Below, in pieces: positions 1 through 61,485 of a stretch of DNA of 61,485 nucleotides (the stretch's first letter is position 1; the number at the start of each line of letters is the position of its first letter). The stretch comes from an uncultured Planctomycetaceae bacterium (lineage in GTDB: Bacteria > Planctomycetota > Phycisphaerae > SM23-33). Location: contig CAZCDM010000001.1 in the NCBI GenBank assembly GCA_964497475.1, forward strand, positions 1 through 61,485, given 5' to 3'. The notes under the pieces were generated by a model. The model had not been told where the DNA came from and did no database searches. It worked only from the letters and a program-made list of their open reading frames with translations. The position numbers and the translations under genes were made by a program.

Positions 1-224
1 ATTTCGAGTCGTGTTTTGTGAATCCTTAACCAAAGGCGAACAATTGCGTTTTTATGGAGTTCTAATCCAATGCTTGTTCAATGTGAATATGAGTTGCGCA
101 TAGTGTCTCTCGCTGAGCATGGTCAACTGAGATATCCTGCCATGCGTTCAATCAGAACTGTGGCCGCAGCGCGTGTTGTGGCAACCCAATTCGAACCCGT
201 TGGAAAGCCTTGAAAGGAAACACC

Positions 225-596
225 ATGAGTGACACGATGGAAGAAAATGCAGTGAACCAGGACGTAGTAGAAAACCAGGCCCGCGAGCAGACCGGCCAGC
301 AGCAGGTCCGTCTTCGCATGGATGAGCGGGATATGACCACCAGCTACGCCAACGCGTTCCGCACGAACGGCACGGCTGAAGAAGTCATGCTGGACTTCGG
401 GCTGAACCTGGTGTCCCCGGCCGCCGGTCAGCAGGACCGCCCGGAGATTCTTTTCCAGGTCAAGAATCGCATCGTCATGAACTACTACTCGGCAAAGCGC
501 CTGGCCATTACGCTCGGCCAGCTGATCCGTCGTCACGAAGAGCAGTTCGGCGAGCTGGAACTGGACATGCGGAAGCGTCAACAGGCCGGCGAATAA
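225..596 (+). CDS. Small DUF3467-like protein (123 aa from ATG 225; the ORF track starts it at TTG 210)
   Basis: ORF track 210..596 (+). ATG 225 lies just downstream of AAGGAAA (214-220), so I prefer it to TTG 210. The C-terminal half (YANAFRTNGTAEEVMLDFG ... RIVMNYYSAKRLAITLGQLIRRHEEQFGEL) matches my memory of the DUF3467 (PF11950) signature. Not verified by a search. Confidence 0.75.
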   Translation: MSDTMEENAVNQDVVENQAREQTGQQQVRLRMDERDMTTSYANAFRTNGTAEEVMLDFGLNLVSPAAGQQDRPEILFQVKNRIVMNYYSAKRLAITLGQLIRRHEEQFGELELDMRKRQQAGE

Positions 597-640
597 GCAT
601 CTCATTCCATGATGCAGATTGACTTCGGGTCAGGTCCTCG

Positions 641-659
641 CGGGCTTGGCCCGTTTTTT
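641..659 (+). terminator. Possible weak rho-independent terminator after the DUF3467-like gene
   Basis: Hairpin CGGGC (641-645) - TTG - GCCCG (649-653) followed directly by TTTTTT (654-659), about 45 nt after the stop at 594-596. The stem is only 5 bp with a 3-nt loop, so support is weak. Confidence 0.35.
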
Positions 660-838
660 CTCCCTTCGTGCGATACGTCACACGACTCATCTTAGCATGA
701 TCTTAACCTCGCATTAGCACCTAAATTGCAAAAGCGATTTATGATGGTTGTCCGCGACTGGCCGAGCTGAGCAAAGAGAATTTTCGCTTGATCGTCCGGA
801 AGCACCCCCCACCCCCCACGCCGCAGGCTGAGAGAACG

Positions 839-2734
839 ATGCAAGAAACAAGCTACATCTCGTCGTCCCCTGGTTTGAAGTCTGCCCCGTCGGCCTCGAA
901 GCCGGGCGCATTGATCCGCCGGCTGATTCAGTTCGAGGGCTCGGCCGAGTCATATGTGCCTGTCTGGCTGGAAGCGCAGTGCTCCTTTGCCGGCGCGTCT
1001 GCCGGTGCGCTGCTCAGCAGCGATGGCAGTGGTCAACTCGTGCCCCTTGCAATGCACCCGGCGCCGCAGGGGGAGAATCCTTCGCTGCCGGAGTGGCTGG
1101 CCCGCGGGGCGGCCGTGGCTTTGCAGGCGGCCCATACCGGCCAGGCTCGGCGGATTCCGCTGCCCGGGCGTGACGAGGATTTCTATGCCCAGGCCGGCCA
1201 GCGCTGTGCTATCATCGTGCCGATCTATTCCGAGCTGGGCGCATCTGGCGCGGGCGTTTACGACGTTACCGCCGCCGGGCCCGAGGAACTCAATCTCGCA
1301 CAAGAACGACTCGAACTGACCAGCACGTTTCCCTCGCGGCATGCGATGCGGTTGAAGCTTGACCGCCGCCAGCAGGACCTCGAAGCCCTCCAGGCCGCGA
1401 TGGAAACTCTCACCGCCCTGAACTCCTGCAAGCGGTTCCAGGCTGCCGCGATGGCCCTTTGCAATGAGCTGACTGCCCGGTTCCACAGCGAGCATGTCGG
1501 CCTGGGGATGCTTCGCGGGCGGTACGTGCATCTCAAAACGCTTAGCCATACTGAAGAATTCAGCCGCAAGATGAAAATCGTCCAGCACATGGAAGCGGCG
1601 ATGGAGGAGTGCTTCGACCAGGACCTTGAAATCGTTTATCCCCCGGACGACGAGGCGACCTACACCAGCCGGGCCACGCGAGACCTCTCGAAGAAAGAAG
1701 GTCCGTCCTCGATTCTTTCATTGCCTATCCGCTACGAGAAGGAGGTGGTCGGCGTATTGACGCTTACGCGTTCGGCCGAGGATCCCTGGCAGCATAACGA
1801 GATGGAAACCCTCCGGCTAACCTGCGACCTGATGGCCGCCCGGTTGGTCGAAATATATCAGCGTGACCGCTGGTTTGGCGCCCGCCTGGCCAACTGGATA
1901 AAAAAGGGCCTTGCGATGGTGCTCAGCCCTCGCCATACCTGGGCGAAGCTTGCCGCCATTGGGATTGTGGGGTTTGTACTGTTTGCATTGTTGGTGAAAG
2001 GGGAGGATTATGTCCAGTCATCATTCTCGCTGGATGCGACGCAGCGGCAAGTGGTAGCGGCCGGGCTGAACACCCGGCTGGACAGTATCCGCGCGGAGGT
2101 CGGCCAAGAGGTCAAGGCAGGGCAGACCCTGGCCACGCTGGACGTGATCGATCTTGAACTCGAGCGGGGCCGACTCCAAGCCGAGCGGCTTGGCTACCTC
2201 ACCGAGGCCGCCATTGCCCGCAAGGAGGGCGAGCACGCCAAGGCAGACATCGCCAACGCCAAGGCTGCCCAAGCCCAGGCTGAGCTGAAGCAGATCGCAT
2301 ACAAAATTTCCCTTGGCAAGTTACAAGCTCCGCTTGACGGAACGATCGTCACGGGCGACCTGCATCGCAGGCTTAACTCCGATGTGCAACGGGGGGATGT
2401 TCTTTACGAGATCGCGCCACTGCAGTCGCTTCGGGCGGATTTGCTCGTGCCAGAGGATCGCATTGTGGATGTCCGCCTTGGGATGAAGGGCGAGCTGGCA
2501 ACGGCCTCGTATCCGGATCGCAAGGTCGGCTTCACCGTCGAGCGGATCAATCCCGAAGCCGAGGCCATCAATCAGGACAACGTCTTCCGCGTGCGTGTTC
2601 GCCTGGATTTGATCCAGCCCTGGATGCGGCCTGGCATGGAGGGCGTGGCGCGGATTCATGTCGGTCGCAGCCCCTATGCCTGGCTGTGGACACGCCGGCT
2701 GGTCAACTGGGTTCGCATGAAGCTCTGGATTTGA
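839..2734 (+). CDS. GAF-domain / HlyD-family membrane-fusion (periplasmic adaptor) protein, 631 aa from ATG 839
   Basis: ORF track 788..2734 (TTG start); the first in-frame ATG is 839. The central region is GAF-like (ILSLPIRYEKEVVGVLTLTRS ... ETLRLTCDLMAARL). There is one TM helix (WAKLAAIGIVGFVLFALLV, about 1941-2000). A HlyD module follows: lipoyl-like half motifs (VKAGQTLATLD ... LQAPLDGTIVTGD), an Ala/Gln/Lys-rich coiled-coil hairpin and a beta-barrel tail (VFRVRVRLD). Confidence 0.8.
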   Translation: MQETSYISSSPGLKSAPSASKPGALIRRLIQFEGSAESYVPVWLEAQCSFAGASAGALLSSDGSGQLVPLAMHPAPQGENPSLPEWLARGAAVALQAAHTGQARRIPLPGRDEDFYAQAGQRCAIIVPIYSELGASGAGVYDVTAAGPEELNLAQERLELTSTFPSRHAMRLKLDRRQQDLEALQAAMETLTALNSCKRFQAAAMALCNELTARFHSEHVGLGMLRGRYVHLKTLSHTEEFSRKMKIVQHMEAAMEECFDQDLEIVYPPDDEATYTSRATRDLSKKEGPSSILSLPIRYEKEVVGVLTLTRSAEDPWQHNEMETLRLTCDLMAARLVEIYQRDRWFGARLANWIKKGLAMVLSPRHTWAKLAAIGIVGFVLFALLVKGEDYVQSSFSLDATQRQVVAAGLNTRLDSIRAEVGQEVKAGQTLATLDVIDLELERGRLQAERLGYLTEAAIARKEGEHAKADIANAKAAQAQAELKQIAYKISLGKLQAPLDGTIVTGDLHRRLNSDVQRGDVLYEIAPLQSLRADLLVPEDRIVDVRLGMKGELATASYPDRKVGFTVERINPEAEAINQDNVFRVRVRLDLIQPWMRPGMEGVARIHVGRSPYAWLWTRRLVNWVRMKLWI

Positions 2735-2740
2735 TCGATC

Positions 2741-4924
2741 ATGGTTGATCGCCCGACATTCAGCGAGTCGTGGTATCGCGTGGCGCATCTACGCCCTCGG
2801 CTTCGACCGACGGTGCATTTTTATCGGCAGCATTATCGCGGGCGAATGTGGCATGTGCTGGAGGATCGCTCCTCCCATCGCTATCTTCGACTGGACTGGC
2901 CGGCCTATCGATTCGTCTCGCTGTTGGACGGGCAGCGAACCCTCGAACAGGCCTGGCAGCTCTGCATCGAAGAACTCGGCGACGAGGCCAACACGCAGGG
3001 CGAAGTCATCCAGCAGCTCGGCCAGCTCTACGCATACAACCTCCTGCAGAGCGATACCGTGCCCGATATCGACGGCATGTTCAAACGCCGCCAGAAACGT
3101 GTCCATCGCGAGGTACGCAGCCAGCTTGCCAGCCTGATGTTCTTCCGCCTGCCCCTGTGGGATCCCGATGCCTTTCTCGACGCGATTCTTCCGCTGTTCG
3201 GCTGGCTGTGGTCGTGGCTTGGGCTTGTGCTCTGGCTGGGGCTTGTCTCGACCGGGCTGTACTACGTCATCGACCAGTGGGGCCACCTGTCAGACAAAAC
3301 ACAGTCCATTCTCGATCCGGAGAACATTCCTCTGCTGTATCTGTCTTTCGCGATCGTCAAGGTGTTGCACGAGTTCGGCCATGCCTTGTCCTGCAAAAAA
3401 TTCGGTCAGCAGGAAGGCTCCGGCGGCGAGGTACACACCATGGGCGTGATGCTTCTGGTTCTCACTCCCATGCCCTATGTCGATACATCCAGTGCCTGGG
3501 CGCTGCGAAACAAGTGGCATCGCCTGACGATCGGTGCTAGCGGCATGCTCGTTGAGTTGGGCGTAGCGGCCGTTGCGGCCATCATCTGGGCGCACACCTC
3601 TCAGTTCACCGTGGTGCGGGGCATTTGCTATAACGTCATGTTCATCGCCAGTGTCTCGACTCTGCTGTTCAACGCCAACCCGCTGCTTCGCTATGACGGG
3701 TACTACGTCATCTCTGATCTGCTGGAGATTCCCAACTTTGCCCAGCGCAGTCGGGAGTACGTCATTTACCGCGTCAAGCGATATGCATGGGGTCTCAAAC
3801 GCCTGGCCTGCCCGGCTCACTCCTTCGGCGAGCGGGTCTGGATGAGTTTCTACGGCCCGGCGTCGGTGGTCTATCGCGTGGTGATCCTCGTTACGATTCT
3901 GCTGTTTCTCACCGACCGGCTGCCCAAGCCGCTGCTGGTCATCGGTATCCTGATGATGTTTGTCAGCATGTTCATGTGGCTTTGCATGCCCCTGCTGAAA
4001 TTCCTCAAATACCTCTTCACCAGCCCCGAGCTGGCACGCGTTCGAACTCGGGCGATGCTCTCGACTGGTCTGTTTGCCAGTGGAGTGATCTACCTGATCG
4101 CCGGGGTCGAATTGCCCAACCGGACACGCCTGGCGGGCATTACTGAGCCGGTGGAGTCCACCGTGATCTATGCAGCCGAGGACGGCTTCCTCGACGACTG
4201 CCTCCCGCATGGCCAGATCGTCGACCAGCCGGGATCGGTTCTGGTGGATTGCCGCAACCAGGAACTCGCCTTGCAGGCTCAGCAGATTCAGCTGCAGCAG
4301 GAGATGGTTGACTGCCAGATTCGCCTCCACCGAGAGCAACGCAAACCGGCCCTGGTCCAGGCCTTCCTCCATCAGAAGCAGGTTCTCGACCGGCAACGAA
4401 ACAGGCTGAACGAACGAACTGAGCGCCTGGACCGCCGGGCGGACCATGAAGGCATTTGGCTGGCACGCAAGCTTGATGCATCACGCGGCGCACTGCTGCC
4501 TCGCGGCGCGGAACTCGGTCAGTTGATCCGCCTCGAGAATATCCGAGTGCGCGTAGCGGCCTCCCAGGACGTCGCTGCGCAGCTCGTCGCCCAGGCCCGG
4601 CCCGACGTGGCAATCCGTCTCAAGGGGCGACCCGACGTTGAATTCGCCGGGCGGATTGAGAAGATTCTTCCCGCCGGGCACAAGCAGCTGCCCGCCCAGG
4701 CCTTGTCCTATGGAGCCGGCGGATCGATTCGAACCAACCCCCAGAAGCCCGAAGAGGCAGCCGAGAACCTCTTCGAGGTCTGGATTACCGTGACCGCCCC
4801 ACCGGCCGAACACCTGCTCAGCAAGCAGCGGGTCATCGTCCGGTTCGATCTTGGTGATCAGTCGCTTACGAGGCAGATGTGGCTGAAGGCGAGACGGATT
4901 TTCCAGCGACGGTTCGGGGTGTAA
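2741..4924 (+). CDS. M50 (site-2-protease-like) zinc metalloprotease fused to a C-terminal HlyD-like periplasmic module; N-terminus PqqD/RRE-like
   Basis: ATG 2741 is 6 nt after the previous stop. The HEFGH zinc motif (3368-3382) sits in a polytopic membrane region. The first ~100 aa have a three-strand plus three-helix pattern (HFYRQHYRGRMWHVLEDRSSHRYLRLD / YRFVSLLDGQRTLEQAWQLCIEELG ... VIQQLGQLYAYNLL) reminiscent of PqqD. The last ~250 aa are HlyD-like (coiled coil QELALQAQQIQLQQEMVDCQIRLHREQ, then a beta-barrel). Confidence 0.85.
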   Translation: MVDRPTFSESWYRVAHLRPRLRPTVHFYRQHYRGRMWHVLEDRSSHRYLRLDWPAYRFVSLLDGQRTLEQAWQLCIEELGDEANTQGEVIQQLGQLYAYNLLQSDTVPDIDGMFKRRQKRVHREVRSQLASLMFFRLPLWDPDAFLDAILPLFGWLWSWLGLVLWLGLVSTGLYYVIDQWGHLSDKTQSILDPENIPLLYLSFAIVKVLHEFGHALSCKKFGQQEGSGGEVHTMGVMLLVLTPMPYVDTSSAWALRNKWHRLTIGASGMLVELGVAAVAAIIWAHTSQFTVVRGICYNVMFIASVSTLLFNANPLLRYDGYYVISDLLEIPNFAQRSREYVIYRVKRYAWGLKRLACPAHSFGERVWMSFYGPASVVYRVVILVTILLFLTDRLPKPLLVIGILMMFVSMFMWLCMPLLKFLKYLFTSPELARVRTRAMLSTGLFASGVIYLIAGVELPNRTRLAGITEPVESTVIYAAEDGFLDDCLPHGQIVDQPGSVLVDCRNQELALQAQQIQLQQEMVDCQIRLHREQRKPALVQAFLHQKQVLDRQRNRLNERTERLDRRADHEGIWLARKLDASRGALLPRGAELGQLIRLENIRVRVAASQDVAAQLVAQARPDVAIRLKGRPDVEFAGRIEKILPAGHKQLPAQALSYGAGGSIRTNPQKPEEAAENLFEVWITVTAPPAEHLLSKQRVIVRFDLGDQSLTRQMWLKARRIFQRRFGV

Positions 4925-4925
4925 G

Positions 4926-6911
4926 ATGGCATCCTCCGCCAGCGCCATTTGGAGAACCCTCAGCTACGACACTCGGCAGGAACCGCTGCCCAAGGGCATT
5001 GATGCGATCTGGGATCGACTGGATGGCTTGGCACGGAGGTTGATCCGCAGGCGGCAGAGCTGTCTGGTCCGGGCCGATAAGGTCCTCCGGCTGGAAAAGG
5101 AGTTCACCGAACTCACCGATGCACGTCTACACGAGGTCTGCGAGGATCTGCGTGATCGGTTCCTCCGGGGCCGGGAGACCGCCGGCGATATGATCCGCGC
5201 CTTCGCGATGATTCGTGAGGTGGCCTTCCGGCAGTTGGGGATGCGACATTACCGGGTGCAGCTGGCAGGGGGGTTCTCCCTGGTCGATGGCTGCATTACG
5301 GAGATGGCCACCGGGGAGGGCAAGACCCTCACGGCTACGCTGGCTGCGGTTGTGGCTGGCTGGCGAGGTCGGGGCTGTCACGTCATGACCGTCAACGATT
5401 ACCTGGCCGAACGCGACGCGGAGGACATGTCGCCAGTCTACAAGGCCTGCGGGTTGAGTGTGGCTTTCATCGGCGGCGAAACGCCTCAGCCCCAACGTCG
5501 CGAAGGATATCTCGCCGATGTGACCTACCTGACGAACAAGGAGGTTGCCGCCGACTTTCTTCGCGATCGACTGGCGCTGGGCTCGATGCGTTCGCTCTCC
5601 TCGGCCTTGCTGGCCAAGCGGGTCCACGGCAGGGGCTCGGGCACGGACAAACTTGTCCAGCGCGGGCTGCACTATGCGATTGTCGACGAGGCCGACTCCG
5701 TCCTTATCGACGAGGCCGTCACCCCCTTGATCATCTCAGGGCAGGCATCCAACCCCGTCCAAGTCGAAGCATTTGAGCAGGCCGCCCATTGGGCGACCCG
5801 GCTGGATCCCGGGCGACACTATCGGGTCAACCGAAAATATCACGAGGTGACGCTCACCTCGGCTGGACAGGAAGTCCTCCGCCGCTGGGGCCAGGCCGCC
5901 GGGGGCATCTGGACCGGGTCTCGCCGGCGCGAAGAACTGATGATCCAGGCCATCACCGCCCGCGAGCTGTACGTCCGAGGCCAGCAGTACATCGTTCAGG
6001 ACGACGCGGTGGTGATCGTGGATGAATTTACCGGCCGACTCATGCCCGACCGTGAATGGCGCGACGGTCTCCACCAGGCCGTCAGCGCCAAGGAAGGCCT
6101 GGAAATCGAACCACCCAAGGCGACTTATGCCCGCATCAGCTTCCAGCGGTTTTTCCGCATGTACCGCCAACTCAGCGGAATGACGGGAACCGGTCGGGAA
6201 GCCATAAGCGAATTTTGGCAGATTTACCATCTGCCCATCGTGGAAATTCCCACCAACCGCCCATGCCTCCGGAAACATCTGCCAGACAGAGTCTTCCCGA
6301 CCCAGCGGGCAAAGTACCAGGCCATTGCCGAGGAAATTCAGACGGTTCACCAGACGCAGCGGCCGATTCTGGTCGGTACCCGAAACGTCAAGGATAGTGA
6401 ATATCTCAGCAACCTGTTGCATGAAAAAGGTCTCGAACATGAAGTGCTCAATGCGGTTTACCACAAAGAAGAGGCACAGATCGTCTCCCGGGCGGGGCAA
6501 CCTGGGGCGGTCACCGTGGCGACCAACATGGCCGGGCGGGGGACTGACATCAAGCTTGGGCGGGGCATCAAAGATATAGGCGGCCTGCACGTAGTTGCGT
6601 GCGAACGGCACGAGTCACCTCGCGTCGACCGGCAGCTCTACGGCCGGGCCGGGCGGCAGGGTGATCCTGGGAGCTGTCAGGCCTGGGTCAGCCTCGAGGA
6701 CGATCTCGTTCAGCGACATGCCGCGAAGCAGGTTCGCATGATGCAGCAATTCCATCGTGGCGGAGAAAAGTCCATCGCATCAGCCGTTACGAGGCAGTTG
6801 TGGGATCAGGCGCAGTCCAGAGCGACCCGGATGGCATTGCGACAACGAAAGTCTGTTCTGGAAACCGATAACTGGCTTGACGAATATCTCGGTTTTGCCG
6901 GTATGGAATAA
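4926..6911 (+). CDS. SecA-like DEAD-motor ATPase, C-terminally truncated paralogue (661 aa)
   Basis: ATG 4926 is 1 nt after the previous stop. SecA motor motifs occur in canonical order: Walker A MATGEGKT (5304-5327), VNDYLAERD, IVDEADSVLIDEAVTPLIISG (DEAD 5685-5696), FQRFFRMYRQLSGMTGT, VATNMAGRGTDIKLG, ERHESPRVDRQLYGRAGRQGDPG. The protein ends about 70 aa after the GRQGDPG motif. Confidence 0.9.
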   Translation: MASSASAIWRTLSYDTRQEPLPKGIDAIWDRLDGLARRLIRRRQSCLVRADKVLRLEKEFTELTDARLHEVCEDLRDRFLRGRETAGDMIRAFAMIREVAFRQLGMRHYRVQLAGGFSLVDGCITEMATGEGKTLTATLAAVVAGWRGRGCHVMTVNDYLAERDAEDMSPVYKACGLSVAFIGGETPQPQRREGYLADVTYLTNKEVAADFLRDRLALGSMRSLSSALLAKRVHGRGSGTDKLVQRGLHYAIVDEADSVLIDEAVTPLIISGQASNPVQVEAFEQAAHWATRLDPGRHYRVNRKYHEVTLTSAGQEVLRRWGQAAGGIWTGSRRREELMIQAITARELYVRGQQYIVQDDAVVIVDEFTGRLMPDREWRDGLHQAVSAKEGLEIEPPKATYARISFQRFFRMYRQLSGMTGTGREAISEFWQIYHLPIVEIPTNRPCLRKHLPDRVFPTQRAKYQAIAEEIQTVHQTQRPILVGTRNVKDSEYLSNLLHEKGLEHEVLNAVYHKEEAQIVSRAGQPGAVTVATNMAGRGTDIKLGRGIKDIGGLHVVACERHESPRVDRQLYGRAGRQGDPGSCQAWVSLEDDLVQRHAAKQVRMMQQFHRGGEKSIASAVTRQLWDQAQSRATRMALRQRKSVLETDNWLDEYLGFAGME

Positions 6912-6937
6912 TCAGCATTGGAAAGGACGTTATCAAA

Positions 6938-7945
6938 ATGAAATATCTGGTATGGGCGATACTGGTACTTTTTTTTATGCAGTATGCATCTGTTCGAGCG
7001 GATTCGAGAGAGGCTGCGTATACCGGCCTGACCCAGCCATCGAAGGAGGTCATGATTGGGTTTCTTCAGCCTGGCCGAGTAAAACAGGTTCTTGTCAAGG
7101 AAGGGCAGAGGGTCAAGGAAAAACAGGAACTGATTCATCTCGATGATTCGGTAGATCGTGTGATGCTTAAGCAATTGGAGATGCGAGCAGCCAATAATAC
7201 GCGCATTGAAGCCGCCCAAGCGGAGCTCAATCAGAAAATGGTGGATCTCAATCGTGTCGAGATGCTTCGTAAGCGGGGGGTAGCGACCGTCACGGAATTG
7301 GAGCATGCCAAGCTCAATAGAACGGTCGCTTCCTTGTCAGTCGATCTGGCAAAGTTCGAACAGAAACAGGCAGAACTGAAGCACGAGGAACTTAAGACAC
7401 AATTGGAGCAGATGGTTTTGGTCAGCCCGATTAACGGGGTTGTCGAAGCCATAGCCGTAGACAAAGGCGAACCAGTTGACCGGCTGGAAAAAGTTGTCCA
7501 TATCGTGGAGATTGATCCGTTGTGGATCAGTGTTCGGATCCCGCTTGCTGAGGCGCAGAAAATCCCTCTCGGCCGAAAGGTCGATGTTCGGTTTCCAGGC
7601 TTGGGACATAAGCAGATTCAAGGCAAGGTAGTTCATAAGCCCGCTGTCGGTGACTCAGCTAGTGGTACTCTTGAACTCCGCATCGAGGTCGCGAATCCTG
7701 ATGACAGGCCAGCCGGTCAGGAGGTCTGGGTGAGCATTCCCGATCTCAAGCCGTCGGCCCCTGCTCGCAATGTGCCAGTCAAAGCCCAAGAAGATACGCA
7801 GATGGAGAATGAGAAGGAGCAGGGGAGTCTTACTGAGGATCGGGATGAGTCCGACACGCCTGGCTTGTCCGAAATGCGCCAAGCACAGCCATGCGTTCAA
7901 GGGAAAGTGCGGGCTATTGACGAGAGTTCAAGTGCCAGCAGTTGA
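6938..7945 (+). CDS. Secreted HlyD-like (barrel-sandwich / coiled-coil / beta-barrel) adaptor protein, 335 aa
   Basis: ATG 6938 with AAGGA at 6923-6927. Signal peptide MKYLVWAILVLFFMQYASVRA. Lipoyl-like motifs (GRVKQVLVKEGQRVKEKQELIHLDD ... SPINGVVEAIAVDKGEPV) flank a coiled coil, followed by a beta-barrel (KVDVRFPG ... LELRIEVANPD) and an acidic tail. GC is clearly lower than in the three genes upstream. Confidence 0.75.
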   Translation: MKYLVWAILVLFFMQYASVRADSREAAYTGLTQPSKEVMIGFLQPGRVKQVLVKEGQRVKEKQELIHLDDSVDRVMLKQLEMRAANNTRIEAAQAELNQKMVDLNRVEMLRKRGVATVTELEHAKLNRTVASLSVDLAKFEQKQAELKHEELKTQLEQMVLVSPINGVVEAIAVDKGEPVDRLEKVVHIVEIDPLWISVRIPLAEAQKIPLGRKVDVRFPGLGHKQIQGKVVHKPAVGDSASGTLELRIEVANPDDRPAGQEVWVSIPDLKPSAPARNVPVKAQEDTQMENEKEQGSLTEDRDESDTPGLSEMRQAQPCVQGKVRAIDESSSASS

Positions 7946-8491
7946 TGTTCTATGTGAATCGCACATGGGGTTCTCAGAGTGGTGAACAGGGGGAGGTAGT
8001 TCATCATATCCGAGGATCAGATCAGAATCAGCTTCTGGAATCTTGCGAATTTTTTCTGCGTTAGCGCATTCTTTATCTGGCTGTCCGATTAATGCAGCAG
8101 CGGGAAAAAACGGGGAATCGCCCTTCTGGGAAGGGACAAAATGAAATGTCCCTGTGCATTAAATTTGAGTTTTGTAAGAGATGCGTTCAGGTCGCGCAAA
8201 GGCGAAATGCTAACGGGTCTTAACTTGAAAGCGGCTGGTATTCACTCCAGAATGTGCGCGTAGAGTACGTCTCTGGGCTTGTCATTCGGAGCCGAGCCAC
8301 CGTCAGTGACGCATTCGTAATGAAATGGAATTCGGAATAGAGCGCAGTATGCCGCTGAACTCTCCAATAAATCTTGGTCTCGTGTTTATCGCCTTTTTCG
8401 GGGCACCTTTCAGGTATGCCCTTTCCTTATTGCGCAGATCGAACGGACTGGACAGGTCTTCATCTGCGTTCATTCCACGAGGAGTGAAATC
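7946..8491 (+). promoter_or_regulatory. AT-richer 546-bp spacer; probable promoter/5' UTR of the giant gene, with Shine-Dalgarno GGAG at 8481-8484
   Basis: This is the only long non-coding gap between + strand genes. GGAG at 8481-8484 lies 7 nt before ATG 8492. There is an inverted repeat AGGGACA (8132-8138) / TGTCCCT (8147-8153). No promoter consensus can be assigned confidently for this lineage. Confidence 0.4.
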
Positions 8492-8728
8492 ATGTCTTTG
8501 ACCTCGAAAGCGTACCAACGTCTTTGCCACATGTATCGCGTTGTTCTGATGAAGATGCGTGTGAAGAACTTCATGCAGTTTGCGTATCACTCGCCATTGG
8601 CGGGCAAACGCAAGGGCAGGGGCGGTCTGCGCCGACGGCGAGGTGGCGAGGACGGGGCCACTGCGCGCGGAGGGGGTGTTGCGCCATCCAAGCGTATCGA
8701 GATGCTCGAGCCGCGCGTCATGCTTTCC
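8492..8728 (+). other. N-terminal leader: Arg/Gly-rich stretch followed by the LEPRVMLS motif (8705-8728)
   Basis: Translation: MSLTSKAYQRLCHMYRVVLMKMRVKNFMQFAYHSPLAGKRKGRGGLRRRRGGEDGATARGGGVAPSKRIEMLEPRVMLSGTPL. There is no classical hydrophobic signal peptide. LE(P/D)RxLLS after a basic stretch is a motif I recognise from the N-termini of large Planctomycetota (and some Verrucomicrobiota) extracellular proteins. Confidence 0.6.
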
Positions 8729-11700
8729 GGTACCCCGCTGGGTGATCCGGACGATGAGGAAGGTTTTTCCCAGCAGGCCCATCAGCAGATTGACGAGGGG
8801 CTTGGCAAGCTGGCTGCTCTGGGCGAGATGATTGACACTTCGACGGACTTCGCCCAGGACATCATGGTGTTTCAGGGGGCAGAGGGCCTTGGCGAGCTGT
8901 TCGATCTTGGCGATGTGGTGGCCGAGCAGTTGCGTGCTCCGCTGGCGAGTTTCAATTCGATTTCCGATATTGACGGCGATGGGCTGGACGTGGGCGATTA
9001 CATCTCGGCCCTGGAGGCCTTGGCAACGCCGGCCGACTACAGCGATGATACCGGGCCGCTTGGCTTTGCGGTGGATGTTCTGGCTGGCGGATACTACGCC
9101 GACAGCGACCAGCTCGATTTTGAAATATCGATCAATGCCGAACGGCTTAGTGAGATTACTCTGGCCATGGGCGATGAACTATCGGCCTTTGGCATTACGG
9201 CCGGCGCGGGCGAGGCGTTCGAGTTGGCCACTCAGTTGGAGTTCAATTTCGCCTTCGGCCTGATGAATGTCAATTCCACCCCGAGCTTCTACATCCGTCA
9301 GATGGGGTTGGCCTTTTCGATGGATGCCACCTCGCCGGAGATTTCCCAGCAGGTTCAGATCGCGCACCCCTCCGGTGGCGTGGCCCTGGCGACGACAGCC
9401 ACGGGACAGGTCAGCCTGCTCGATGCGGGGGCGACGGTCGCCTTTGCCGATTCGCTCCTGGCCGATGGCATGGTGGACTCGGCGGAGCTGGACTCCATGG
9501 GGGCCAGCGACCTGCTGATTGAGATGACCGGTTCCCTGGAGGCTTCGCTGGACGTATCGGCCACCGTGCCGGGCTTCAGCGACCTGGGTGGCGGGACGCT
9601 TCGTCTCCGTAGCGATTCGCTCTTTGGCGGCGAGGCATCGGAGGTGAATTTCGACGTGGCCGTCAGTGACGAACTGGCCGGCCATCTTGTCGACGTGTTC
9701 TCGCAGATTCACGGCCTGGGCACGACGCTGGCCGGTGATGCAGACCTGACGGCTGCGATTCCAGGCGTGGGGATCAGCCTCAATGAGTTGCTTGGCGAAG
9801 GTGGTATTGATGGGCTGCTGGGGCGGGTCTCTGACGCGGCAGGACAGTACCTGGCAGGGGCTGAGGACATCAGCATCTCCGAGTTGGTGGAGTATATCGA
9901 GGATCAGTTCAATGCCGCCGAGTTTGACGTTGACCTTGGCGGGCTGGACGTTCAGGGCGGCTACGATAACAGTCAGCAGACGTTGTTCATTGACCTGTCG
10001 ATGGCGCCGCAGTACACCGAGGCGTTCCAGTTGGACTTCGCCTCGATTGCCGACTCGATCGCCGCTTCGCTGCGGACCGATGCCACCGTCGATGTGACCG
10101 TCACCGGCGCGATGGACCTGCGGATCAATGTGGACCTCAGTGATCCCTACGTCACGGCCGAGGATGTGTGGTTCGCTGCAGGCCAGGGCAATGATATTCT
10201 GGACCTCTCGGCGGTGATCGAGAGTTACGATCTGCTGTTTGACGCGAGTTTTGCGGGCCTGGGAGTGACGGCTGGCACGGCGGCCAATCCGGCTTCGATG
10301 GTGGCGACGATGTCCTTGGCGGCGGGGCTGATCGACAATGATGAAGATGATCGCGTGAGCCTGGCCGAGCTGCTTTCGGGCGGTTCGGGCATTGCAGCCA
10401 GTCCGTCCGGAAGTGTCGATGTGACCCTGCCGTTTGGCGTTACGCTTGGCGGGTATGATTTCACCGACGGCGGAACGGTCCTGCCGGTGATTGAAATTTC
10501 CGACTCGGCTCTGTTTGACGGCACGGCTGCGACGATTACGACCAGCAACCTCGATGCGATGGTACTGGCGATCGTCGACGACCTGGCCAGCCCGGCCACG
10601 ACGGCCCTGCAGCAGTTGGATACGCTGGCCGGTCGGCTGGAGTCGATGCTTTCTCAGGCAGGTCTGAGCGACGCGCTGACGGCGGTGATTCCGGGCGTGG
10701 GGCTCTCGCTCAACGACCTCTTCGGCCAGGGCGAAACCGGCCTGAGCGACTTCCTGGATATCGGCCAGCATATTCGCGATTACCTGGCTGGATTCGACGC
10801 GGGAAGTTGGCAGATCGGCGATGCGCTGCCGACTCTGCCGGAACTGGTCGAGTACCTCAACCTCAACTGGATGACCACGCTGCCGGGCGAGGGCCATAGC
10901 CTGTCCTGGGAGCTTACGGCAACGGGGTTGGCGGTGAATTTCGTGTCGCAGTCGAATTTCAGCCGACAGGTGGCGTTTGATCTTGGCGCCGAGGCCGAGG
11001 CGCTGGGCCTGACGGCCGAGGGAGAACTGGGTTTCGATTTCCAGACCGATATTGACTTGGGCTTGGCGATTGACTGGTCGACCGGTGCGGTGACGGTCGA
11101 CGTCAATACCTTCGACTTTGACGCATCGGCCGACATGGCGAACTTCCTGGCTGGCGGCCGGGTTGGCCCGCTGGCGATTTCTCTGGGGCGCGACGGCCAG
11201 TACGGCTCGGCGCGGATTGACATTGCAGGGGCGGTTACCTGGGATGACACCAACGAGACCCTCGCGGTGGTGATGGACACGGCCAGCGAGGCCAATCGGG
11301 TTGACGTAACGCTGCCGGTTTTCGCTACGCTGAGCGGCACGTCGCTGGCCGATGAGGCCAATCCGCCGGCGATCACGCTGGCCGGCGAGCTGTTTCCGGC
11401 CGTGCCCGAAGACGGCGTGAGCCTAGACGTGAGCGGGCTTGGCGACTTGCTGGACTTCGGCGAGTTGAGCTTCAGCGATGTGGCTCGGGCCCTGAATGAG
11501 GGCGTGGATTTTCTTCAGAACGCCATCGAGCGGATGCCGTTCTACCGCGAGGTTCTTCCGCTGATCAACCAGAGCCCGGCCGAGATTTTCACATTCATTG
11601 ATTCGCTGCAGGACGCGGTAGACGATGCCCTGGCCGATCCGCAGGCCACGTTGCAGTCGATCGAGTCGGCCATTGAGTCGGCCCTGGGGATCGTGGATGA

Positions 11701-14700
11701 CAACACCGCCGCGGCCGGGGAGCAGTTCTTCAAGCTTTCGCTGGATAGCGATATTTTGCAGATACACTTCGGCCTCGACGAGACGATTCAGCAGAGTGTG
11801 CCTCTGCTGCTGGACGTGTCAGCCTTTAAGGAGATGGTCGGCGGGGTCAGCGAACTGCTGGGCATTGACCAGTTGGCTGCATCGGCCGGTGGGCAGATCG
11901 CCATCGACGCCTTCCTGGACGGCGATATCGAGTTGGGCGTGGACCTCGGTGATGTTGCATCGGGCGCGCCGGCGGTTTTCCTGTACGACCAGAACAACAC
12001 CGCCAGCCTTGGCGGGGCGGGGACCCATCTCACGGCCGGGTTCAAGGTTCTCGGCAGCGGTTCGGGCCAGGCCGAAGCCCTTACCTTTACCGCCGGCGGA
12101 TTGACCGTCGAGGCCGTTGACTGGGCGGTGACCCTGGACGCCGACAGCGATGCGGGCACGAATCCCGAGTTGCTCACTGCCGGCGATCGCAGCGATTACG
12201 TGACACTCTCACTGGGCCTGGCCGAGCCGGCCGGCGGCAGTGCTGACGGACGATTCTACGTCGGGGAGACGCTCAGCGACGCGGTGGACTTCACGGTTAC
12301 CGGCGGCATGGAGGTGGTTCTGCCGCTGCGTGTCACTGCTGGCGGGCTGGAGCTGGACTTCACGCAGACGCCGCTTAGGATTTCGGGCAATACCACGGAC
12401 TATCCCGACGGCGGAGTACTGACGGAAATCGTCAACCGCCTGACGGGGCAGTCTAGCGGCGGGGCTCTGCCGATCACCTTCGATCATCCTGACATGGCGG
12501 CGGTGATGGGGCAGGTTTCGGGGCAGCTTATGGCCGATGCCCTCGATGCCCTGGCCGTCCGGCTGGAAGGACTCAAGCAGCAGCTGATGGACAACGTCCG
12601 CGACACGCTCTCGGCGACGATTCCCGGCACACATTACAGTATTAACGACCTGCTGGACCTCGAGCGCGACGAGGCGTCGATTCCTGAAGAGATCACGGCC
12701 GACACGTCGCGGGGCATGGAGCTCTACCTCACAGCGGGCGATCATCTGGCGACGTATCTGCAGACCCTCAGCCTCGACGGGCCCGTCAACGCGATGACCA
12801 TCGCGGCCGGCGCGATGGACTACCTCAACACCCACTGGATTCCGACACTGCCGGGCTACGATGCCGAAAGCGGCACGAGCCCGCTGAGCCTGACGATGCA
12901 GAGCGATCTGACCAGCGGTGAGATCGTCGGGTTTACGGTGGCCTTCGACGGAACGACGAGTTTCACCCGCAGCGTGGACATGAACCTCGGGGACGAGGCC
13001 GACGATCTGCATATGAAGTTCTCCGCCGATGCCCAACTCGATCTGACGATCGATGCCAACGCGGCCTTCAGTTTCGGCGTGGACCTCACCGGCGGGGTGC
13101 CGGATTTCAATTTTGACGTCTCGAACCTCAGCGTGGCCGTCAGTGGCGGTGCCAGCGATATCGTCGCCGGTGTGGAGGTCGGGCCGGTTTCGGCGACGAT
13201 CGGTACGGACGCTGTCGGCGGAAGCAAGGGCCAGGCCACCCTCACCAATGTCGGCGTGGCCCTGACGATTCCCGCCGGAAGCGATTTGACCTTCGACGCG
13301 ACCGGGCAGGTGGATATCGTCCTGCCGTTCTACGCCCAGCTGGGGGATTACGACTTCAACGCCAATGACATCGTCCCGACCTTGAGCTACCAGGGGTATC
13401 TCTTCCCCGAGGCCGGCCAGGATGCCGCCGCCTTCAGCCACAGTAACTTCGAGGAGTTCTTCAATCTCAGCCGCTTCAGTGTTGACGACATTCTGGCGAT
13501 GCTCGAAGAGGTTCGCGACTGGTCGGCGACGCTGGGCGAGAACGACTGGTTCGCCGCGAACATTCCCTTCGTCGATATCACCCTGGGCGATACGCTGGAC
13601 TTCGCCGAGGGGTTCAATGAGGAAATCCTCAGCCGGATCGATTTTACCGCCATTGAGTCGCTGCAGGATTTTATTGTTGAATTTGCCAATGCCGGCCTGC
13701 TGCCCCAGGGCGTGAGCCTGGAATACGACCCGGCCGAAAACGCATTCATCGTGCCGGTGGCGTTCGACGTGAACCTGCTGGACCTGGAAGGTTTGGCCCT
13801 GGATTTCGGGATGGACCTTGGCGATGAACTGCTGGCCCTGGAGACCAGCTCGACGGCCGACGTGGGAGCGTCGGTGAATACCTCCTTCGATCTGATTATC
13901 GACCTGGACGATGACACGTCGGGCAGTGTCCTGCCGACGTGGTATCTGGATGATTTTACCCTGGGCGGCACGGCCGGGTTCAATGTCGACAACCTGGAAG
14001 TCGCGGCCCGGCTGGGATTCCTGGGCGTGACGCTTGGTGGCGATGCCGCCTCGGGTATCGATTTCGATGCAACGGCGACGGTGACTCTCGGCGATGAGAC
14101 CAACTCGCGATTCGCCCTGGCGGAGTTGCTCAACGGCACGCTGCTGGACAACCTGCACTTTGACGTTACAGGCAGTGGCATTGCTTCGCTGCATGGCCTG
14201 GCCGTCGGGGGCGATTACGGCTCGGTGCTCGCGGCGCCGGATGCAACCCTGGGCATTCATGTTCAGGACATTACCGATATCGGTTCGACGGTGACGCTGA
14301 ATCCGGCGTCCGGCGAGACGGTGGACCTTGCCGCGATGGTCGCCTCCGGCGAACTCAATGCCAATGATCTGGTGGTCATCGTTCCCGAGCTTGGCGATGT
14401 CTTCAACGTGCGGAACCTGGATTTTGGCGCAATCATCGGTGCGCTCAACGAGGGGCTGGAGGTACTCGAACAGTCCCTGGCCGATACGGCCTTTTACAAC
14501 GAGACGATTCCAGTCATCAATCGTTCCCTGAGCGACGTGTTTGATTTTGCGACAACGTTCGCCGATCGCGTGGCCGATGCGGCGGCCAACCCCGTCGCCA
14601 CGCTGCAGCAAGTCGAATCAGCTCTCGAATCGGCATTGGGAATCGAGGATGACAACACCCTCGCAGCCGAGAATCAGGCCCTGGCCCTGACGTTGGCCGA

Positions 14701-17700
14701 TACCGTCCTCACGTTGCATGTGCAGTGGGATGCCGTCTTCAGCGACATGCTCGCGTTCAATCTCAACCTCGCCGAGCTCAAAGCCTTGGCCGGCAGCGAT
14801 GCGGGCGTCGGGCTGGAGGGCATTGATACCCTGGCCGACACCCTCAACCTCACCGCTGGCGGGAACCTGCTGATGGAAGCCTTCGCCGAGGCGGTCATGG
14901 ATGTCGGCATCGACTTTGCCCCGGTGGTCGACTCGGCCTCGCTGCCGGAGATCATCGTCTACGGCTATGACGAAGCCAGTGACACCGGCACGCACGTCGA
15001 GGTTGGCACGCGTGTCACCGGGCAGGACCTCGAGCTGGGATTCTCCGTCGGCCCGATGGATCTGGGCGTCATCGGCGGATCGGTTCTGCTGGATGGCGAT
15101 GGGCAGTTCTCCACGACCGACGATTTTGCGACCTTCCAGGCCTCGCTGAACCAGGACTACACGGTCGGCGACGCGTTCAGCCTGAGCCTCATCGACTGGG
15201 ATCTCACCGGCGCCTTCGCCGTGGACCTGCCGATCGAACTGGGCATTGCTGACGTACCCCTGGAACTCGGCTCCCTGACGATCACCACCAACGAAGCCTA
15301 CGGCGACGGGGGGCTCGAAGAACTCTTCAAGAGTCTCGCTGGTGATGCGACCGCCCAGGGCCAGCCTATTTCCATTACCGCACCGAATATCGTGGGCATG
15401 TTCCAGCAGTTCGGTGGCGAATTCAGCCTGCTTGCGATTCTCAACGACCCGTCCTATATCCTTGACGGAGTGGATATGGGCCTTGGCGTCGTGCAGGATA
15501 TCCTTGGCGATAATGCGGCGATATCCCTGCCGCTGATCGGCGATAAGCTCGATAACGTCGCGACCTTCATACGCGACATGCGGCAGGGGTTCCTGGGCGA
15601 TCTTCGCCAGCGCCTCAACGATCAGCAGCCCGTCGAGATGCTCCAGGAGTCGATGTGGACCATTTTCGGGCCTTCGGCGCTGAATATCCTCCAGGACACC
15701 GATGGCGACGGCACGATTACGATCGACGATATTCAGGTCGGCTGGTATGACATCGACGGTAACCTTCTGGAACTCTGGCAGCCGGGTACAACCGTGCCCG
15801 TCGAGGCCGACGCTCTGGAACTCAACGTTTCGCTGGGCGGTACGGCCCTGAGCACGGGGATCGATATCCCGCTGGATTTCGATATTCCGGGCCTGAGCAT
15901 GGAAATCAATGGCGGGGTCGGCCTGGAACTGAACTGGAGTTATGACTTCGGGCTGGGGCTCAGCGCGACGGACGGGTTCTACCTTGTGACCAACGCCGAT
16001 GAAGAAGACGAAGAAATTGAAGTGACCATCGAGGCGTTCCTCGATGGTACGCCGCTGAACCCTGCCAGCCGGACCTACTTTACGGCCAGCGGACAGTTGC
16101 TGTTTTTCGATGCACTGGTGTCCGACAACACTACCGGCTCGGAGTTGACGGGCACGTTGAGCATCGACCTGGATGGTGGAGTCGACGGGCGACTGACGTT
16201 GGATGAGCTTCTGGCTGGTGATCCGGATGATATCTTCGATGCGGACCTGGCGGTCGATGCCAATGTCAATCTCGGCGTGACCCTGCAGATGGCTGGTTTC
16301 CAGGGCCTGCCAACCCTCGGCGGCGATTTCGTGCTGGACTGGCATTGGGATCTCGAGAACGGTTCGAGCACGCCGAACATTTCGCTGATGAATCTCAGCA
16401 TCGACGTCGGCACGCTGGTAGCCGACTTCCTCCATCCGATTGTCGAGCGAGTCAACAGCGCTCTCGAACCGGTCGCACCGATCATCGAAGCGCTGACAGC
16501 CCCGCTGCCCGGGCTGGATCGATTCTTTGACGAGCCGAATATGCTCGGCATGATCAATATCATCCAGGAGCTGCGAGGCAAAGATCCGATCGACTGGAGC
16601 TTTGTCTACGCTGCTCGTGACATCCTCGGTACGGACACGCAGCCGGGCCTGCTCGACCAGGTCGAAGACATGCTCGACATGGGGGGGGAGATCGTTCTGG
16701 GGCACATCTATGGCTTGGGAACCGACGACGTCAGCTGGTCGTCAACACTGAGCACGGGCGATAGTGACTACGCGGCCTTGGAAATCAAGGAAAGCGGCTT
16801 CAAGCAACTCGGTGCCGGTGGCAGCGCTACGGCCACCCAACGGGCCGGGTTTGAATTCCTGCCCTACATCACGGATATCGGCAACTGGGCTCAGTTGCTG
16901 ACTGGCGGGGATGCGACGCTCTTCACCTACCAGATGCCGCTGCTGACGGCCGACTTTGATTTCCGCGTATTGCTGGGCAAGATTCCCCTGCTGCCCACGC
17001 CGGTGAGCATTAACATCTACGCCAAGGGTGGGGTCGACTTCACTGCCGACCTGACGTTCGGATACGACACGTACGGCATTCGCAAGGCCATCGAGCAGAA
17101 GAATCCGTGGATGGCTTTCGATGGGTTCTATATCAGCGACAATATCGTCGGCAATATCGATAATCCCGAATTCGAGTTCGACGCAAACATCGGGCTGGAG
17201 GTCTCTCTCGATGCCCTCATCGCCGAGGTCGGCTTCAGTGGCGAGGTGGTTCTGGAGACCGATATCGACCTCAACGACGTGGTGCATGACAACAAGATTC
17301 GCGGCAGCGAAATGGTCACGATGTGGACCTACGAGCCGCCCGACGCCGACGAAACGGGTACGGGGACAGGCGATGGCGAGGAGACGCCGGCCTTTGATCT
17401 CTCGACCATCGGCGGGCCCTTGAACCTCGTCAATATCGACGCCCGGCTGGGTGCGGTCATCGGTTTCTTTGTCGAGGCGGGCATCGGACCGTTCTCCAAG
17501 CGGTGGGATATCGAGATTGCCGACTTTACGCTGATGGAATTCCAGGCCCGAGGTCCGCAGGTCGAGCCTCACCTGGCTCATCGCAGCGGCAGCACGCTCT
17601 ACCTGCACACCGGCAGCCGGACCGCTGAGCGGAAATACTTCCTGGCAGAGGATGAAAACGGCGTGGTCGACCTGGCCGATAACTATCGGCTTAGTGGCGC

Positions 17701-20700
17701 CGGCGGGGCGGTCACTGTCGAGTACGACGAGTGGACTCAGACGTATTACGGCATTACGAAAATCGTCGCCGATGGTGGCGAAGGCGATGACGTCTTTGAC
17801 GCCTCGGGCCTGCGGGATGTTCGCCTGGAGATCGATGGCGGGGCGGGCAACGACCGGATCATCGCCGGTGCGGCGGCCTCGGCCGTTCTGACCGGCGGCG
17901 CCGGAGATGACGTCCTGGACGCCTCACGGTCCTGGTATGCCTATCTCCACGGTGGCTCGGGCAGAGATACCCTTATCGGTGGCTATGGGAATGACGACCT
18001 GATCGGAGGGACGGGTGACGATTCGATCACCGGCAATGCCGGCGACGATCGCATCACCGGTGGCGCCGGGGCCGATACCATCGCCGGCGGCCAGGGCGAT
18101 GACACCTACCTCTTCGGCGATGCCTGGGGTAGTGATCGCTACCGCGACACCGAAGGCACGAGCACGCTGGACTACTCGGGCGTCACGGGCGACCTGACGA
18201 TCACGCTCAACCAGCGTGGGGCGGAAATCATCCATGGCGAGTCGCGTGAGGTGGTTACCCCGGCCGGTGATGTGCAGGACATGATCACCGATGCTTTGCT
18301 GACACCCAACCCGTACAGCCGCCCGCAGATTCCCATGCAGGAAGTCCAGGGCCTGGTGATTCACTATGTGGGGAATCCCGGCTCCAGCGCGATGGACAAC
18401 CGCAACTACTTCGAGTCGCTGAAAAACGGCGCCGGGTATGCCTCCAGTCAGTACATCGTCGGGCTTGAGGGCGAAATCATCCGCTGTGTACCGGAAGACG
18501 AAGTGGCCTATCACGCCGGAGGGGCAAACTATACCGACCTGGCACGCGATCGGTTCTGGGATGCCAATCGCGGGCGGATTTATCCGCACGACAAGGTCAT
18601 CGGCATCGAGACCTGCCACCCCGATTCGACGGGACAGTTCACGCAGGTTACGGAAGATGCTCTCGTGGCGCTGTCGGCCGATATCGTCCGCCGCTACGGG
18701 CTGAGCCGCGATGAGGTCCTGCGGCATCATGATGTGACCGGCAAGGACTGCCCCAAGTATCACGTCGATCATCCCGAAGCCTGGGAAGCGCTGGTCGACC
18801 GGATCATGGCTGCTGCGGCCCAGACGCCGGTCGAATCGGGCAGCGAGACCGTTGTGACCACGCAGCTCGGTGCGGTGCAGACCGGCCGCGGCGACGTTGG
18901 AAATATTATCACCCGCTTCGGCGATTTTGATCTGAACATCGGTCGTCCGGTCAGTGCCTTCGGTGCCGATGAAACGACCCAGCGGCTGGCCGAGGGGCTC
19001 GAAGAACTCAGCCAGTATGCACGCGACATGAAGGACTCGCTGCTGGAAGACATCGCCGGTCAGATCGGCCAGCAGATTCCCGGCACGGGCCTGAGCGTCG
19101 ATGAACTGCTCGACATGCGGGCGTATCTCGGCCTGGGCGATTACATCCAGGCCTACCTGTGGGGCTATACCCACCCCAGCGAGCCGCTGCCCGACAGCGA
19201 ACTGGACATCCCCATCGGTACCGATGCCGAGCCGACGGTTGGCGGGTTGGTCGACTACCTCGAGAGTTACTGGTTCCCGGCCCTGCTGGGAGGCCAGGCC
19301 CAGGGAAGCCCGATGACCCTTTCGTTCTCCAAGACCGACGGCGTGGTGACCGGGCTGGCGATGGATTTTGACGGCGAGGCCACCTACACACGCGACATTC
19401 TGGTTTCGCTTGGCTCCGACGCCGAAGCGCTGGGGCTGCAGTTGGCTGCCGACCAGACCGCCACCGTCGAAATCACCGCCGGGCTGGACTTCTCGATGAG
19501 CCTGGACTGGTCCAGCGAGACACCCGCCTGGAGCTATCAGGTCGACGAGTTGACCTTCGACGCACAGGCCGACCTAGACGGTGTGATCCTGGACGGAAGG
19601 GTCCACGATCTGGCGGTCACGACCGGCCGCGCCGGGGCCTCGGCCGGTACGTTCGACCTGACGCTTGATGCGGATATCACCCATGCCGCCGATTCGCTGA
19701 GCCTGACTCACAGCGGCACGGTGGCCCTGATCATGCCGATCTACGCCGAAATCGCCGGCACGCATGTCAACACCGCCCCGGCGAGCCTCTCGATTACAGG
19801 CGATATCGACGCCGGGACGAGCAGCTTCAACGCCATGAACTTTGAAACCTTCGACGCTTTTGCCGACGTCGAGGTCGAGACGATCATCCAGCGTCTCGAA
19901 ACGCTGGGCCGATGGGTCGAGGGCCTGGCTGGGCCCGACATGGGCGCGGTGGAAATCCCCTCGCTGGGCCTGACCGTGGGTGAACTCTTCCAGCTTGAAG
20001 ACAGCTGGGCCGCAGCCTATTCGCAACTGGACCTCAGTGGCGCGACAACCATTCAGGATGTCCTGGCTGCGATCGAATCGGCCGGGCTCGTTGCCAATGG
20101 CCAGGCCATCAGCTATGACGCCATCGAGCGAACCATTACCGTTCCGATGAGCTTCGACCTGAGCCTCGCAGACGTCCAGGAATTGCTGGTTAATACCGGC
20201 GGTCACTACGACGCAGAGTTCGAGGCGATGCTGCTCGATGCAATCGCCGCTCTGGCCGGCTCGGCCCGTGCGGAGGTCACCTTCGTTATCGATGCTGACG
20301 GCCCCGGCGCGACCGAAGGCTTTACCACCTCGGCTCAGATGCACATTACCGCTTCGGCCTCGGACATCCACTTCCCAGCCCGACTGGGCGACCTGGAAGT
20401 CAGCGTCGGCACCGAAGCATCCGGCACGGCTGAGATCGATCTGACGATGACCGCTTCGATGATCGAAGCGAGTGAAACCTTCGACCTGACCACCGGCGGA
20501 ACGATGAATGTCTACCTGCCTGTCTATGCGACCCTGGCCGGGACGAACATCAATCCGACACACACGGCAGGGCTGAGGCTGACGGGAACGGCCTTCGGCG
20601 CCGGTGGCATGGCCGTGACGACCGAGAATTTCGACAACCTCGTGGCCTTCGAGACGCTGACAGCCCAGCAGTGGCTCGACCGCATCGAACAGGCGGCCCG

Positions 20701-23700
20701 CTGGCGGAGCAACGACCTGGCTGCGACGGTGATTCCCTCGCTGGGGATGACTCTCGGCGATCTTGTCGATTTCGAGGCGATCTACACCGCTCTGATCGGT
20801 GGCGTCGACACCGCTGGCGTCGAGACGTTGCAGGATCTCGTCGCGGCCCTTTCCGCCGCCGGCGTGGTCGCCCCCGGGCAGAGCATAACATACGACGCGG
20901 CCGGGCGACGGATTTCCCTGCCGATGCACTTCGCTCTGGACGTCACTCCCATTTTCGAGCTGACGGCCGAGCTGGGGAGCAGCTATACCGCCGAACTCGA
21001 AGCCCTGCTGATCGAGACCATCGAGGCCATGGGCGATTCGATTACGGCCGATCTGGTTGTGTCGGTTGACCTGGACGGCGCGGACGGTTTGACGGATCTG
21101 ACCTGGCTGAGCGACCTGTCGGTGACGGCTTCGACCACTCGCCCGCAGCAGGATACGCTGTTGGGCGATCTGGAAGTGACCCTCGGCGACGGAACCACCA
21201 ACCCGACGGCTTCGATGAACATTACCGCCTCGTCGAGTCTCCGCGAGGCCACGGGCGATTTCACCATTTCCACCGCCGGTGACGTCGATGTCTACCTACC
21301 GTTCTTTGCCACCCTCGCCGGCGCTGACGTAACCCCCAGCGGCATTGCCGGCGTGCACTACCAAGGCGATATCCTGCCTGGCGATTCGACCAACGCCGTT
21401 GCACTGACCGCAGAAAATTGGGAAAACCTCGCCGAGTTCGAAGCCCTGACCGTCGAGGATATGATGACCCGGCTCGATGGCATTGCCTCCTGGCTGGATA
21501 CGCTGGGAGCCAGTGATCTCTTCGGTCAGCAACTGCCGTTCCTGGCCGAACGGCTTGGCGATGTGCTGGACTTCGGCACGGCCTTCCGGCAGGAAATTCT
21601 CGGGCAGGTCGACTGGGCTTCGGTCACCACGCTGCAGCAGTTCGTGGAGGCCTTCGAGTTGGCGGGCGTTCTGCCCGTTGGCGAGTCGATCATCTACGAT
21701 CCGTCCAGCCAGACCATCCGCCTTCCGAATGTGTTTGACCTGTCGCTGAGTACGTTCGACATGGAAGATCTCGACGCGCTGGGTCTGGTCGATACGGATT
21801 ATCTCATCGGCCTGGGGCTGCTGGACGTGGACGATCTTGACGGGCTGGATACGACGGGCTGGGGTCTCGACGATGTACTCGGTGCGGGGCTGCTCAGTCG
21901 GGCCGATCTGTTCGGCACGCTGGAGACCATCGCCGCGGCCGATCTGGTCAGCCACTCGCTGGTCTCGGCCCAGGAGATCACCGATGCGGGCTTCGACCCG
22001 GCCGGGATGATCGGCCTGGCCGAGCTGCTGGAAAGCGGCCTGACGAGCCTGGATCAGCTGGTGGCGGAAAACCTCGTCGCCCGGCAGCATCTCGACGACC
22101 TGGGGCTAATCGATATCGATCGGCTGAACCTCGAACCTGGTTCGCTGAATGAAATCTACGACCGCAATGTCCTGGTAGATTCCGTCTACGGTGAAAGCGT
22201 CGATCTGGACTGGATTCTCGACGAGGACTACATGGGCCTGGCCGAGCTGGTCTCGCTGGGGCTCATTGATAGCGGCGATCTGGACGGGTACGACTTTGAC
22301 TATTTCGGCCTGGATGACCTGACCCTGGAGCTGGGCGAGAACTATGGCTTGGACCTGGTGGGCCTCGAGGCCGAGCTGGCTGTCGACCTGCAGGCCAGTG
22401 TTGCCGCCGCGTTTGATATCGTTATCGACCTCGATGCCGCCGACGATGCCGGCGAGCTGACCTGGTACGTCGACGAGCCTACCTTCACTGGTTCGGCGAG
22501 CTTCGATATCAACAACACCGCCTCGCGTGGTCGGCTGGGCTTTATCGGCGTGACGATGGGTGATGTCGGCGGGCTCGACAGCCGCGTCGTGATGAACGTT
22601 GCCGGCACGGCGAGTCTGGATACATCCTCGACCCTGGCCGATCTCGATGAACTCCTGGCGGGTAACCTGTATGAGGATTTCACGGTCGACTACGGAGCGG
22701 GATCAATCGACCAGGCCGACCCCGAAGCGACGGGTGAGGCCTACGCGGTCTTCCGCGGGATCAAGATCCGCACCGGCATTGGCGGTATCCCGGCGGCCCA
22801 TGATGCGGAAATCTGGCTTAACGTCGCCGATGTCACCGACGGAACGATCAGTCTGGACATGCAGGACGTGCCGTGGGATTTCTATAAGCATCTGCGCATC
22901 GAGGATGTCCTTGAACTTCTGCACCGGGCCAGTGAGTATGTCCACGACGGGCTTGAGCAGTTGCCGTTCTTCCAGGCCGATGCGACTCTGCCGGATGGTA
23001 CGCCCAATCCGTTTTATGACATGAAGTTGCCCGGCCTGGACATCAGCCCGCGGGAGATCCTTGGGCTGGTGGACGATTTTGACGCGGCGGTCGAGCAGTT
23101 TGAGCAGGAAATCTACAAGCCCGAGAACGATCTTCAGGCGGCCCTGGCGTACCTCAAGGAGCGGCTGGGGATCAACCTGGAAAGCCCCGACTGCCTGACA
23201 GTCTACATGCAGGGCAACTTCATGCGGTTCGATTTCGATCTGCAGTTCCTCACGCGGCAGGCCTTCGGGTTCGATCTGAATATCGGGCAGTTCAAGGAGT
23301 TTGCCACCGGCGGGGCCGACAGCGGCTGGGATGATCTTGACCAGATGACTGCCGGAGCTGGGGCAAGTGGCGCGGCGTATCTGGCGGCCTTTGCGCATGT
23401 GGTCATCGAGGCTGGCATCGACCTCGGCCCGGACAACACCGGCGACGTGTTCCTCTACGAGTACAACGAGACGGTCGATTCGCAGACCAACGAAACCATC
23501 ATCAGCGGCACACGGCTCGAAGCGGGGCTCAAGGCGTTGGGCGAAAATCTCACGATGGCCTTCTCGACCGGTCCGCTGACCATCGGCGTCGATGGCGGGG
23601 CGATCACGATCGACGGCGACGGCGATGCGACGACCAACGTTGAAAATCTCCAGGACGAAGCAACGTTCGACCCGGCCAATCACAGCGACTACGCGACGGT

Positions 23701-26700
23701 GAGCTTCCGCCTCGACGATGGCGACGACGCCGACGATGGCGTATGGACCTTCGGTGATACCTTCGACCTCAGCGGCAATGTGGATGTCGTCGTCACCGGC
23801 GACTTCCAGGTCGACTTGCCGATTACGCTGGAGGCCTTCGGCATTGACGTGCCGCTGGGCAATCTGACGATCGAGACCGTGGACGACGATGGCACGGGCT
23901 TGGCCGACCTGTTTGATTATCTCCGCGGCGAGACGACGACCCATCCGGTTATCGTCAACCTGCCGAATATATCTGAGAACGTCGGCGATCCGCTGAGCAA
24001 CCCGCAACTGTGGATTGGCCAGCCGCTCGAACTGCTCTTGCCGACCGTGGGGCAGCTCAAACAGCAGTTGCTCGATACCCTTGCCGTCGATCCCGACGAC
24101 ACCATCGCAGGGACAAGCATCACCTACAGCGACCTGTTCGGGCCGCAGGGCCTGGAAGGGCTGCTTGACGTAGACACCCAGGTCCAGGCCTACCTCGATC
24201 ATATTGAGGCGAACAACCTCTGGACCGGGCTGAGCACGAAGATGTTCGCGGCCGGGCTGATTCACTGGCTCAACGAGAACTGGCTCAGCCAACTGCCGGG
24301 CTTCGATCCCGAAGACGGGCCCTTTACCCTGCAGATCAATGAAGCGGCCACGCAGTTTACGATTCTTTTTGACGGGGCGATGGCCTTTGGTCATCTCCAG
24401 AGTGTCGACTTGGGCGGGGCTCTGGCCGATGCGGGCGTCGATGTTGTCGAAGGTACCTTCGACCTGGCCATTGAAGCTTCGGCGAGCCTGAGCTTCGAGT
24501 TCTCCGTGGATTTCACTGACACGGCCAATATCGATTCCGACTTCACCTTCCATTCCCTGGGCTTTGACATCGCGGCCTCGGCCGATGATATCGCCATGGA
24601 GGCTGACTGGGGCGTGATGGAAGCGGCCATTGGCAACGTCGAGGACCAGCTCGGCAGCATCGCCCTGCACTTTGGCGGGACGGTTACCTGGGACGAGACG
24701 ACGGGTTTCGGCTTTGACGCTACGGGCCATACCAACAGCCTGGCTATCGACCTGCCCCTCTACGCCCGCCTGGGCGAGGCGGTCTTTGGTGGCACGGCCG
24801 GCCCGCTGGCAGGTATTTCTCTGATCGACAGCGACCTGCTTGACAACAATGCGCCGGGCTTCACGCTGACCAACACGGAAAACCTGGGGCGGAACCTTAT
24901 CGGTGCCCTTGGCGGATATGTCGAGCAGTTGGCTGGGCAGGTCGCTGCACTGAGCGACCAGGTGGCCGGGTGGGGCGTGATGACCTCGACCCTTGGCGGC
25001 ACGGACGTGTCTCTCGGCGACCTGCTGAATCTCGAAGCACTCTTCGCCGTCGGCGAGTATATCCAGCATTACCTCCACCCGATGCTGCATCCGGGACAGA
25101 CCCTGCCGGCCGGCGATACGATCCCGGTGGGCGACTACTCAGCCACCGGCGACCTGCCGACCATCGAAGGGTTGCTGGACTACCTCAACACCCACTGGGC
25201 GCCCACCCTGGGCGGCGGGGCTGACGGGCTCAGTTGGAGTCTCGACGAAACCGGGCTGCACATCGCCTTCGCCGATCAGCTTGCTGCATCGCACACCATG
25301 ACCATCAACCTCGGCGACGATGCCACAGAGTATGGCCTGGGTGTAGACGGAGAGATGAACGTCGACGCGGCAGTGACTACAGATGTGGCCCTGGGGCTGG
25401 ATATCAACCTGCAGACTGGCGAGATGAACTTCCACCTCGACCAGCTCGATATCGCCATCGCCGGCAGTGTCAGTGACCTGATTCTCGCCGGACACCTCGG
25501 CCCGGTCGATCTGGCCATCGGCAAGGCCGACGGGGACAAGGGACAGATATCCCTCGACCTGGCCGCCGGGATCAGCTATGTCGACGGCGCCTTCGCGTTC
25601 CAGGCGACCAACGATCAATTCAACGTCACGCTGCCGATCTACGCGGCCGTGGGCGGGGAGAGCCTCACCGACGAGTCGGCCACCCCGCAGGTGACCCTTG
25701 CCGGTGGGATGTTTGGCGGCTCGCCGCTGATCTTCAACGCCAGCGACCTCGATGACCTGGTGAGTTTCCAGAACTTTGATCTCGACTCGGCCATCGCGAT
25801 GGTTCCGGCACTGCTGGACTGGCTGACGGATTACGCCGAGGACAGCCCGGCCCTGCGGACTGAACTGCCGCTGCTGGGGGGCAAGACTCTCGGCGAGGTC
25901 ATCGATGTCGTGACCGTCTTCACCGAGCAGGTCTCCGACAAGCTGGACTTCTCTGAGACGGTGACGATCGGCGATTTTGTCGGCGTGATTGTCGACAGCG
26001 GCATCGTGCCTGACGGCATGGACGTGACTTACGATGCGGCGACGGCATCACTGACCATTCCGGTGAGCTTCGACGTGATCTTCGATGTCCTGGAAGACCA
26101 GGCGATTGACCTGGGGCTGGACTTCGGCGACTCGCCTTTGGCGCAGATCAGCACCGAAGCCCTGGCCGATCTGGCCGCCGAACTGCATGGCCGGATCGAC
26201 CTGGTGATGGATTTTGACGGTCCCAATGGCACGGAGGGCATGAGTTTCTTCATGGACAATGTCGAGATCACCGGGCAGGTCGGTTTTGACGTGTCTGACA
26301 TGGAAGCCGCGGCCCGGCTGGGGATTCTTGGCTTCACGGCCGGCGGGCCCGACAGCCGCATTCTTCTTGACGCCACTGCTTCGATAACGGTCGAAGACCC
26401 CGACGACGAGCGAACGCGCTTCAGCTTCCAGGAACTCATCGGCGGCATCGTGACTAAGGCGGTCCAGTTCGATCTGACGGGGGATGCATCCGTCCGGCTG
26501 ACCGACCTGGCGGTGGAAGGGTTTGATTCCCTGAGCTTCGGCGAGAACGATGAATTCTTCGTGCGGGTCAATGACCTGGCCGACCTGACGACGACCGAGA
26601 TCGTCGCCATGCCGGACCTCAGCGGCTTTGATATCAGCAACCTCTCGAAGGACGACCTGCTGGCGGCCCTGGACCAGGCGGTTATGGTTCTGCGCGATTC

Positions 26701-29700
26701 GCTACGCTCCATGCCGATGTACCGCCAGACCATTCCGGTCATCAACCAGACGCCTGAGGAGTTGTTCACCATTGTCGAGGAATTTGGCGATGCCGTGGAC
26801 GCACTCCGCAACGACCCGGCCGGGGCGGTCCAGCAGCTCGAAGCTCGGCTGGAACAGGCCCTGGGCATTGTCGATCCGGACGATACGATTCTCAACTTCA
26901 CCCTCGACGGCCAGGTCCTCCGCATGATGCTGAACCTGGAGTATGTCCTGGCCAAGTCCCTGGGCTTCGATATGGACCTCGCGGCGGTCAAATCCCTGGC
27001 CGGTGTCGATGCCGGAGCTCTGGAAGGAGCCGATTCGCTTACCAGCGCCGACGCCACGGGCGAGCTGCTTCTCAAAGCCTTCGCCGATGCCCGCATCGAG
27101 CTGGGGATGGACTTCTCGGCCATGACCGATGACGATGGCAACCGCACCGGTGAGCCGGCGGACATCTTCCTGTACGACTGGGACGAAGCGACCCAGACCG
27201 GCACGAAGATTGAGGCTGGGTTCAAGGTTCTCGGCCGGGAACTGTTCCTCGGCGCCGAGATGGGCCCGCTCGAGCTGGAGGTGATCAACGGCGCGGTCAC
27301 GGTCGATACCGATGGGGACCCGACGACCAACCCCGAACTGCTCGACCCGGCCGACCGCAGCGACTTTGTGACCTTCACGGTCACGCTGGATCAGTTGCCC
27401 GAGGCCCAGGTCAGCGACGACGGGCGGTTCCGATGGTTCGGCGAGAGCCTCCTGAACAGCCTGGACTTCGATTTCGGTGGAGCCTTCTACGTCAATCTCC
27501 CGGCCCGACTCAACGCGTTCGGCGAGGTCTTCTACCTCACCGATACGCCGCTGCGGATCAGTGGCAATATGAGCCTTGATGGCTTCAGCGATGTGGAGTT
27601 CCAGTATCCGGATCTCAACGCACTGCTGGGGCAGATGACTTTCGATACCGGCCTGCGCATTGCCCTGGAAGAAGTTGGTCAGCTCATCGGCCAGCTCAAG
27701 GGCGACCTGCTGTCCAGCGTGAACCTCGACCGTGAGATTCCGGGTCTGGGTGTGACGTTTAACGAACTCTTCGGCAGCGGCGGGCTGGAAGCCTGGCTCG
27801 ATGTCGATACCCACATTCTCCAGTACGTGACCGATTACGACTGGTCCGGCGGATGGAACCGCATCGCCTTTACTTCCGGACTGCTGAGCTACCTGCAGGA
27901 CAACTGGATTTCCACCCTTGGCGGGTACGAGGATGGCACGGAAAGCCCGCTGAGCCTGAACCTCGGCGACAACGGCTTCGAGGTGGTCTTTAATGGCAAT
28001 GCCGGCTTCGTTCTGGACGACCTGCCGGTCGACCTGGCCGGCGAACTGGCCGACAGCGGCCTGGTCGTCACCGGCGATGCCGCCCTCGACGTTGAAGTCG
28101 ACACCGAAATGAAGTTCGCCTTCGAGGTCGGCTTCGATGGCAGTTTCGATTTCGACTTCGATTACTTCCGCTTCGACACCTCAGCTGACGCAGAAAATCT
28201 AATTTTCGGTGTCGAGTACGGCCCGCTGGAAGCCAGTGTCGGCCATGCCGACTACGACAAGGGCCAGCTCCATCTTGACTTGGGCGGCGAGATTCTCCAG
28301 CGCGACGGAAGCTGGCAGATGACACCCTCCGGCGGGGTGGATGTTTACCTGCCGCTGTACGGCGCGATCAACGGTGTGGCTGTTGGCGGGGCCGACGGGC
28401 CGCTGGCCGGCTTTGTGCTGACCGACAGCGCCTTGTTCGACGAGCAGTTGCCAAGCTATATCGCCCCAGACCAGTACGATGGGCAGGATCCGGCCTTTAC
28501 CGTGACCGGCCTGGAAAATCTGGGCAGGAACCTCAGCGGCCTGGCCGCGGGGTATCTCCAGGAACTCGGCGAGTACATCGAAGATCTTCGCGTCGACCTG
28601 ACTGGGAGCAACGGCAGTCTTGCCCAGTCGATCGTCGGAACCGATACCACCATTGCTGAGATGCTCGGCATGGACTCGCTTCTGAGCCTCGGGCAGTACA
28701 TCCAGCACTATCTCCATCCGTTTGTCAGCGGCGATGCCGAACCGCCCTTTGGTGAGGACATCGCCCTGGGCACCTACGCGGAGGGATATCCGACCGTCAG
28801 TGGCCTGGTGGAGTACCTCAACACCAACTGGGTGCCGACCTTGGCTGATGATGACATGGGCTTGCGCTTCGCCATGGACGCCAACGGGCTGACCGTCAGC
28901 TTTGATGGAGCGTGGAATGCGGGGACCACGGTCGGCTTTGACCTGGGCGACTGGGCGGAGACGGCCGGCGTGGAACTCACCGGCAGCGGCGATGTGAACC
29001 TGACGGTCGCGGCCGATCTGGATATGGCCTTTGCCCTGGACTGGACGACGGGCAGCTTCGACTTTGACCTCAATGAACTGATTTTCCAGGCCTCGGCCGA
29101 TACCCGCAATCTTGTGCTGGGCGCAGCGGTCGGTCCGCTGGATGTCAGCATCGGCCGACTCGGCGGGCAACTTGGCGAGATGGCCCTGAGCCTTGGCGGA
29201 ACGGTTTTCACCGACGAGACGACCGGCGCGTTGCGCTTCACGGGTGGCGGGAACAACACCATCGACATCGACCTTCCGCTCTATGCCACCCTCGCCGGTG
29301 AGGACATGACCGACCCGGCCGCTTTGCCCCGGCTGCAGCTCAGTGGCGATCTGTTCGCGCCTGTTCTGGCCACGCCCAACTTCGACCAGCTCATGGATCA
29401 GGTCGCCTCGATGGACTTCCAGACCGTCCTGGCGATGATTCCCGATCTGCTGACCTGGCTGGGCGACCTGGCGGGCGAATCGGCCTTCATGCAGACGACC
29501 CTGCCGTTTACCGATGGCGTGACTCTCGGCGAGTCGCTGGACTTCGTGACCAGCTTCGCCGACGAAATCCAGCAGAAGATCGACTTCAGCCAGGTCGATA
29601 CCCTGGGCGAATTCGTCTCGGCGTTCAACGACGCTGGCGTGCTGCCCGAGGGCGAACTGATTACCTATGATGCCGTCGCCCAGGCTCTGCGCGTACCGCT

Positions 29701-32700
29701 GGCCTTTGCCAGTGACCTGGCCGTCATGGAAGACCTCGCTCTGGATCTGGGTATGGATCTGGGCGATTCGTCCCTGGCCGAACTCTACACCGAAGCCCTG
29801 GCCAACATGAACGCCTCCGTGGCCGGGCAGGTCGATCTGGTGATCGACTTCAGCGGGTCGGAGGTGAGCCTGGCCGTGGAAGATCTCGAACTGTCCGGCT
29901 CGGCCGAGCTGGACGTCACTGACTTCGAGGCCGGGCTGGTCGTTGGCCCGCTGGCGATGACTGCCGGTGGCGCGTCGACGGGCAGCGGTCTGCACTTCGC
30001 CGTCCAGGCCGACTTGGCCTTGGATCGCGATCCGGCCGCGGTCGTTGCGGGCGATACTCGCTTTACCCTCGGCGAATTACTCGATGGCTCGGCCCTGAGT
30101 CACCTTGTCGCCAGCATCGACGGCGATGCCTGGGCCAAGCTCCAGGGGCTGGCCCTGGAAAGTGGAACGGGCGCGTTCGATGTGCCCATCGCCTCCGATG
30201 CACAGGTCTCCATCTGGCTGCCTGATCTGGGCGGCGATAATGCTCCGGCCCAGCTGGCCGATTTCCTGGCCAGCAAGACCCTCCAAGGGCATGTCGTCAC
30301 AGAGGTCGGCTCGCCCGGCGATCCGGGCTACATGATCGTCGTCTATCCCGACCTCGGCGATGCGCTGTCGCTGGGCAACCTCACCCGCGGCGACCTGATC
30401 AACGCGCTGTTCGAAGGCCTCGATCTGCTCGACGGACTTCTCAGCGACATGAGCTTCTACAACCAGGACCTGCCGCTGGTCAACCAGTCCCCGGCCGACC
30501 TGTTCGACTTCCTCTCGCGGATGCGCGTGGCCATCCAGTCGATCGATATCAACTGGGATGGCTTTGACTGGGGCACGCTGGACTTCGGCCACTTCGACTG
30601 GAGCGGCCTGAACTGGGGCGGGATCGACTTTGGCGCGTTGAACTTCGGAACCTTCGGCTGGGCATCGGGTGGCGGAGCCACCGACGGGTTGAACCTCGGC
30701 TCGTTGGATATCAGCGGCCTGGACTTCGGGGCCTTCGACTGGCGGCGGTTCGACTGGACGGCCCTGACCGGCGGGGCTCTGTCGACCAGCGGTGCGAACT
30801 GGGCAGCGATGGACTGGAGCCCGTTGAACCTTGGTTCCCTGAATCTCGGTCAGCTGGACCTCAGTGGACTGGACTTTGGCCAACTCGACTGGAGCGGATT
30901 CGACTGGGCGGGTCTGTTCGGGCAACTCGATCTCGGCCAGCTCGACTGGAGCCGTCTCGATGTAAGCGGAATGGACTTCGGGGGCATTGATCTCAGCAGC
31001 TTCGACCGCAATGCCGATCCGTCCACGTGGAATTGGGCCAGCGTCGATTTCAGCGGGTTCGACTGGGCGGGCCTGAACTGGGGCGAGCTGAACTGGGGCG
31101 AGCTGAACTGGGATGCCGTGGACTTCAGCCAGCTTGACTGGTCGAACATGAACTGGCCCAGCGGCCTGTTCGAGGGCCTCAACTGGGGCGATCTGAACTG
31201 GGGCGATCTGGACTGGGCTGCCGTGGACTACAGTCCGATTGATTCCTCCTTCGATCCGGCGGGCATTGACTGGGCCTCGATTGATTTCAGCGGCTTGGAT
31301 TTCGGCTCGATCGACTTCAGCAAACTCAACTGGGCCAGCCTCGACTGGGCGAATTTCGACTGGGGCGGCCTGGACTTCGCCGGGCTGGACTTCAGCGGCT
31401 TTGATTTCGGCTCGCTCGACTGGAATGCCCCGAATCTGGGCGCCCTGGACTGGTCGGGCCTGAACTGGGGCGAGCTGAACTTCGCCGGCATCGATATCGG
31501 CGGCGGGATCCAGTCGTTGGAGACCAGCATTGAAAAGGCCCTCGGCATCGCGGAAGACAATTCCCTCGATCCGATGGATCAGATATTCTCGCTGTGGATG
31601 GACGGCCAGAGCTTGCGGGTTCATCTGGACACGGACATGTTCTACCACGAGCAGATCACCTTCAACCTCGAACTGGCAGAGTTGCTGGCCGACGCCGGTG
31701 TCGATCCGGAGGTGATGGACATCCTCAGCCAGCTCGTCGCCGCCGATGGCAGCGGCACGCTGGACCTGGCCGCCTTTGCCGAGATCGGGATGGACCTGGA
31801 GATCGACCTCTCCGATGGCACGCCGGTTGTCCAGTTGATGGACTATGACGTTGCCAGCGGTTCCGGAACCCATTTCGATGCCGGCCTGAAGGTGATCGGG
31901 AGCAATCTGGACCTGACGGTTACCGCCGGCGAGGGGCTGTTGAGCCTGGCCATCGATGATGGTACGGTCACCGTCGATGCCGATGGCGACTCGGCCACCA
32001 ATCCCGAGCAGGGCGATCCGAACCTGTTTGTCGATTTCGATTCGTTCCAGGCCCAGTGGGACGCTTTCCTGGCGGCGAACCCGGGCTTCGAGCTGACCGG
32101 CTATGACTTCTCCGACCCGACCGACCTGCAGCAACTCTACGGCCAGAGCGTCCACTTCCTCGATTGGGTTCGATTCATTGGCGGCATGCCGGTGTTCGAC
32201 CTGTCGGCCTATGATCTCAGCGACTTCCTGACCTTCTCCGTCCACAAGACCGCCTCCGGCGTGGATGCGGCCCTGGGTGGCAGCTTCGATGTCAACCTGC
32301 CGGTCACACTCGACCTCAACGGCTACATCGACGATCTGGACAATGTCCCGATCCATCTCGGCGGCTCGTTCAGCCTGGCCGATGGCCTGAGCCTCGCGAC
32401 CCCGACGCTGCCTGATATCGCCGGGGCCCTGGGCGAGAATCTCGCCGATATCGGCATTGACTTGATGCTCCAGAGCCTCGCCGATCAGATCACCAACGCC
32501 AAGGATGCTCTCGTTGGCAGCATCGACCTTGACCAGCCCATCGCCGGAACCGACGCGACGATCAACTCGCTGCTGGGTGACGGCGGGGCCGAGGCCTTCC
32601 TCAGCATCGATCAGCACATCCACGAGTATATCGACTCCGTCACCGACTGGACCGCCCTGAGCCCGACCGAAGTGGCCGCCGGACTGATGGACTACCTCAA

Positions 32701-35700
32701 CGATCACTGGGTGCCGACCCTGCCGGGCAGCCTGGGCGGAACCAGCCCGTTCTCTATCGAGATGCTCCGCAGCGATGGTGCGATCAGTGGCTTTACGCTC
32801 GGTTTCGACGGAGAGGTCGCCTTCGCCGAGCAACTCATGCTTGACCTGGCCGATCAACTGGGCTCGGCCGGCATTGAGGTCGAGGCGGACATGAACTTCG
32901 GCGTCGATGTCGAAGCGGCCCTGGATTTCGACCTGACGATCGACTGGGCTCACGATGTGACCGACTTCACTCTCAACTCCCTCCGATTCGATGCCAACGC
33001 AGACGCGGCCGACATCCTTGCGGCGATTACCATCGGCCCGCTGGAAGCCTCGATCGGCCATGACGAATACGAAAAGGGCAGGGTCAACTTCGGCCTGGGT
33101 CTGCTGGCCCAGACCACCGGCGGGAGCCTGCAGTTCGAGCCGACCGCGTCCCTGCTGGTCGAGCTGCCGCTGTATGCTTCGATCGGTGGCATCAGCTTCA
33201 GTGCCGACGGCACGCCCGTGGCGAACGTCAAGTACACGAACCTCGACCTGTTCGGCGGCGGCAGCCAGGCCGACTTCGACACACTCCTGCAGGTCGATCT
33301 GGTCGACCTCAATCAGCTGATCGATGAAAATCTCATCAGCCAAGCCGACCTCAAGGACGGCTTGCGGCTGGGCGTTGATGCCCTCGTCACCGCCGGTCTG
33401 ATCAACGCTGGCGATCTCGATTCCATCGCCCGCGTGAATCTCGCGGCGCTACTGGAGACGGGGCTGGTTGATCTCCAGGCCCTGGCCGATGCGGGCCTGG
33501 TCGATCTCAGCGACCTGCGGAACCTGGGCGATTACGACCTCGATACGCTGATCGATGCCGACCTGGCCGATCTCGGGGAACTGGTCACCGCCGGAAAGAT
33601 CACCCAGGCCGACCTCGCCGACGGGCTGGCCGTCTCGGCCGGTGAGCTCATCGCCAACAATCTGATGACACTGGCCGATCTGATTGACAATCAGTACGTC
33701 GTGCTGGGCGACTTCAACGATCTCGGCCAGGCCGATCTGGACGATCTTCTGGCCGACGAGATTGTCGATTTCCTCGAACTGGCTGCCACCGGGTTCATCA
33801 CGGAAATCGACGTCGACGACTTGGGTTCCATGGCCCCGGCCGATGTCATCACCGCCTTGCCGAACGTGACGATGACCGACCTGGCCGAGCATATCACCGG
33901 CGGGCAGGTTGATCTCGATGCCGTCCTGGGCCTGGCCAACGTGACCCTCACGCAGATGGTTGAGGTCGGGCTGGTCGACGCAGCGAATCTGGACGATTTG
34001 GGACTGGCCCTGCAGGCCGACGTGGAAACCGCTTTGGGCATGACGGCCGGCGATCTCGATTCCCTGGCTGACGAAAATGGAAATGTCGACCTTGATGACG
34101 TTTTAGCCATGGCGGGGGTTTCCCTGCTGGACATGGTCAACGCCCAGCTGGTCGTCGCCGCCGATCTGCTTGACCTCGGCCTGGTCGATACGTCAACTGT
34201 CCTGGCCGGGTTGACGCATCTTTCGGCCGCTGATTTTGCCGACGATATCGTCGGCGGGCAGATTGACCTCAACGACGTGCTCGGGCTGGACAATGTGACC
34301 CTCACGCAGATGATCCAGGCTTCGATGACCACGCAGGCCGACCTGCTTGATTTGGGCCAGGCCGATCTGAGTGCATTGGTTGCCGGCGACCTGGCGAGTC
34401 TGGCCGACTTGGAATCTGACTCCTATATCGATGAGACGTTCCTCAAAGAGACGGCCTCGGCTTTGGTCGATTCGCTGCTCAATGACAGCCTGACCACCCT
34501 TGGTGAGTTGGTGGCAAGCCATCTCGTGACCCGCAGCGATCTGATCGATCAGCCCCTGGCCGATCTGGCTGAGCTGATAGCTGAGGATCTCGTCGATGTC
34601 GGCGGTCTCTTCGCGTCCGACATGCTGGACATCAACAATCTGGCTGGTCTGGGCGAGACAGCTCTCAGCGACCTGCTGGCGGCGACCAGCCTTTCCACCG
34701 GACAACTCAATGACCTGCTCGAAGTCGATGTGCAGGACCTGCTGAGCAATTCCTCGGTGACCCTGGCCGGGCTGATCTCCGGCGGGTTCATCTCGCACGG
34801 CGACTTCGCTGATCTGGGCAAGGCTCTCATCGGCGATCTCACCGCTGCCGGCGGGCTGCTGGAAGGTCTCCAGCTCGGCCTTGTGCCTGAGGGCATGGAC
34901 AACTTCCAGGTCATGCTCACCAACTTCGTGGCGGGGTATCTCAACGACCTGGCCGGCGAGCTGGTCAGCCTGCGGGAAGATCTCGCCGTCGAGTACGATG
35001 AGCAGGGCAATCGCATCAGCGACCACGTGCTGAGCAATCAGATCGCCGGGACCGATGCGAGCATCGACTCGCTGCTGGGGCTCAGCGATCTGCTCGGCCT
35101 GGGCGACTACATCCAGCATTACCTCCATCCGTATCTCAACCCGGGCGTCGATCTGCCGGCTGGCGATCCGATCCCTGTCGGGACTTATGCGGGCTATCCG
35201 ACCCTCAGCGGCCTGATGGAGTATCTCGACGTGAACTGGCTGCCGACTCTGAGTGCTCGCGACGGGGCGGGCATGAGCTACGAGCTGACGGAGAACGGCT
35301 TTGCCATCGACTTCGACGCCGATGTGACCTACAGCGACGAGATCGGTTTGCGACTTGGCGCCGAGGCCGACGAGTTGGGCTTCAAATTTGACGGAAATGC
35401 CGACATTGACGTCGACGTGACCAGCAATATCGACTTCGAGCTTGAACTGGACTGGCTGACGGGCGATTTCGGCTTTAACCTCAACGAGCTGGGCTTCCAG
35501 GCTGACGTATCCACAGACAACCTGGTACTCGAGGGCATACTCGGCCCGATTGAACTGGGTCTGGGCAGCAGTGAAAGTGGCGAGGAAATGGCCTCGGCCG
35601 CCCTGAGCCTCGGCGGGGCGATCAGCCTGGTTGACGGCGTCTTCGGCTTCACGCCGGCGACAAACACCATCGACGTCGATCTGCCCGTCTATGCCGAACT

Positions 35701-38700
35701 GGCTGGGGTGGATCTGGGCAATGGCGAGCGGCCTCGATTGATGCTCAGCGGAAGCCTCTTCGATGCGGGCGGCCCGACCTTCAGCCACGAGCATCTCGAC
35801 TCGCTGTTGAGCTTCTCGGACTTCGGCCCGATGGACCTGATCGTGATGTTCCAGGATACCCTCACCTGGCTGGAAGACTTCCGGGACAGCGACCTGTTCC
35901 AGACGGAAATTCCCTTCGTGAATCTCTCGCTGAGCGACGTGCTGGACTTTGCCAGTGCCTTTGATGAGAACATCCTCAGCAGGATCGATTTCCAGAAACC
36001 CTACGTCGAGCTGGCCAGTGGCACCGATGGCGTGCTGACGCTCGACAGCGACTTGTTTACCTCGACGGCAGTGACGTTCGATAGCGATTGGGTGGGCGAA
36101 CAGATTACCCTGGATGGCATTGACACGTTCACCATTGAAGAGGTCATCGATGACAACACCGTTCGCCTGGACGGTGTGGCCAACGGCGATCTGGCCGACG
36201 TGGTCTTCGCTGTCCACGAGCCGCAGGGCGACATTGAGACGATGCAGGAATTCGTTACCGCGGTGAATAACTCGGGCATCCTCGGTGGCCTGTCGCTTGG
36301 ATACGACCCGGCTGAACAGGTCTTCACGATTCCACTGTCGTTTGACATGAGCCTCCCGGCCGATCAGTTCAATGACCTGCCCATCGATCTGGGCTTCGAT
36401 CTGGGCGGTGATCTGGCCGGTGTGGATATCAACGCCGATGCCGACCTGACCGCCGATGTCCACGGTGCGTTTGACCTGGTGGTCGATTTCGATCCCAACT
36501 CGCTTCCGGCGATGATGATCGACAATGCCACAATCACCGCCAACGCGGCGTTTGACGTCTCAGGCCTGACGGCCGAGGCCATGCTGGGCTTCCTGCGGCT
36601 GACAGCCGGCGGACCTGACAGCGGCGTGCACTTCGCCGCTACCGCCACGGCCATGCTGGACCGCGACGGCGATGCCACCACCACCGACGACCGGCTGTTC
36701 GGATTTGACGACCTGATCAACGGGGAATTGGTCGATTCGTTCGACTTCGAGTTCACCGGCGATGCCTGGGCCCGCTTGCGGAGTCTCTCGGCTGGTACCG
36801 GCACGTGGGACGTGCCCATCGCCGAAGACGCGGAAATATCTGTCACCCTGCCGGACCTGACCGACTGGTCGACCGTCGAGGTTGTCACGCCGGACCTCTC
36901 GGGGTTGCTTGATTTCAGCGGCATTGACTTCCAGACCATCATCGACGCTCTGCAGATGGGGGTGGACATCGTCCAGCAGTCGCTGGCCGACCAACCCTTC
37001 TACAATGCGACCATTCCCGTCATCAACACGTCGCTGGCCGACACATTTGCTTTCATTGACGGCTTCATTGATCAGATCGACGAGGCGGCCTCGAACCCCG
37101 CCGGTGCGATCCAGGATGTCGAGGAAGCCATTGAGCGGGCTCTGGGCATTGACGACGCCGAAATCGACGGGTCCGGCCAGGCGATCGCAGCGCATGAGCA
37201 GGCATTCGCCCTGACGCTCGATACCGTCAATGAGGTTCTCAACGTTCACATCAACTGGGGCGCGGTCTACGCCGATGCGTTCGGCTTTAACCTCGATATG
37301 ATGGGCCTGTCGGGCGGCTTCGAACAGATTGCCAATTTTATGGACGTCAGTGCCGAGTTGGCGCTGGAAGCCTTTGCCGATCTGGTCATCGATGCGGGGA
37401 TCGACTACAGCACGCTCGGCCAGGGCGGGGGCCTGCCGGAAATCTTCCTCTATGATTACAACGACACCTTCGACCCGGCCGATGCGAGCTCGATCGAGGG
37501 AACCCACGTCGAAATCGGCGCACGGGTTTACGGCGACGACCTCAATCTCGCCTTGGACTTTGGCCCGCTGCAGGTCGGCGTGCTCAACGGCTGGGTCACG
37601 CTTGACGGCGATGGCGATGCCACCACGGACGACTTTGCTACGGTGCTGGTCTACCTCGATCAGGAGGACGAATCCGAGATCGCCGACGATGGCCGATACC
37701 ACTTTGGCCAGGAGTCGCTGCTCGATAAGAACCTCCAGTATGATATTACCGGCGGGTTCGATGTGACGCTTCCGCTGGATATGACCGTGCTTGGCCTGGA
37801 CCTGCCGGTCGGTGAGGATCTCTACATCCGCGCCCTGGCCGAAGACGGTCAGCCCAGCCCGCTGAAGCAGATGTTCACGTCGCTGATCGATCCGGATACC
37901 AGCTTGGGCGACATTCTCGAACCGGGCACGGGCATTCTCGATACCAATGCCCAGACCGTCCTGACTGAAATTCTGAACAAGTTTGATCTTAACGGCGGGA
38001 TGTTCTCGCTGCTGGGCCTGCTGAACGATCCGTCCTTCCTGCTGGATGGGGTGGACCTGGCCCTGGGCAGCCTGGAAGACGTGCTGAGCTCGAACCTGGC
38101 TGTCGACCTGCCACTGATCGGCGATAAATTGGCCAACGCGGCCGACTTCCTCCAAGAGATGCGGACGGGCATGCTTGCCGACCTGCGCGAGAAGCTCAGC
38201 GGCAACGGAAAGGCTATCGAGTACATCCAGGAAACCCTCTGGGACGTATTCGGCCCGACCGGTATGGATATCGTGCTGGACACCAACGCCGATGGCAGCA
38301 TCACGCTGGCCGATGTGATGGTCGGCTGGTACGACGCGAACGGAGTGTGGCTGGAAAGCTGGGAAGTTGGCGATGCGATTCCCGAAAACGCCGACGCCGT
38401 TCAGTTCGACGTGGCCCTGGGCGGGACCGCCTTTGCCACCGGTATCGACATCCCGCTGGATATCGACCTGCCGGGCTTTAGCCTGAACGTCGATGGTGGC
38501 TTTGCCCTGGAGATGGGCTGGAGCTTCGACTTTGGCATGGGCATCAGTCTGCTGGACGGGTTCTACCTGGCGACCAATGAAAGCGGCGAGAACCCCGAGC
38601 TGGAAGTCGGCATTAACGCCTTCCTTGATGGCGAGCCGATGGATCCTGACGTCACCACACGCTTCGACGCGGAAGGCAAGCTGCTGTTCTTCAAGGCCAC

Positions 38701-41700
38701 CGTGGAAGATACCGATCGCGATCCGGATACGCCGGGCTTCCAGCCGGGCGGGCTCTTCGGCGGTCTGACGGTCGATATTATCGGCAATGAACGTGACCGT
38801 CTGACACTTGACCGGATGCTGACGAACTTCAAGGATTCCTTCGACGTTTCGATGGGGGTCGAGGCCGACCTGTTGCTGGATATGACGTTGGCGATCGACG
38901 GCGCCGGCGGCCTGCCGACGCTCAAGGCCGACTTCGTCTTTGACTGGGCCTGGAATCTCGGCGAGGAAATGGAACTGCCCGATATCGGCCTGCAGAATGT
39001 TCGCATCGATGTGGGCGGCTTCGTACGCGACTTCCTCAAGCCGATTGTCGAGAAGATCAGTGACGTCCTCGAGCCCTTCATCCCGCTGGTCGACGTGCTG
39101 ACCCAGGATCTGCCCGGCCTGGATCAGATTCTCGACGATCCGAACCTCATGGGCCTGATCAACCTGATCCTCGAGCTCAAGGGGCGCAAGGCCATCGACT
39201 GGTCGTTCGTCTACGCCGTCGACGGGTTCATTGACTTCGTCCAGACCGTTAACAACATGACCACGGCCAGCGGTGAAATCCTGCTGGGCGACCTGATGGG
39301 CCTGGCCTCGGGGAACATCCAAGCCCGTGAGAAAGCCACCCTCGATGACTTCCCGACCGAGGTCACGATGGAAGGCACGAACAGCAGCTTCAATGCCGCC
39401 AGCATGCCGTTTGTCTACTCCGGCAAGAACGCCGATGGCAAGCCGAAGATCCTCTTCGGCCCCGACGAGGGCGACACCCCGGCCATGCTGCGGTTTGATT
39501 ACATCTTCGACCTGCAGAACTGGATGCAACTGCTTTCGGGCGGCGATGCGACGTTGTTCACCTTCGACGTTCCGAAACTGGAAGTCTCCTTCGACTTCTA
39601 TCAGACGCTGGTGACCTTCCCGCTCGGACCGGTTCTGCTCGATATCAGTGCATTCGGCAAGTTCAAGGCCATGGCCGACCTGGCCTTTGGATACGATACC
39701 TACGGCATTCGCCAGGCTATCCGGAGCCGCAACCCGTGGGACGCATTCGACGGGTTCTTCGTGGCGGATTACTCCCTGGCCACCTGGACGGAAAAGCCCG
39801 AGCTGACCTTCAGTGCTGAAATCGGGCTGGCCGCAGCAATCAACGTGATTCTCGTCGAGGCCGGCCTGGAAGGCAGCCTGATCTTCGAGACCGATATCGA
39901 CCTGCAGGACATTGCGGTTCCCACCCTGTACACCCTCATTGATGCCACGGGTGAGAAATCATCCAATTACGACGAACTGATCGACAAGGTGGATGATACC
40001 TTTGAGATCGGCGGGGTAACCTACGGGCAGGACTGGGAATCGGATGGCAAGATCCGTGCCAGCGAAATTGTCACGATGTGGAATTACGAAAACGGTGGGT
40101 TCAAGAACCTCGTGAACCTGACAGCTGAGCTGCGGTTGAAGATTGCTGCGTTTGTCGATGTGGGAATCAAGATTCCGTTTGTCGGTAAGGTCATGAAGCG
40201 GATCATCGACATTACGCTGGTCGATTCGACTCTGCTGGAGCTGGAATATAACGCGCCCAACGTCCAGCCTGTTCTGGGCGAACTCAGCGGTGGAACCCTG
40301 ACGCTGAACACCGGTGAACGTGCCAGCCAACGGTTGTATCTGGATACCGAAGATGGTGGCGAAAATGTCCGCCTGATCGGCGACAGCAACGACCTGTATG
40401 TGGTCTTTGGCGACTGGGTGCAGAAGTTTGAAGGTGTGACCGAGGTCATTGCCGATGGCGGCGAGGGCGACGATGTCTTTGACGCTTCCGAGGCCACCGG
40501 CATTACGGTGACCTTCGACGGCGGGGCAGGCAAAGACCGCCTGATCACCGGTGAGGCTGGCGGAACCTTGTATGGCGGCCTCGGCAAGGACACGCTCGAT
40601 GGCAGCCTGGCCACGGCGGCAGTGATCCTCGTTGGCGGCGAGGGGGACGATTACCTCATCGGTGGTGTCGGCGATGACAAACTGACCGGCGGGCTGGGTG
40701 ATGATAAACTCATCGCCGGAGCCGGCAATGACGAACTCGACGGCGGCGAAGGAGTTGACACGCTGCAGGGCGGTGCCGGCGACGATACCTATCTCTTCGA
40801 GGAACTTTATGGCATTGACCGCTTCCGCGATACCGAGGGGATCGTCACGCTGGACTTCTCGGCCGTTCACGCACCACTGACCGTTACGGTCAATCGCAGC
40901 GGGATTACGGCCCGGCTGGATGACGGCAGCGAACTCTCGGCCCGTCGTGCCGATATCGATCATGTCAAACTCGGCCTGGGGGATGACCTCGTCGTCATCA
41001 ACGACTTCCCCGAAGGCGAGCTGACCCTGACCGATGCCGGCGGCAGCGACGTATACGAAGTGCACCTCGGCCGGGCCACCTCGCCCAAGGCCGAGGGTAT
41101 CATTGACATCATTGATGAGACCGGCACCGATGACGAAGTCGTCATCGAACAGAAATACGACCGGATGCCCGTCGAGCTGCGCACCTATGAGGTCAAGAAC
41201 GGTCGTGAGGTGCTGACCTTCTCGCAGGAGGTCGAGTACGAAACCCTCATCGGCCAGGCAGCCCAGTTTGACGGCGAGATGATTGAGGGCTATGGCGAGG
41301 GCGTATCCTGGACGAACACGGAAGAAGGCTCGGAAGGCATTTCCGACTTGGGCGATGTGCATTTCCGTGCGATCGGCAAGACTCTCAAGGCCGACAGTGA
41401 ACTGCGGGCGACGGATATCACCATCGAGGTCGCTGAGTTGGTCGATGTCAATGCCAGCCTCGTCGCGACTGATTTCCTGGACATCACCGCCCAGGACCTC
41501 GACGTCGACGCCACCATGCTCGATGCCCCCACGCAAAGCTGGACCCTCACCAACGGAATCGAAATCGATGCGCTGGTTCAGTCCTCTGCCCGCGTCTCCG
41601 CAAGCGGTGCCTACCTGACGTTCAGCGGTACGATGGACTCAGTTGACGTCGACTGGGACATCGTCGGTGCGATCAATCTGACCGGCTCGTTTACTTCGAC

Positions 41701-44700
41701 CGGCCAGTGGGACATCGACTCGGACAGTCTGCTGGTAACCAATACCGTCAGCGGAAATAACATGACCTGGACCGTCACCAACGGCGTGACGATGACGGGC
41801 GATTTTACCTCGACCGGCCAGTGGGATATCAACTCCACTACCGCCACCCTCACCGGCACGTTGACTGGACATGACCTCACCTGGGACGTCAGCGAGAGCA
41901 TTGATCTGGATGCACCGGTGCATGTGGACGGACGGTTCAACGCCTACACGGGCACGATGCACACCCACCAGCGGCTGGATATCCACCATGCCGAGTTCGT
42001 CGTCGATGCCGGCGACCTGACCGTGGATGCGGAGTTCAACGCCATCAGCGATGGGATCATCGACGTGCTGGTTACCGGTACCGAGGCCGACCTGAACCTC
42101 GCCGCCGACGTACGTGTCTCCAGCGGAGACAACGCCGACGCATTGGGCAGCGGCTCGGCCCACCTGGTCGTCGCCGATGGCGATATCCTCTTCGATGCCG
42201 ATGCGACGCAGTTCCTTGGCAGTGGCAGCCACTTCGCGCTCAGCGCGGTCGGTTTTGGAGATGTCATCACCTCGACCGTCAAGGAGATGACGCTCTCGAC
42301 GACCGGCACGTCGCACAACAACGGCGACATCTACGTTATCGAGACGGACGATCTGACGATTATCGGCGAGGACCTCACCTCCGGCGATGCCACCGGCGTG
42401 ACCGGCATCTGGAGTGCCTATGGCATGATCGACATCGATCTGTTGGCTGAGGACGCCCTCTTCACACTGGCCTCGGGCAGCATCGTGGCCGCCTACGAGG
42501 ACAAGGACATCGACCTGATGGCGGATGACATCGACTTCAAGGCCGGTGTCGATACCGTCCGGGCCAGCGGCGATCTGATCGTCCATACCACCCACGAGCC
42601 GCGGCAGTGGACCTTCGGTACCGCAGCGGAGGACAACCTGGGCAATAACGAGGATGAGGGTGATTACAACCAGGGCCTCATCGACCACACCCACTCGATG
42701 GACCTCTCGTCGCGCGATCTGGCGGCCCTGGCCGACGGATTCGCCCACATTTACTTCGGCCGGGATGGCGTCGATAACGACATGACCATCGGACATGCGA
42801 CCTTCCATGATCCGGTCACGATCTGGGCCGGTGATATGACTGTCCGCGGGTTGTTGGCGCTGACATTCGACATTGAGGACGAAGAAAATACCAAGCTGAA
42901 CCTGGCCCTGTCGAACCTCTTCGTTACGCACGATCATATTCACCCGACCAGCACGATTCAGGGCAGCGGCATCGCCGCCGAGGAGATCGTGATCCTCGCC
43001 GATCAGGATGTCAGTATCGAGGGCGTCGTTCGGGCGGAGACGACACTGGACATTGACGCCGGCAGGGAGATCACGACCGACCAGGCCGAAGTCCGCGCCG
43101 GCGAGAGCCTCGATCTCTATGCCACCGGCAGCCTGTCGTTCACCGACAGCGTCCTGCGAGGCCTGACCGACAGCAAGGGCGTCACTGCGGGGTCGTTCAC
43201 CGCCGCGGGTCTGGCCGGTGAGGGGTCCGGATCGATCTTCATCGATACCGTGACCATCAACGCCAAGGATCTCTTCCAGCTGTCCGCCGCGACGACCTTC
43301 ACCGCCAATGCCGGCCAGTTCTATGCCACCGGCACCCACGGCGTGGTTGATATCGACGCGGTGGATTCCATCACCACCACCGCCACGATCATGCAGGCAC
43401 CGGATCGTGTTGATATCCAGTCCAGCCAGGGCGATATCACCTTGAATACGACCGGCCTGACCGGCTTGGGCAGTGAGAGCACCGAGGAGATCATCCTCAA
43501 GACGCTCGGCGAGGCTGGCGGCACGGCCGGTGGCGACATCACCATTGTTCAGGGAACGCAGTTTGCCCGCCAGCTCTATCAGGTCGATGCAGCCGATGAA
43601 TTCATCACCGACAGCCTCTACATCACGCTCGACGGGGACATGGGCACGATCGACATCAAGACCGGGGCCGACCTGTCGATTACGGGCAACGCCTACCTCG
43701 AAGCCAATGAGCTGATCTGGCTGCGGTCGATGAACGGTGACGTGACGGTGGAGGGCGTCCTGCGGGGCCCGTTTGACTCCACCGTCAACCGGGTCGTGAT
43801 CAACGCCAGCCAGGACGTTCACATGAATGCCGAGATTTACTCCTGGGATCTGGTGCAGATCATCGCCGGGCAGGGCTTCTACTCGACGAATATGCATCTC
43901 CAGGCCCTCAGCGAGATCGGCACGGTTGAAGTCCGCACCGGGCTGGATCTGGATTACGACGGCATCCTCGAGGCGACCCAAAACGTCAGCCTCATCACGC
44001 AGGGCTCGCTGACACTCGGCGACCGAACGATCATCAAGGGCCTTGAGCCCAGCAAGACTCAGAGCGTCCTGCTGCAAGCCAATGACGATATCTCCATCGA
44101 GGGTATGGTCGCCGCGACCGACTGGATCAAGGTCTACGCCGGTCAGGACGGCACGGGTAGTGTCTCGGCCTCGACGTTGGGCGGACTGGAAGTCACCAGC
44201 CTCGATGATGGGCATATCGATGTCGATGCCGGCCTGCAGGAGGGCGACATCACGCTGAATACCGATCAGTGGCTCAAGGGGCTGGCGATCGATCTCCACG
44301 CCCTGGCCGGGCAGGTCGAGGTGATGGGCAACTCCCGTATCGAGACTGACCTGCTTACCGCCCGCGGACGCGATGGCGTGGCTCTGAAAACCGACGCCGA
44401 TGAAATCGACGCGAAGGTTCTCGCAGCCGGCAACGTATATATCGACGAACTACACGGCACGCTGGTCAGCACAGGCACGACGGCTGACGGCTTGATTACC
44501 ATCACTGCCGTGGGCGACCTCCGCATTGCCAATGTCCACTCTCTCAGCGACGACGAGGATAATGACATCCGCCTGACCTCCACGGAAGGCCAGATCTACG
44601 TCGGCCAGCTCAACGCCGGTTCTCTCGGCGACGTGTTCCTCACAGCCAATATCGGTTCGGTCTGGGATGACCAGGGCCTGATTACGGCCGAAGAACTCAC

Positions 44701-47700
44701 GGTCAACGTTCAGGAAAACATCAAAGTCAACACCACGGTCGACACGCTCTACGCGACCAGCACCGGTATCGGTGACCTGACTATTGTTGAAACCGACAGC
44801 CTGCTGGTCGATACGGCTGATATCAACAGCGGGGCCATCAGCATCACGACCAACGGCGATCTGCTGGGCGGTACGCTGACGTCGATCGACAATCTCGTCG
44901 AGCTGCGGCAGCTGGGCACGGGCCGAATCGAGGTCTCCCAAGTCGATGCCGGTGAAATGGGCATCGTCAAGTTCTACACCGAAGATTCCGCCACGGCCGA
45001 CGTCAAGGCCAACGACCTCATCATCGACGCCAGCGGCGCAGTGACCCTGACGACTGACGTGACCAATTTGCAGGTCCTCGGCAGCGGTGCCATCTCGATT
45101 GACGAAGTCGACGATATCAATCTCATCGACGTAGACATGGCCGGCGGCAGCATTGATGTCACCGCCGGCGATATCATCCGCGCCTACGATACCGTGGCCA
45201 TCGGCTCGACGATCAATCTGACCACGACGGGCGGTGGCGATATCCGCACCGGCCAGGTCAACACCGGCGAGACCGGTGTGGTGACGCTGAGTTCTACAGG
45301 CGGCATTAATCCGTTGATCGGTGACGACGGGTACATAACGGCCGATCATGTCTATGCCACCTCTGTCGATGACATGATTCTCAATCTGGACGCGACGAAG
45401 CTGACCGCTTCGACCACCGAACAGGGCCACATCACCGTCTACGCTGTCGATGCCATCGAGCTCTTCGACGTCTCTGCCGCCGATGGCGAGATTCGTGCCG
45501 AAGCACACGGCGATCTGGTGGCTACGAATGTCCGCTCCCTGACCGACAGTGACGAGAACCGTATCGTCCTGGTGACCCACGACAATGCGGACGTGCTGGT
45601 CGATTATATCGATGCCGGCATGACCGCAGGTGGGCTGACGATCACTTCGGCCGGCGATATTCGCGAGGTCAACGCCACCGACGCTGCCGCCGATATCCTC
45701 GCGCATACCGCGTTGCTCTCGGCCGATGGAACCATCGGCTCGACGAGTGATTCGACCCAGGATATCGATGCCGACGTCGATGTGTTGACGGCGGAGACCA
45801 CCGGCAGCGGCGCCCTGCGCCTCCACGCCGTTGACGACATCAACCTGATGAGCGTCACCAGTGCGGCCGGGCCCATCGATATCACCGTTGATGGGGATCT
45901 GCGGGCCACGGCCGTTACCAGCCTGAGTGACACTCCCGAGGCGGAGATTGCCCTCAGCACGACGGGCGATGGCGTCATTGAGGCGGGCCTGATTACCGCG
46001 GGCGCCACCAGCGGCGTGATCCGACTCGACTCGGCCACCACGATTAATGACTTCGACGGAAAGATCATCGGCCACGCCCTGCACGCCACTGCAGTCGATG
46101 GCATGCTGCTGGATACCACGGTCGACGATCTGTACGCCTCGACGAGTTCGGCCGGCCGCATCGACGTCGTCGAAACCGACGCGATCAACCTGCGGAATGT
46201 CACCACCGCCGACGGTCTCATCGACATCCAGGCCTCTGGAGAGATCACCGCAACCTATCTCGCCAGCCTGACCGACGCCGACGACAATGACATTAACCTG
46301 ACCGTTACCAGCGATGGAGATGGCCTGGTGGTGGGCGAAATCTACGCCGGCCAGCTCGGCGATGTCAGCCTGCTTTCCACCGCCGACATCACGCAGTTGA
46401 CCGCCGGCGTGCTGCAGGCCGACTACCTGCTGGCCGATGCGGCCGGGCTGCTCGACCTGCGTACCCAGGTCCACACGATCCGTGCCATGAGTCTCGGGCT
46501 GCTGCGGATTGACGAACTCGATGACCTGATCGTCGAACTCGCCCAGAGCGACAACGCGGCCATCCACATCACCGCTGGCGGAGACATCACCGCCACGGCC
46601 ATCCGCTCCCTCACCGATGCCGAGGACAACGACATAACCATCACGGCCACGGACGGTGGCTCGATCCTGATCGATCTGATCTCCGCCAAGTCCACCGGCG
46701 ATGTCACCCTCACCGCCGACGGTACGATTGAAACCGCATTGGGCGGCAAGGTCGTTGCCGAAGAGCTCATCGCCACCGCAGGGGCTGCGATCGACCTGGC
46801 CACGCAGATCGACATCCTCACCGCACAGGCGACGGCTGGTGACATCACCATCCATGACACGGCTTCATTGGAGTTGCTCGATGTGGTCACCACCGACGGT
46901 GCGATCACCATCCTTGCCAGCGGCTCGATCACGGCTACGCAGGTGGCCTCGCTGTCCGGCGATGAGCAGGATGACATTACCATCGAGACGACCAATCTCG
47001 ACGCACTCCAGCCGGACGATGCGGCGATTTCGATCAATTCGATTTTCGCTGAAGGGCAGGCCGATGTCATCCTCACCAGCGCCGGGCTGATCCTGGCTCT
47101 GGGGGGGACGCTGACGGCCGACAAGCTCAGCGCTACGGCCCAGGGTGCGATGACCCTCAACACCAGCGTCAGTACCCTCCATGCCGTCACGAGTGAGCCC
47201 GGTGCGATCCAAGTGACCGAAGCCGACGCGATTACCATCGAGGCCATCAGCTCCTGGCAGGGGCCGATTGCCCTTACCGCAGGCGGAACGATTACCGCCA
47301 CGCAAATCGTTTCGCAGGTCGACTCGGAAACCAATGACATCACGCTGACGACGACCGATGGCGGGGCGATCAACGCGGCCCTGATCGACGCGGGTGCTGG
47401 GGGCGATGTGGTCCTGCACTCGGCGGGTGGTATCGTGGCCACGGTACGCAGCGAGGAACTTGATATCATCGCCGCTGGGGATGTCGACCTGACGACCACC
47501 ATCAACACGCTGACGACGGCGACGACGGCTCCGGCGGACATCACCGTCCATGAGACCAACGAAATCACCCTGGACGGGGTGACCGCCCAGGCAGGTGTGA
47601 TTGACATCACGGCCAGCGACACCATCATTGCCGAAAGCGTCCGTGTCGGGACCGACTCGATCGAGAATATCATTCGACTGACGGCCCAGGGCTCGGGTGC

Positions 47701-50700
47701 GATCCGGGCCGGTGCGATCGACGCCGGTGGTGTCAACGGCACGGTCGAATTGACGGCGGCTACGGAAATCACCGACCGCGATGGCAAGATCATCGCTGGT
47801 ACTCTCAAGGCCCGTTCCCAAGGCGCGATGCTGCTTGATACGACCGTCGGCCACCTTGACGCGGCGGCGTTGGGCAGCGGTGGGCTGACGGTTACGGAGA
47901 CCGATGGCGTTGTGCTGGACAGTGTGCAGACCTTCGCTGGTCCGATCACCGTGATCACAGGCAGGGGTACGCTTGAAGCCGGGCTGGTAACCAGCCTCAG
48001 CGACTCGGACGATAATGACATTACACTATCGGCCCATGGCGCCGCTGCCGAGATTCGCGTTGGTCAGGTCGATGCGGGCGTTACCGGCGATGTCTACCTG
48101 ACCTCGGCCGGTACGATTGGCAAGACCGCGGACGGCCTTTTGACTGCCGATGACCTTGTGGCTGTCGCCCCGGGCGATATCGACATCGATACCGCCGTGC
48201 AGTCGCTGACGGTGGAATCGACCGCCAGCGGGCAGGTGACCATCGTCGAAACCGACGCCGTTGAGCTTACGGACATCCGCACCGCCGATGGTTCGATCAA
48301 CGTGACGGTGCATGGCTCGGCCGATGTCGAGGCGGTCCACGCGGCCGGGGCGGGCGGCTCGGTCACCGTCGACGCCGACGGGCGGATGAACGTCACCGGT
48401 CAGGTCGTTGCCACAGGTGACGATGCCGTCGTGACCCTTCTGAGCGATCAGGCGTTCTATCTCGGCCTGAACACCCGGGTCGAGACCCTCGGCACGGACA
48501 GCTCCATCGTCATTACCGCCGCCGATATGGCTGGGCCCAACGCGGGTCTGTATGGTGACGTCATCGCCGGCGTCGAAATTGAAGAAGTTACCGACCCAGA
48601 CACGGGCGAAACAATCACCGAGCGAACAATTATCGGTTCGGCGGCCAGTGCGACCATCACCTCGGCTGGTGGGTTGGATATTGGCGGCACGGTCACCACA
48701 GCCGGTGCGATGAACCTCCATGCCAACGGCGAGTACCTCGGTGACAGCATTACCCTCGGCGGCGAGGTGCGCAGCCTCGAAGCCGACAGCCAACTGAAGC
48801 TCAAGGCAGCCGGTGATATCAGCCTGACTGGCGGCGTCTACGCCGACGGGGCCCGCAGCGACCTGTGGATCGAATCGACTGGCGGACAGGTGGTCTTGAA
48901 CTATGAAGCGATTGCCCAGGATGATATCACCATCAAGGGCGGAGCCCACGGTTCGGGCGAAAGCGTCCTCATCAGCAACACGGGCGTGGTACGCAGCCTC
49001 TCGTCCAACACCTTGATCGATATCGACGCCGAGAACCGTGTCACCATTCGCGGCGTACTGGAAGCCCTGCAGAGCGGCAGCTCGATCGACATCAATGCGG
49101 GCGATCGCATCTTCATCGACAAAGCCATCGAGACCGCCGAGGCCATTACCCTCCGCGGCGGCGACGATGCGTCGGGCAAGAGTATTCTGGTCGAAACGGC
49201 TGGCGGGCTGACGGTCACGAGCACGACCGGCCTGATTGATCTCCACGGCACGCAGGATGTGGTGATGATCGGCTCGATGTACGCCGAAGGAGCCCAGGCG
49301 GACGTCCAGATCACTTCCGATGAGAGAGTCAGCATCGGCGGAGTCACCCACAATGTCGGTCAGGGCGAAGCACCCACGGAGACGGGCGGATCGATTATCG
49401 CCGGCGACGGGGTTACGCTTTCCGGCGGTGCCGACAGCAGCGACATCAGCGTCTACGTTCAGGGTGTCAGCACGATCACGACGACCGGCTCGGCGGGCGT
49501 GATTGACATCGACGCTGTCGAAGATGCCGAAATCATGGGGCACTTGAATGCGGCCCTGGGCGAGAGCAGCTCACAGATCGTGATCACTGCCGGCGATCAG
49601 GTCCGCGTCGGACAGAACCTCCACGCCGGCAGCCGGATCGAACTGGCCGGTGGGGACGACGCCGTCGTTGCCGGTCAGGCGCACTCTGGCAAGAGCGTGG
49701 TGTTGCTTGGGTCGGTTGATCTGAAGACGACAGCGACCAACAGCGAAATCGTACTGACCGGCCCGGATCGGATTGACCTGCTGGCCGGCAGCGAACTGCG
49801 GGCCGAGGCGGAAGGTTCGAAGGTTCGTATTGGCACGCAGGACGGGACGAATGGCAAGATTTACATTGGCGGTGCGATTGTTGCCGACAGTGCGGTGGAG
49901 TTCTACAGCGGGCAGGATGACTCCGGCAGCGATATTGAAGTGGACTACTCCGGCTCGATCGAGACACAGAACGGCTCGATTGAATTCCATGCCGGTCTGC
50001 AGGGCGTGATCCTTGGTGATGTGCTGGCACGCGGAAGCGATGCTGACGGCACGGGTGCGGATGTACTGCTGACGGCCGGTGAGACGATGACCATCGGCGG
50101 CACCATCGAAGCGACGGAGAATATCACCGTCACCGTCAATGCCACCCCGGACAGTGGCTCGACGAGCCTGCTGACTGAAAACACCAGCCGCATGCGATCG
50201 ACCGGTTCGGGAGGCACGCTTACTCTGACCGGTACCAACGACGTATTGATCCACGGCTCGATCGGCGTGACGCCGGAGGGCTTCAGCACGGGCTTGGACA
50301 AGATTGACATAACCTCGACGGAGGGCAAGATCAACGTCGGGGCCGAGAATGGATGGATTCAGACCGACGGGCAGATTCGTCTTGATGCGGGTCTGCTGGA
50401 AATTGAGGGCGTGGTGCGGAACACGGCGGCATCGCTTGCCGATGGCCTGTACGAAATTGATATCCATAACAGCGATACGGTAAACATTACCGGTACGCTC
50501 TCGGCGGTCGGTTCGATCCTGGTCGATGCCTATGAAACGGTCAGCGTCCAGGGCAGTGTGATTGAGTCGACCGGTACCGGTGAGACGATCCGCATTGAAT
50601 CGGATGACCGCATCGATTTCGGCGGCCAGGCGGCCGAGGTCAGCGGCCAGACCGTCCAGCTGACCGGATCGGTCTTAGGTACGGGTGCGGTGGAAGTCAT

Positions 50701-53700
50701 TGCCGCCGGCGTGGTGGACCTGAGCAACGGCTCGACGCTGGCCACCAGCGAAGCCGGCAGCTCGGTCAGCGTTACGGGTCGGACGGTAGAACTGGCCGGT
50801 GCGATCTACGCCGGTGGCGATTCCGACGGGTTGACTGCGGCCGATGCGGACCTGGCCATCAACGCCACCGAGCGTGTCTCGGTTGGCACGAGCACCATGG
50901 GCAGCATTCTGGCCGCCTCGGGCGATCTGACGATCGATGTTGCCGATGGCGTCTCGCCGGTGGACTTCGAGCTGTCGGCTGACAGCATCATTCGCTCGAC
51001 GGGCCTGGTGGGCAATGCCGACCCGAGCAGTGTCACGATTACCACGGACCATGACATGTACATCGACGGCCTGATCGAAAGCGTCGACGAGGGCTCGGAT
51101 GTGACGTTGAATTCCGGTGGACTGATCATGATGGACGGCTTTGTCGAGGGTGAGGAGTCGGTCACGATGACCGGCGGGGATCATGTCTCGGGTGTGAGTG
51201 TCATGCTCAAGGCGTTGGTCTTCGAGACGGATGCAGAGGGGAATATCCTCAACGAGGACGGCCTGCCGGTCGATAGCTTCGGCGGCGACCCGGCCCGCGT
51301 CAGTGGCGGCGTGATCAATACGGCTCCGGGTGGATCGATCAACCTTGGTGGAACCGGCCGGATCGTCATCGACGGCATGGTCGGGCGTGTCTACACCGAC
51401 GAGAATGATCTGCCTGACGTTGATGTCTCGACGATCGATATCTCGACCGACGAGGATATCTATGTGATGTACCTGGTCAACGCCCAGGACCGCATTACGA
51501 TGGAAGCCCGCGACGTGATGATCCTCAACGAGGCGATGGTGATTACCCGCGCTGACGATTCGAGCATCTACGTCCAGGCCGACCGCAACATGACCCTGGC
51601 CCAGGGTCAGGAGTTCGAGCGGGCCCGTCTGGAATCCGGCAATATGGTCCAGGTGTACGGCGGCGATATCCGTGTGGACGGAACGCTGCGTGCCCGCAAT
51701 GCCGGCGGTGTGGTTCGACTGGATGCGATGAATGACATCACGGTCACGGGGCATGTCGATTCCTACGGGACGGTTGGCCTCAATGCCGGCGTGGCGAGCA
51801 ACCAGGATCCGGCGCTGCTCCTGGCGACGCAGTTCACTTCGGAATCGCTCTCGACGGAAGGCGATATCCTGATTTCCGGTGAAGGCCAGCTCGAAGCCGA
51901 CGGCGACGTCGCCCTGACGGCTGGCGGGAATGTGGACATCGAAGCCTACGCCGTCATGCAGGACGATCAGATCGCCGTGCCCGAGCCGTATATCTCGGTC
52001 GAGACTCGCTATGTCCAGGTGTTGACGGGCACGAAGCAGGTGGCTGTCGGGTTCATCGACGTGCCGGTGGTCAAGTGGGTCGACAGCACGGAAATCGTGC
52101 AGACCGGATGGGATCCGATCAAGATCGGCGAGTGGTACACGACAATCGACGTCGATGTCGACCAGATCGGTTGGTTCGATTCGGCGACGGAGACCGAGTG
52201 GGAAGCCGGCGTGGACGGCCCGACCCTGGTGGACAACGGGACGGACAACAGTCAGTTCACGCTCGATTACACCGACGAGACGGCCGAGTTCGTTAAGCTC
52301 TATCAGGCGAATTACGATACCGGCAGCGGGCGATATCACATTGTTCGCAACGGCATCCAGGTCGTGGCTGTTGAGAACAACCAGTGGGTGGCCGACCATG
52401 TCGCGCCCGAGGCGCTGCAGCCTGCACCGGAGTTTGACGGATATGTCTACCTCGACAAGAGCGTCTACGATCAGCTCCTGGCCGACGGGGTCAACGACAC
52501 CACCGAGGTGCTCAAGCGGCATGGGTATGATCCGATCTGGTCTGGCTCGACGCAGTGGAAGTACGTCCATGCCGAGGAGTTCCTGGGCGAGAACTACAAT
52601 GCGGACAATGACGAGCACAACTTCTATGTCAAGGTCCAGGTAGACCCGCTCACGGGCACGAGTGCCGAAGAGGATATTCAGATGGCGGTGGCCGGCGTGG
52701 CCGATGCGGTGAGCTACGAGGATATCGGCGATACACGGCTGGACGTGCAGCTCAAGCTGCATCAGATCGGCTGGTGGAATACCGATACGCAGACTGGGCT
52801 GCGAGACAGTCGCGCCCAGAGCGACTCGCCGGACGACCGTGTCGAAGACGACTTCCAGCTGGGCGTGCCCCGGCCGGACGGCAGCCAGTGGGTCGAGTGG
52901 TACGAGCTGGAGCTGATCGGTTCCACGCGTGAGGTGACTATCACTGACGGCCGAAGTGACTACGTCTACGCGGACAACCCGGTCTGGGCGGCCAGTGGCA
53001 TTACCCAGACGCACGGCATTGAGGCGGACTTCGATGGCACGACGCAGATGGTCTATGTCCAGGTTCCGGTGGCGATCACGCAGGTCAACGGCGGAGCGCA
53101 CATGGATCTGGCGAGCTTCGACTGGACGGCTGACCTGACCGGATCGACGGTCTACAGCGAAGCCATCGACCCGGCTGCCCAAGCGGATGTCTTGGCTGCG
53201 TTGGACTTCCTGGCGGTCGAAGACCTGGCCGACTACACCGATGGCGCGGGGCAGGTCGACCTGGCTGCGATGGTTGATGATGGCGTGGTGAGCATGACGC
53301 AACTGGTGAACCATGGCCTGGTCTCGAAATACGACATCAGCCAGGGGCTGCCGGTGACGATCACCGTCGATGCGACCCAGATCGAAAACTTCGATCACTA
53401 CTCCGTCGGTCATCACGCCGAATACCTTGGCCAGTGGCGGGACGACTGGGGTATGTACCAGGGCAATGCGGCCGAGGGGATCGACCACAACAGCGGCCTG
53501 ATGGGCAGCGACGAGACGGTCGATATCACGGGCACGCACACCTACAAGGGCACGACCTACGATGTGCCTGGTTATACCGATGTCATCCGTCGGGAAGGGT
53601 CGCAGGATGGCCGCCACGAGGTGCTTCGTAATTACAGCGATGCCTATACCTGGGAGCGGCAGGACTGGAACGATGAATTCGGGCGATATGGTGCGAGAGT

Positions 53701-56700
53701 ATCCGCCGATCATGGCCTGCGTCCGGTCGGTTCGGTGATCCATATCACCAACGCCGAGAGCGAAACGCAGGTGATGGCGGACAGCAACAGTGGCGACTAC
53801 GACACGCGAGACAGTGGCCATAATGAAGCGGTTAAGATCCTTGTTCGCCGCGATGGCACGAATGCGGGCAAGCATGAGGTGTGGTACAGCTACAGTGCCG
53901 AATATGACATCGTGCGGGATAACCTGGGCCACTATTACGGCTCGTCCTATCACGCCGAAGACAGCCTCTTGCCCATCAATACGAGCAATACGACCTCCCG
54001 CGCAGATGGCAGCACGTCCGTGCCGGATGGCTTTATCCGCAAGCTCGTCGGCTATGCAGGCACGGGCAACAATCGCCATGAGGTCTGGCAGGAGATGCGG
54101 CAGTACAACTGGGAGGGCAGTGAGTACACCGTCAAGGTGACCGATGAAAACCACGGCCTGCGGAGCGTGGGTTACACCTGGTGGTCTGGGACGCCGTGGC
54201 AGACCAATGGCTGGCAGTATACGATCATGGAACACCTTGACGAGCGGGGCAACCATTACGAGCGTATCCGTCAGCAGAAATATCTGGGCAATTATCGCGA
54301 CGTCTGGGACGAATGGACATCTGATGCCGGCAGCCACGACACCGGCCTGCGTTCGATCGGCACGCACTGGTGGGATTCCAGCCGCACCGACTGGACCGGC
54401 AGTGGTGGCAGTAAGACAGCTAGGCAGTATAAGTATTGGGTCGACGACTATGCTGGCAGCGATTCCAACCGTCATGAGGTAGTCAAGCGACAGTACTATT
54501 ATGGCAACTACCGGGACTACGAGTCTACGTCTGGTTGGATTAAAGCTAACGTCAGCATATTTGGCGGAGGCGCACCAGAGATCGGGCATGAGGAAATTCT
54601 TAGTGATGGTCGGATGCGCAGGATTGATGACACCAAATGGGCATGGTTCAGCTGGCATGTTAAATATAAATACTATTCTGTCAGCTATGATCACTGGGGC
54701 AGCGAATACTCTGGAACAGGGAAGTATACGACCGCCGATGATAATCACCCGAATGTAGGGGATGTTCTGGAGACTTATTCGGGTGGAAGCCGGGAAGTCC
54801 TGACGGGTAAGGGGTGGCAGAATAATCACTACATTCTCGAATATGAACGGCAAGGCAAATCGTATGCTCACTGGTCGAACACCGCCACGGTTAACGGCAA
54901 TACGACTACGGCGGAAAGCCAGACCAACGGTCTCTCTGCCGGGTATGTCATCAGCAACGGGGACGGTACGCGCGAATACTTCACGGGTAATTACCGCTGG
55001 AGCGGCTCGGACTGGGTCGCTGTCTGGGAACACCAGGACAAGAACTTCGTGGTCGGCGGCTCGGAGACGATCGTGCTTAACTCCGCCGCGACCGGAGCCT
55101 ACACCACCGCAAAGAGCGATCTGGAGTCGCTCAATGACATAGGTGATACCGAGACGCTCAGCGGCGGGATGATGCGCGAGCTGGTGGGCTACGAGTGGGT
55201 TGGAAACCGCTACTACGAGGTATGGGATCATTTCAGTGCCGAGTACAAGGACTTCCAGGATCTCGAAGGCGGAACGCTGTACGGCGACGTCTACCAGACC
55301 TGGCAGACCACGACGGGCAACACATCCAATTCCGGCAGTGCCTACTGGATCCTCAACCCCACCGGTTTGGTCGATTCGAACTGGGAGTCGTTGCCGGGCA
55401 ATGCGGACTATCATCAGGACTACGCCGGTTATGTGCTCTATCATCCGAACGTGAATCTTGTCGGTACGGTGGAATTCCGAGCGGGCAATCCTTCCCTGAT
55501 TCGTGAATGCATCGATCAGCGATGGGAAGACTACGACGTCGATGGCGTGAAGCACTGGCGACTGGAAACCCGTTGGCAGAACAAGAATGTCAATAAGGTT
55601 ACGGCCAATCCGCCTTCGCTCAGCGAAGCGCTAATCGGCAAGGGTACGCTCATCAGCAGCAACCTGAACCTGTATCAGCGTGTCGTGGCTGGGCCTTCCT
55701 TCGAGATGATGCGCGAGTATGGTGGCGAGTGGCAGGCTGTCACCCGAGATGCCTTGGACAAGGCCGGAGCGATCTACGCCTGGCGGTACTCGGATGCGAA
55801 GTATCAGAACTACCGCAACATGGTTGCCAACAATTATGATGGCGGAGCCTACCGAGATTATCTGGGCAGCTCGACCGGGCGAACTACCGACGCCCTGAGC
55901 CATCTCAAATCACTGAGTGCAGATGGCAATGGCTATGATGGCGGAGACGTCGAAAACGTCACCTATACCAAGACCAATGACGGGACACGGGTCTTTGATG
56001 AATATGTCTGGGTCAACGATAACGTTTACGAAACCTGGGATTACTACAGCGACTGGTACAAGGACTTCACCGTAGGCGGGCACAGTGGTGTGCATGTGTA
56101 CTATGACTTCAACGGTGCCGATGCGCCCTCCACAGCCGACCAGGCTGCCTCCTCGCTGAAGGATACCTGGACTGGGGAGTACGACGGCGCATACACCAAC
56201 GCCGAAACTCTGGTTCACAGCAACTACCCGCTCGAAATATTTGAGCCGATTACCGGTGGTATACGGACGGTTGTCGGGCACGACTGGGATGGAGATACAT
56301 ATTATCCCTATTGGAAGCATGAATCGGACGTCTATGATCACTACCAGCCCTACGCTGGCAGTTCCGATTATCACTTCGATGCCGATAATCCCGAACTCTA
56401 CCCCGAGCGGTTCAGCTATTACGACAAGGCCGACTGGCGTCGTGAGACGCAAAGCCGTCAGTGGGATCAGGTCCTCGTTGGCTTCCATGATCAGGATCAG
56501 GGCTACTATGACGACTTTGGCCAGTGGGTCGAGGTGGCTGATGGCTACCAGAACCATCCCGAAGCCGGCAACAATAACGACTATTGGGATGCGGATGTCC
56601 AGTGGGTCTCCGACATGGTGCGCGTGGACGACTTTGCCGATCGGTATCATTACGGATTCCACGGTATGTATAACTGGCATGACGTGGAGGACGAGCGTCA

Positions 56701-59700
56701 GCACCTCAACTACACGGTCACGAGCAACACCCACGAGGTTTGGACCCTCAAGCCGCACCTTGAAGAGCGTGATATCAAGGTCAAGGTCATCGAGTACGTT
56801 CAGGAAACGCAGTGGGAGACCGTGCCCGTCTACGAAGAGCGCCCCGTCTACTCGACCAAGCGCGTCTACGAAGACGATCCGGATTTGGTCAACTATGCCG
56901 CCTTCGAGAACGAGTCCATCCTGGCTTCGGGCATTCTGGATGTCGACGCAGGCGGGGATGTCAGCCTCAGCGGCAAGATGGACGCGGCCTCGGCTGACAT
57001 CTACGGCGGTGGTGTCGTCACCATCAACGGCATCCTTCCTGACGATGCACCGGCCGGTACGCTGGCTGCAACGTCCATCCTGCTCGGCCAGGGCGGTCGG
57101 GTCGATGTCACCAGCGGCGGCAACCTGATCATCGGCGATGCGGCCTTGATCGGCATCGATCAGGGCGAACTGGCTCCGGTCTCCACCAGCATGAGCTTCT
57201 CGGCCGGTGGGGATATGATCCTGGAAGGCAACCTGGCCGGCACGGATGAAATCACCATCACCGCCGACGGTGATGTCCAGCTGACCGGCGAGGTCCAGGC
57301 CGGCTCGGCCATCAGCGTCACCGCCGGTGCCGACGGAACCACCGGCGATATCACCGGGAATATCTACACGCTGCTGGCGCTGACTGGCCAAGGCGGTACG
57401 GTCGACCTGCTGGCCGGCCTGACGGGCGGCGACATCATATTGACCGATTCCGAGATCGCTACCGCGGGTGGTACGATCAGCCTGACTGCGTCGGCCGGCA
57501 CGATCGTCCAGACCGGTGGCCACATGGCAGGGCAGAGCCTCTCGGCCTCGGCCCTGAACGGGCTCAGGGCCAACACCGCCGTGGCGGTCATCACCGAAGC
57601 CCTGTTGGCCGGCGCCGGCGCGATCGATCTGACCACCCTCGGCGATGTTCGTGCCAAGAAGATCATTGCCCATGACGGCAGTGTCCGCATCAAGAGCATC
57701 GGTGAACTCATCGCCGAAGAAATCGCCATCACAGTCGATCGTGAGATTAACGATCTGGAAATCCAAACCATCCGACCTGAGACGGGCCAGGGCGATCTGA
57801 CCCTCGGCACGGTCAGTCTCGGCCAGCTTGGCGATGTGACCTTGGACGTCCAAGGTGCGATTGATCGCTGTGAAGATGAGGCTGTCACGGCGGCCAATGG
57901 ACTGTTCATCACCGCCGCCGGAGGAGTGAACCTCGCCACCGCGGTCGATACCCTCACGGTCGAAACAACCGCTTCGGGTGACGTCGCTATCGACGAAGCC
58001 GATGAACTGTTGCTGCCCACGGCGGTAACGGTCGATGGTGCAATTTCCATCACGACCGGCGGCGCACTGACGGCGCACGACGTGCGCTCACTGACCGATG
58101 CCGAAGCAAACGACATCCGTCTCATCACCGAATCGGGTGACCTGCTGTTCGACAGCGTCGTGGCCGGCACCTATGCCGCCTCGGCTGAGCAGGCCCAACA
58201 GATTCAGCTCGACCGCCTCAATACGCGGCTGATCCAGTTCGGCCTGGGCACGGTCCTGACCGACGCCCCGACCGAGCTGACCCTCGACCAGGTCCGAGCC
58301 ATCGTCACGCTGGTCGATGGTGGCGATCAATCGGCCAGCCTCTCTGTAGATGGTGTGCAGATCACCTGGGCCGATGCCGACGCAATCTGGACCGGCCTGA
58401 TCAACTCCATGCAACTCGATGCCGTAGCCAACGCCATGGCCAACCTTGCCGATGACGCCACCCAGGACGAAATCGACCAGGCCGTCGCCAAAGCGCAGGC
58501 CGAAGCGCAAGTCGAAGCCGTCGAACAACTCCGTCTCGAGAAGAAGTTTACCTCGCTCGGGGACGTGACACTCACCTCGGCTGGACTCCTCCAGGAGCTC
58601 TCGCCGGATGACGCCGTCGACCTCATTGCCGACCACGCCGTGCTGACCACGCCCTCGGCCATCCGTGGTATCGAACTGGCCCTGAATTCCGTCGAGGTCT
58701 ATTCGACGGCCCAGGGAGATATCGAACTGTACGACCTGGATGGCTTTGAAGAGAAGTCCACCGGCCTGCGCGTTGACGCAGCCCAAGCCGCCGACGGGTC
58801 CATCACCATCCAGGCCAATGACGGTCTGGAAATCGGCTCGGCCCGGGCTCTGGCTGACGGGGCCGACATGAACTTCACCGCCGTGGGCGGAAATCTCACC
58901 GTAAACGACTCGGCCGATACCATTGCTCTTCAGGCCAACGATGAAATCCGTCTCCATGCCGATGGCGGGATGAAGATCGAAAAGGCCCTCCAGGCCGGCA
59001 CTCTGATTGATATCTACGCGCAGACCACACTCAGCGGACCCGATACCGAAGTGATCTATGGCGTAGGAAGCAATGCCGATCAGGTCATGGAGACCATTGA
59101 ATATCCGCTCGACCTCGTGGTCACCGGCCCGGCCGGTGTGATCAATATCTACACCGGCGATTCTTTCTCTGCTACCGGTGCGCTTCAGGCCGATCAACTC
59201 GTGGCCATTACTTCCGGGGGCGATATCAATCTCTCCGGCACGATCACCGGCTACAACAACGAGTCGGTCAGTGATGTCATCCTCAACGCCGAGGGGCTGG
59301 TGACGTACGATTCCGGCGCAGGAACCGGGTACGTCGACATCGCCGATGGGGAGGTGTCCGCGGCCAACCTCTTCAAGGTCACCGCCTCCCGCACCCTCAA
59401 AGTCACCAGTTGGAACCTCTCCATGACCGGGCCGGAGGGCAATATCGAGATCATCACCGGCGACGATATCATTGTCGACGAGGATATCCTCCTCGAAGCC
59501 ACCGAACGGATCTATCTCGAGTCCACCGCAGGCGACATTGTCGTCGATGGTACACTCCAGGGGCGCGATGGCGGGCTGCTTAGCGATATTACCCTGCGGG
59601 CAGCCGGCGATATCGATCTCGGCAGCAGCATGACCGCTGCGCATCTCATCGATATCAGCGCCGGTGGACAACTCTATTCCGAGTCAATGGACCTGACTGC

Positions 59701-61485: not shown

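Follow-up and report, generated by a model that had tools for sequence, protein, structure and literature searches.

What is a run of tryptophan- and phenylalanine-rich five-residue units doing inside a giant planctomycetal protein, and what fold would such a run adopt? The window, that is, the whole 61,485-nt stretch of DNA analysed, contains a plus-strand open reading frame (ORF) whose stop-free frame runs from 8324 to the window end and which hosts this array (Table 1). ORFs on the minus strand of this region, 30077-33343 among them, were dismissed as GC-rich shadow frames of the 53-kb plus-strand ORF. The LEPR-XLL N-terminus, the RTX repeats and the Amidase_2 domain of the encoded protein point to an extracellular, cell-wall context, and its neighbours indicate Planctomycetota. 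The host would be a very acidic giant LEPR-XLL protein, secreted or displayed on the surface, from a bacterium of this phylum. The 36 cluster loci compared did not support a functional link of the giant gene with the SecA-like/HlyD genes upstream of it. The SecA-like gene lacks the scaffold and wing parts of the C-terminus and is one of three genes in a conserved cluster, which is present at 36 other loci, mostly in Planctomycetota MAGs; unlike here, none of these 36 has a homologue of the giant ORF beside the cluster.

Table 1. Coordinates of the array, its internal and flanking repeats, and the features of the host ORF.
Feature	Position (nt)	Strand	Remarks
Giant ORF hosting the array	8492..61485	+	ATG start at 8492; 3' end incomplete; >17,664 codons
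LEPR-XLL N-terminal motif	8693-8743	+	NCBIfam NF012209, 22.5 bits vs cut-off 17
RTX repeats	18002-18106 and 40685-40789	+	Pfam
Amidase_2 domain	18338-18757	+	Pfam
Host module, upstream half	29342..30532	+	aa 6951-7347; self-BLASTP homology to other module copies
ATCCAGTCG, left copy of 9-nt direct repeat	30533..30541	+	exact match; Ile-Gln-Ser
Pentapeptide array proper	30542..31507	+	aa 7351-7672, 322 aa; ~53-60 units h-[D/N]-[W/F/L]-[G/S/A]-x
ATCGATATC, second 9-mer	30542-30550 and 31490-31498	+	Ile-Asp-Ile
Older block duplication	30690..30921	+	82 nt, 30690-30771 and 30840-30921, 71% identical, offset 150 nt (10 units); repeat search
Register break FDRNADPST	31001..31027	+	faint resemblance to RNDPAG linker of neighbouring paralog copy, aa ~6113
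Block duplication	31069..31242	+	69 nt, 31069-31137 and 31174-31242, 87% identical, offset 105 nt (7 units); repeat search
15-nt tandem repeat, LNWGE LNWGE	31073..31112	+	2.7 copies; TRF, 100% matches
15-nt tandem repeat, LNWGD LNWGD	31181..31217	+	2.5 copies; TRF, 95% matches
Register break YSPIDSSFDPAG	31229..31264	+	contains DPAG, cf. paralog linkers NDPAGAV, SNPAGAI
Host module, downstream half	31508..32707	+	aa 7673-8072; self-BLASTP to aa 6113, 2038, 1054, 4881, 9540
ATCCAGTCG, right copy	31508..31516	+	within conserved IQSLETS motif

The sequence-only reading had described about 60 consecutive five-residue units. The periodicity is real, with lag-5 autocorrelations of 0.72 for D/N and 0.65 for aliphatic residues, and the units it quoted (LNWGE LNWGE LNWDA VDFSQ LDWSN) are present in the translation at aa 7528-7552 (nt 31073-31147). 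Sixty motif matches were indeed found, but the units are not strictly consecutive, because eight short register breaks interrupt the run: GGGATDG, LTGGALSTSG, the four-residue LFGQ, FDRNADPST, PSGLFEG, SPIDSSFDPAG, NAPNLGA and a terminal GGG. The longest uninterrupted run is 16 units. Two of the breaks, FDRNADPST and YSPIDSSFDPAG, bear a weak likeness to paralog linkers of the RNDPAG and DPAG types, respectively.

Unit composition was counted over the 41 of the 60 matches that are spaced by exactly five residues. Position 0 is L in 26, I in 5, F in 5, M in 2, V in 2 and A in 1 of these strict units; position 1 is D in 27 and N in 14, and hence D/N in 41/41; position 2 is W in 21, F in 13 and L in 5; and position 3 is G in 20, S in 14 and A in 4. 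Trp makes up 9.1% of the array versus 1.1% of the rest of the giant protein, Gly and Ser together account for 27% of array residues and L, W, F or I for 35%, and the net charge of the array is -45. A comparable motif density was found nowhere else in the 17,664-aa protein. No clear peak marks a 20-residue superperiod of Trp, which would correspond to four units per turn (autocorrelations of 0.24, 0.32, 0.33 and 0.26 at lags 10, 15, 20 and 25).

The array is an insertion in one copy of a repeated module of about 1,000 aa, and is present in one of six paralogous modules. Self-BLASTP of the giant protein places paralogs of the upstream half at about aa 697, 1645, 5761 and 9248 at 28-35% identity and with E values as low as 4e-53; further matches, which are partial, fall around aa 3783-4776. 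The five paralogous copies align on both sides of the array site, where they carry a linker of only about 11 aa versus the 322-aa array. Relatives of the host module were found in none of the genome, metagenome and viral contigs searched, nor in a search of 5.8 billion protein clusters.

The composition of the array is native: its GC is 0.627 and its GC3 0.83 (0.80-0.82 in the flanks), and codon homozygosity for L, D, A and F equals the ORF-wide value. The array is also old, with randomised synonymous codons; among 44 adjacent unit pairs, only two reach 93% identity in DNA, and TRF reports three short tandem stretches only, two of them near-perfect. Since the amino-acid pattern has persisted although synonymous sites have become randomised, we conclude that the pattern is under purifying selection. 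The perfect LNWGE tandem is the product of recent single-unit slippage. The array would have arisen in place, inside the ~11-residue linker joining two sub-domains of one module copy, and have grown by slippage of 15-nt units and by duplication of blocks of 7 and 10 units, with selection on the h-[D/N]-aromatic-small-x pattern probably keeping the old array.

Pentapeptide-repeat proteins form a large and well-understood solenoid family with a simple packing rule, a small residue at i-2 and Leu/Phe at the centre. The proposed kinship of the array to their A(D/N)LXX repeats is borne out, as every significant match in the PDB is a pentapeptide-repeat protein. With phmmer, the array alone matched 4yfo (7.3e-5), the Qnr protein 3pss (2.7e-4) and also QnrB1; a profile built from nine Trp-type arrays matched 4yfo (E 2.7e-10), 2w7z (7e-8) and 3pss (1.7e-5). 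The profile alignments are ungapped over about 130 residues against designed and natural proteins of solved structure, align D/N with D/N and W/F with the central Leu, and prefer the classical register, with four of five positions fitting [STAV][DN][LF][STR][G]. An exhaustive HMMER search with the array gave 523 matches; among the 27 matched segments that were aligned, 19 match Pentapeptide_4 and 17 match PF00805. The best relative in that search, P0002 (E 3.4e-58, 37% identity over ~270 aa), scores 152.8 bits on PF00805 (Pfam Pentapeptide) and lies above the NCBIfam Alr5209 cut-off, which ties the array to pentapeptide-repeat proteins transitively as well. The Pfam check suggested by the sequence-only reading came out below cut-off for the array itself: Pentapeptide_4 (PF13599) reached 21.9 bits versus 38, PF00805 and PF13576 gave no match, and NCBIfam QnrE gave 23.7 bits versus a cut-off of 480. 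A word-indexed homology search with the array returned P0001 only, and its profile version five matches.

Three other assignments were rejected. Pentapeptide_2, of the mycobacterial PPE type, is found on archaeal look-alikes only (29-34 bits) and is absent from the array. The RTX nonapeptide beta-roll (GGxGxDxUx; PF00353) matches the giant protein at aa ~3171 and ~10732, with no match in the array. Homology to Lamprin, the lamprey cartilage protein with GGLGY repeats (34.5 bits versus a cut-off of 34 on the excised segment, 19.4 bits in context) covers 35 residues periodic in G/L/F and was judged compositional.

The kinship brings with it a packing puzzle, which the earlier reading had raised and which is genuine. 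In the register chosen by HMMER, L/F would occupy i-2, D/N i-1 and W/F the centre, i; the inward volume is then about 252 Å3 per unit versus 145-166 Å3 in classical members, that is, about 1.6 times as large, or 880-1,120 Å3 per four-unit turn. Instead of being small (A/S/C/T/V), the i-2 residue is bulky in 96% of array positions. With such an inward pair, a canonical four-sided helix would be overpacked. AlphaFold2 on the single sequence (aa 7328-7694) was uninformative (pLDDT 38.6); given a 28-sequence alignment that combined classical arrays with those of the Trp and Phe types, it reached pLDDT 56.5 and pTM 0.34, with almost no strand by DSSP. When the low-confidence array model was compared with the PDB by Foldseek, the best match had an E of 3.3 and no pentapeptide-repeat protein was retrieved. 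AlphaFold2 thus built no beta-helix, an outcome that the sequence-only reading had listed as refuting its proposal; the models are of too low confidence to prove or exclude the fold, and hence the failure is not decisive.

Several readings of the array can be weighed against these results. The least probable of them, and a very unlikely one, is that of an excisable or phase-variable cassette, in which 9-nt repeats would mediate the clean in-frame loss or gain of 975 nt and produce long and short isoforms. The earlier reading had placed ATCCAGTCG at both ends of the array, and the two copies are exactly where it put them; they are the only plus-strand copies in the window and are spaced by 975 nt, or 325 codons, in frame with the ORF, so that the frame survives deletion. 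The perfect 15-nt tandem copies further show that slippage is still active. However, among random placements in the ORF, boundary windows 600-1100 nt apart share an in-frame 9-mer at a rate that runs from 0.8% when they span ±15 nt to 4.4% when they span ±30 nt, and the repeat is therefore only modestly unusual; 9 nt is, moreover, a poor recombination substrate. ATCGATATC was also found at both of its claimed positions, although it cannot serve as independent evidence, because it occurs eight times on the plus strand of the window and codes for an array-type unit. Nor does deletion between the ATCCAGTCG copies restore the paralog linker, as had been claimed. The IQSLETS motif at the right copy aligns with LQQVES, LQSIES and IQDVEE of the paralogs, and the deletion product, RVAIQSLETS versus RVA-DAAANPVAT-LQQVES, is about 11 residues shorter, having lost the linker residues found in all five paralogs. 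The array is old rather than recently inserted, its GC3 is native, and the insert is free of mobile-element features, since it consists wholly of in-frame repeat coding sequence; the collections searched hold no related sequence that could show polymorphism. A transposable or excisable insertion with target-site duplication was rejected on the same native GC and GC3, old internal divergence and 9-mer background. Somewhat less improbable, but still unlikely, is that the array serves as a 'sticker-spacer' linker of low complexity, elastomeric or for the most part unstructured, made by slippage and tolerated in a loop with no defined fold. The low pLDDT of both AlphaFold2 predictions, the slippage signatures, the compositional match to Lamprin (an elastin-like protein) and the Gly and Ser content are all consistent with it. 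On the other hand, the hydrophobic content is high, the five-residue phase is kept with D/N in every strict unit, the amino-acid pattern is under purifying selection, pLDDT values of 50-69 exceed those typical of disorder, and the similarity to folded pentapeptide-repeat proteins is significant.

A more serious competitor, possible although we would not expect it to prevail, holds that the array is folded and periodic but not a classical four-sided helix. One option is a shifted register, with L/I/F central, G/S/A at i-2 and an exposed Trp/Phe ladder as a putative platform to bind glycan, peptidoglycan or membrane; the other is a turn of more than four units, which would enclose a wider core holding both Trp and Leu. 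The excess inward volume in the HMMER register argues for such a departure, as does the shifted-register inward pair (a bulky residue plus G/S/A), which at about 125 Å3 per unit, estimated from position counts, comes near the classical range. AlphaFold2 gave no classical fold despite the classical proteins in its alignment, Trp-type arrays recur in unrelated unannotated proteins, and other solenoid cross-sections are accessible to sequences near those of pentapeptide-repeat proteins (PMC13123833). Nevertheless, the profile alignments consistently take the classical register, the Trp autocorrelation is without a superperiod that would give the number of units per turn, the low-confidence models support no specific geometry, and about 58 exposed Trp/Phe side chains would make the protein very aggregation-prone. 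An extension of this idea, which we regard as equally tentative, is that the h-[D/N]-W-[G/S]-x arrays found here, in Poseidoniaceae and in small tail-anchored membrane proteins form a distinct beta-solenoid class, absent from the PDB and below Pfam thresholds, with either an enlarged core (>4 units per turn) or four exposed Trp/Phe ladders 4.8 Å apart. If so, giant surface proteins could bind glycan or peptidoglycan strands along such ladders, which would form a periodic platform.

We favour, at somewhat better than even chances, the interpretation that the array belongs to the pentapeptide-repeat superfamily as a divergent member centred on Trp/Phe, that its most likely form is a beta-solenoid rod with some 13-16 turns, and that it arose in a linker. 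Such a rod would probably act as a rigid spacer, about 6-7 nm long, that keeps the module halves apart. Its surface would be repetitive and Asp/Asn-rich, possibly also aromatic, and may present a putative periodic face to which a polymeric ligand, for instance glycan strands, could bind; the protein also has a peptidoglycan amidase domain. Taken together, a short inter-domain linker in one of six paralogous modules has become a 322-aa selected domain via slippage and block duplication. The array and its scattered unannotated look-alikes have both core positions enlarged with every other hallmark kept; this would mean either that the pentapeptide fold tolerates more variation than has been assumed or that there is a solenoid geometry, or an aromatic-ladder surface, that is new. 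Short of the discovery of a ligand, the practical impact is modest.

Among known systems, the host protein resembles the giant genes of Planctomycetota and the PVC group, which exceed 10,000 aa, are largely unannotated and carry cell-wall-degrading and adhesion-type domains (West-Roberts et al., bioRxiv 10.1101/2023.11.21.568195). It shares their size, their domain types and the SecA-like gene nearby; pentapeptide arrays have 0 occurrences in that work.

The array was compared with solved pentapeptide-repeat proteins, namely QnrB1 (2xtw), AhQnr (3pss), EfsQnr (2w7z), Np275/276 (2j8k) and the designed 'beta1' series (4yfo). Like pentapeptide-repeat proteins in general (PF00805, PF13599, PF13576), it has a strict five-residue tandem period, with D/N at the second position of the unit, a hydrophobic residue at the third, S/G at the fourth and G at the fifth, such that its units LDWSG and LDFSG mirror the classical ADLSG. 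DNA-mimic members of the family have a strongly acidic surface, as does the array. The differences lie at i-2, which is L/I/F in 96% of array units versus Ala/Ser/Cys/Thr in classical members; at the centre, where the residue is hydrophobic but Trp, present in about 51% of units, is atypical compared with the classical L/F; and in setting, an insertion in a giant extracellular protein versus a cytoplasmic protein of about 200 aa.

P0002, a metagenomic protein of 1,558 aa with units such as IDFSG, FDFTG and LDLSS, shares the bulky i-2 residue (90% of units), although its centre is Phe/Leu with 0% Trp and its host protein is unrelated. Similar Trp-type arrays are found in unrelated, unannotated proteins, namely archaeal proteins of Poseidoniaceae (1,653 aa), small tail-anchored membrane proteins and a histidine kinase ectodomain. 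In P0023, P0058 and P0001, hypothetical proteins of Candidatus Poseidoniaceae (marine group II archaea), the arrays extend over no more than about 140-160 aa, and the host proteins are unrelated to ours; the partner domain shows only sub-threshold hints of a lipase-type alpha/beta hydrolase. Like the array described here, however, theirs are internal modules of large unannotated proteins and are built from units such as LNWGD, LNWGS and FDWGS, with 42-44% identity to it in alignment.

The array of Trp/Phe-rich five-residue repeats (nt 30542-31507, aa 7351-7672 of the giant ORF) contains, in translation, the units quoted in the sequence-only reading. Among the 41 units at exact five-residue spacing, position 0 is L (26), I (5), F (5), M (2), V (2) or A (1), position 1 is D (27) or N (14), position 2 is mainly W (21), F (13) or L (5), position 3 is mainly G (20), S (14) or A (4), and position 4 is variable. 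The D/N autocorrelation at lag-5 is 0.72. Trp content is 9.1%, versus 1.1% in the remainder of the giant protein, and no comparable motif density was found elsewhere in that protein (>17,664 residues scanned). The units had been described as consecutive; the five-residue periodicity holds, but strict continuity does not, as eight short stretches break the register, leaving at most 16 units in an uninterrupted run.

Direct scans for kinship to pentapeptide-repeat proteins, as proposed earlier, are weak overall: Pentapeptide_4 matches the array at E 1.8e-4 with 21.9 bits, short of the gathering score (38 bits); there is no match to PF00805, and QnrE reaches 23.7 bits. Nevertheless, all significant matches of the array in the PDB are pentapeptide-repeat proteins, and a profile built from nine arrays of the Trp type aligns ungapped over ~130 residues with solved members, designed and natural, at E 2.7e-10 to 1.7e-5. 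Furthermore, an exhaustive HMMER search recovered 523 proteins forming a continuum from Trp-type through Phe-type to classical pentapeptide-repeat proteins; in an alignment with 27 hit segments, Pentapeptide_4 is matched by 19 and PF00805 by 17. One register is common to all alignments (L/I/F at i-2, D/N at i-1, W/F/L at i, G/S at i+1), and thus LDWSG of the array mirrors the classical ADLSG. The similarity is specific, despite the weak direct scans.

The closest Trp-type arrays (LNWGD, FDWGS etc.) lie in hypothetical proteins of 1,200-1,700 aa from Candidatus Poseidoniaceae (marine group II archaea), whose C-terminal region carries only sub-threshold lipase-type hints. Others occur in a histidine kinase, N-terminal to a dCache domain, in a protein bearing a cadherin-like domain, and in small proteins whose sequence reads as having a C-terminal hydrophobic anchor or a signal-peptide-like N-terminus. 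These contexts are mostly extracytoplasmic; none of the Trp-type relatives is annotated, passes Pfam Pentapeptide or has a structure. Four small proteins (P0089, P0152, P0153 and P0154; ~210-240 aa) have a charged or signal-peptide-like N-terminal part, an hDW[GS]K array and then a C-terminal hydrophobic helix, a layout that suggests display at membranes or surfaces. In a Poseidoniaceae-like TARA scaffold (L001, 2690-8070), the called protein P0001 (558 aa) begins right where a 1,235-codon open frame ends; it probably represents the C-terminal portion of a longer, P0058-like protein of ~1,650 aa. In this family, an internal Trp-type array precedes a region with a serine-hydrolase-like GHSVGG.

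The frame hosting the array is open from 8324 to the window end and, from its ATG, encodes more than 17,664 residues before running off the window. It is rich in D+E (16.5%) and poor in K+R (3.7%), and Pfam has no other match in it than those tabulated. Minus-strand ORFs of 300-1,600 aa overlap it throughout, e.g. 30077-33343 (-), and most likely represent shadow frames in GC-rich coding DNA, not genes.

Coordinates of the giant ORF, its repeats and modules, and the upstream cluster
Feature	Position	Strand	Detail
Three-gene cluster	788-7945	+	GAF-HlyD adaptor, 727-aa fusion, 661-aa SecA-like
Giant ORF	8492-61485	+	open frame, LEPR-XLL/RTX/Amidase_2 domains
LEPR-XLL N-terminal motif	nt 8693-8743	+	NF012209, 22.5 bits vs cut-off 17
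RTX nonapeptide repeats	nt 18002-18106, 40685-40789	+	Pfam
Amidase_2 peptidoglycan amidase domain	nt 18338-18757, aa 3283-3422	+	Pfam
Module copies in giant ORF	aa ~697-1448, 1645-2236, 4302-5263, 5761-6471, 6951-8072, 9248-9767		
ATCCAGTCG	30533-30541, 31508-31516	+	sole + strand copies within window
ATCGATATC	30542-30550, 31490-31498		8 occurrences in window
Near-perfect 15-nt tandem repeat	31073-31112		TRF
Near-perfect 15-nt tandem repeat	31181-31217		TRF
Block duplication in array			69 nt, 87% identity, offset 105 nt
Block duplication in array			82 nt, 71% identity, offset 150 nt
Block duplication in array			74 nt, 70% identity, offset 414 nt

The four genes upstream encode a GAF-HlyD adaptor, an HExxH fusion, a SecA-like protein and a second HlyD adaptor. 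The fusion joins an intramembrane metalloprotease-like part (daptide-type, sub-threshold) to an adaptor-like part, and the SecA-like ATPase is without the C-terminal part of canonical SecA; most of its relatives (up to 65% identity) belong to MAGs of Planctomycetota (Planctomycetaceae, Pirellulales, Phycisphaerae, Sedimentisphaerales), which makes a planctomycete source very probable. Synteny of the first three genes is kept in the majority of the first 14 related loci, which belong to MAGs of Planctomycetia and Phycisphaerae, often with the second HlyD gene nearby; the trio resembles an export or processing system that has yet to be characterised. No homologue of the giant ORF stands beside the cluster among the related loci examined, which argues that the cluster is its neighbour rather than a dedicated partner.

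Within the array, TRF detects only three short tandem stretches, two of them tabulated. The units have otherwise diverged (pairwise nucleotide identity averages 53%; 2 of 44 adjacent pairs are ≥93% identical), L, D, A and F codon homozygosity equals the ORF-wide value, and GC (0.627) and GC3 (0.83) match the flanks. Taken together, these features show the array to be native, old and maintained at the protein level; it is neither a recent microsatellite expansion nor a foreign cassette.

A ~1,000-aa module without known domains, marked by invariant motifs (FYN..IPVIN and ALGI among them), recurs in six or more copies along the giant protein (25-37% identity); a 797-aa query from one copy found no homologue in a 5.8-billion-cluster protein search. 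In five paralogs, which align to both flanks of the array, the site holds only a short linker (e.g. RVA-DAAANPVAT-LQQVES), while the array-bearing copy reads RVA-IQS-[array]-GGG-IQSLETS. Recombination between bounding 9-mers had been proposed as a way to remove the array, and both 9-mers lie exactly where that reading put them, with the ATCCAGTCG copies in frame and 975 nt (325 codons) apart. ATCGATATC translates as I-D-I, itself an array-type unit, and the right-hand IQS is part of a conserved motif. When pairs of boundary windows are placed at random 600-1,100 nt apart in this ORF, an in-frame 9-mer is common to both in 0.8% of cases (±15 nt) to 4.4% (±30 nt). The repeats are real and only mildly unusual. 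Deletion between the ATCCAGTCG copies does not restore the paralog linker as claimed: the product, RVAIQSLETS, is ~11 residues shorter than every paralog, so the array has taken the linker's place and is not a clean addition to it. No relatives of the flanking module were found in the genome, metagenome and viral contigs searched or in the 5.8-billion-cluster search. An excisable cassette is very improbable. Two register breaks, at 31001-31027 (RNADPS) and 31229-31264 (FDPAG), are similar to linkers in the closest paralogs (RNDPAG and NPAG), a weak hint that linker sequence may have been caught up in repeat-block duplications.

On balance, and with slightly better than even confidence, we favour a reading in which the linker of one module copy gave rise to a divergent pentapeptide-type beta-solenoid, which would now provide a giant surface protein of a planctomycete with a rigid, acidic spacer or putative binding rod rich in aromatic residues. 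Structure prediction did not bear out the beta-helix: AlphaFold2 gave pLDDT 38.6 from the single sequence and 56.5 (pTM 0.34) from a 28-sequence alignment including classical pentapeptide-repeat proteins, the latter model having helical-turn assignments at period 5 and nearly no strand, and Foldseek against the PDB found nothing better than E = 3.3. These models fail to support a canonical beta-helix, although their confidence is too low to refute a solenoid. An unstructured sticky linker would fit such models but not the specific profile kinship, and we consider it improbable. A geometry other than the canonical one, or an aromatic ladder left exposed, is a more serious contender, if still unlikely. 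Other solenoid cross-sections are possible for sequences close to pentapeptide-repeat proteins (PMC13123833), and a shifted register (L/I/F central, G/S/A at i-2) would bring the core volume, by our own estimate, to about the classical range; it would also expose ~58 Trp/Phe residues and depart from the register common to all alignments.

The packing anomaly facing the favoured solenoid is real and testable. In the aligned register both inward positions (i and i-2) are large, with a side-chain volume of 252 Å3 per unit (880-1,120 Å3 per four units), compared with 145-166 Å3 per unit in classical pentapeptide-repeat hits. The best HMMER hit, P0002 (E 3.4e-58), which scores 152.8 bits with PF00805 and exceeds the Alr5209 cut-off, shares the array's bulky i-2 in 90% of its units.

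Follow-up and report, generated by a model that had tools for sequence, protein, structure and literature searches.

A rare, aromatic non-solenoid module interrupting the solenoid of a LEPR-XLL-type giant protein from a Planctomycetota bacterium

The window, the whole 61,485-nucleotide stretch analyzed here, contains a giant open reading frame with 17,720 stop-free codons (8324–61483) that is still open at the window edge (Table 1). The N-terminus of its product, 'IEMLEPRVMLSG', carries the LEPR-XLL motif (NF012209, 19.9 bits; cut-off 17), and we assign the host protein to the LEPR-XLL-type giant secreted proteins of Planctomycetota bacteria. RTX repeats (nonapeptides) are also present in this ORF, and its Amidase_2 domain provides context for a cell-wall-directed role of the protein. 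The putative export operon upstream (788–7945) holds the gene for the SecA-like ATPase together with genes for a pair of HlyD-type adaptors and for an intramembrane protease with an HExxH motif.

Table 1. Features of the giant ORF, its aromatic module, and their surroundings
Feature	Position	Strand	Remarks
SecA-like ATPase gene, short (661 aa)	4926..6911	+	member of putative export operon upstream of giant ORF
Giant ORF (host protein of the module)	8492..61483	+	stop-free from 8324, likely ATG 8492, 3' end beyond window
Amidase_2 (N-acetylmuramoyl-L-alanine amidase) domain, giant protein	18338..18757	+	E 4.8e-22
Upstream Thr/Ile/Asp/Gly-rich solenoid	42959..51943	+	composition; weak tail-HMM matches to the tail's solenoid part
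Antisense shadow ORF, 1,626 aa	50675..55555	-	not a gene
Aromatic module (island), 1,660 aa	51944..56923	+	A1 profile envelope, A1 alignment, composition
Part A, less aromatic alpha/beta region, normal GC	51944..53422	+	alignment, AlphaFold2 (AF2)
Junction motif YLGQWRDDWG (family consensus EYLGxWRDDWG)	53423..53455	+	opens repeat region
Part B, degenerate aromatic repeats	53456..56500	+	spacing irregular, 70–270 aa; lower-GC part
Hairpin unit 1	53582..53659	+	VIRREGSQDGRHEVLRNYSDAYTWER; iterated HMM E 4e-11
Hairpin unit 2	53834..53917	+	KILVRRDGTNAGKHEVWYSYSAEYDIVR; iterated HMM E 1e-11
Hairpin unit 3	54038..54112	+	RKLVGYAGTGNNRHEVWQEMRQYNW; E 5e-12; AF2 hairpin E19-28/E35-45, pLDDT 67–71
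Hairpin unit 4	54431..54514	+	KYWVDDYAGSDSNRHEVVKRQYYYGNYR; iterated HMM E 2e-7
Hairpin unit 5	55175..55258	+	RELVGYEWVGNRYYEVWDHFSAEYKDFQ; E 1e-15; AF2 hairpin E400-409/E412-420, pLDDT 68–74
Hairpin unit 6	55988..56071	+	RVFDEYVWVNDNVYETWDYYSDWYKDFT; E 2e-11; AF2 hairpin E670-680/E683-690
Hairpin unit 7	56264..56347	+	RTVVGHDWDGDTYYPYWKHESDVYDHYQ; E 5e-12; AF2 hairpin E762-772/E775-783
Part C, conserved closing segment	56501..56923	+	WDQVLVGFHDQDQGYY ... VDDFADRYHY ... NYTVTSNTHEVW ... long hairpin KVKVIEYVQETQWETVPVYEERPVY
Tail / solenoid-entry element	56600..57085	+	island end and first solenoid turns; tail HMM 209.5 bits
Downstream solenoid	56924..61483	+	type as upstream; extends beyond window end

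The aromatic module, hereafter the island, is a real, conserved, and discrete non-solenoid module lying between stretches of one solenoid type. The A1 profile, which represents the homologous modules, matches the giant ORF solely at amino acid index 14541–16200 (nt 51944–56923), and the island is a single copy in the >17,700-aa ORF of the window. These limits lie at most about 30 nt from those originally predicted (51970–56910). The abrupt switch from solenoid to aromatic sequence described in that prediction is also borne out, since W+Y+H make up 14.8% of the island and 4.0% of the ORF elsewhere (Fisher p 5e-59). Individually, W is 3.9% in the island versus 1.0% in the remaining ORF, Y 7.5% versus 1.9%, H 3.3% versus 1.2%, and N+R+K together 12.3% versus 6.8%, while Leu is depleted (4.8% versus 11.9%). 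At least 1,520 solenoid residues are located C-terminal to the island, and the true C-terminus lies beyond the window. The module is thus non-terminal in the window, a position that counts against regarding it as a displayed binding unit.

The module is tripartite, consisting of an alpha/beta part A, a part B of degenerate hairpin repeats, and a closing part C. Part A contains two 'QIGW' sub-repeats (amino acid index 14613 and 14813), an NxxHNFYVK motif, and a ~60-aa insertion specific to the window copy. In its alignment (A4; 6 sequences from 2 genomes), 34 of the 137 core columns are invariant, among them those of the polar residues H5, N18, H21, K26, Q28, D84, D131, and R133. For this part, AlphaFold2 predicts mixed helix and strand (model residues ~70–375, pLDDT 55–80). 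The junction motif that follows is invariant in all homologues at columns G489, E493, Y494, G496, W498, D501, W502, and G503. Each repeat of part B has a conserved, Trp/Tyr/His-rich beta-hairpin as its core, with a GLxx(I/V)G motif ahead of several of them. Part C, for which hairpins are predicted with pLDDT up to 81, is joined by a conserved hairpin to the solenoid that follows, which is modeled confidently directly after the island (pLDDT 80–89).

The recurring HEV(W) motif that had been noticed by eye proved to be a genuine internal repeat. The strict pattern G[TS]..[NGD][RK]HEV[WVL] occurs 4 times in the island and the looser [RKT]HE[VI][WVL] 5 times, neither being found outside the island; shuffled sequences give an expectation of ~0.01. 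An HMM iterated over the homologues defines a repeat unit of ~28 aa, present in seven robust copies and one weak copy, with the consensus R-x-L-V-G-Y ... G-x-N-R-H-E-V-W ... Y-x-x-Y-x-D. Homologous modules carry 3–5 such units, and the window copy has the most.

An exhaustive phmmer search (HMMER) of 1.84e9 representatives returned 12 matches (best E 2e-134), which identifies the island as one copy of a very rare, conserved module family. Full or near-full copies come from two other sources, a 2.2-Mb 47%-GC contig and a JGI fragment, and the A1 alignment of the island with 6 homologous modules shows ~38% identity. The module is about 800–1,050 aa long in these relatives and longer in the window because of additional internal repeats and some insertions. 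On the 47%-GC contig, which represents the only close relative, the cassette of solenoid plus module has been duplicated: it occurs three times in tandem at the end of each of three giant genes, so that triple arrays make up the extreme C-termini of the encoded proteins. In these arrays, solenoid spacers of ~140–230 aa alternate with modules, and the proteins end within the module at the same position. The neighbors in this relative include a Lectin_C giant and a 22,027-aa protein starting LEPRLLL, and the relatives P0004 and P0014 carry Cadherin/Big_9/He_PIG arrays. The last ~140 island residues are conserved more widely, forming the solenoid entry in other phyla; the tail element, which covers the island end and the first solenoid turns, is the sole part with homologues there (P0006–P0012: Thermodesulfobacteriota, Pseudomonadota, and Pirellulaceae MAG proteins).

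The ~38% identity is maintained between a 62%-GC and the 47%-GC genome. Trp is the best-conserved residue class (W 80%, Y 50%, mean 38%), although these statistics represent few lineages, since there are only two independent homologous sources besides the tail-only matches. All homologous modules contain 2.7–4.0% W and 4.8–7.8% Y, irrespective of genome GC. A core with a structural role alone would be just as likely to conserve its aromatics, which counts against a binding role.

The island family is so far undescribed as well as very rare. Searches of Pfam, NCBIfam, PHROGs, and PDB (the last by phmmer/hmmsearch) with the island gave no sequence match, and Foldseek searches with its AlphaFold2 models gave no structural match. 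The suggested resemblance to carbohydrate-binding modules, beta-propellers, or beta-trefoils found no counterpart in these resources, and neither sequence nor fold searches revealed similarity to lectin or adhesin domains. AlphaFold2, run with alignments of 8–15 sequences, yielded mean pLDDT values of 46 and 42, resolving only isolated beta-hairpins and, at moderate confidence, the alpha/beta fold of part A. Hairpins at the motif positions reached pLDDT 65–81, and most of part B scored 20–35; low values are expected from alignments with so few rows and do not speak for disorder. Of the globular 'head' envisaged originally, the discrete, conserved, non-solenoid module stands; these low-confidence models did not yield a globular head.

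Giant RTX adhesins (MpIBP, LapA, FrhA, SiiE) have a long repetitive shaft with a few non-repeat modules towards one end; the shaft is Ig-like, the modules bind sugars, peptides, or ice, and export involves a T1SS ABC transporter. The window protein similarly combines a long repetitive shaft, a non-repeat module (C-terminal in the relatives), and RTX nonapeptides. However, its shaft is a solenoid, its island has no sequence or fold similarity to those sugar-, peptide-, or ice-binding domains, and the adjacent export genes are those of the SecA/HlyD/HExxH operon described above, with no T1SS ABC transporter among them. CW_binding_1 (choline/cell-wall-binding) and RHS_repeat (RHS/YD) also form variable-copy arrays of repeated Trp/Tyr/Gly/Asp-rich beta-hairpins. 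In contrast to their ~20-aa tandem repeats, the island units lie 70–270 aa apart, their consensus is R.LVGY..G.NRHEVW rather than GW.K..G.WYY or G...RY.YD..GRL, and no Pfam family, including these two, matched the island even at E<=1.

Planctomycetal 'giant genes' have been described previously (Reva & Tummler 2008; Kohn 2016; reviewed in PMC12673574). The host protein resembles the LEPR-XLL giants (NF012209) in its N-terminal LEPRxxL above the curated cut-off, its length of >17,700 aa, and its Planctomycetota-type genome, and the relative's 22,027-aa neighbor shares this N-terminus. That family is defined by the N-terminal motif alone, whereas the aromatic module falls outside the definition and is absent from searchable family libraries. 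Giant proteins with divergent SecA domains from Omnitrophota and other bacteria (West-Roberts et al., bioRxiv 10.1101/2023.11.21.568195) are likewise extremely long and associated with a SecA from which the scaffold/wing region is missing, and they too combine domains that degrade cell walls with unannotated stretches needing structure prediction. In the window, however, SecA is a separate upstream gene, and transmembrane arrays were not observed. The island module is not among the domains described in that study, which mentions neither 'aromatic' nor 'LEPR'.

We tentatively propose that the island is a rare extracellular module in the solenoid shaft of a LEPR-XLL giant protein, acting as a folded, beta-rich, polymer-binding node. 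Its conserved aromatic and His/Asp/Arg residues would make up the surface that contacts the ligand, most likely a polysaccharide or cell-wall-type polymer. Such binding would attach the fibre to a target surface at one or several points. The fibre also bears the peptidoglycan amidase and RTX repeats, and the cadherin-like arrays of relatives and the Lectin_C giant neighbor add to this adhesin and cell-wall setting. The module is plausibly a displayed binding unit, and the C-terminal triple tandem arrays in three giant proteins of the relative make it fit a displayed end-module.

A purely architectural role with no external ligand is a less probable but serious possibility. The module would then terminate or join solenoid segments, or bundle fibres, as a stiff node of aromatic beta-sheet, an end-cap, or a zipper through which fibres associate. 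The conservation of part C together with solenoid starts in unrelated lineages, the regular alternation of modules and spacers with its constant end point, the conserved Trp and Gly typical of structural cores, and the long hairpins that are all AlphaFold2 sees agree with this role. Conversely, there is only one copy in >17,700 aa, though at other places the solenoid breaks off or switches type with no such module present, and a length of 1,000–1,650 aa, including an alpha/beta region (part A) with invariant His/Asp/Arg/Lys/Gln residues, is large for a connector.

These invariant polar residues and the moderately confident alpha/beta prediction could also indicate an unrecognized enzyme, for instance a glycan- or cell-wall-active hydrolase or lyase, residing in part A or taking up the entire module, with the aromatic repeats as its substrate-binding extension. 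The amidase in the same protein and the degradative domains of predatory Omnitrophota giants (bioRxiv 10.1101/2023.11.21.568195) are in line with this. We consider it unlikely, as neither sequence nor fold matches a catalytic family, no catalytic motif is recognizable, and the invariance of part A comes from only 6 sequences and 2 genomes.

The predicted lower GC holds for the 3' two-thirds of the island (~54.1–56.9 kb), where 1-kb windows at 54–57 kb have GC 0.55–0.57 against ~0.62 elsewhere, but not for the 5' third (51970–53444), whose GC is normal and whose GC3 of 0.81 exceeds expectation. Whole-island GC is 0.577; the island's amino acids combined with the codon usage of the remaining gene predict 0.588, so about three-quarters of the drop is compositional. 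A real but small GC3 deficit remains in the aromatic part (0.698 versus 0.760 expected, z -5.2), spread diffusely across most amino acids, and the lowest two of 88 200-codon tiles both fall inside the island (z -3.7 each). This deficit, the nearest homologues in a 47%-GC genome, and the evident mobility of the cassettes within genes (tandem triplication) would suit a cassette acquired horizontally from a lower-GC donor and not yet ameliorated. We regard this as quite improbable. Control segments outside the island reach z +/-3.5, and the homologue alignments include flanking solenoid, from ~100–140 aa ahead of the island to ~130 aa past its end. In the 47%-GC relative, module GC3 lies above that of the flanks, the opposite direction to the window, as composition predicts. 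With only ~38% identity to those homologues, any transfer would be ancient. The module was thus probably not acquired separately, and that part of the original prediction is not supported. Despite the low pLDDT of part B, it is very improbable that the island is unfolded, whether as an intrinsically disordered linker, a linker of low complexity, or a chance fluctuation in composition. W+Y+H+F amount to 16.8% and Trp is 80% conserved across genomes of very different GC, together the opposite of a disordered composition; the motif hairpins are predicted; low scores are expected from alignments this shallow; and the composition shift is highly significant.

The shifts in composition and GC, like the long antisense ORF, are in our view by-products of the amino acid make-up of the module rather than signs of foreign origin. 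The antisense ORF at 50675–55555 is the longest, as originally noted. Stops in its frame correspond to sense TTA/CTA/TCA codons; the giant ORF of 17,720 codons includes only 33 of these, and the interval 50675–55631 is devoid of them. It is therefore a shadow ORF, arising because the island is Leu-poor and free of these codons.

The aromatic stretch inside the solenoid of the giant ORF is a discrete, rare and conserved module, rich in β-hairpins, with no detectable relation to described families or solved structures. An exhaustive phmmer search of 1.84 billion representative proteins, with the aromatic part (nt 53444-56923) as a single-sequence query, gave 12 matches. The four strong ones (P0001-P0004; E 2e-134 to 2e-36, 37-45% identity) all lie on one 2.2-Mb contig, ENA ERZ28669879 ctg35853 (local GC 47%), referred to below as the relative, and P0005 derives from a JGI contig of 4 kb. 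In BLAST comparisons, the homology spans the entire island, including its less aromatic 5′ third, plus approximately 100-140 residues of solenoid on each side. An alignment of seven sequences (A1, ~38% identity) defines the module. Its profile finds a single match region in the window's ORF, nt 51944-56923 (822 + 573 bits), and these limits agree within 30 nt with those of the original prediction.

We define a 'QIGW / aromatic-hairpin' module family by four collinear elements: part A (two QIGW, NxxHNFYVK), the junction EYLGxWRDDWG, at least three HE(V/I)W hairpin units, and part C (VGxHxQDQG ... DDFExRxH ... YxVT). All of these landmark motifs are found in the window copy. The module is extremely rare, as full or near-full copies come from only two other sources in the protein set searched. 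With A1 as the query, neither the GTDB species genomes, a set that evidently lacks the window's own genome, nor JGI metagenome contigs yielded a relative. A word-index protein search with the island, A1 and a short part A core (A4) also gave no match. It missed P0001, P0003, P0004 and P0005 as well, although they were among the queries; these giant proteins and fragments, although confirmed as cluster representatives, seem to lie outside the index, and its negatives are therefore uninformative.

Part A contains the two QIGW elements and a core with 34 invariant columns out of 137, and AF2 predicts for it a mixed α/β structure (pLDDT 55-80 over residues ~70-375). The invariant junction motif YLGQWRDDWG opens part B. 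Here, an HMM iterated across all homologues identifies seven robust copies and one weak copy of a ~28-residue unit, with the consensus R-x-L-V-G-Y ... G-x-N-R-H-E-V-W ... Y-x-x-Y-x-D; these repeats escaped self-BLASTP of the island and were found by the HMM approach only. The homologous modules have 3-5 units each. More units and several private insertions account for the greater length of the window module (1,660 vs ~800-1,050 aa). For the units covered (3, 5, 6 and 7), AF2 gives a two-stranded β-hairpin with pLDDT of roughly 60-75 and leaves the units unassembled. Four more hairpin-like segments chosen by eye, one of them NGWQYTIMEHLDERGNHYERIRQQ at aa index ~15294, did not exceed the shuffled null and were not counted; AF2 places hairpins at two of the four.

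In part C, further hairpins close the module, and the solenoid that follows is modeled with pLDDT 80-89. The last ~140 residues of the module, together with the first solenoid turns, are the sole portion with wider relatives. These relatives (P0006-P0012) are incomplete proteins of Thermodesulfobacteriota, Pseudomonadota and Pirellulaceae MAGs, and they suggest that this portion is a general solenoid-entry element. No other residue class is conserved nearly as well as Trp (80% identity vs a mean of 38%), and the homologous modules are all similarly aromatic, independent of genome GC. In the P0002 and P0005 modules, some His-rich loops lie beside the hairpins, e.g. YPHHDHHHDIEFW and EEHQHHTHTYY, which might point to a role in metal binding or in pH sensing. 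Such runs are missing from the window copy; the HEVW-hairpin His is invariant.

Features of the giant ORF and of the genes upstream of it (window coordinates)
Feature	Coordinates (nt)	Strand	Remarks
Putative export operon	788-7945	+	four genes, directly 5′ of the giant gene
GAF + HlyD-type adaptor	788-2734	+	
HExxH intramembrane metalloprotease fused to an adaptor-like region	2741-4924	+	daptide-type NF041824, E 1e-45
SecA	4926-6911	+	661 aa, without C-terminal scaffold/wing
Second RND/HlyD-type adaptor	6938-7945	+	
RTX calcium-binding nonapeptide repeats (HemolysinCabind)	~18002-18106	+	giant ORF, far from the island
Amidase_2 (N-acetylmuramoyl-L-alanine amidase)	~18338-18757	+	giant ORF, E 4.8e-22
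Tandem pentapeptide run	~30550-31500	+	giant ORF
Module part A	51944-~53422	+	giant ORF
Module part B	~53456-56500	+	giant ORF
Module part C	56501-56923	+	giant ORF

Neither the island nor the six homologous modules scanned matched a family in Pfam, NCBIfam or PHROGs. Queries of PDB sequences, by single sequence and by A1 profile, gave nothing beyond a chance match (E 2.2). At the sequence level, the suggested likeness to carbohydrate-binding, trefoil or propeller families was not borne out, as no relevant match was found in Pfam (E ≤ 1), NCBIfam (E ≤ 0.1) or the PDB (phmmer and profile hmmsearch, E ≤ 10). In RHS/YD-repeat proteins, multiple ~20-aa YD repeats build a shell, which is usually accompanied by an RHS core and by a toxin at the C-terminus. 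The hairpin units of the island differ from these repeats in both spacing and consensus, and Pfam RHS_repeat matches neither the island nor the six homologous modules. Similarly, CW_binding_1 consists of tandem ~20-aa GW...WYY repeats, whereas the island units are 70-270 aa apart, and there is no Pfam match to it. Having failed the tests for CBM/lectin, RHS/YD and choline-binding repeats, the module would be classed, by sequence, as a new domain family inside a known kind of protein.

The host ORF is free of stops on the + strand from nt 8324 to 61483, the end of the window (17,720 codons), and likely starts at ATG 8492. Residues 68-84 counted from this ATG (IEMLEPRVMLSG) match NCBIfam NF012209, 'LEPR-XLL', with 19.9 bits against a curated cut-off of 17. 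By this profile, the host is a predicted LEPR-XLL domain-containing protein and belongs among the LEPR-XLL giant proteins of Planctomycetota. Its first 9,800 residues contain the RTX repeats and Amidase_2 and no further Pfam domain (E ≤ 0.001). The RTX nonapeptides are shared with the RTX (T1SS) giant adhesins. Those systems have cognate ABC transporter, MFP and TolC genes and a C-terminal secretion signal. The operon upstream of the giant gene has MFP-type adaptors, but the place of the ABC exporter is taken by the short SecA together with the HExxH protease; the C-terminus of the giant protein lies beyond the window. Judged by this gene content, the putative export genes are not a classical T1SS. 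Counterparts of the short SecA at 50-65% identity occur in many Planctomycetota MAGs (Planctomycetaceae, Pirellulales, Phycisphaerae, Sedimentisphaerales), which identifies the source of the window as a Planctomycetota bacterium. Functionally, the arrangement is reminiscent of the ligand-binding regions of giant RTX adhesins and of the giant proteins that are associated with SecA in Omnitrophota (bioRxiv 10.1101/2023.11.21.568195).

Three separate giant loci on the relative's contig (L001, L038 and L039) each terminate in three tandem cassettes, in which a solenoid of ~140-230 aa is joined to a module. All three cassette ORFs end at one module position, '...QY(T/I)VTSIAD*', equivalent to profile position 980/1033, with no tail homology beyond it. 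The tandem cassettes and the common stop position indicate that the module is duplicable and able to form the C-terminal end of giant proteins. A neighboring ORF of 22,027 aa (L001, 23626-29408) starts with MNGQTKFKLETLEPRLLLNG (LEPRLLL), a LEPR-XLL N-terminus; thus, giant proteins of the LEPR-XLL type are encoded in the relative alongside the shared module. Its upstream giant ORFs contain cadherin/Big_9/He_PIG arrays. In L039, three AAA-ATPase/PDDEXK genes come next and then housekeeping genes. The three loci are paralogous and broken up by IS elements (DDE_Tnp_1, DDE_3, Transposase_29), and behind each lies an AAA-ATPase_like/PDDEXK_9 gene in one to three copies. Two pairs of adjacent ORFs (14,619 + 5,761 aa and 18,592 + 5,743 aa) are each probably a single gene that exceeds 20,000 aa.

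We tentatively propose that the module is a folded node that would present conserved Trp/Tyr/His and charged residues for binding, and that a polysaccharide or cell-wall-type polymer is the likeliest candidate ligand. This choice of ligand draws on three features: the host protein also has an amidase, relatives carry arrays of adhesin type, and in the relative the module is both terminal and multiplied. The main rival, less likely but still plausible, gives the module a structural role only, as a cap, junction or self-association element. A bolder form of the binding proposal, which we regard as doubtful, treats the module as a new fold, a Trp/Tyr/His β-hairpin array on an α/β base, at the target-recognition tip of LEPR-XLL giant fibers exported by a dedicated short-SecA/HlyD/HExxH-protease system. 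Such a tip would dock the fiber and its peptidoglycan amidase onto the cell walls of other microbes, as a contact-dependent attack or attachment device of Planctomycetota, and avidity would be set by its copy number (one here, a tandem of three in the relative). An unrecognized enzyme in part A is unlikely.

An ancient transfer from a lower-GC lineage is more improbable still. The abrupt aromatic shift in the original prediction is real: W/Y/H counts per 300-residue bin are 8-16/14-32/5-15 at nt ~52.4-56.9 kb, up from ~0-6/0-11/0-9. In nt 51970-56910, W+Y+H make up 14.8% of residues vs 4.0% in the remaining ORF (p 5e-59), and Leu 4.8% vs 11.9%. The recurrent HEV motif also held up, as its strict form, G[TS]..[NGD][RK]HEV[WVL], occurs four times in the island and nowhere else in the ORF; for a looser form, ~0.01 occurrences are expected in shuffles. 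The lower GC applies to the 3′ two thirds of the island (0.55-0.57 in 1-kb windows at 54-57 kb vs ~0.62 elsewhere) and not to the remainder. Under rest-of-gene codon usage, the amino acids of the island predict a GC of 0.588, and the observed value is 0.577, which makes most of the drop compositional. A fully compositional GC/GC3 shift, combined with a structure prediction of nothing but disorder or solenoid, had been named as the outcome that would refute the original prediction. Most of the shift is indeed compositional, and a small residual GC3 deficit is left in the aromatic part (0.698 vs 0.760 expected, z −5.2). This deficit is distributed thinly across most amino acids. The first 492 codons of the island have a GC3 of 0.81, above expectation. 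Among 88 tiles of 200 codons, the two with the lowest GC3 are both in the island (z −3.7), but values up to z ±3.5 also occur in control segments elsewhere.

In the relative, the GC3 contrast has the opposite sign (module 0.50-0.57, solenoid spacers 0.41-0.47), the direction to be expected when amino-acid composition draws the module toward intermediate GC. The idea of a separate acquisition is not supported, given that the GC3 deficit is small and limited to the 3′ part and that the solenoid flanks co-align with the module in relatives. Recent horizontal transfer as the main explanation is rejected on the mostly compositional GC shift, the co-aligned flanks and the opposite contrast in the relative.

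AF2 models from two input alignments that together cover the island, A2 (8 rows) and A3 (15 rows), have a mean pLDDT of 46 and 42, too poor for fold assignment, and Foldseek of these models gave no match at E < 0.01 in the PDB (both models) or BFVD. Since the alignments had only 8-15 rows, the low pLDDT is uninformative, and the structural half of the refuting outcome is approached in form only. Disorder or an artefact is very improbable for a module with such conserved Trp.

Giant bacterial proteins are mostly unannotated, and rare non-repeat modules are the best clues to the role of these costly fibers. The module is now precisely defined in its boundaries, three parts, repeat unit, conserved motifs and C-terminal use as duplicated cassettes in the relative. 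It is a concrete target, clonable in pieces of 300-500 aa, for structural and binding work on planctomycetal giant proteins, and it offers a well-defined experimental handle on them; the mechanism is at the stage of a proposal.

The long minus-strand ORFs of the window all lie in a single antisense frame in register with the sense codons. The stops of that frame correspond to sense TTA/CTA/TCA codons, which number 33 among the 17,720 and are absent from 50675-55631, a Leu-poor stretch. The antisense ORF at 50675-55555 is rejected as a gene and regarded as a shadow. Amino-acid composition accounts for this ORF as well as for the dip in GC and the suspected foreign origin, and three misleading cues are removed.

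In amino-acid bins of ORF 8324-61483, the shaft switches type at nt ~41,600, with Leu/Ala/Phe/Pro-containing repeats on the 5′ side and, on the 3′ side, the Thr/Ile-rich solenoid, almost without Pro, Phe and Trp, in which the island is embedded. The pentapeptide run consists of ~60 tandem copies of [L/F/I][D/N][W/F][G/S/A]x, such as LDWSG, FDWAG, LNWGE and LNWGD. It is seemingly Trp-centered, with 22 Trp per 300 residues, and has no Pfam match (E ≤ 0.001).
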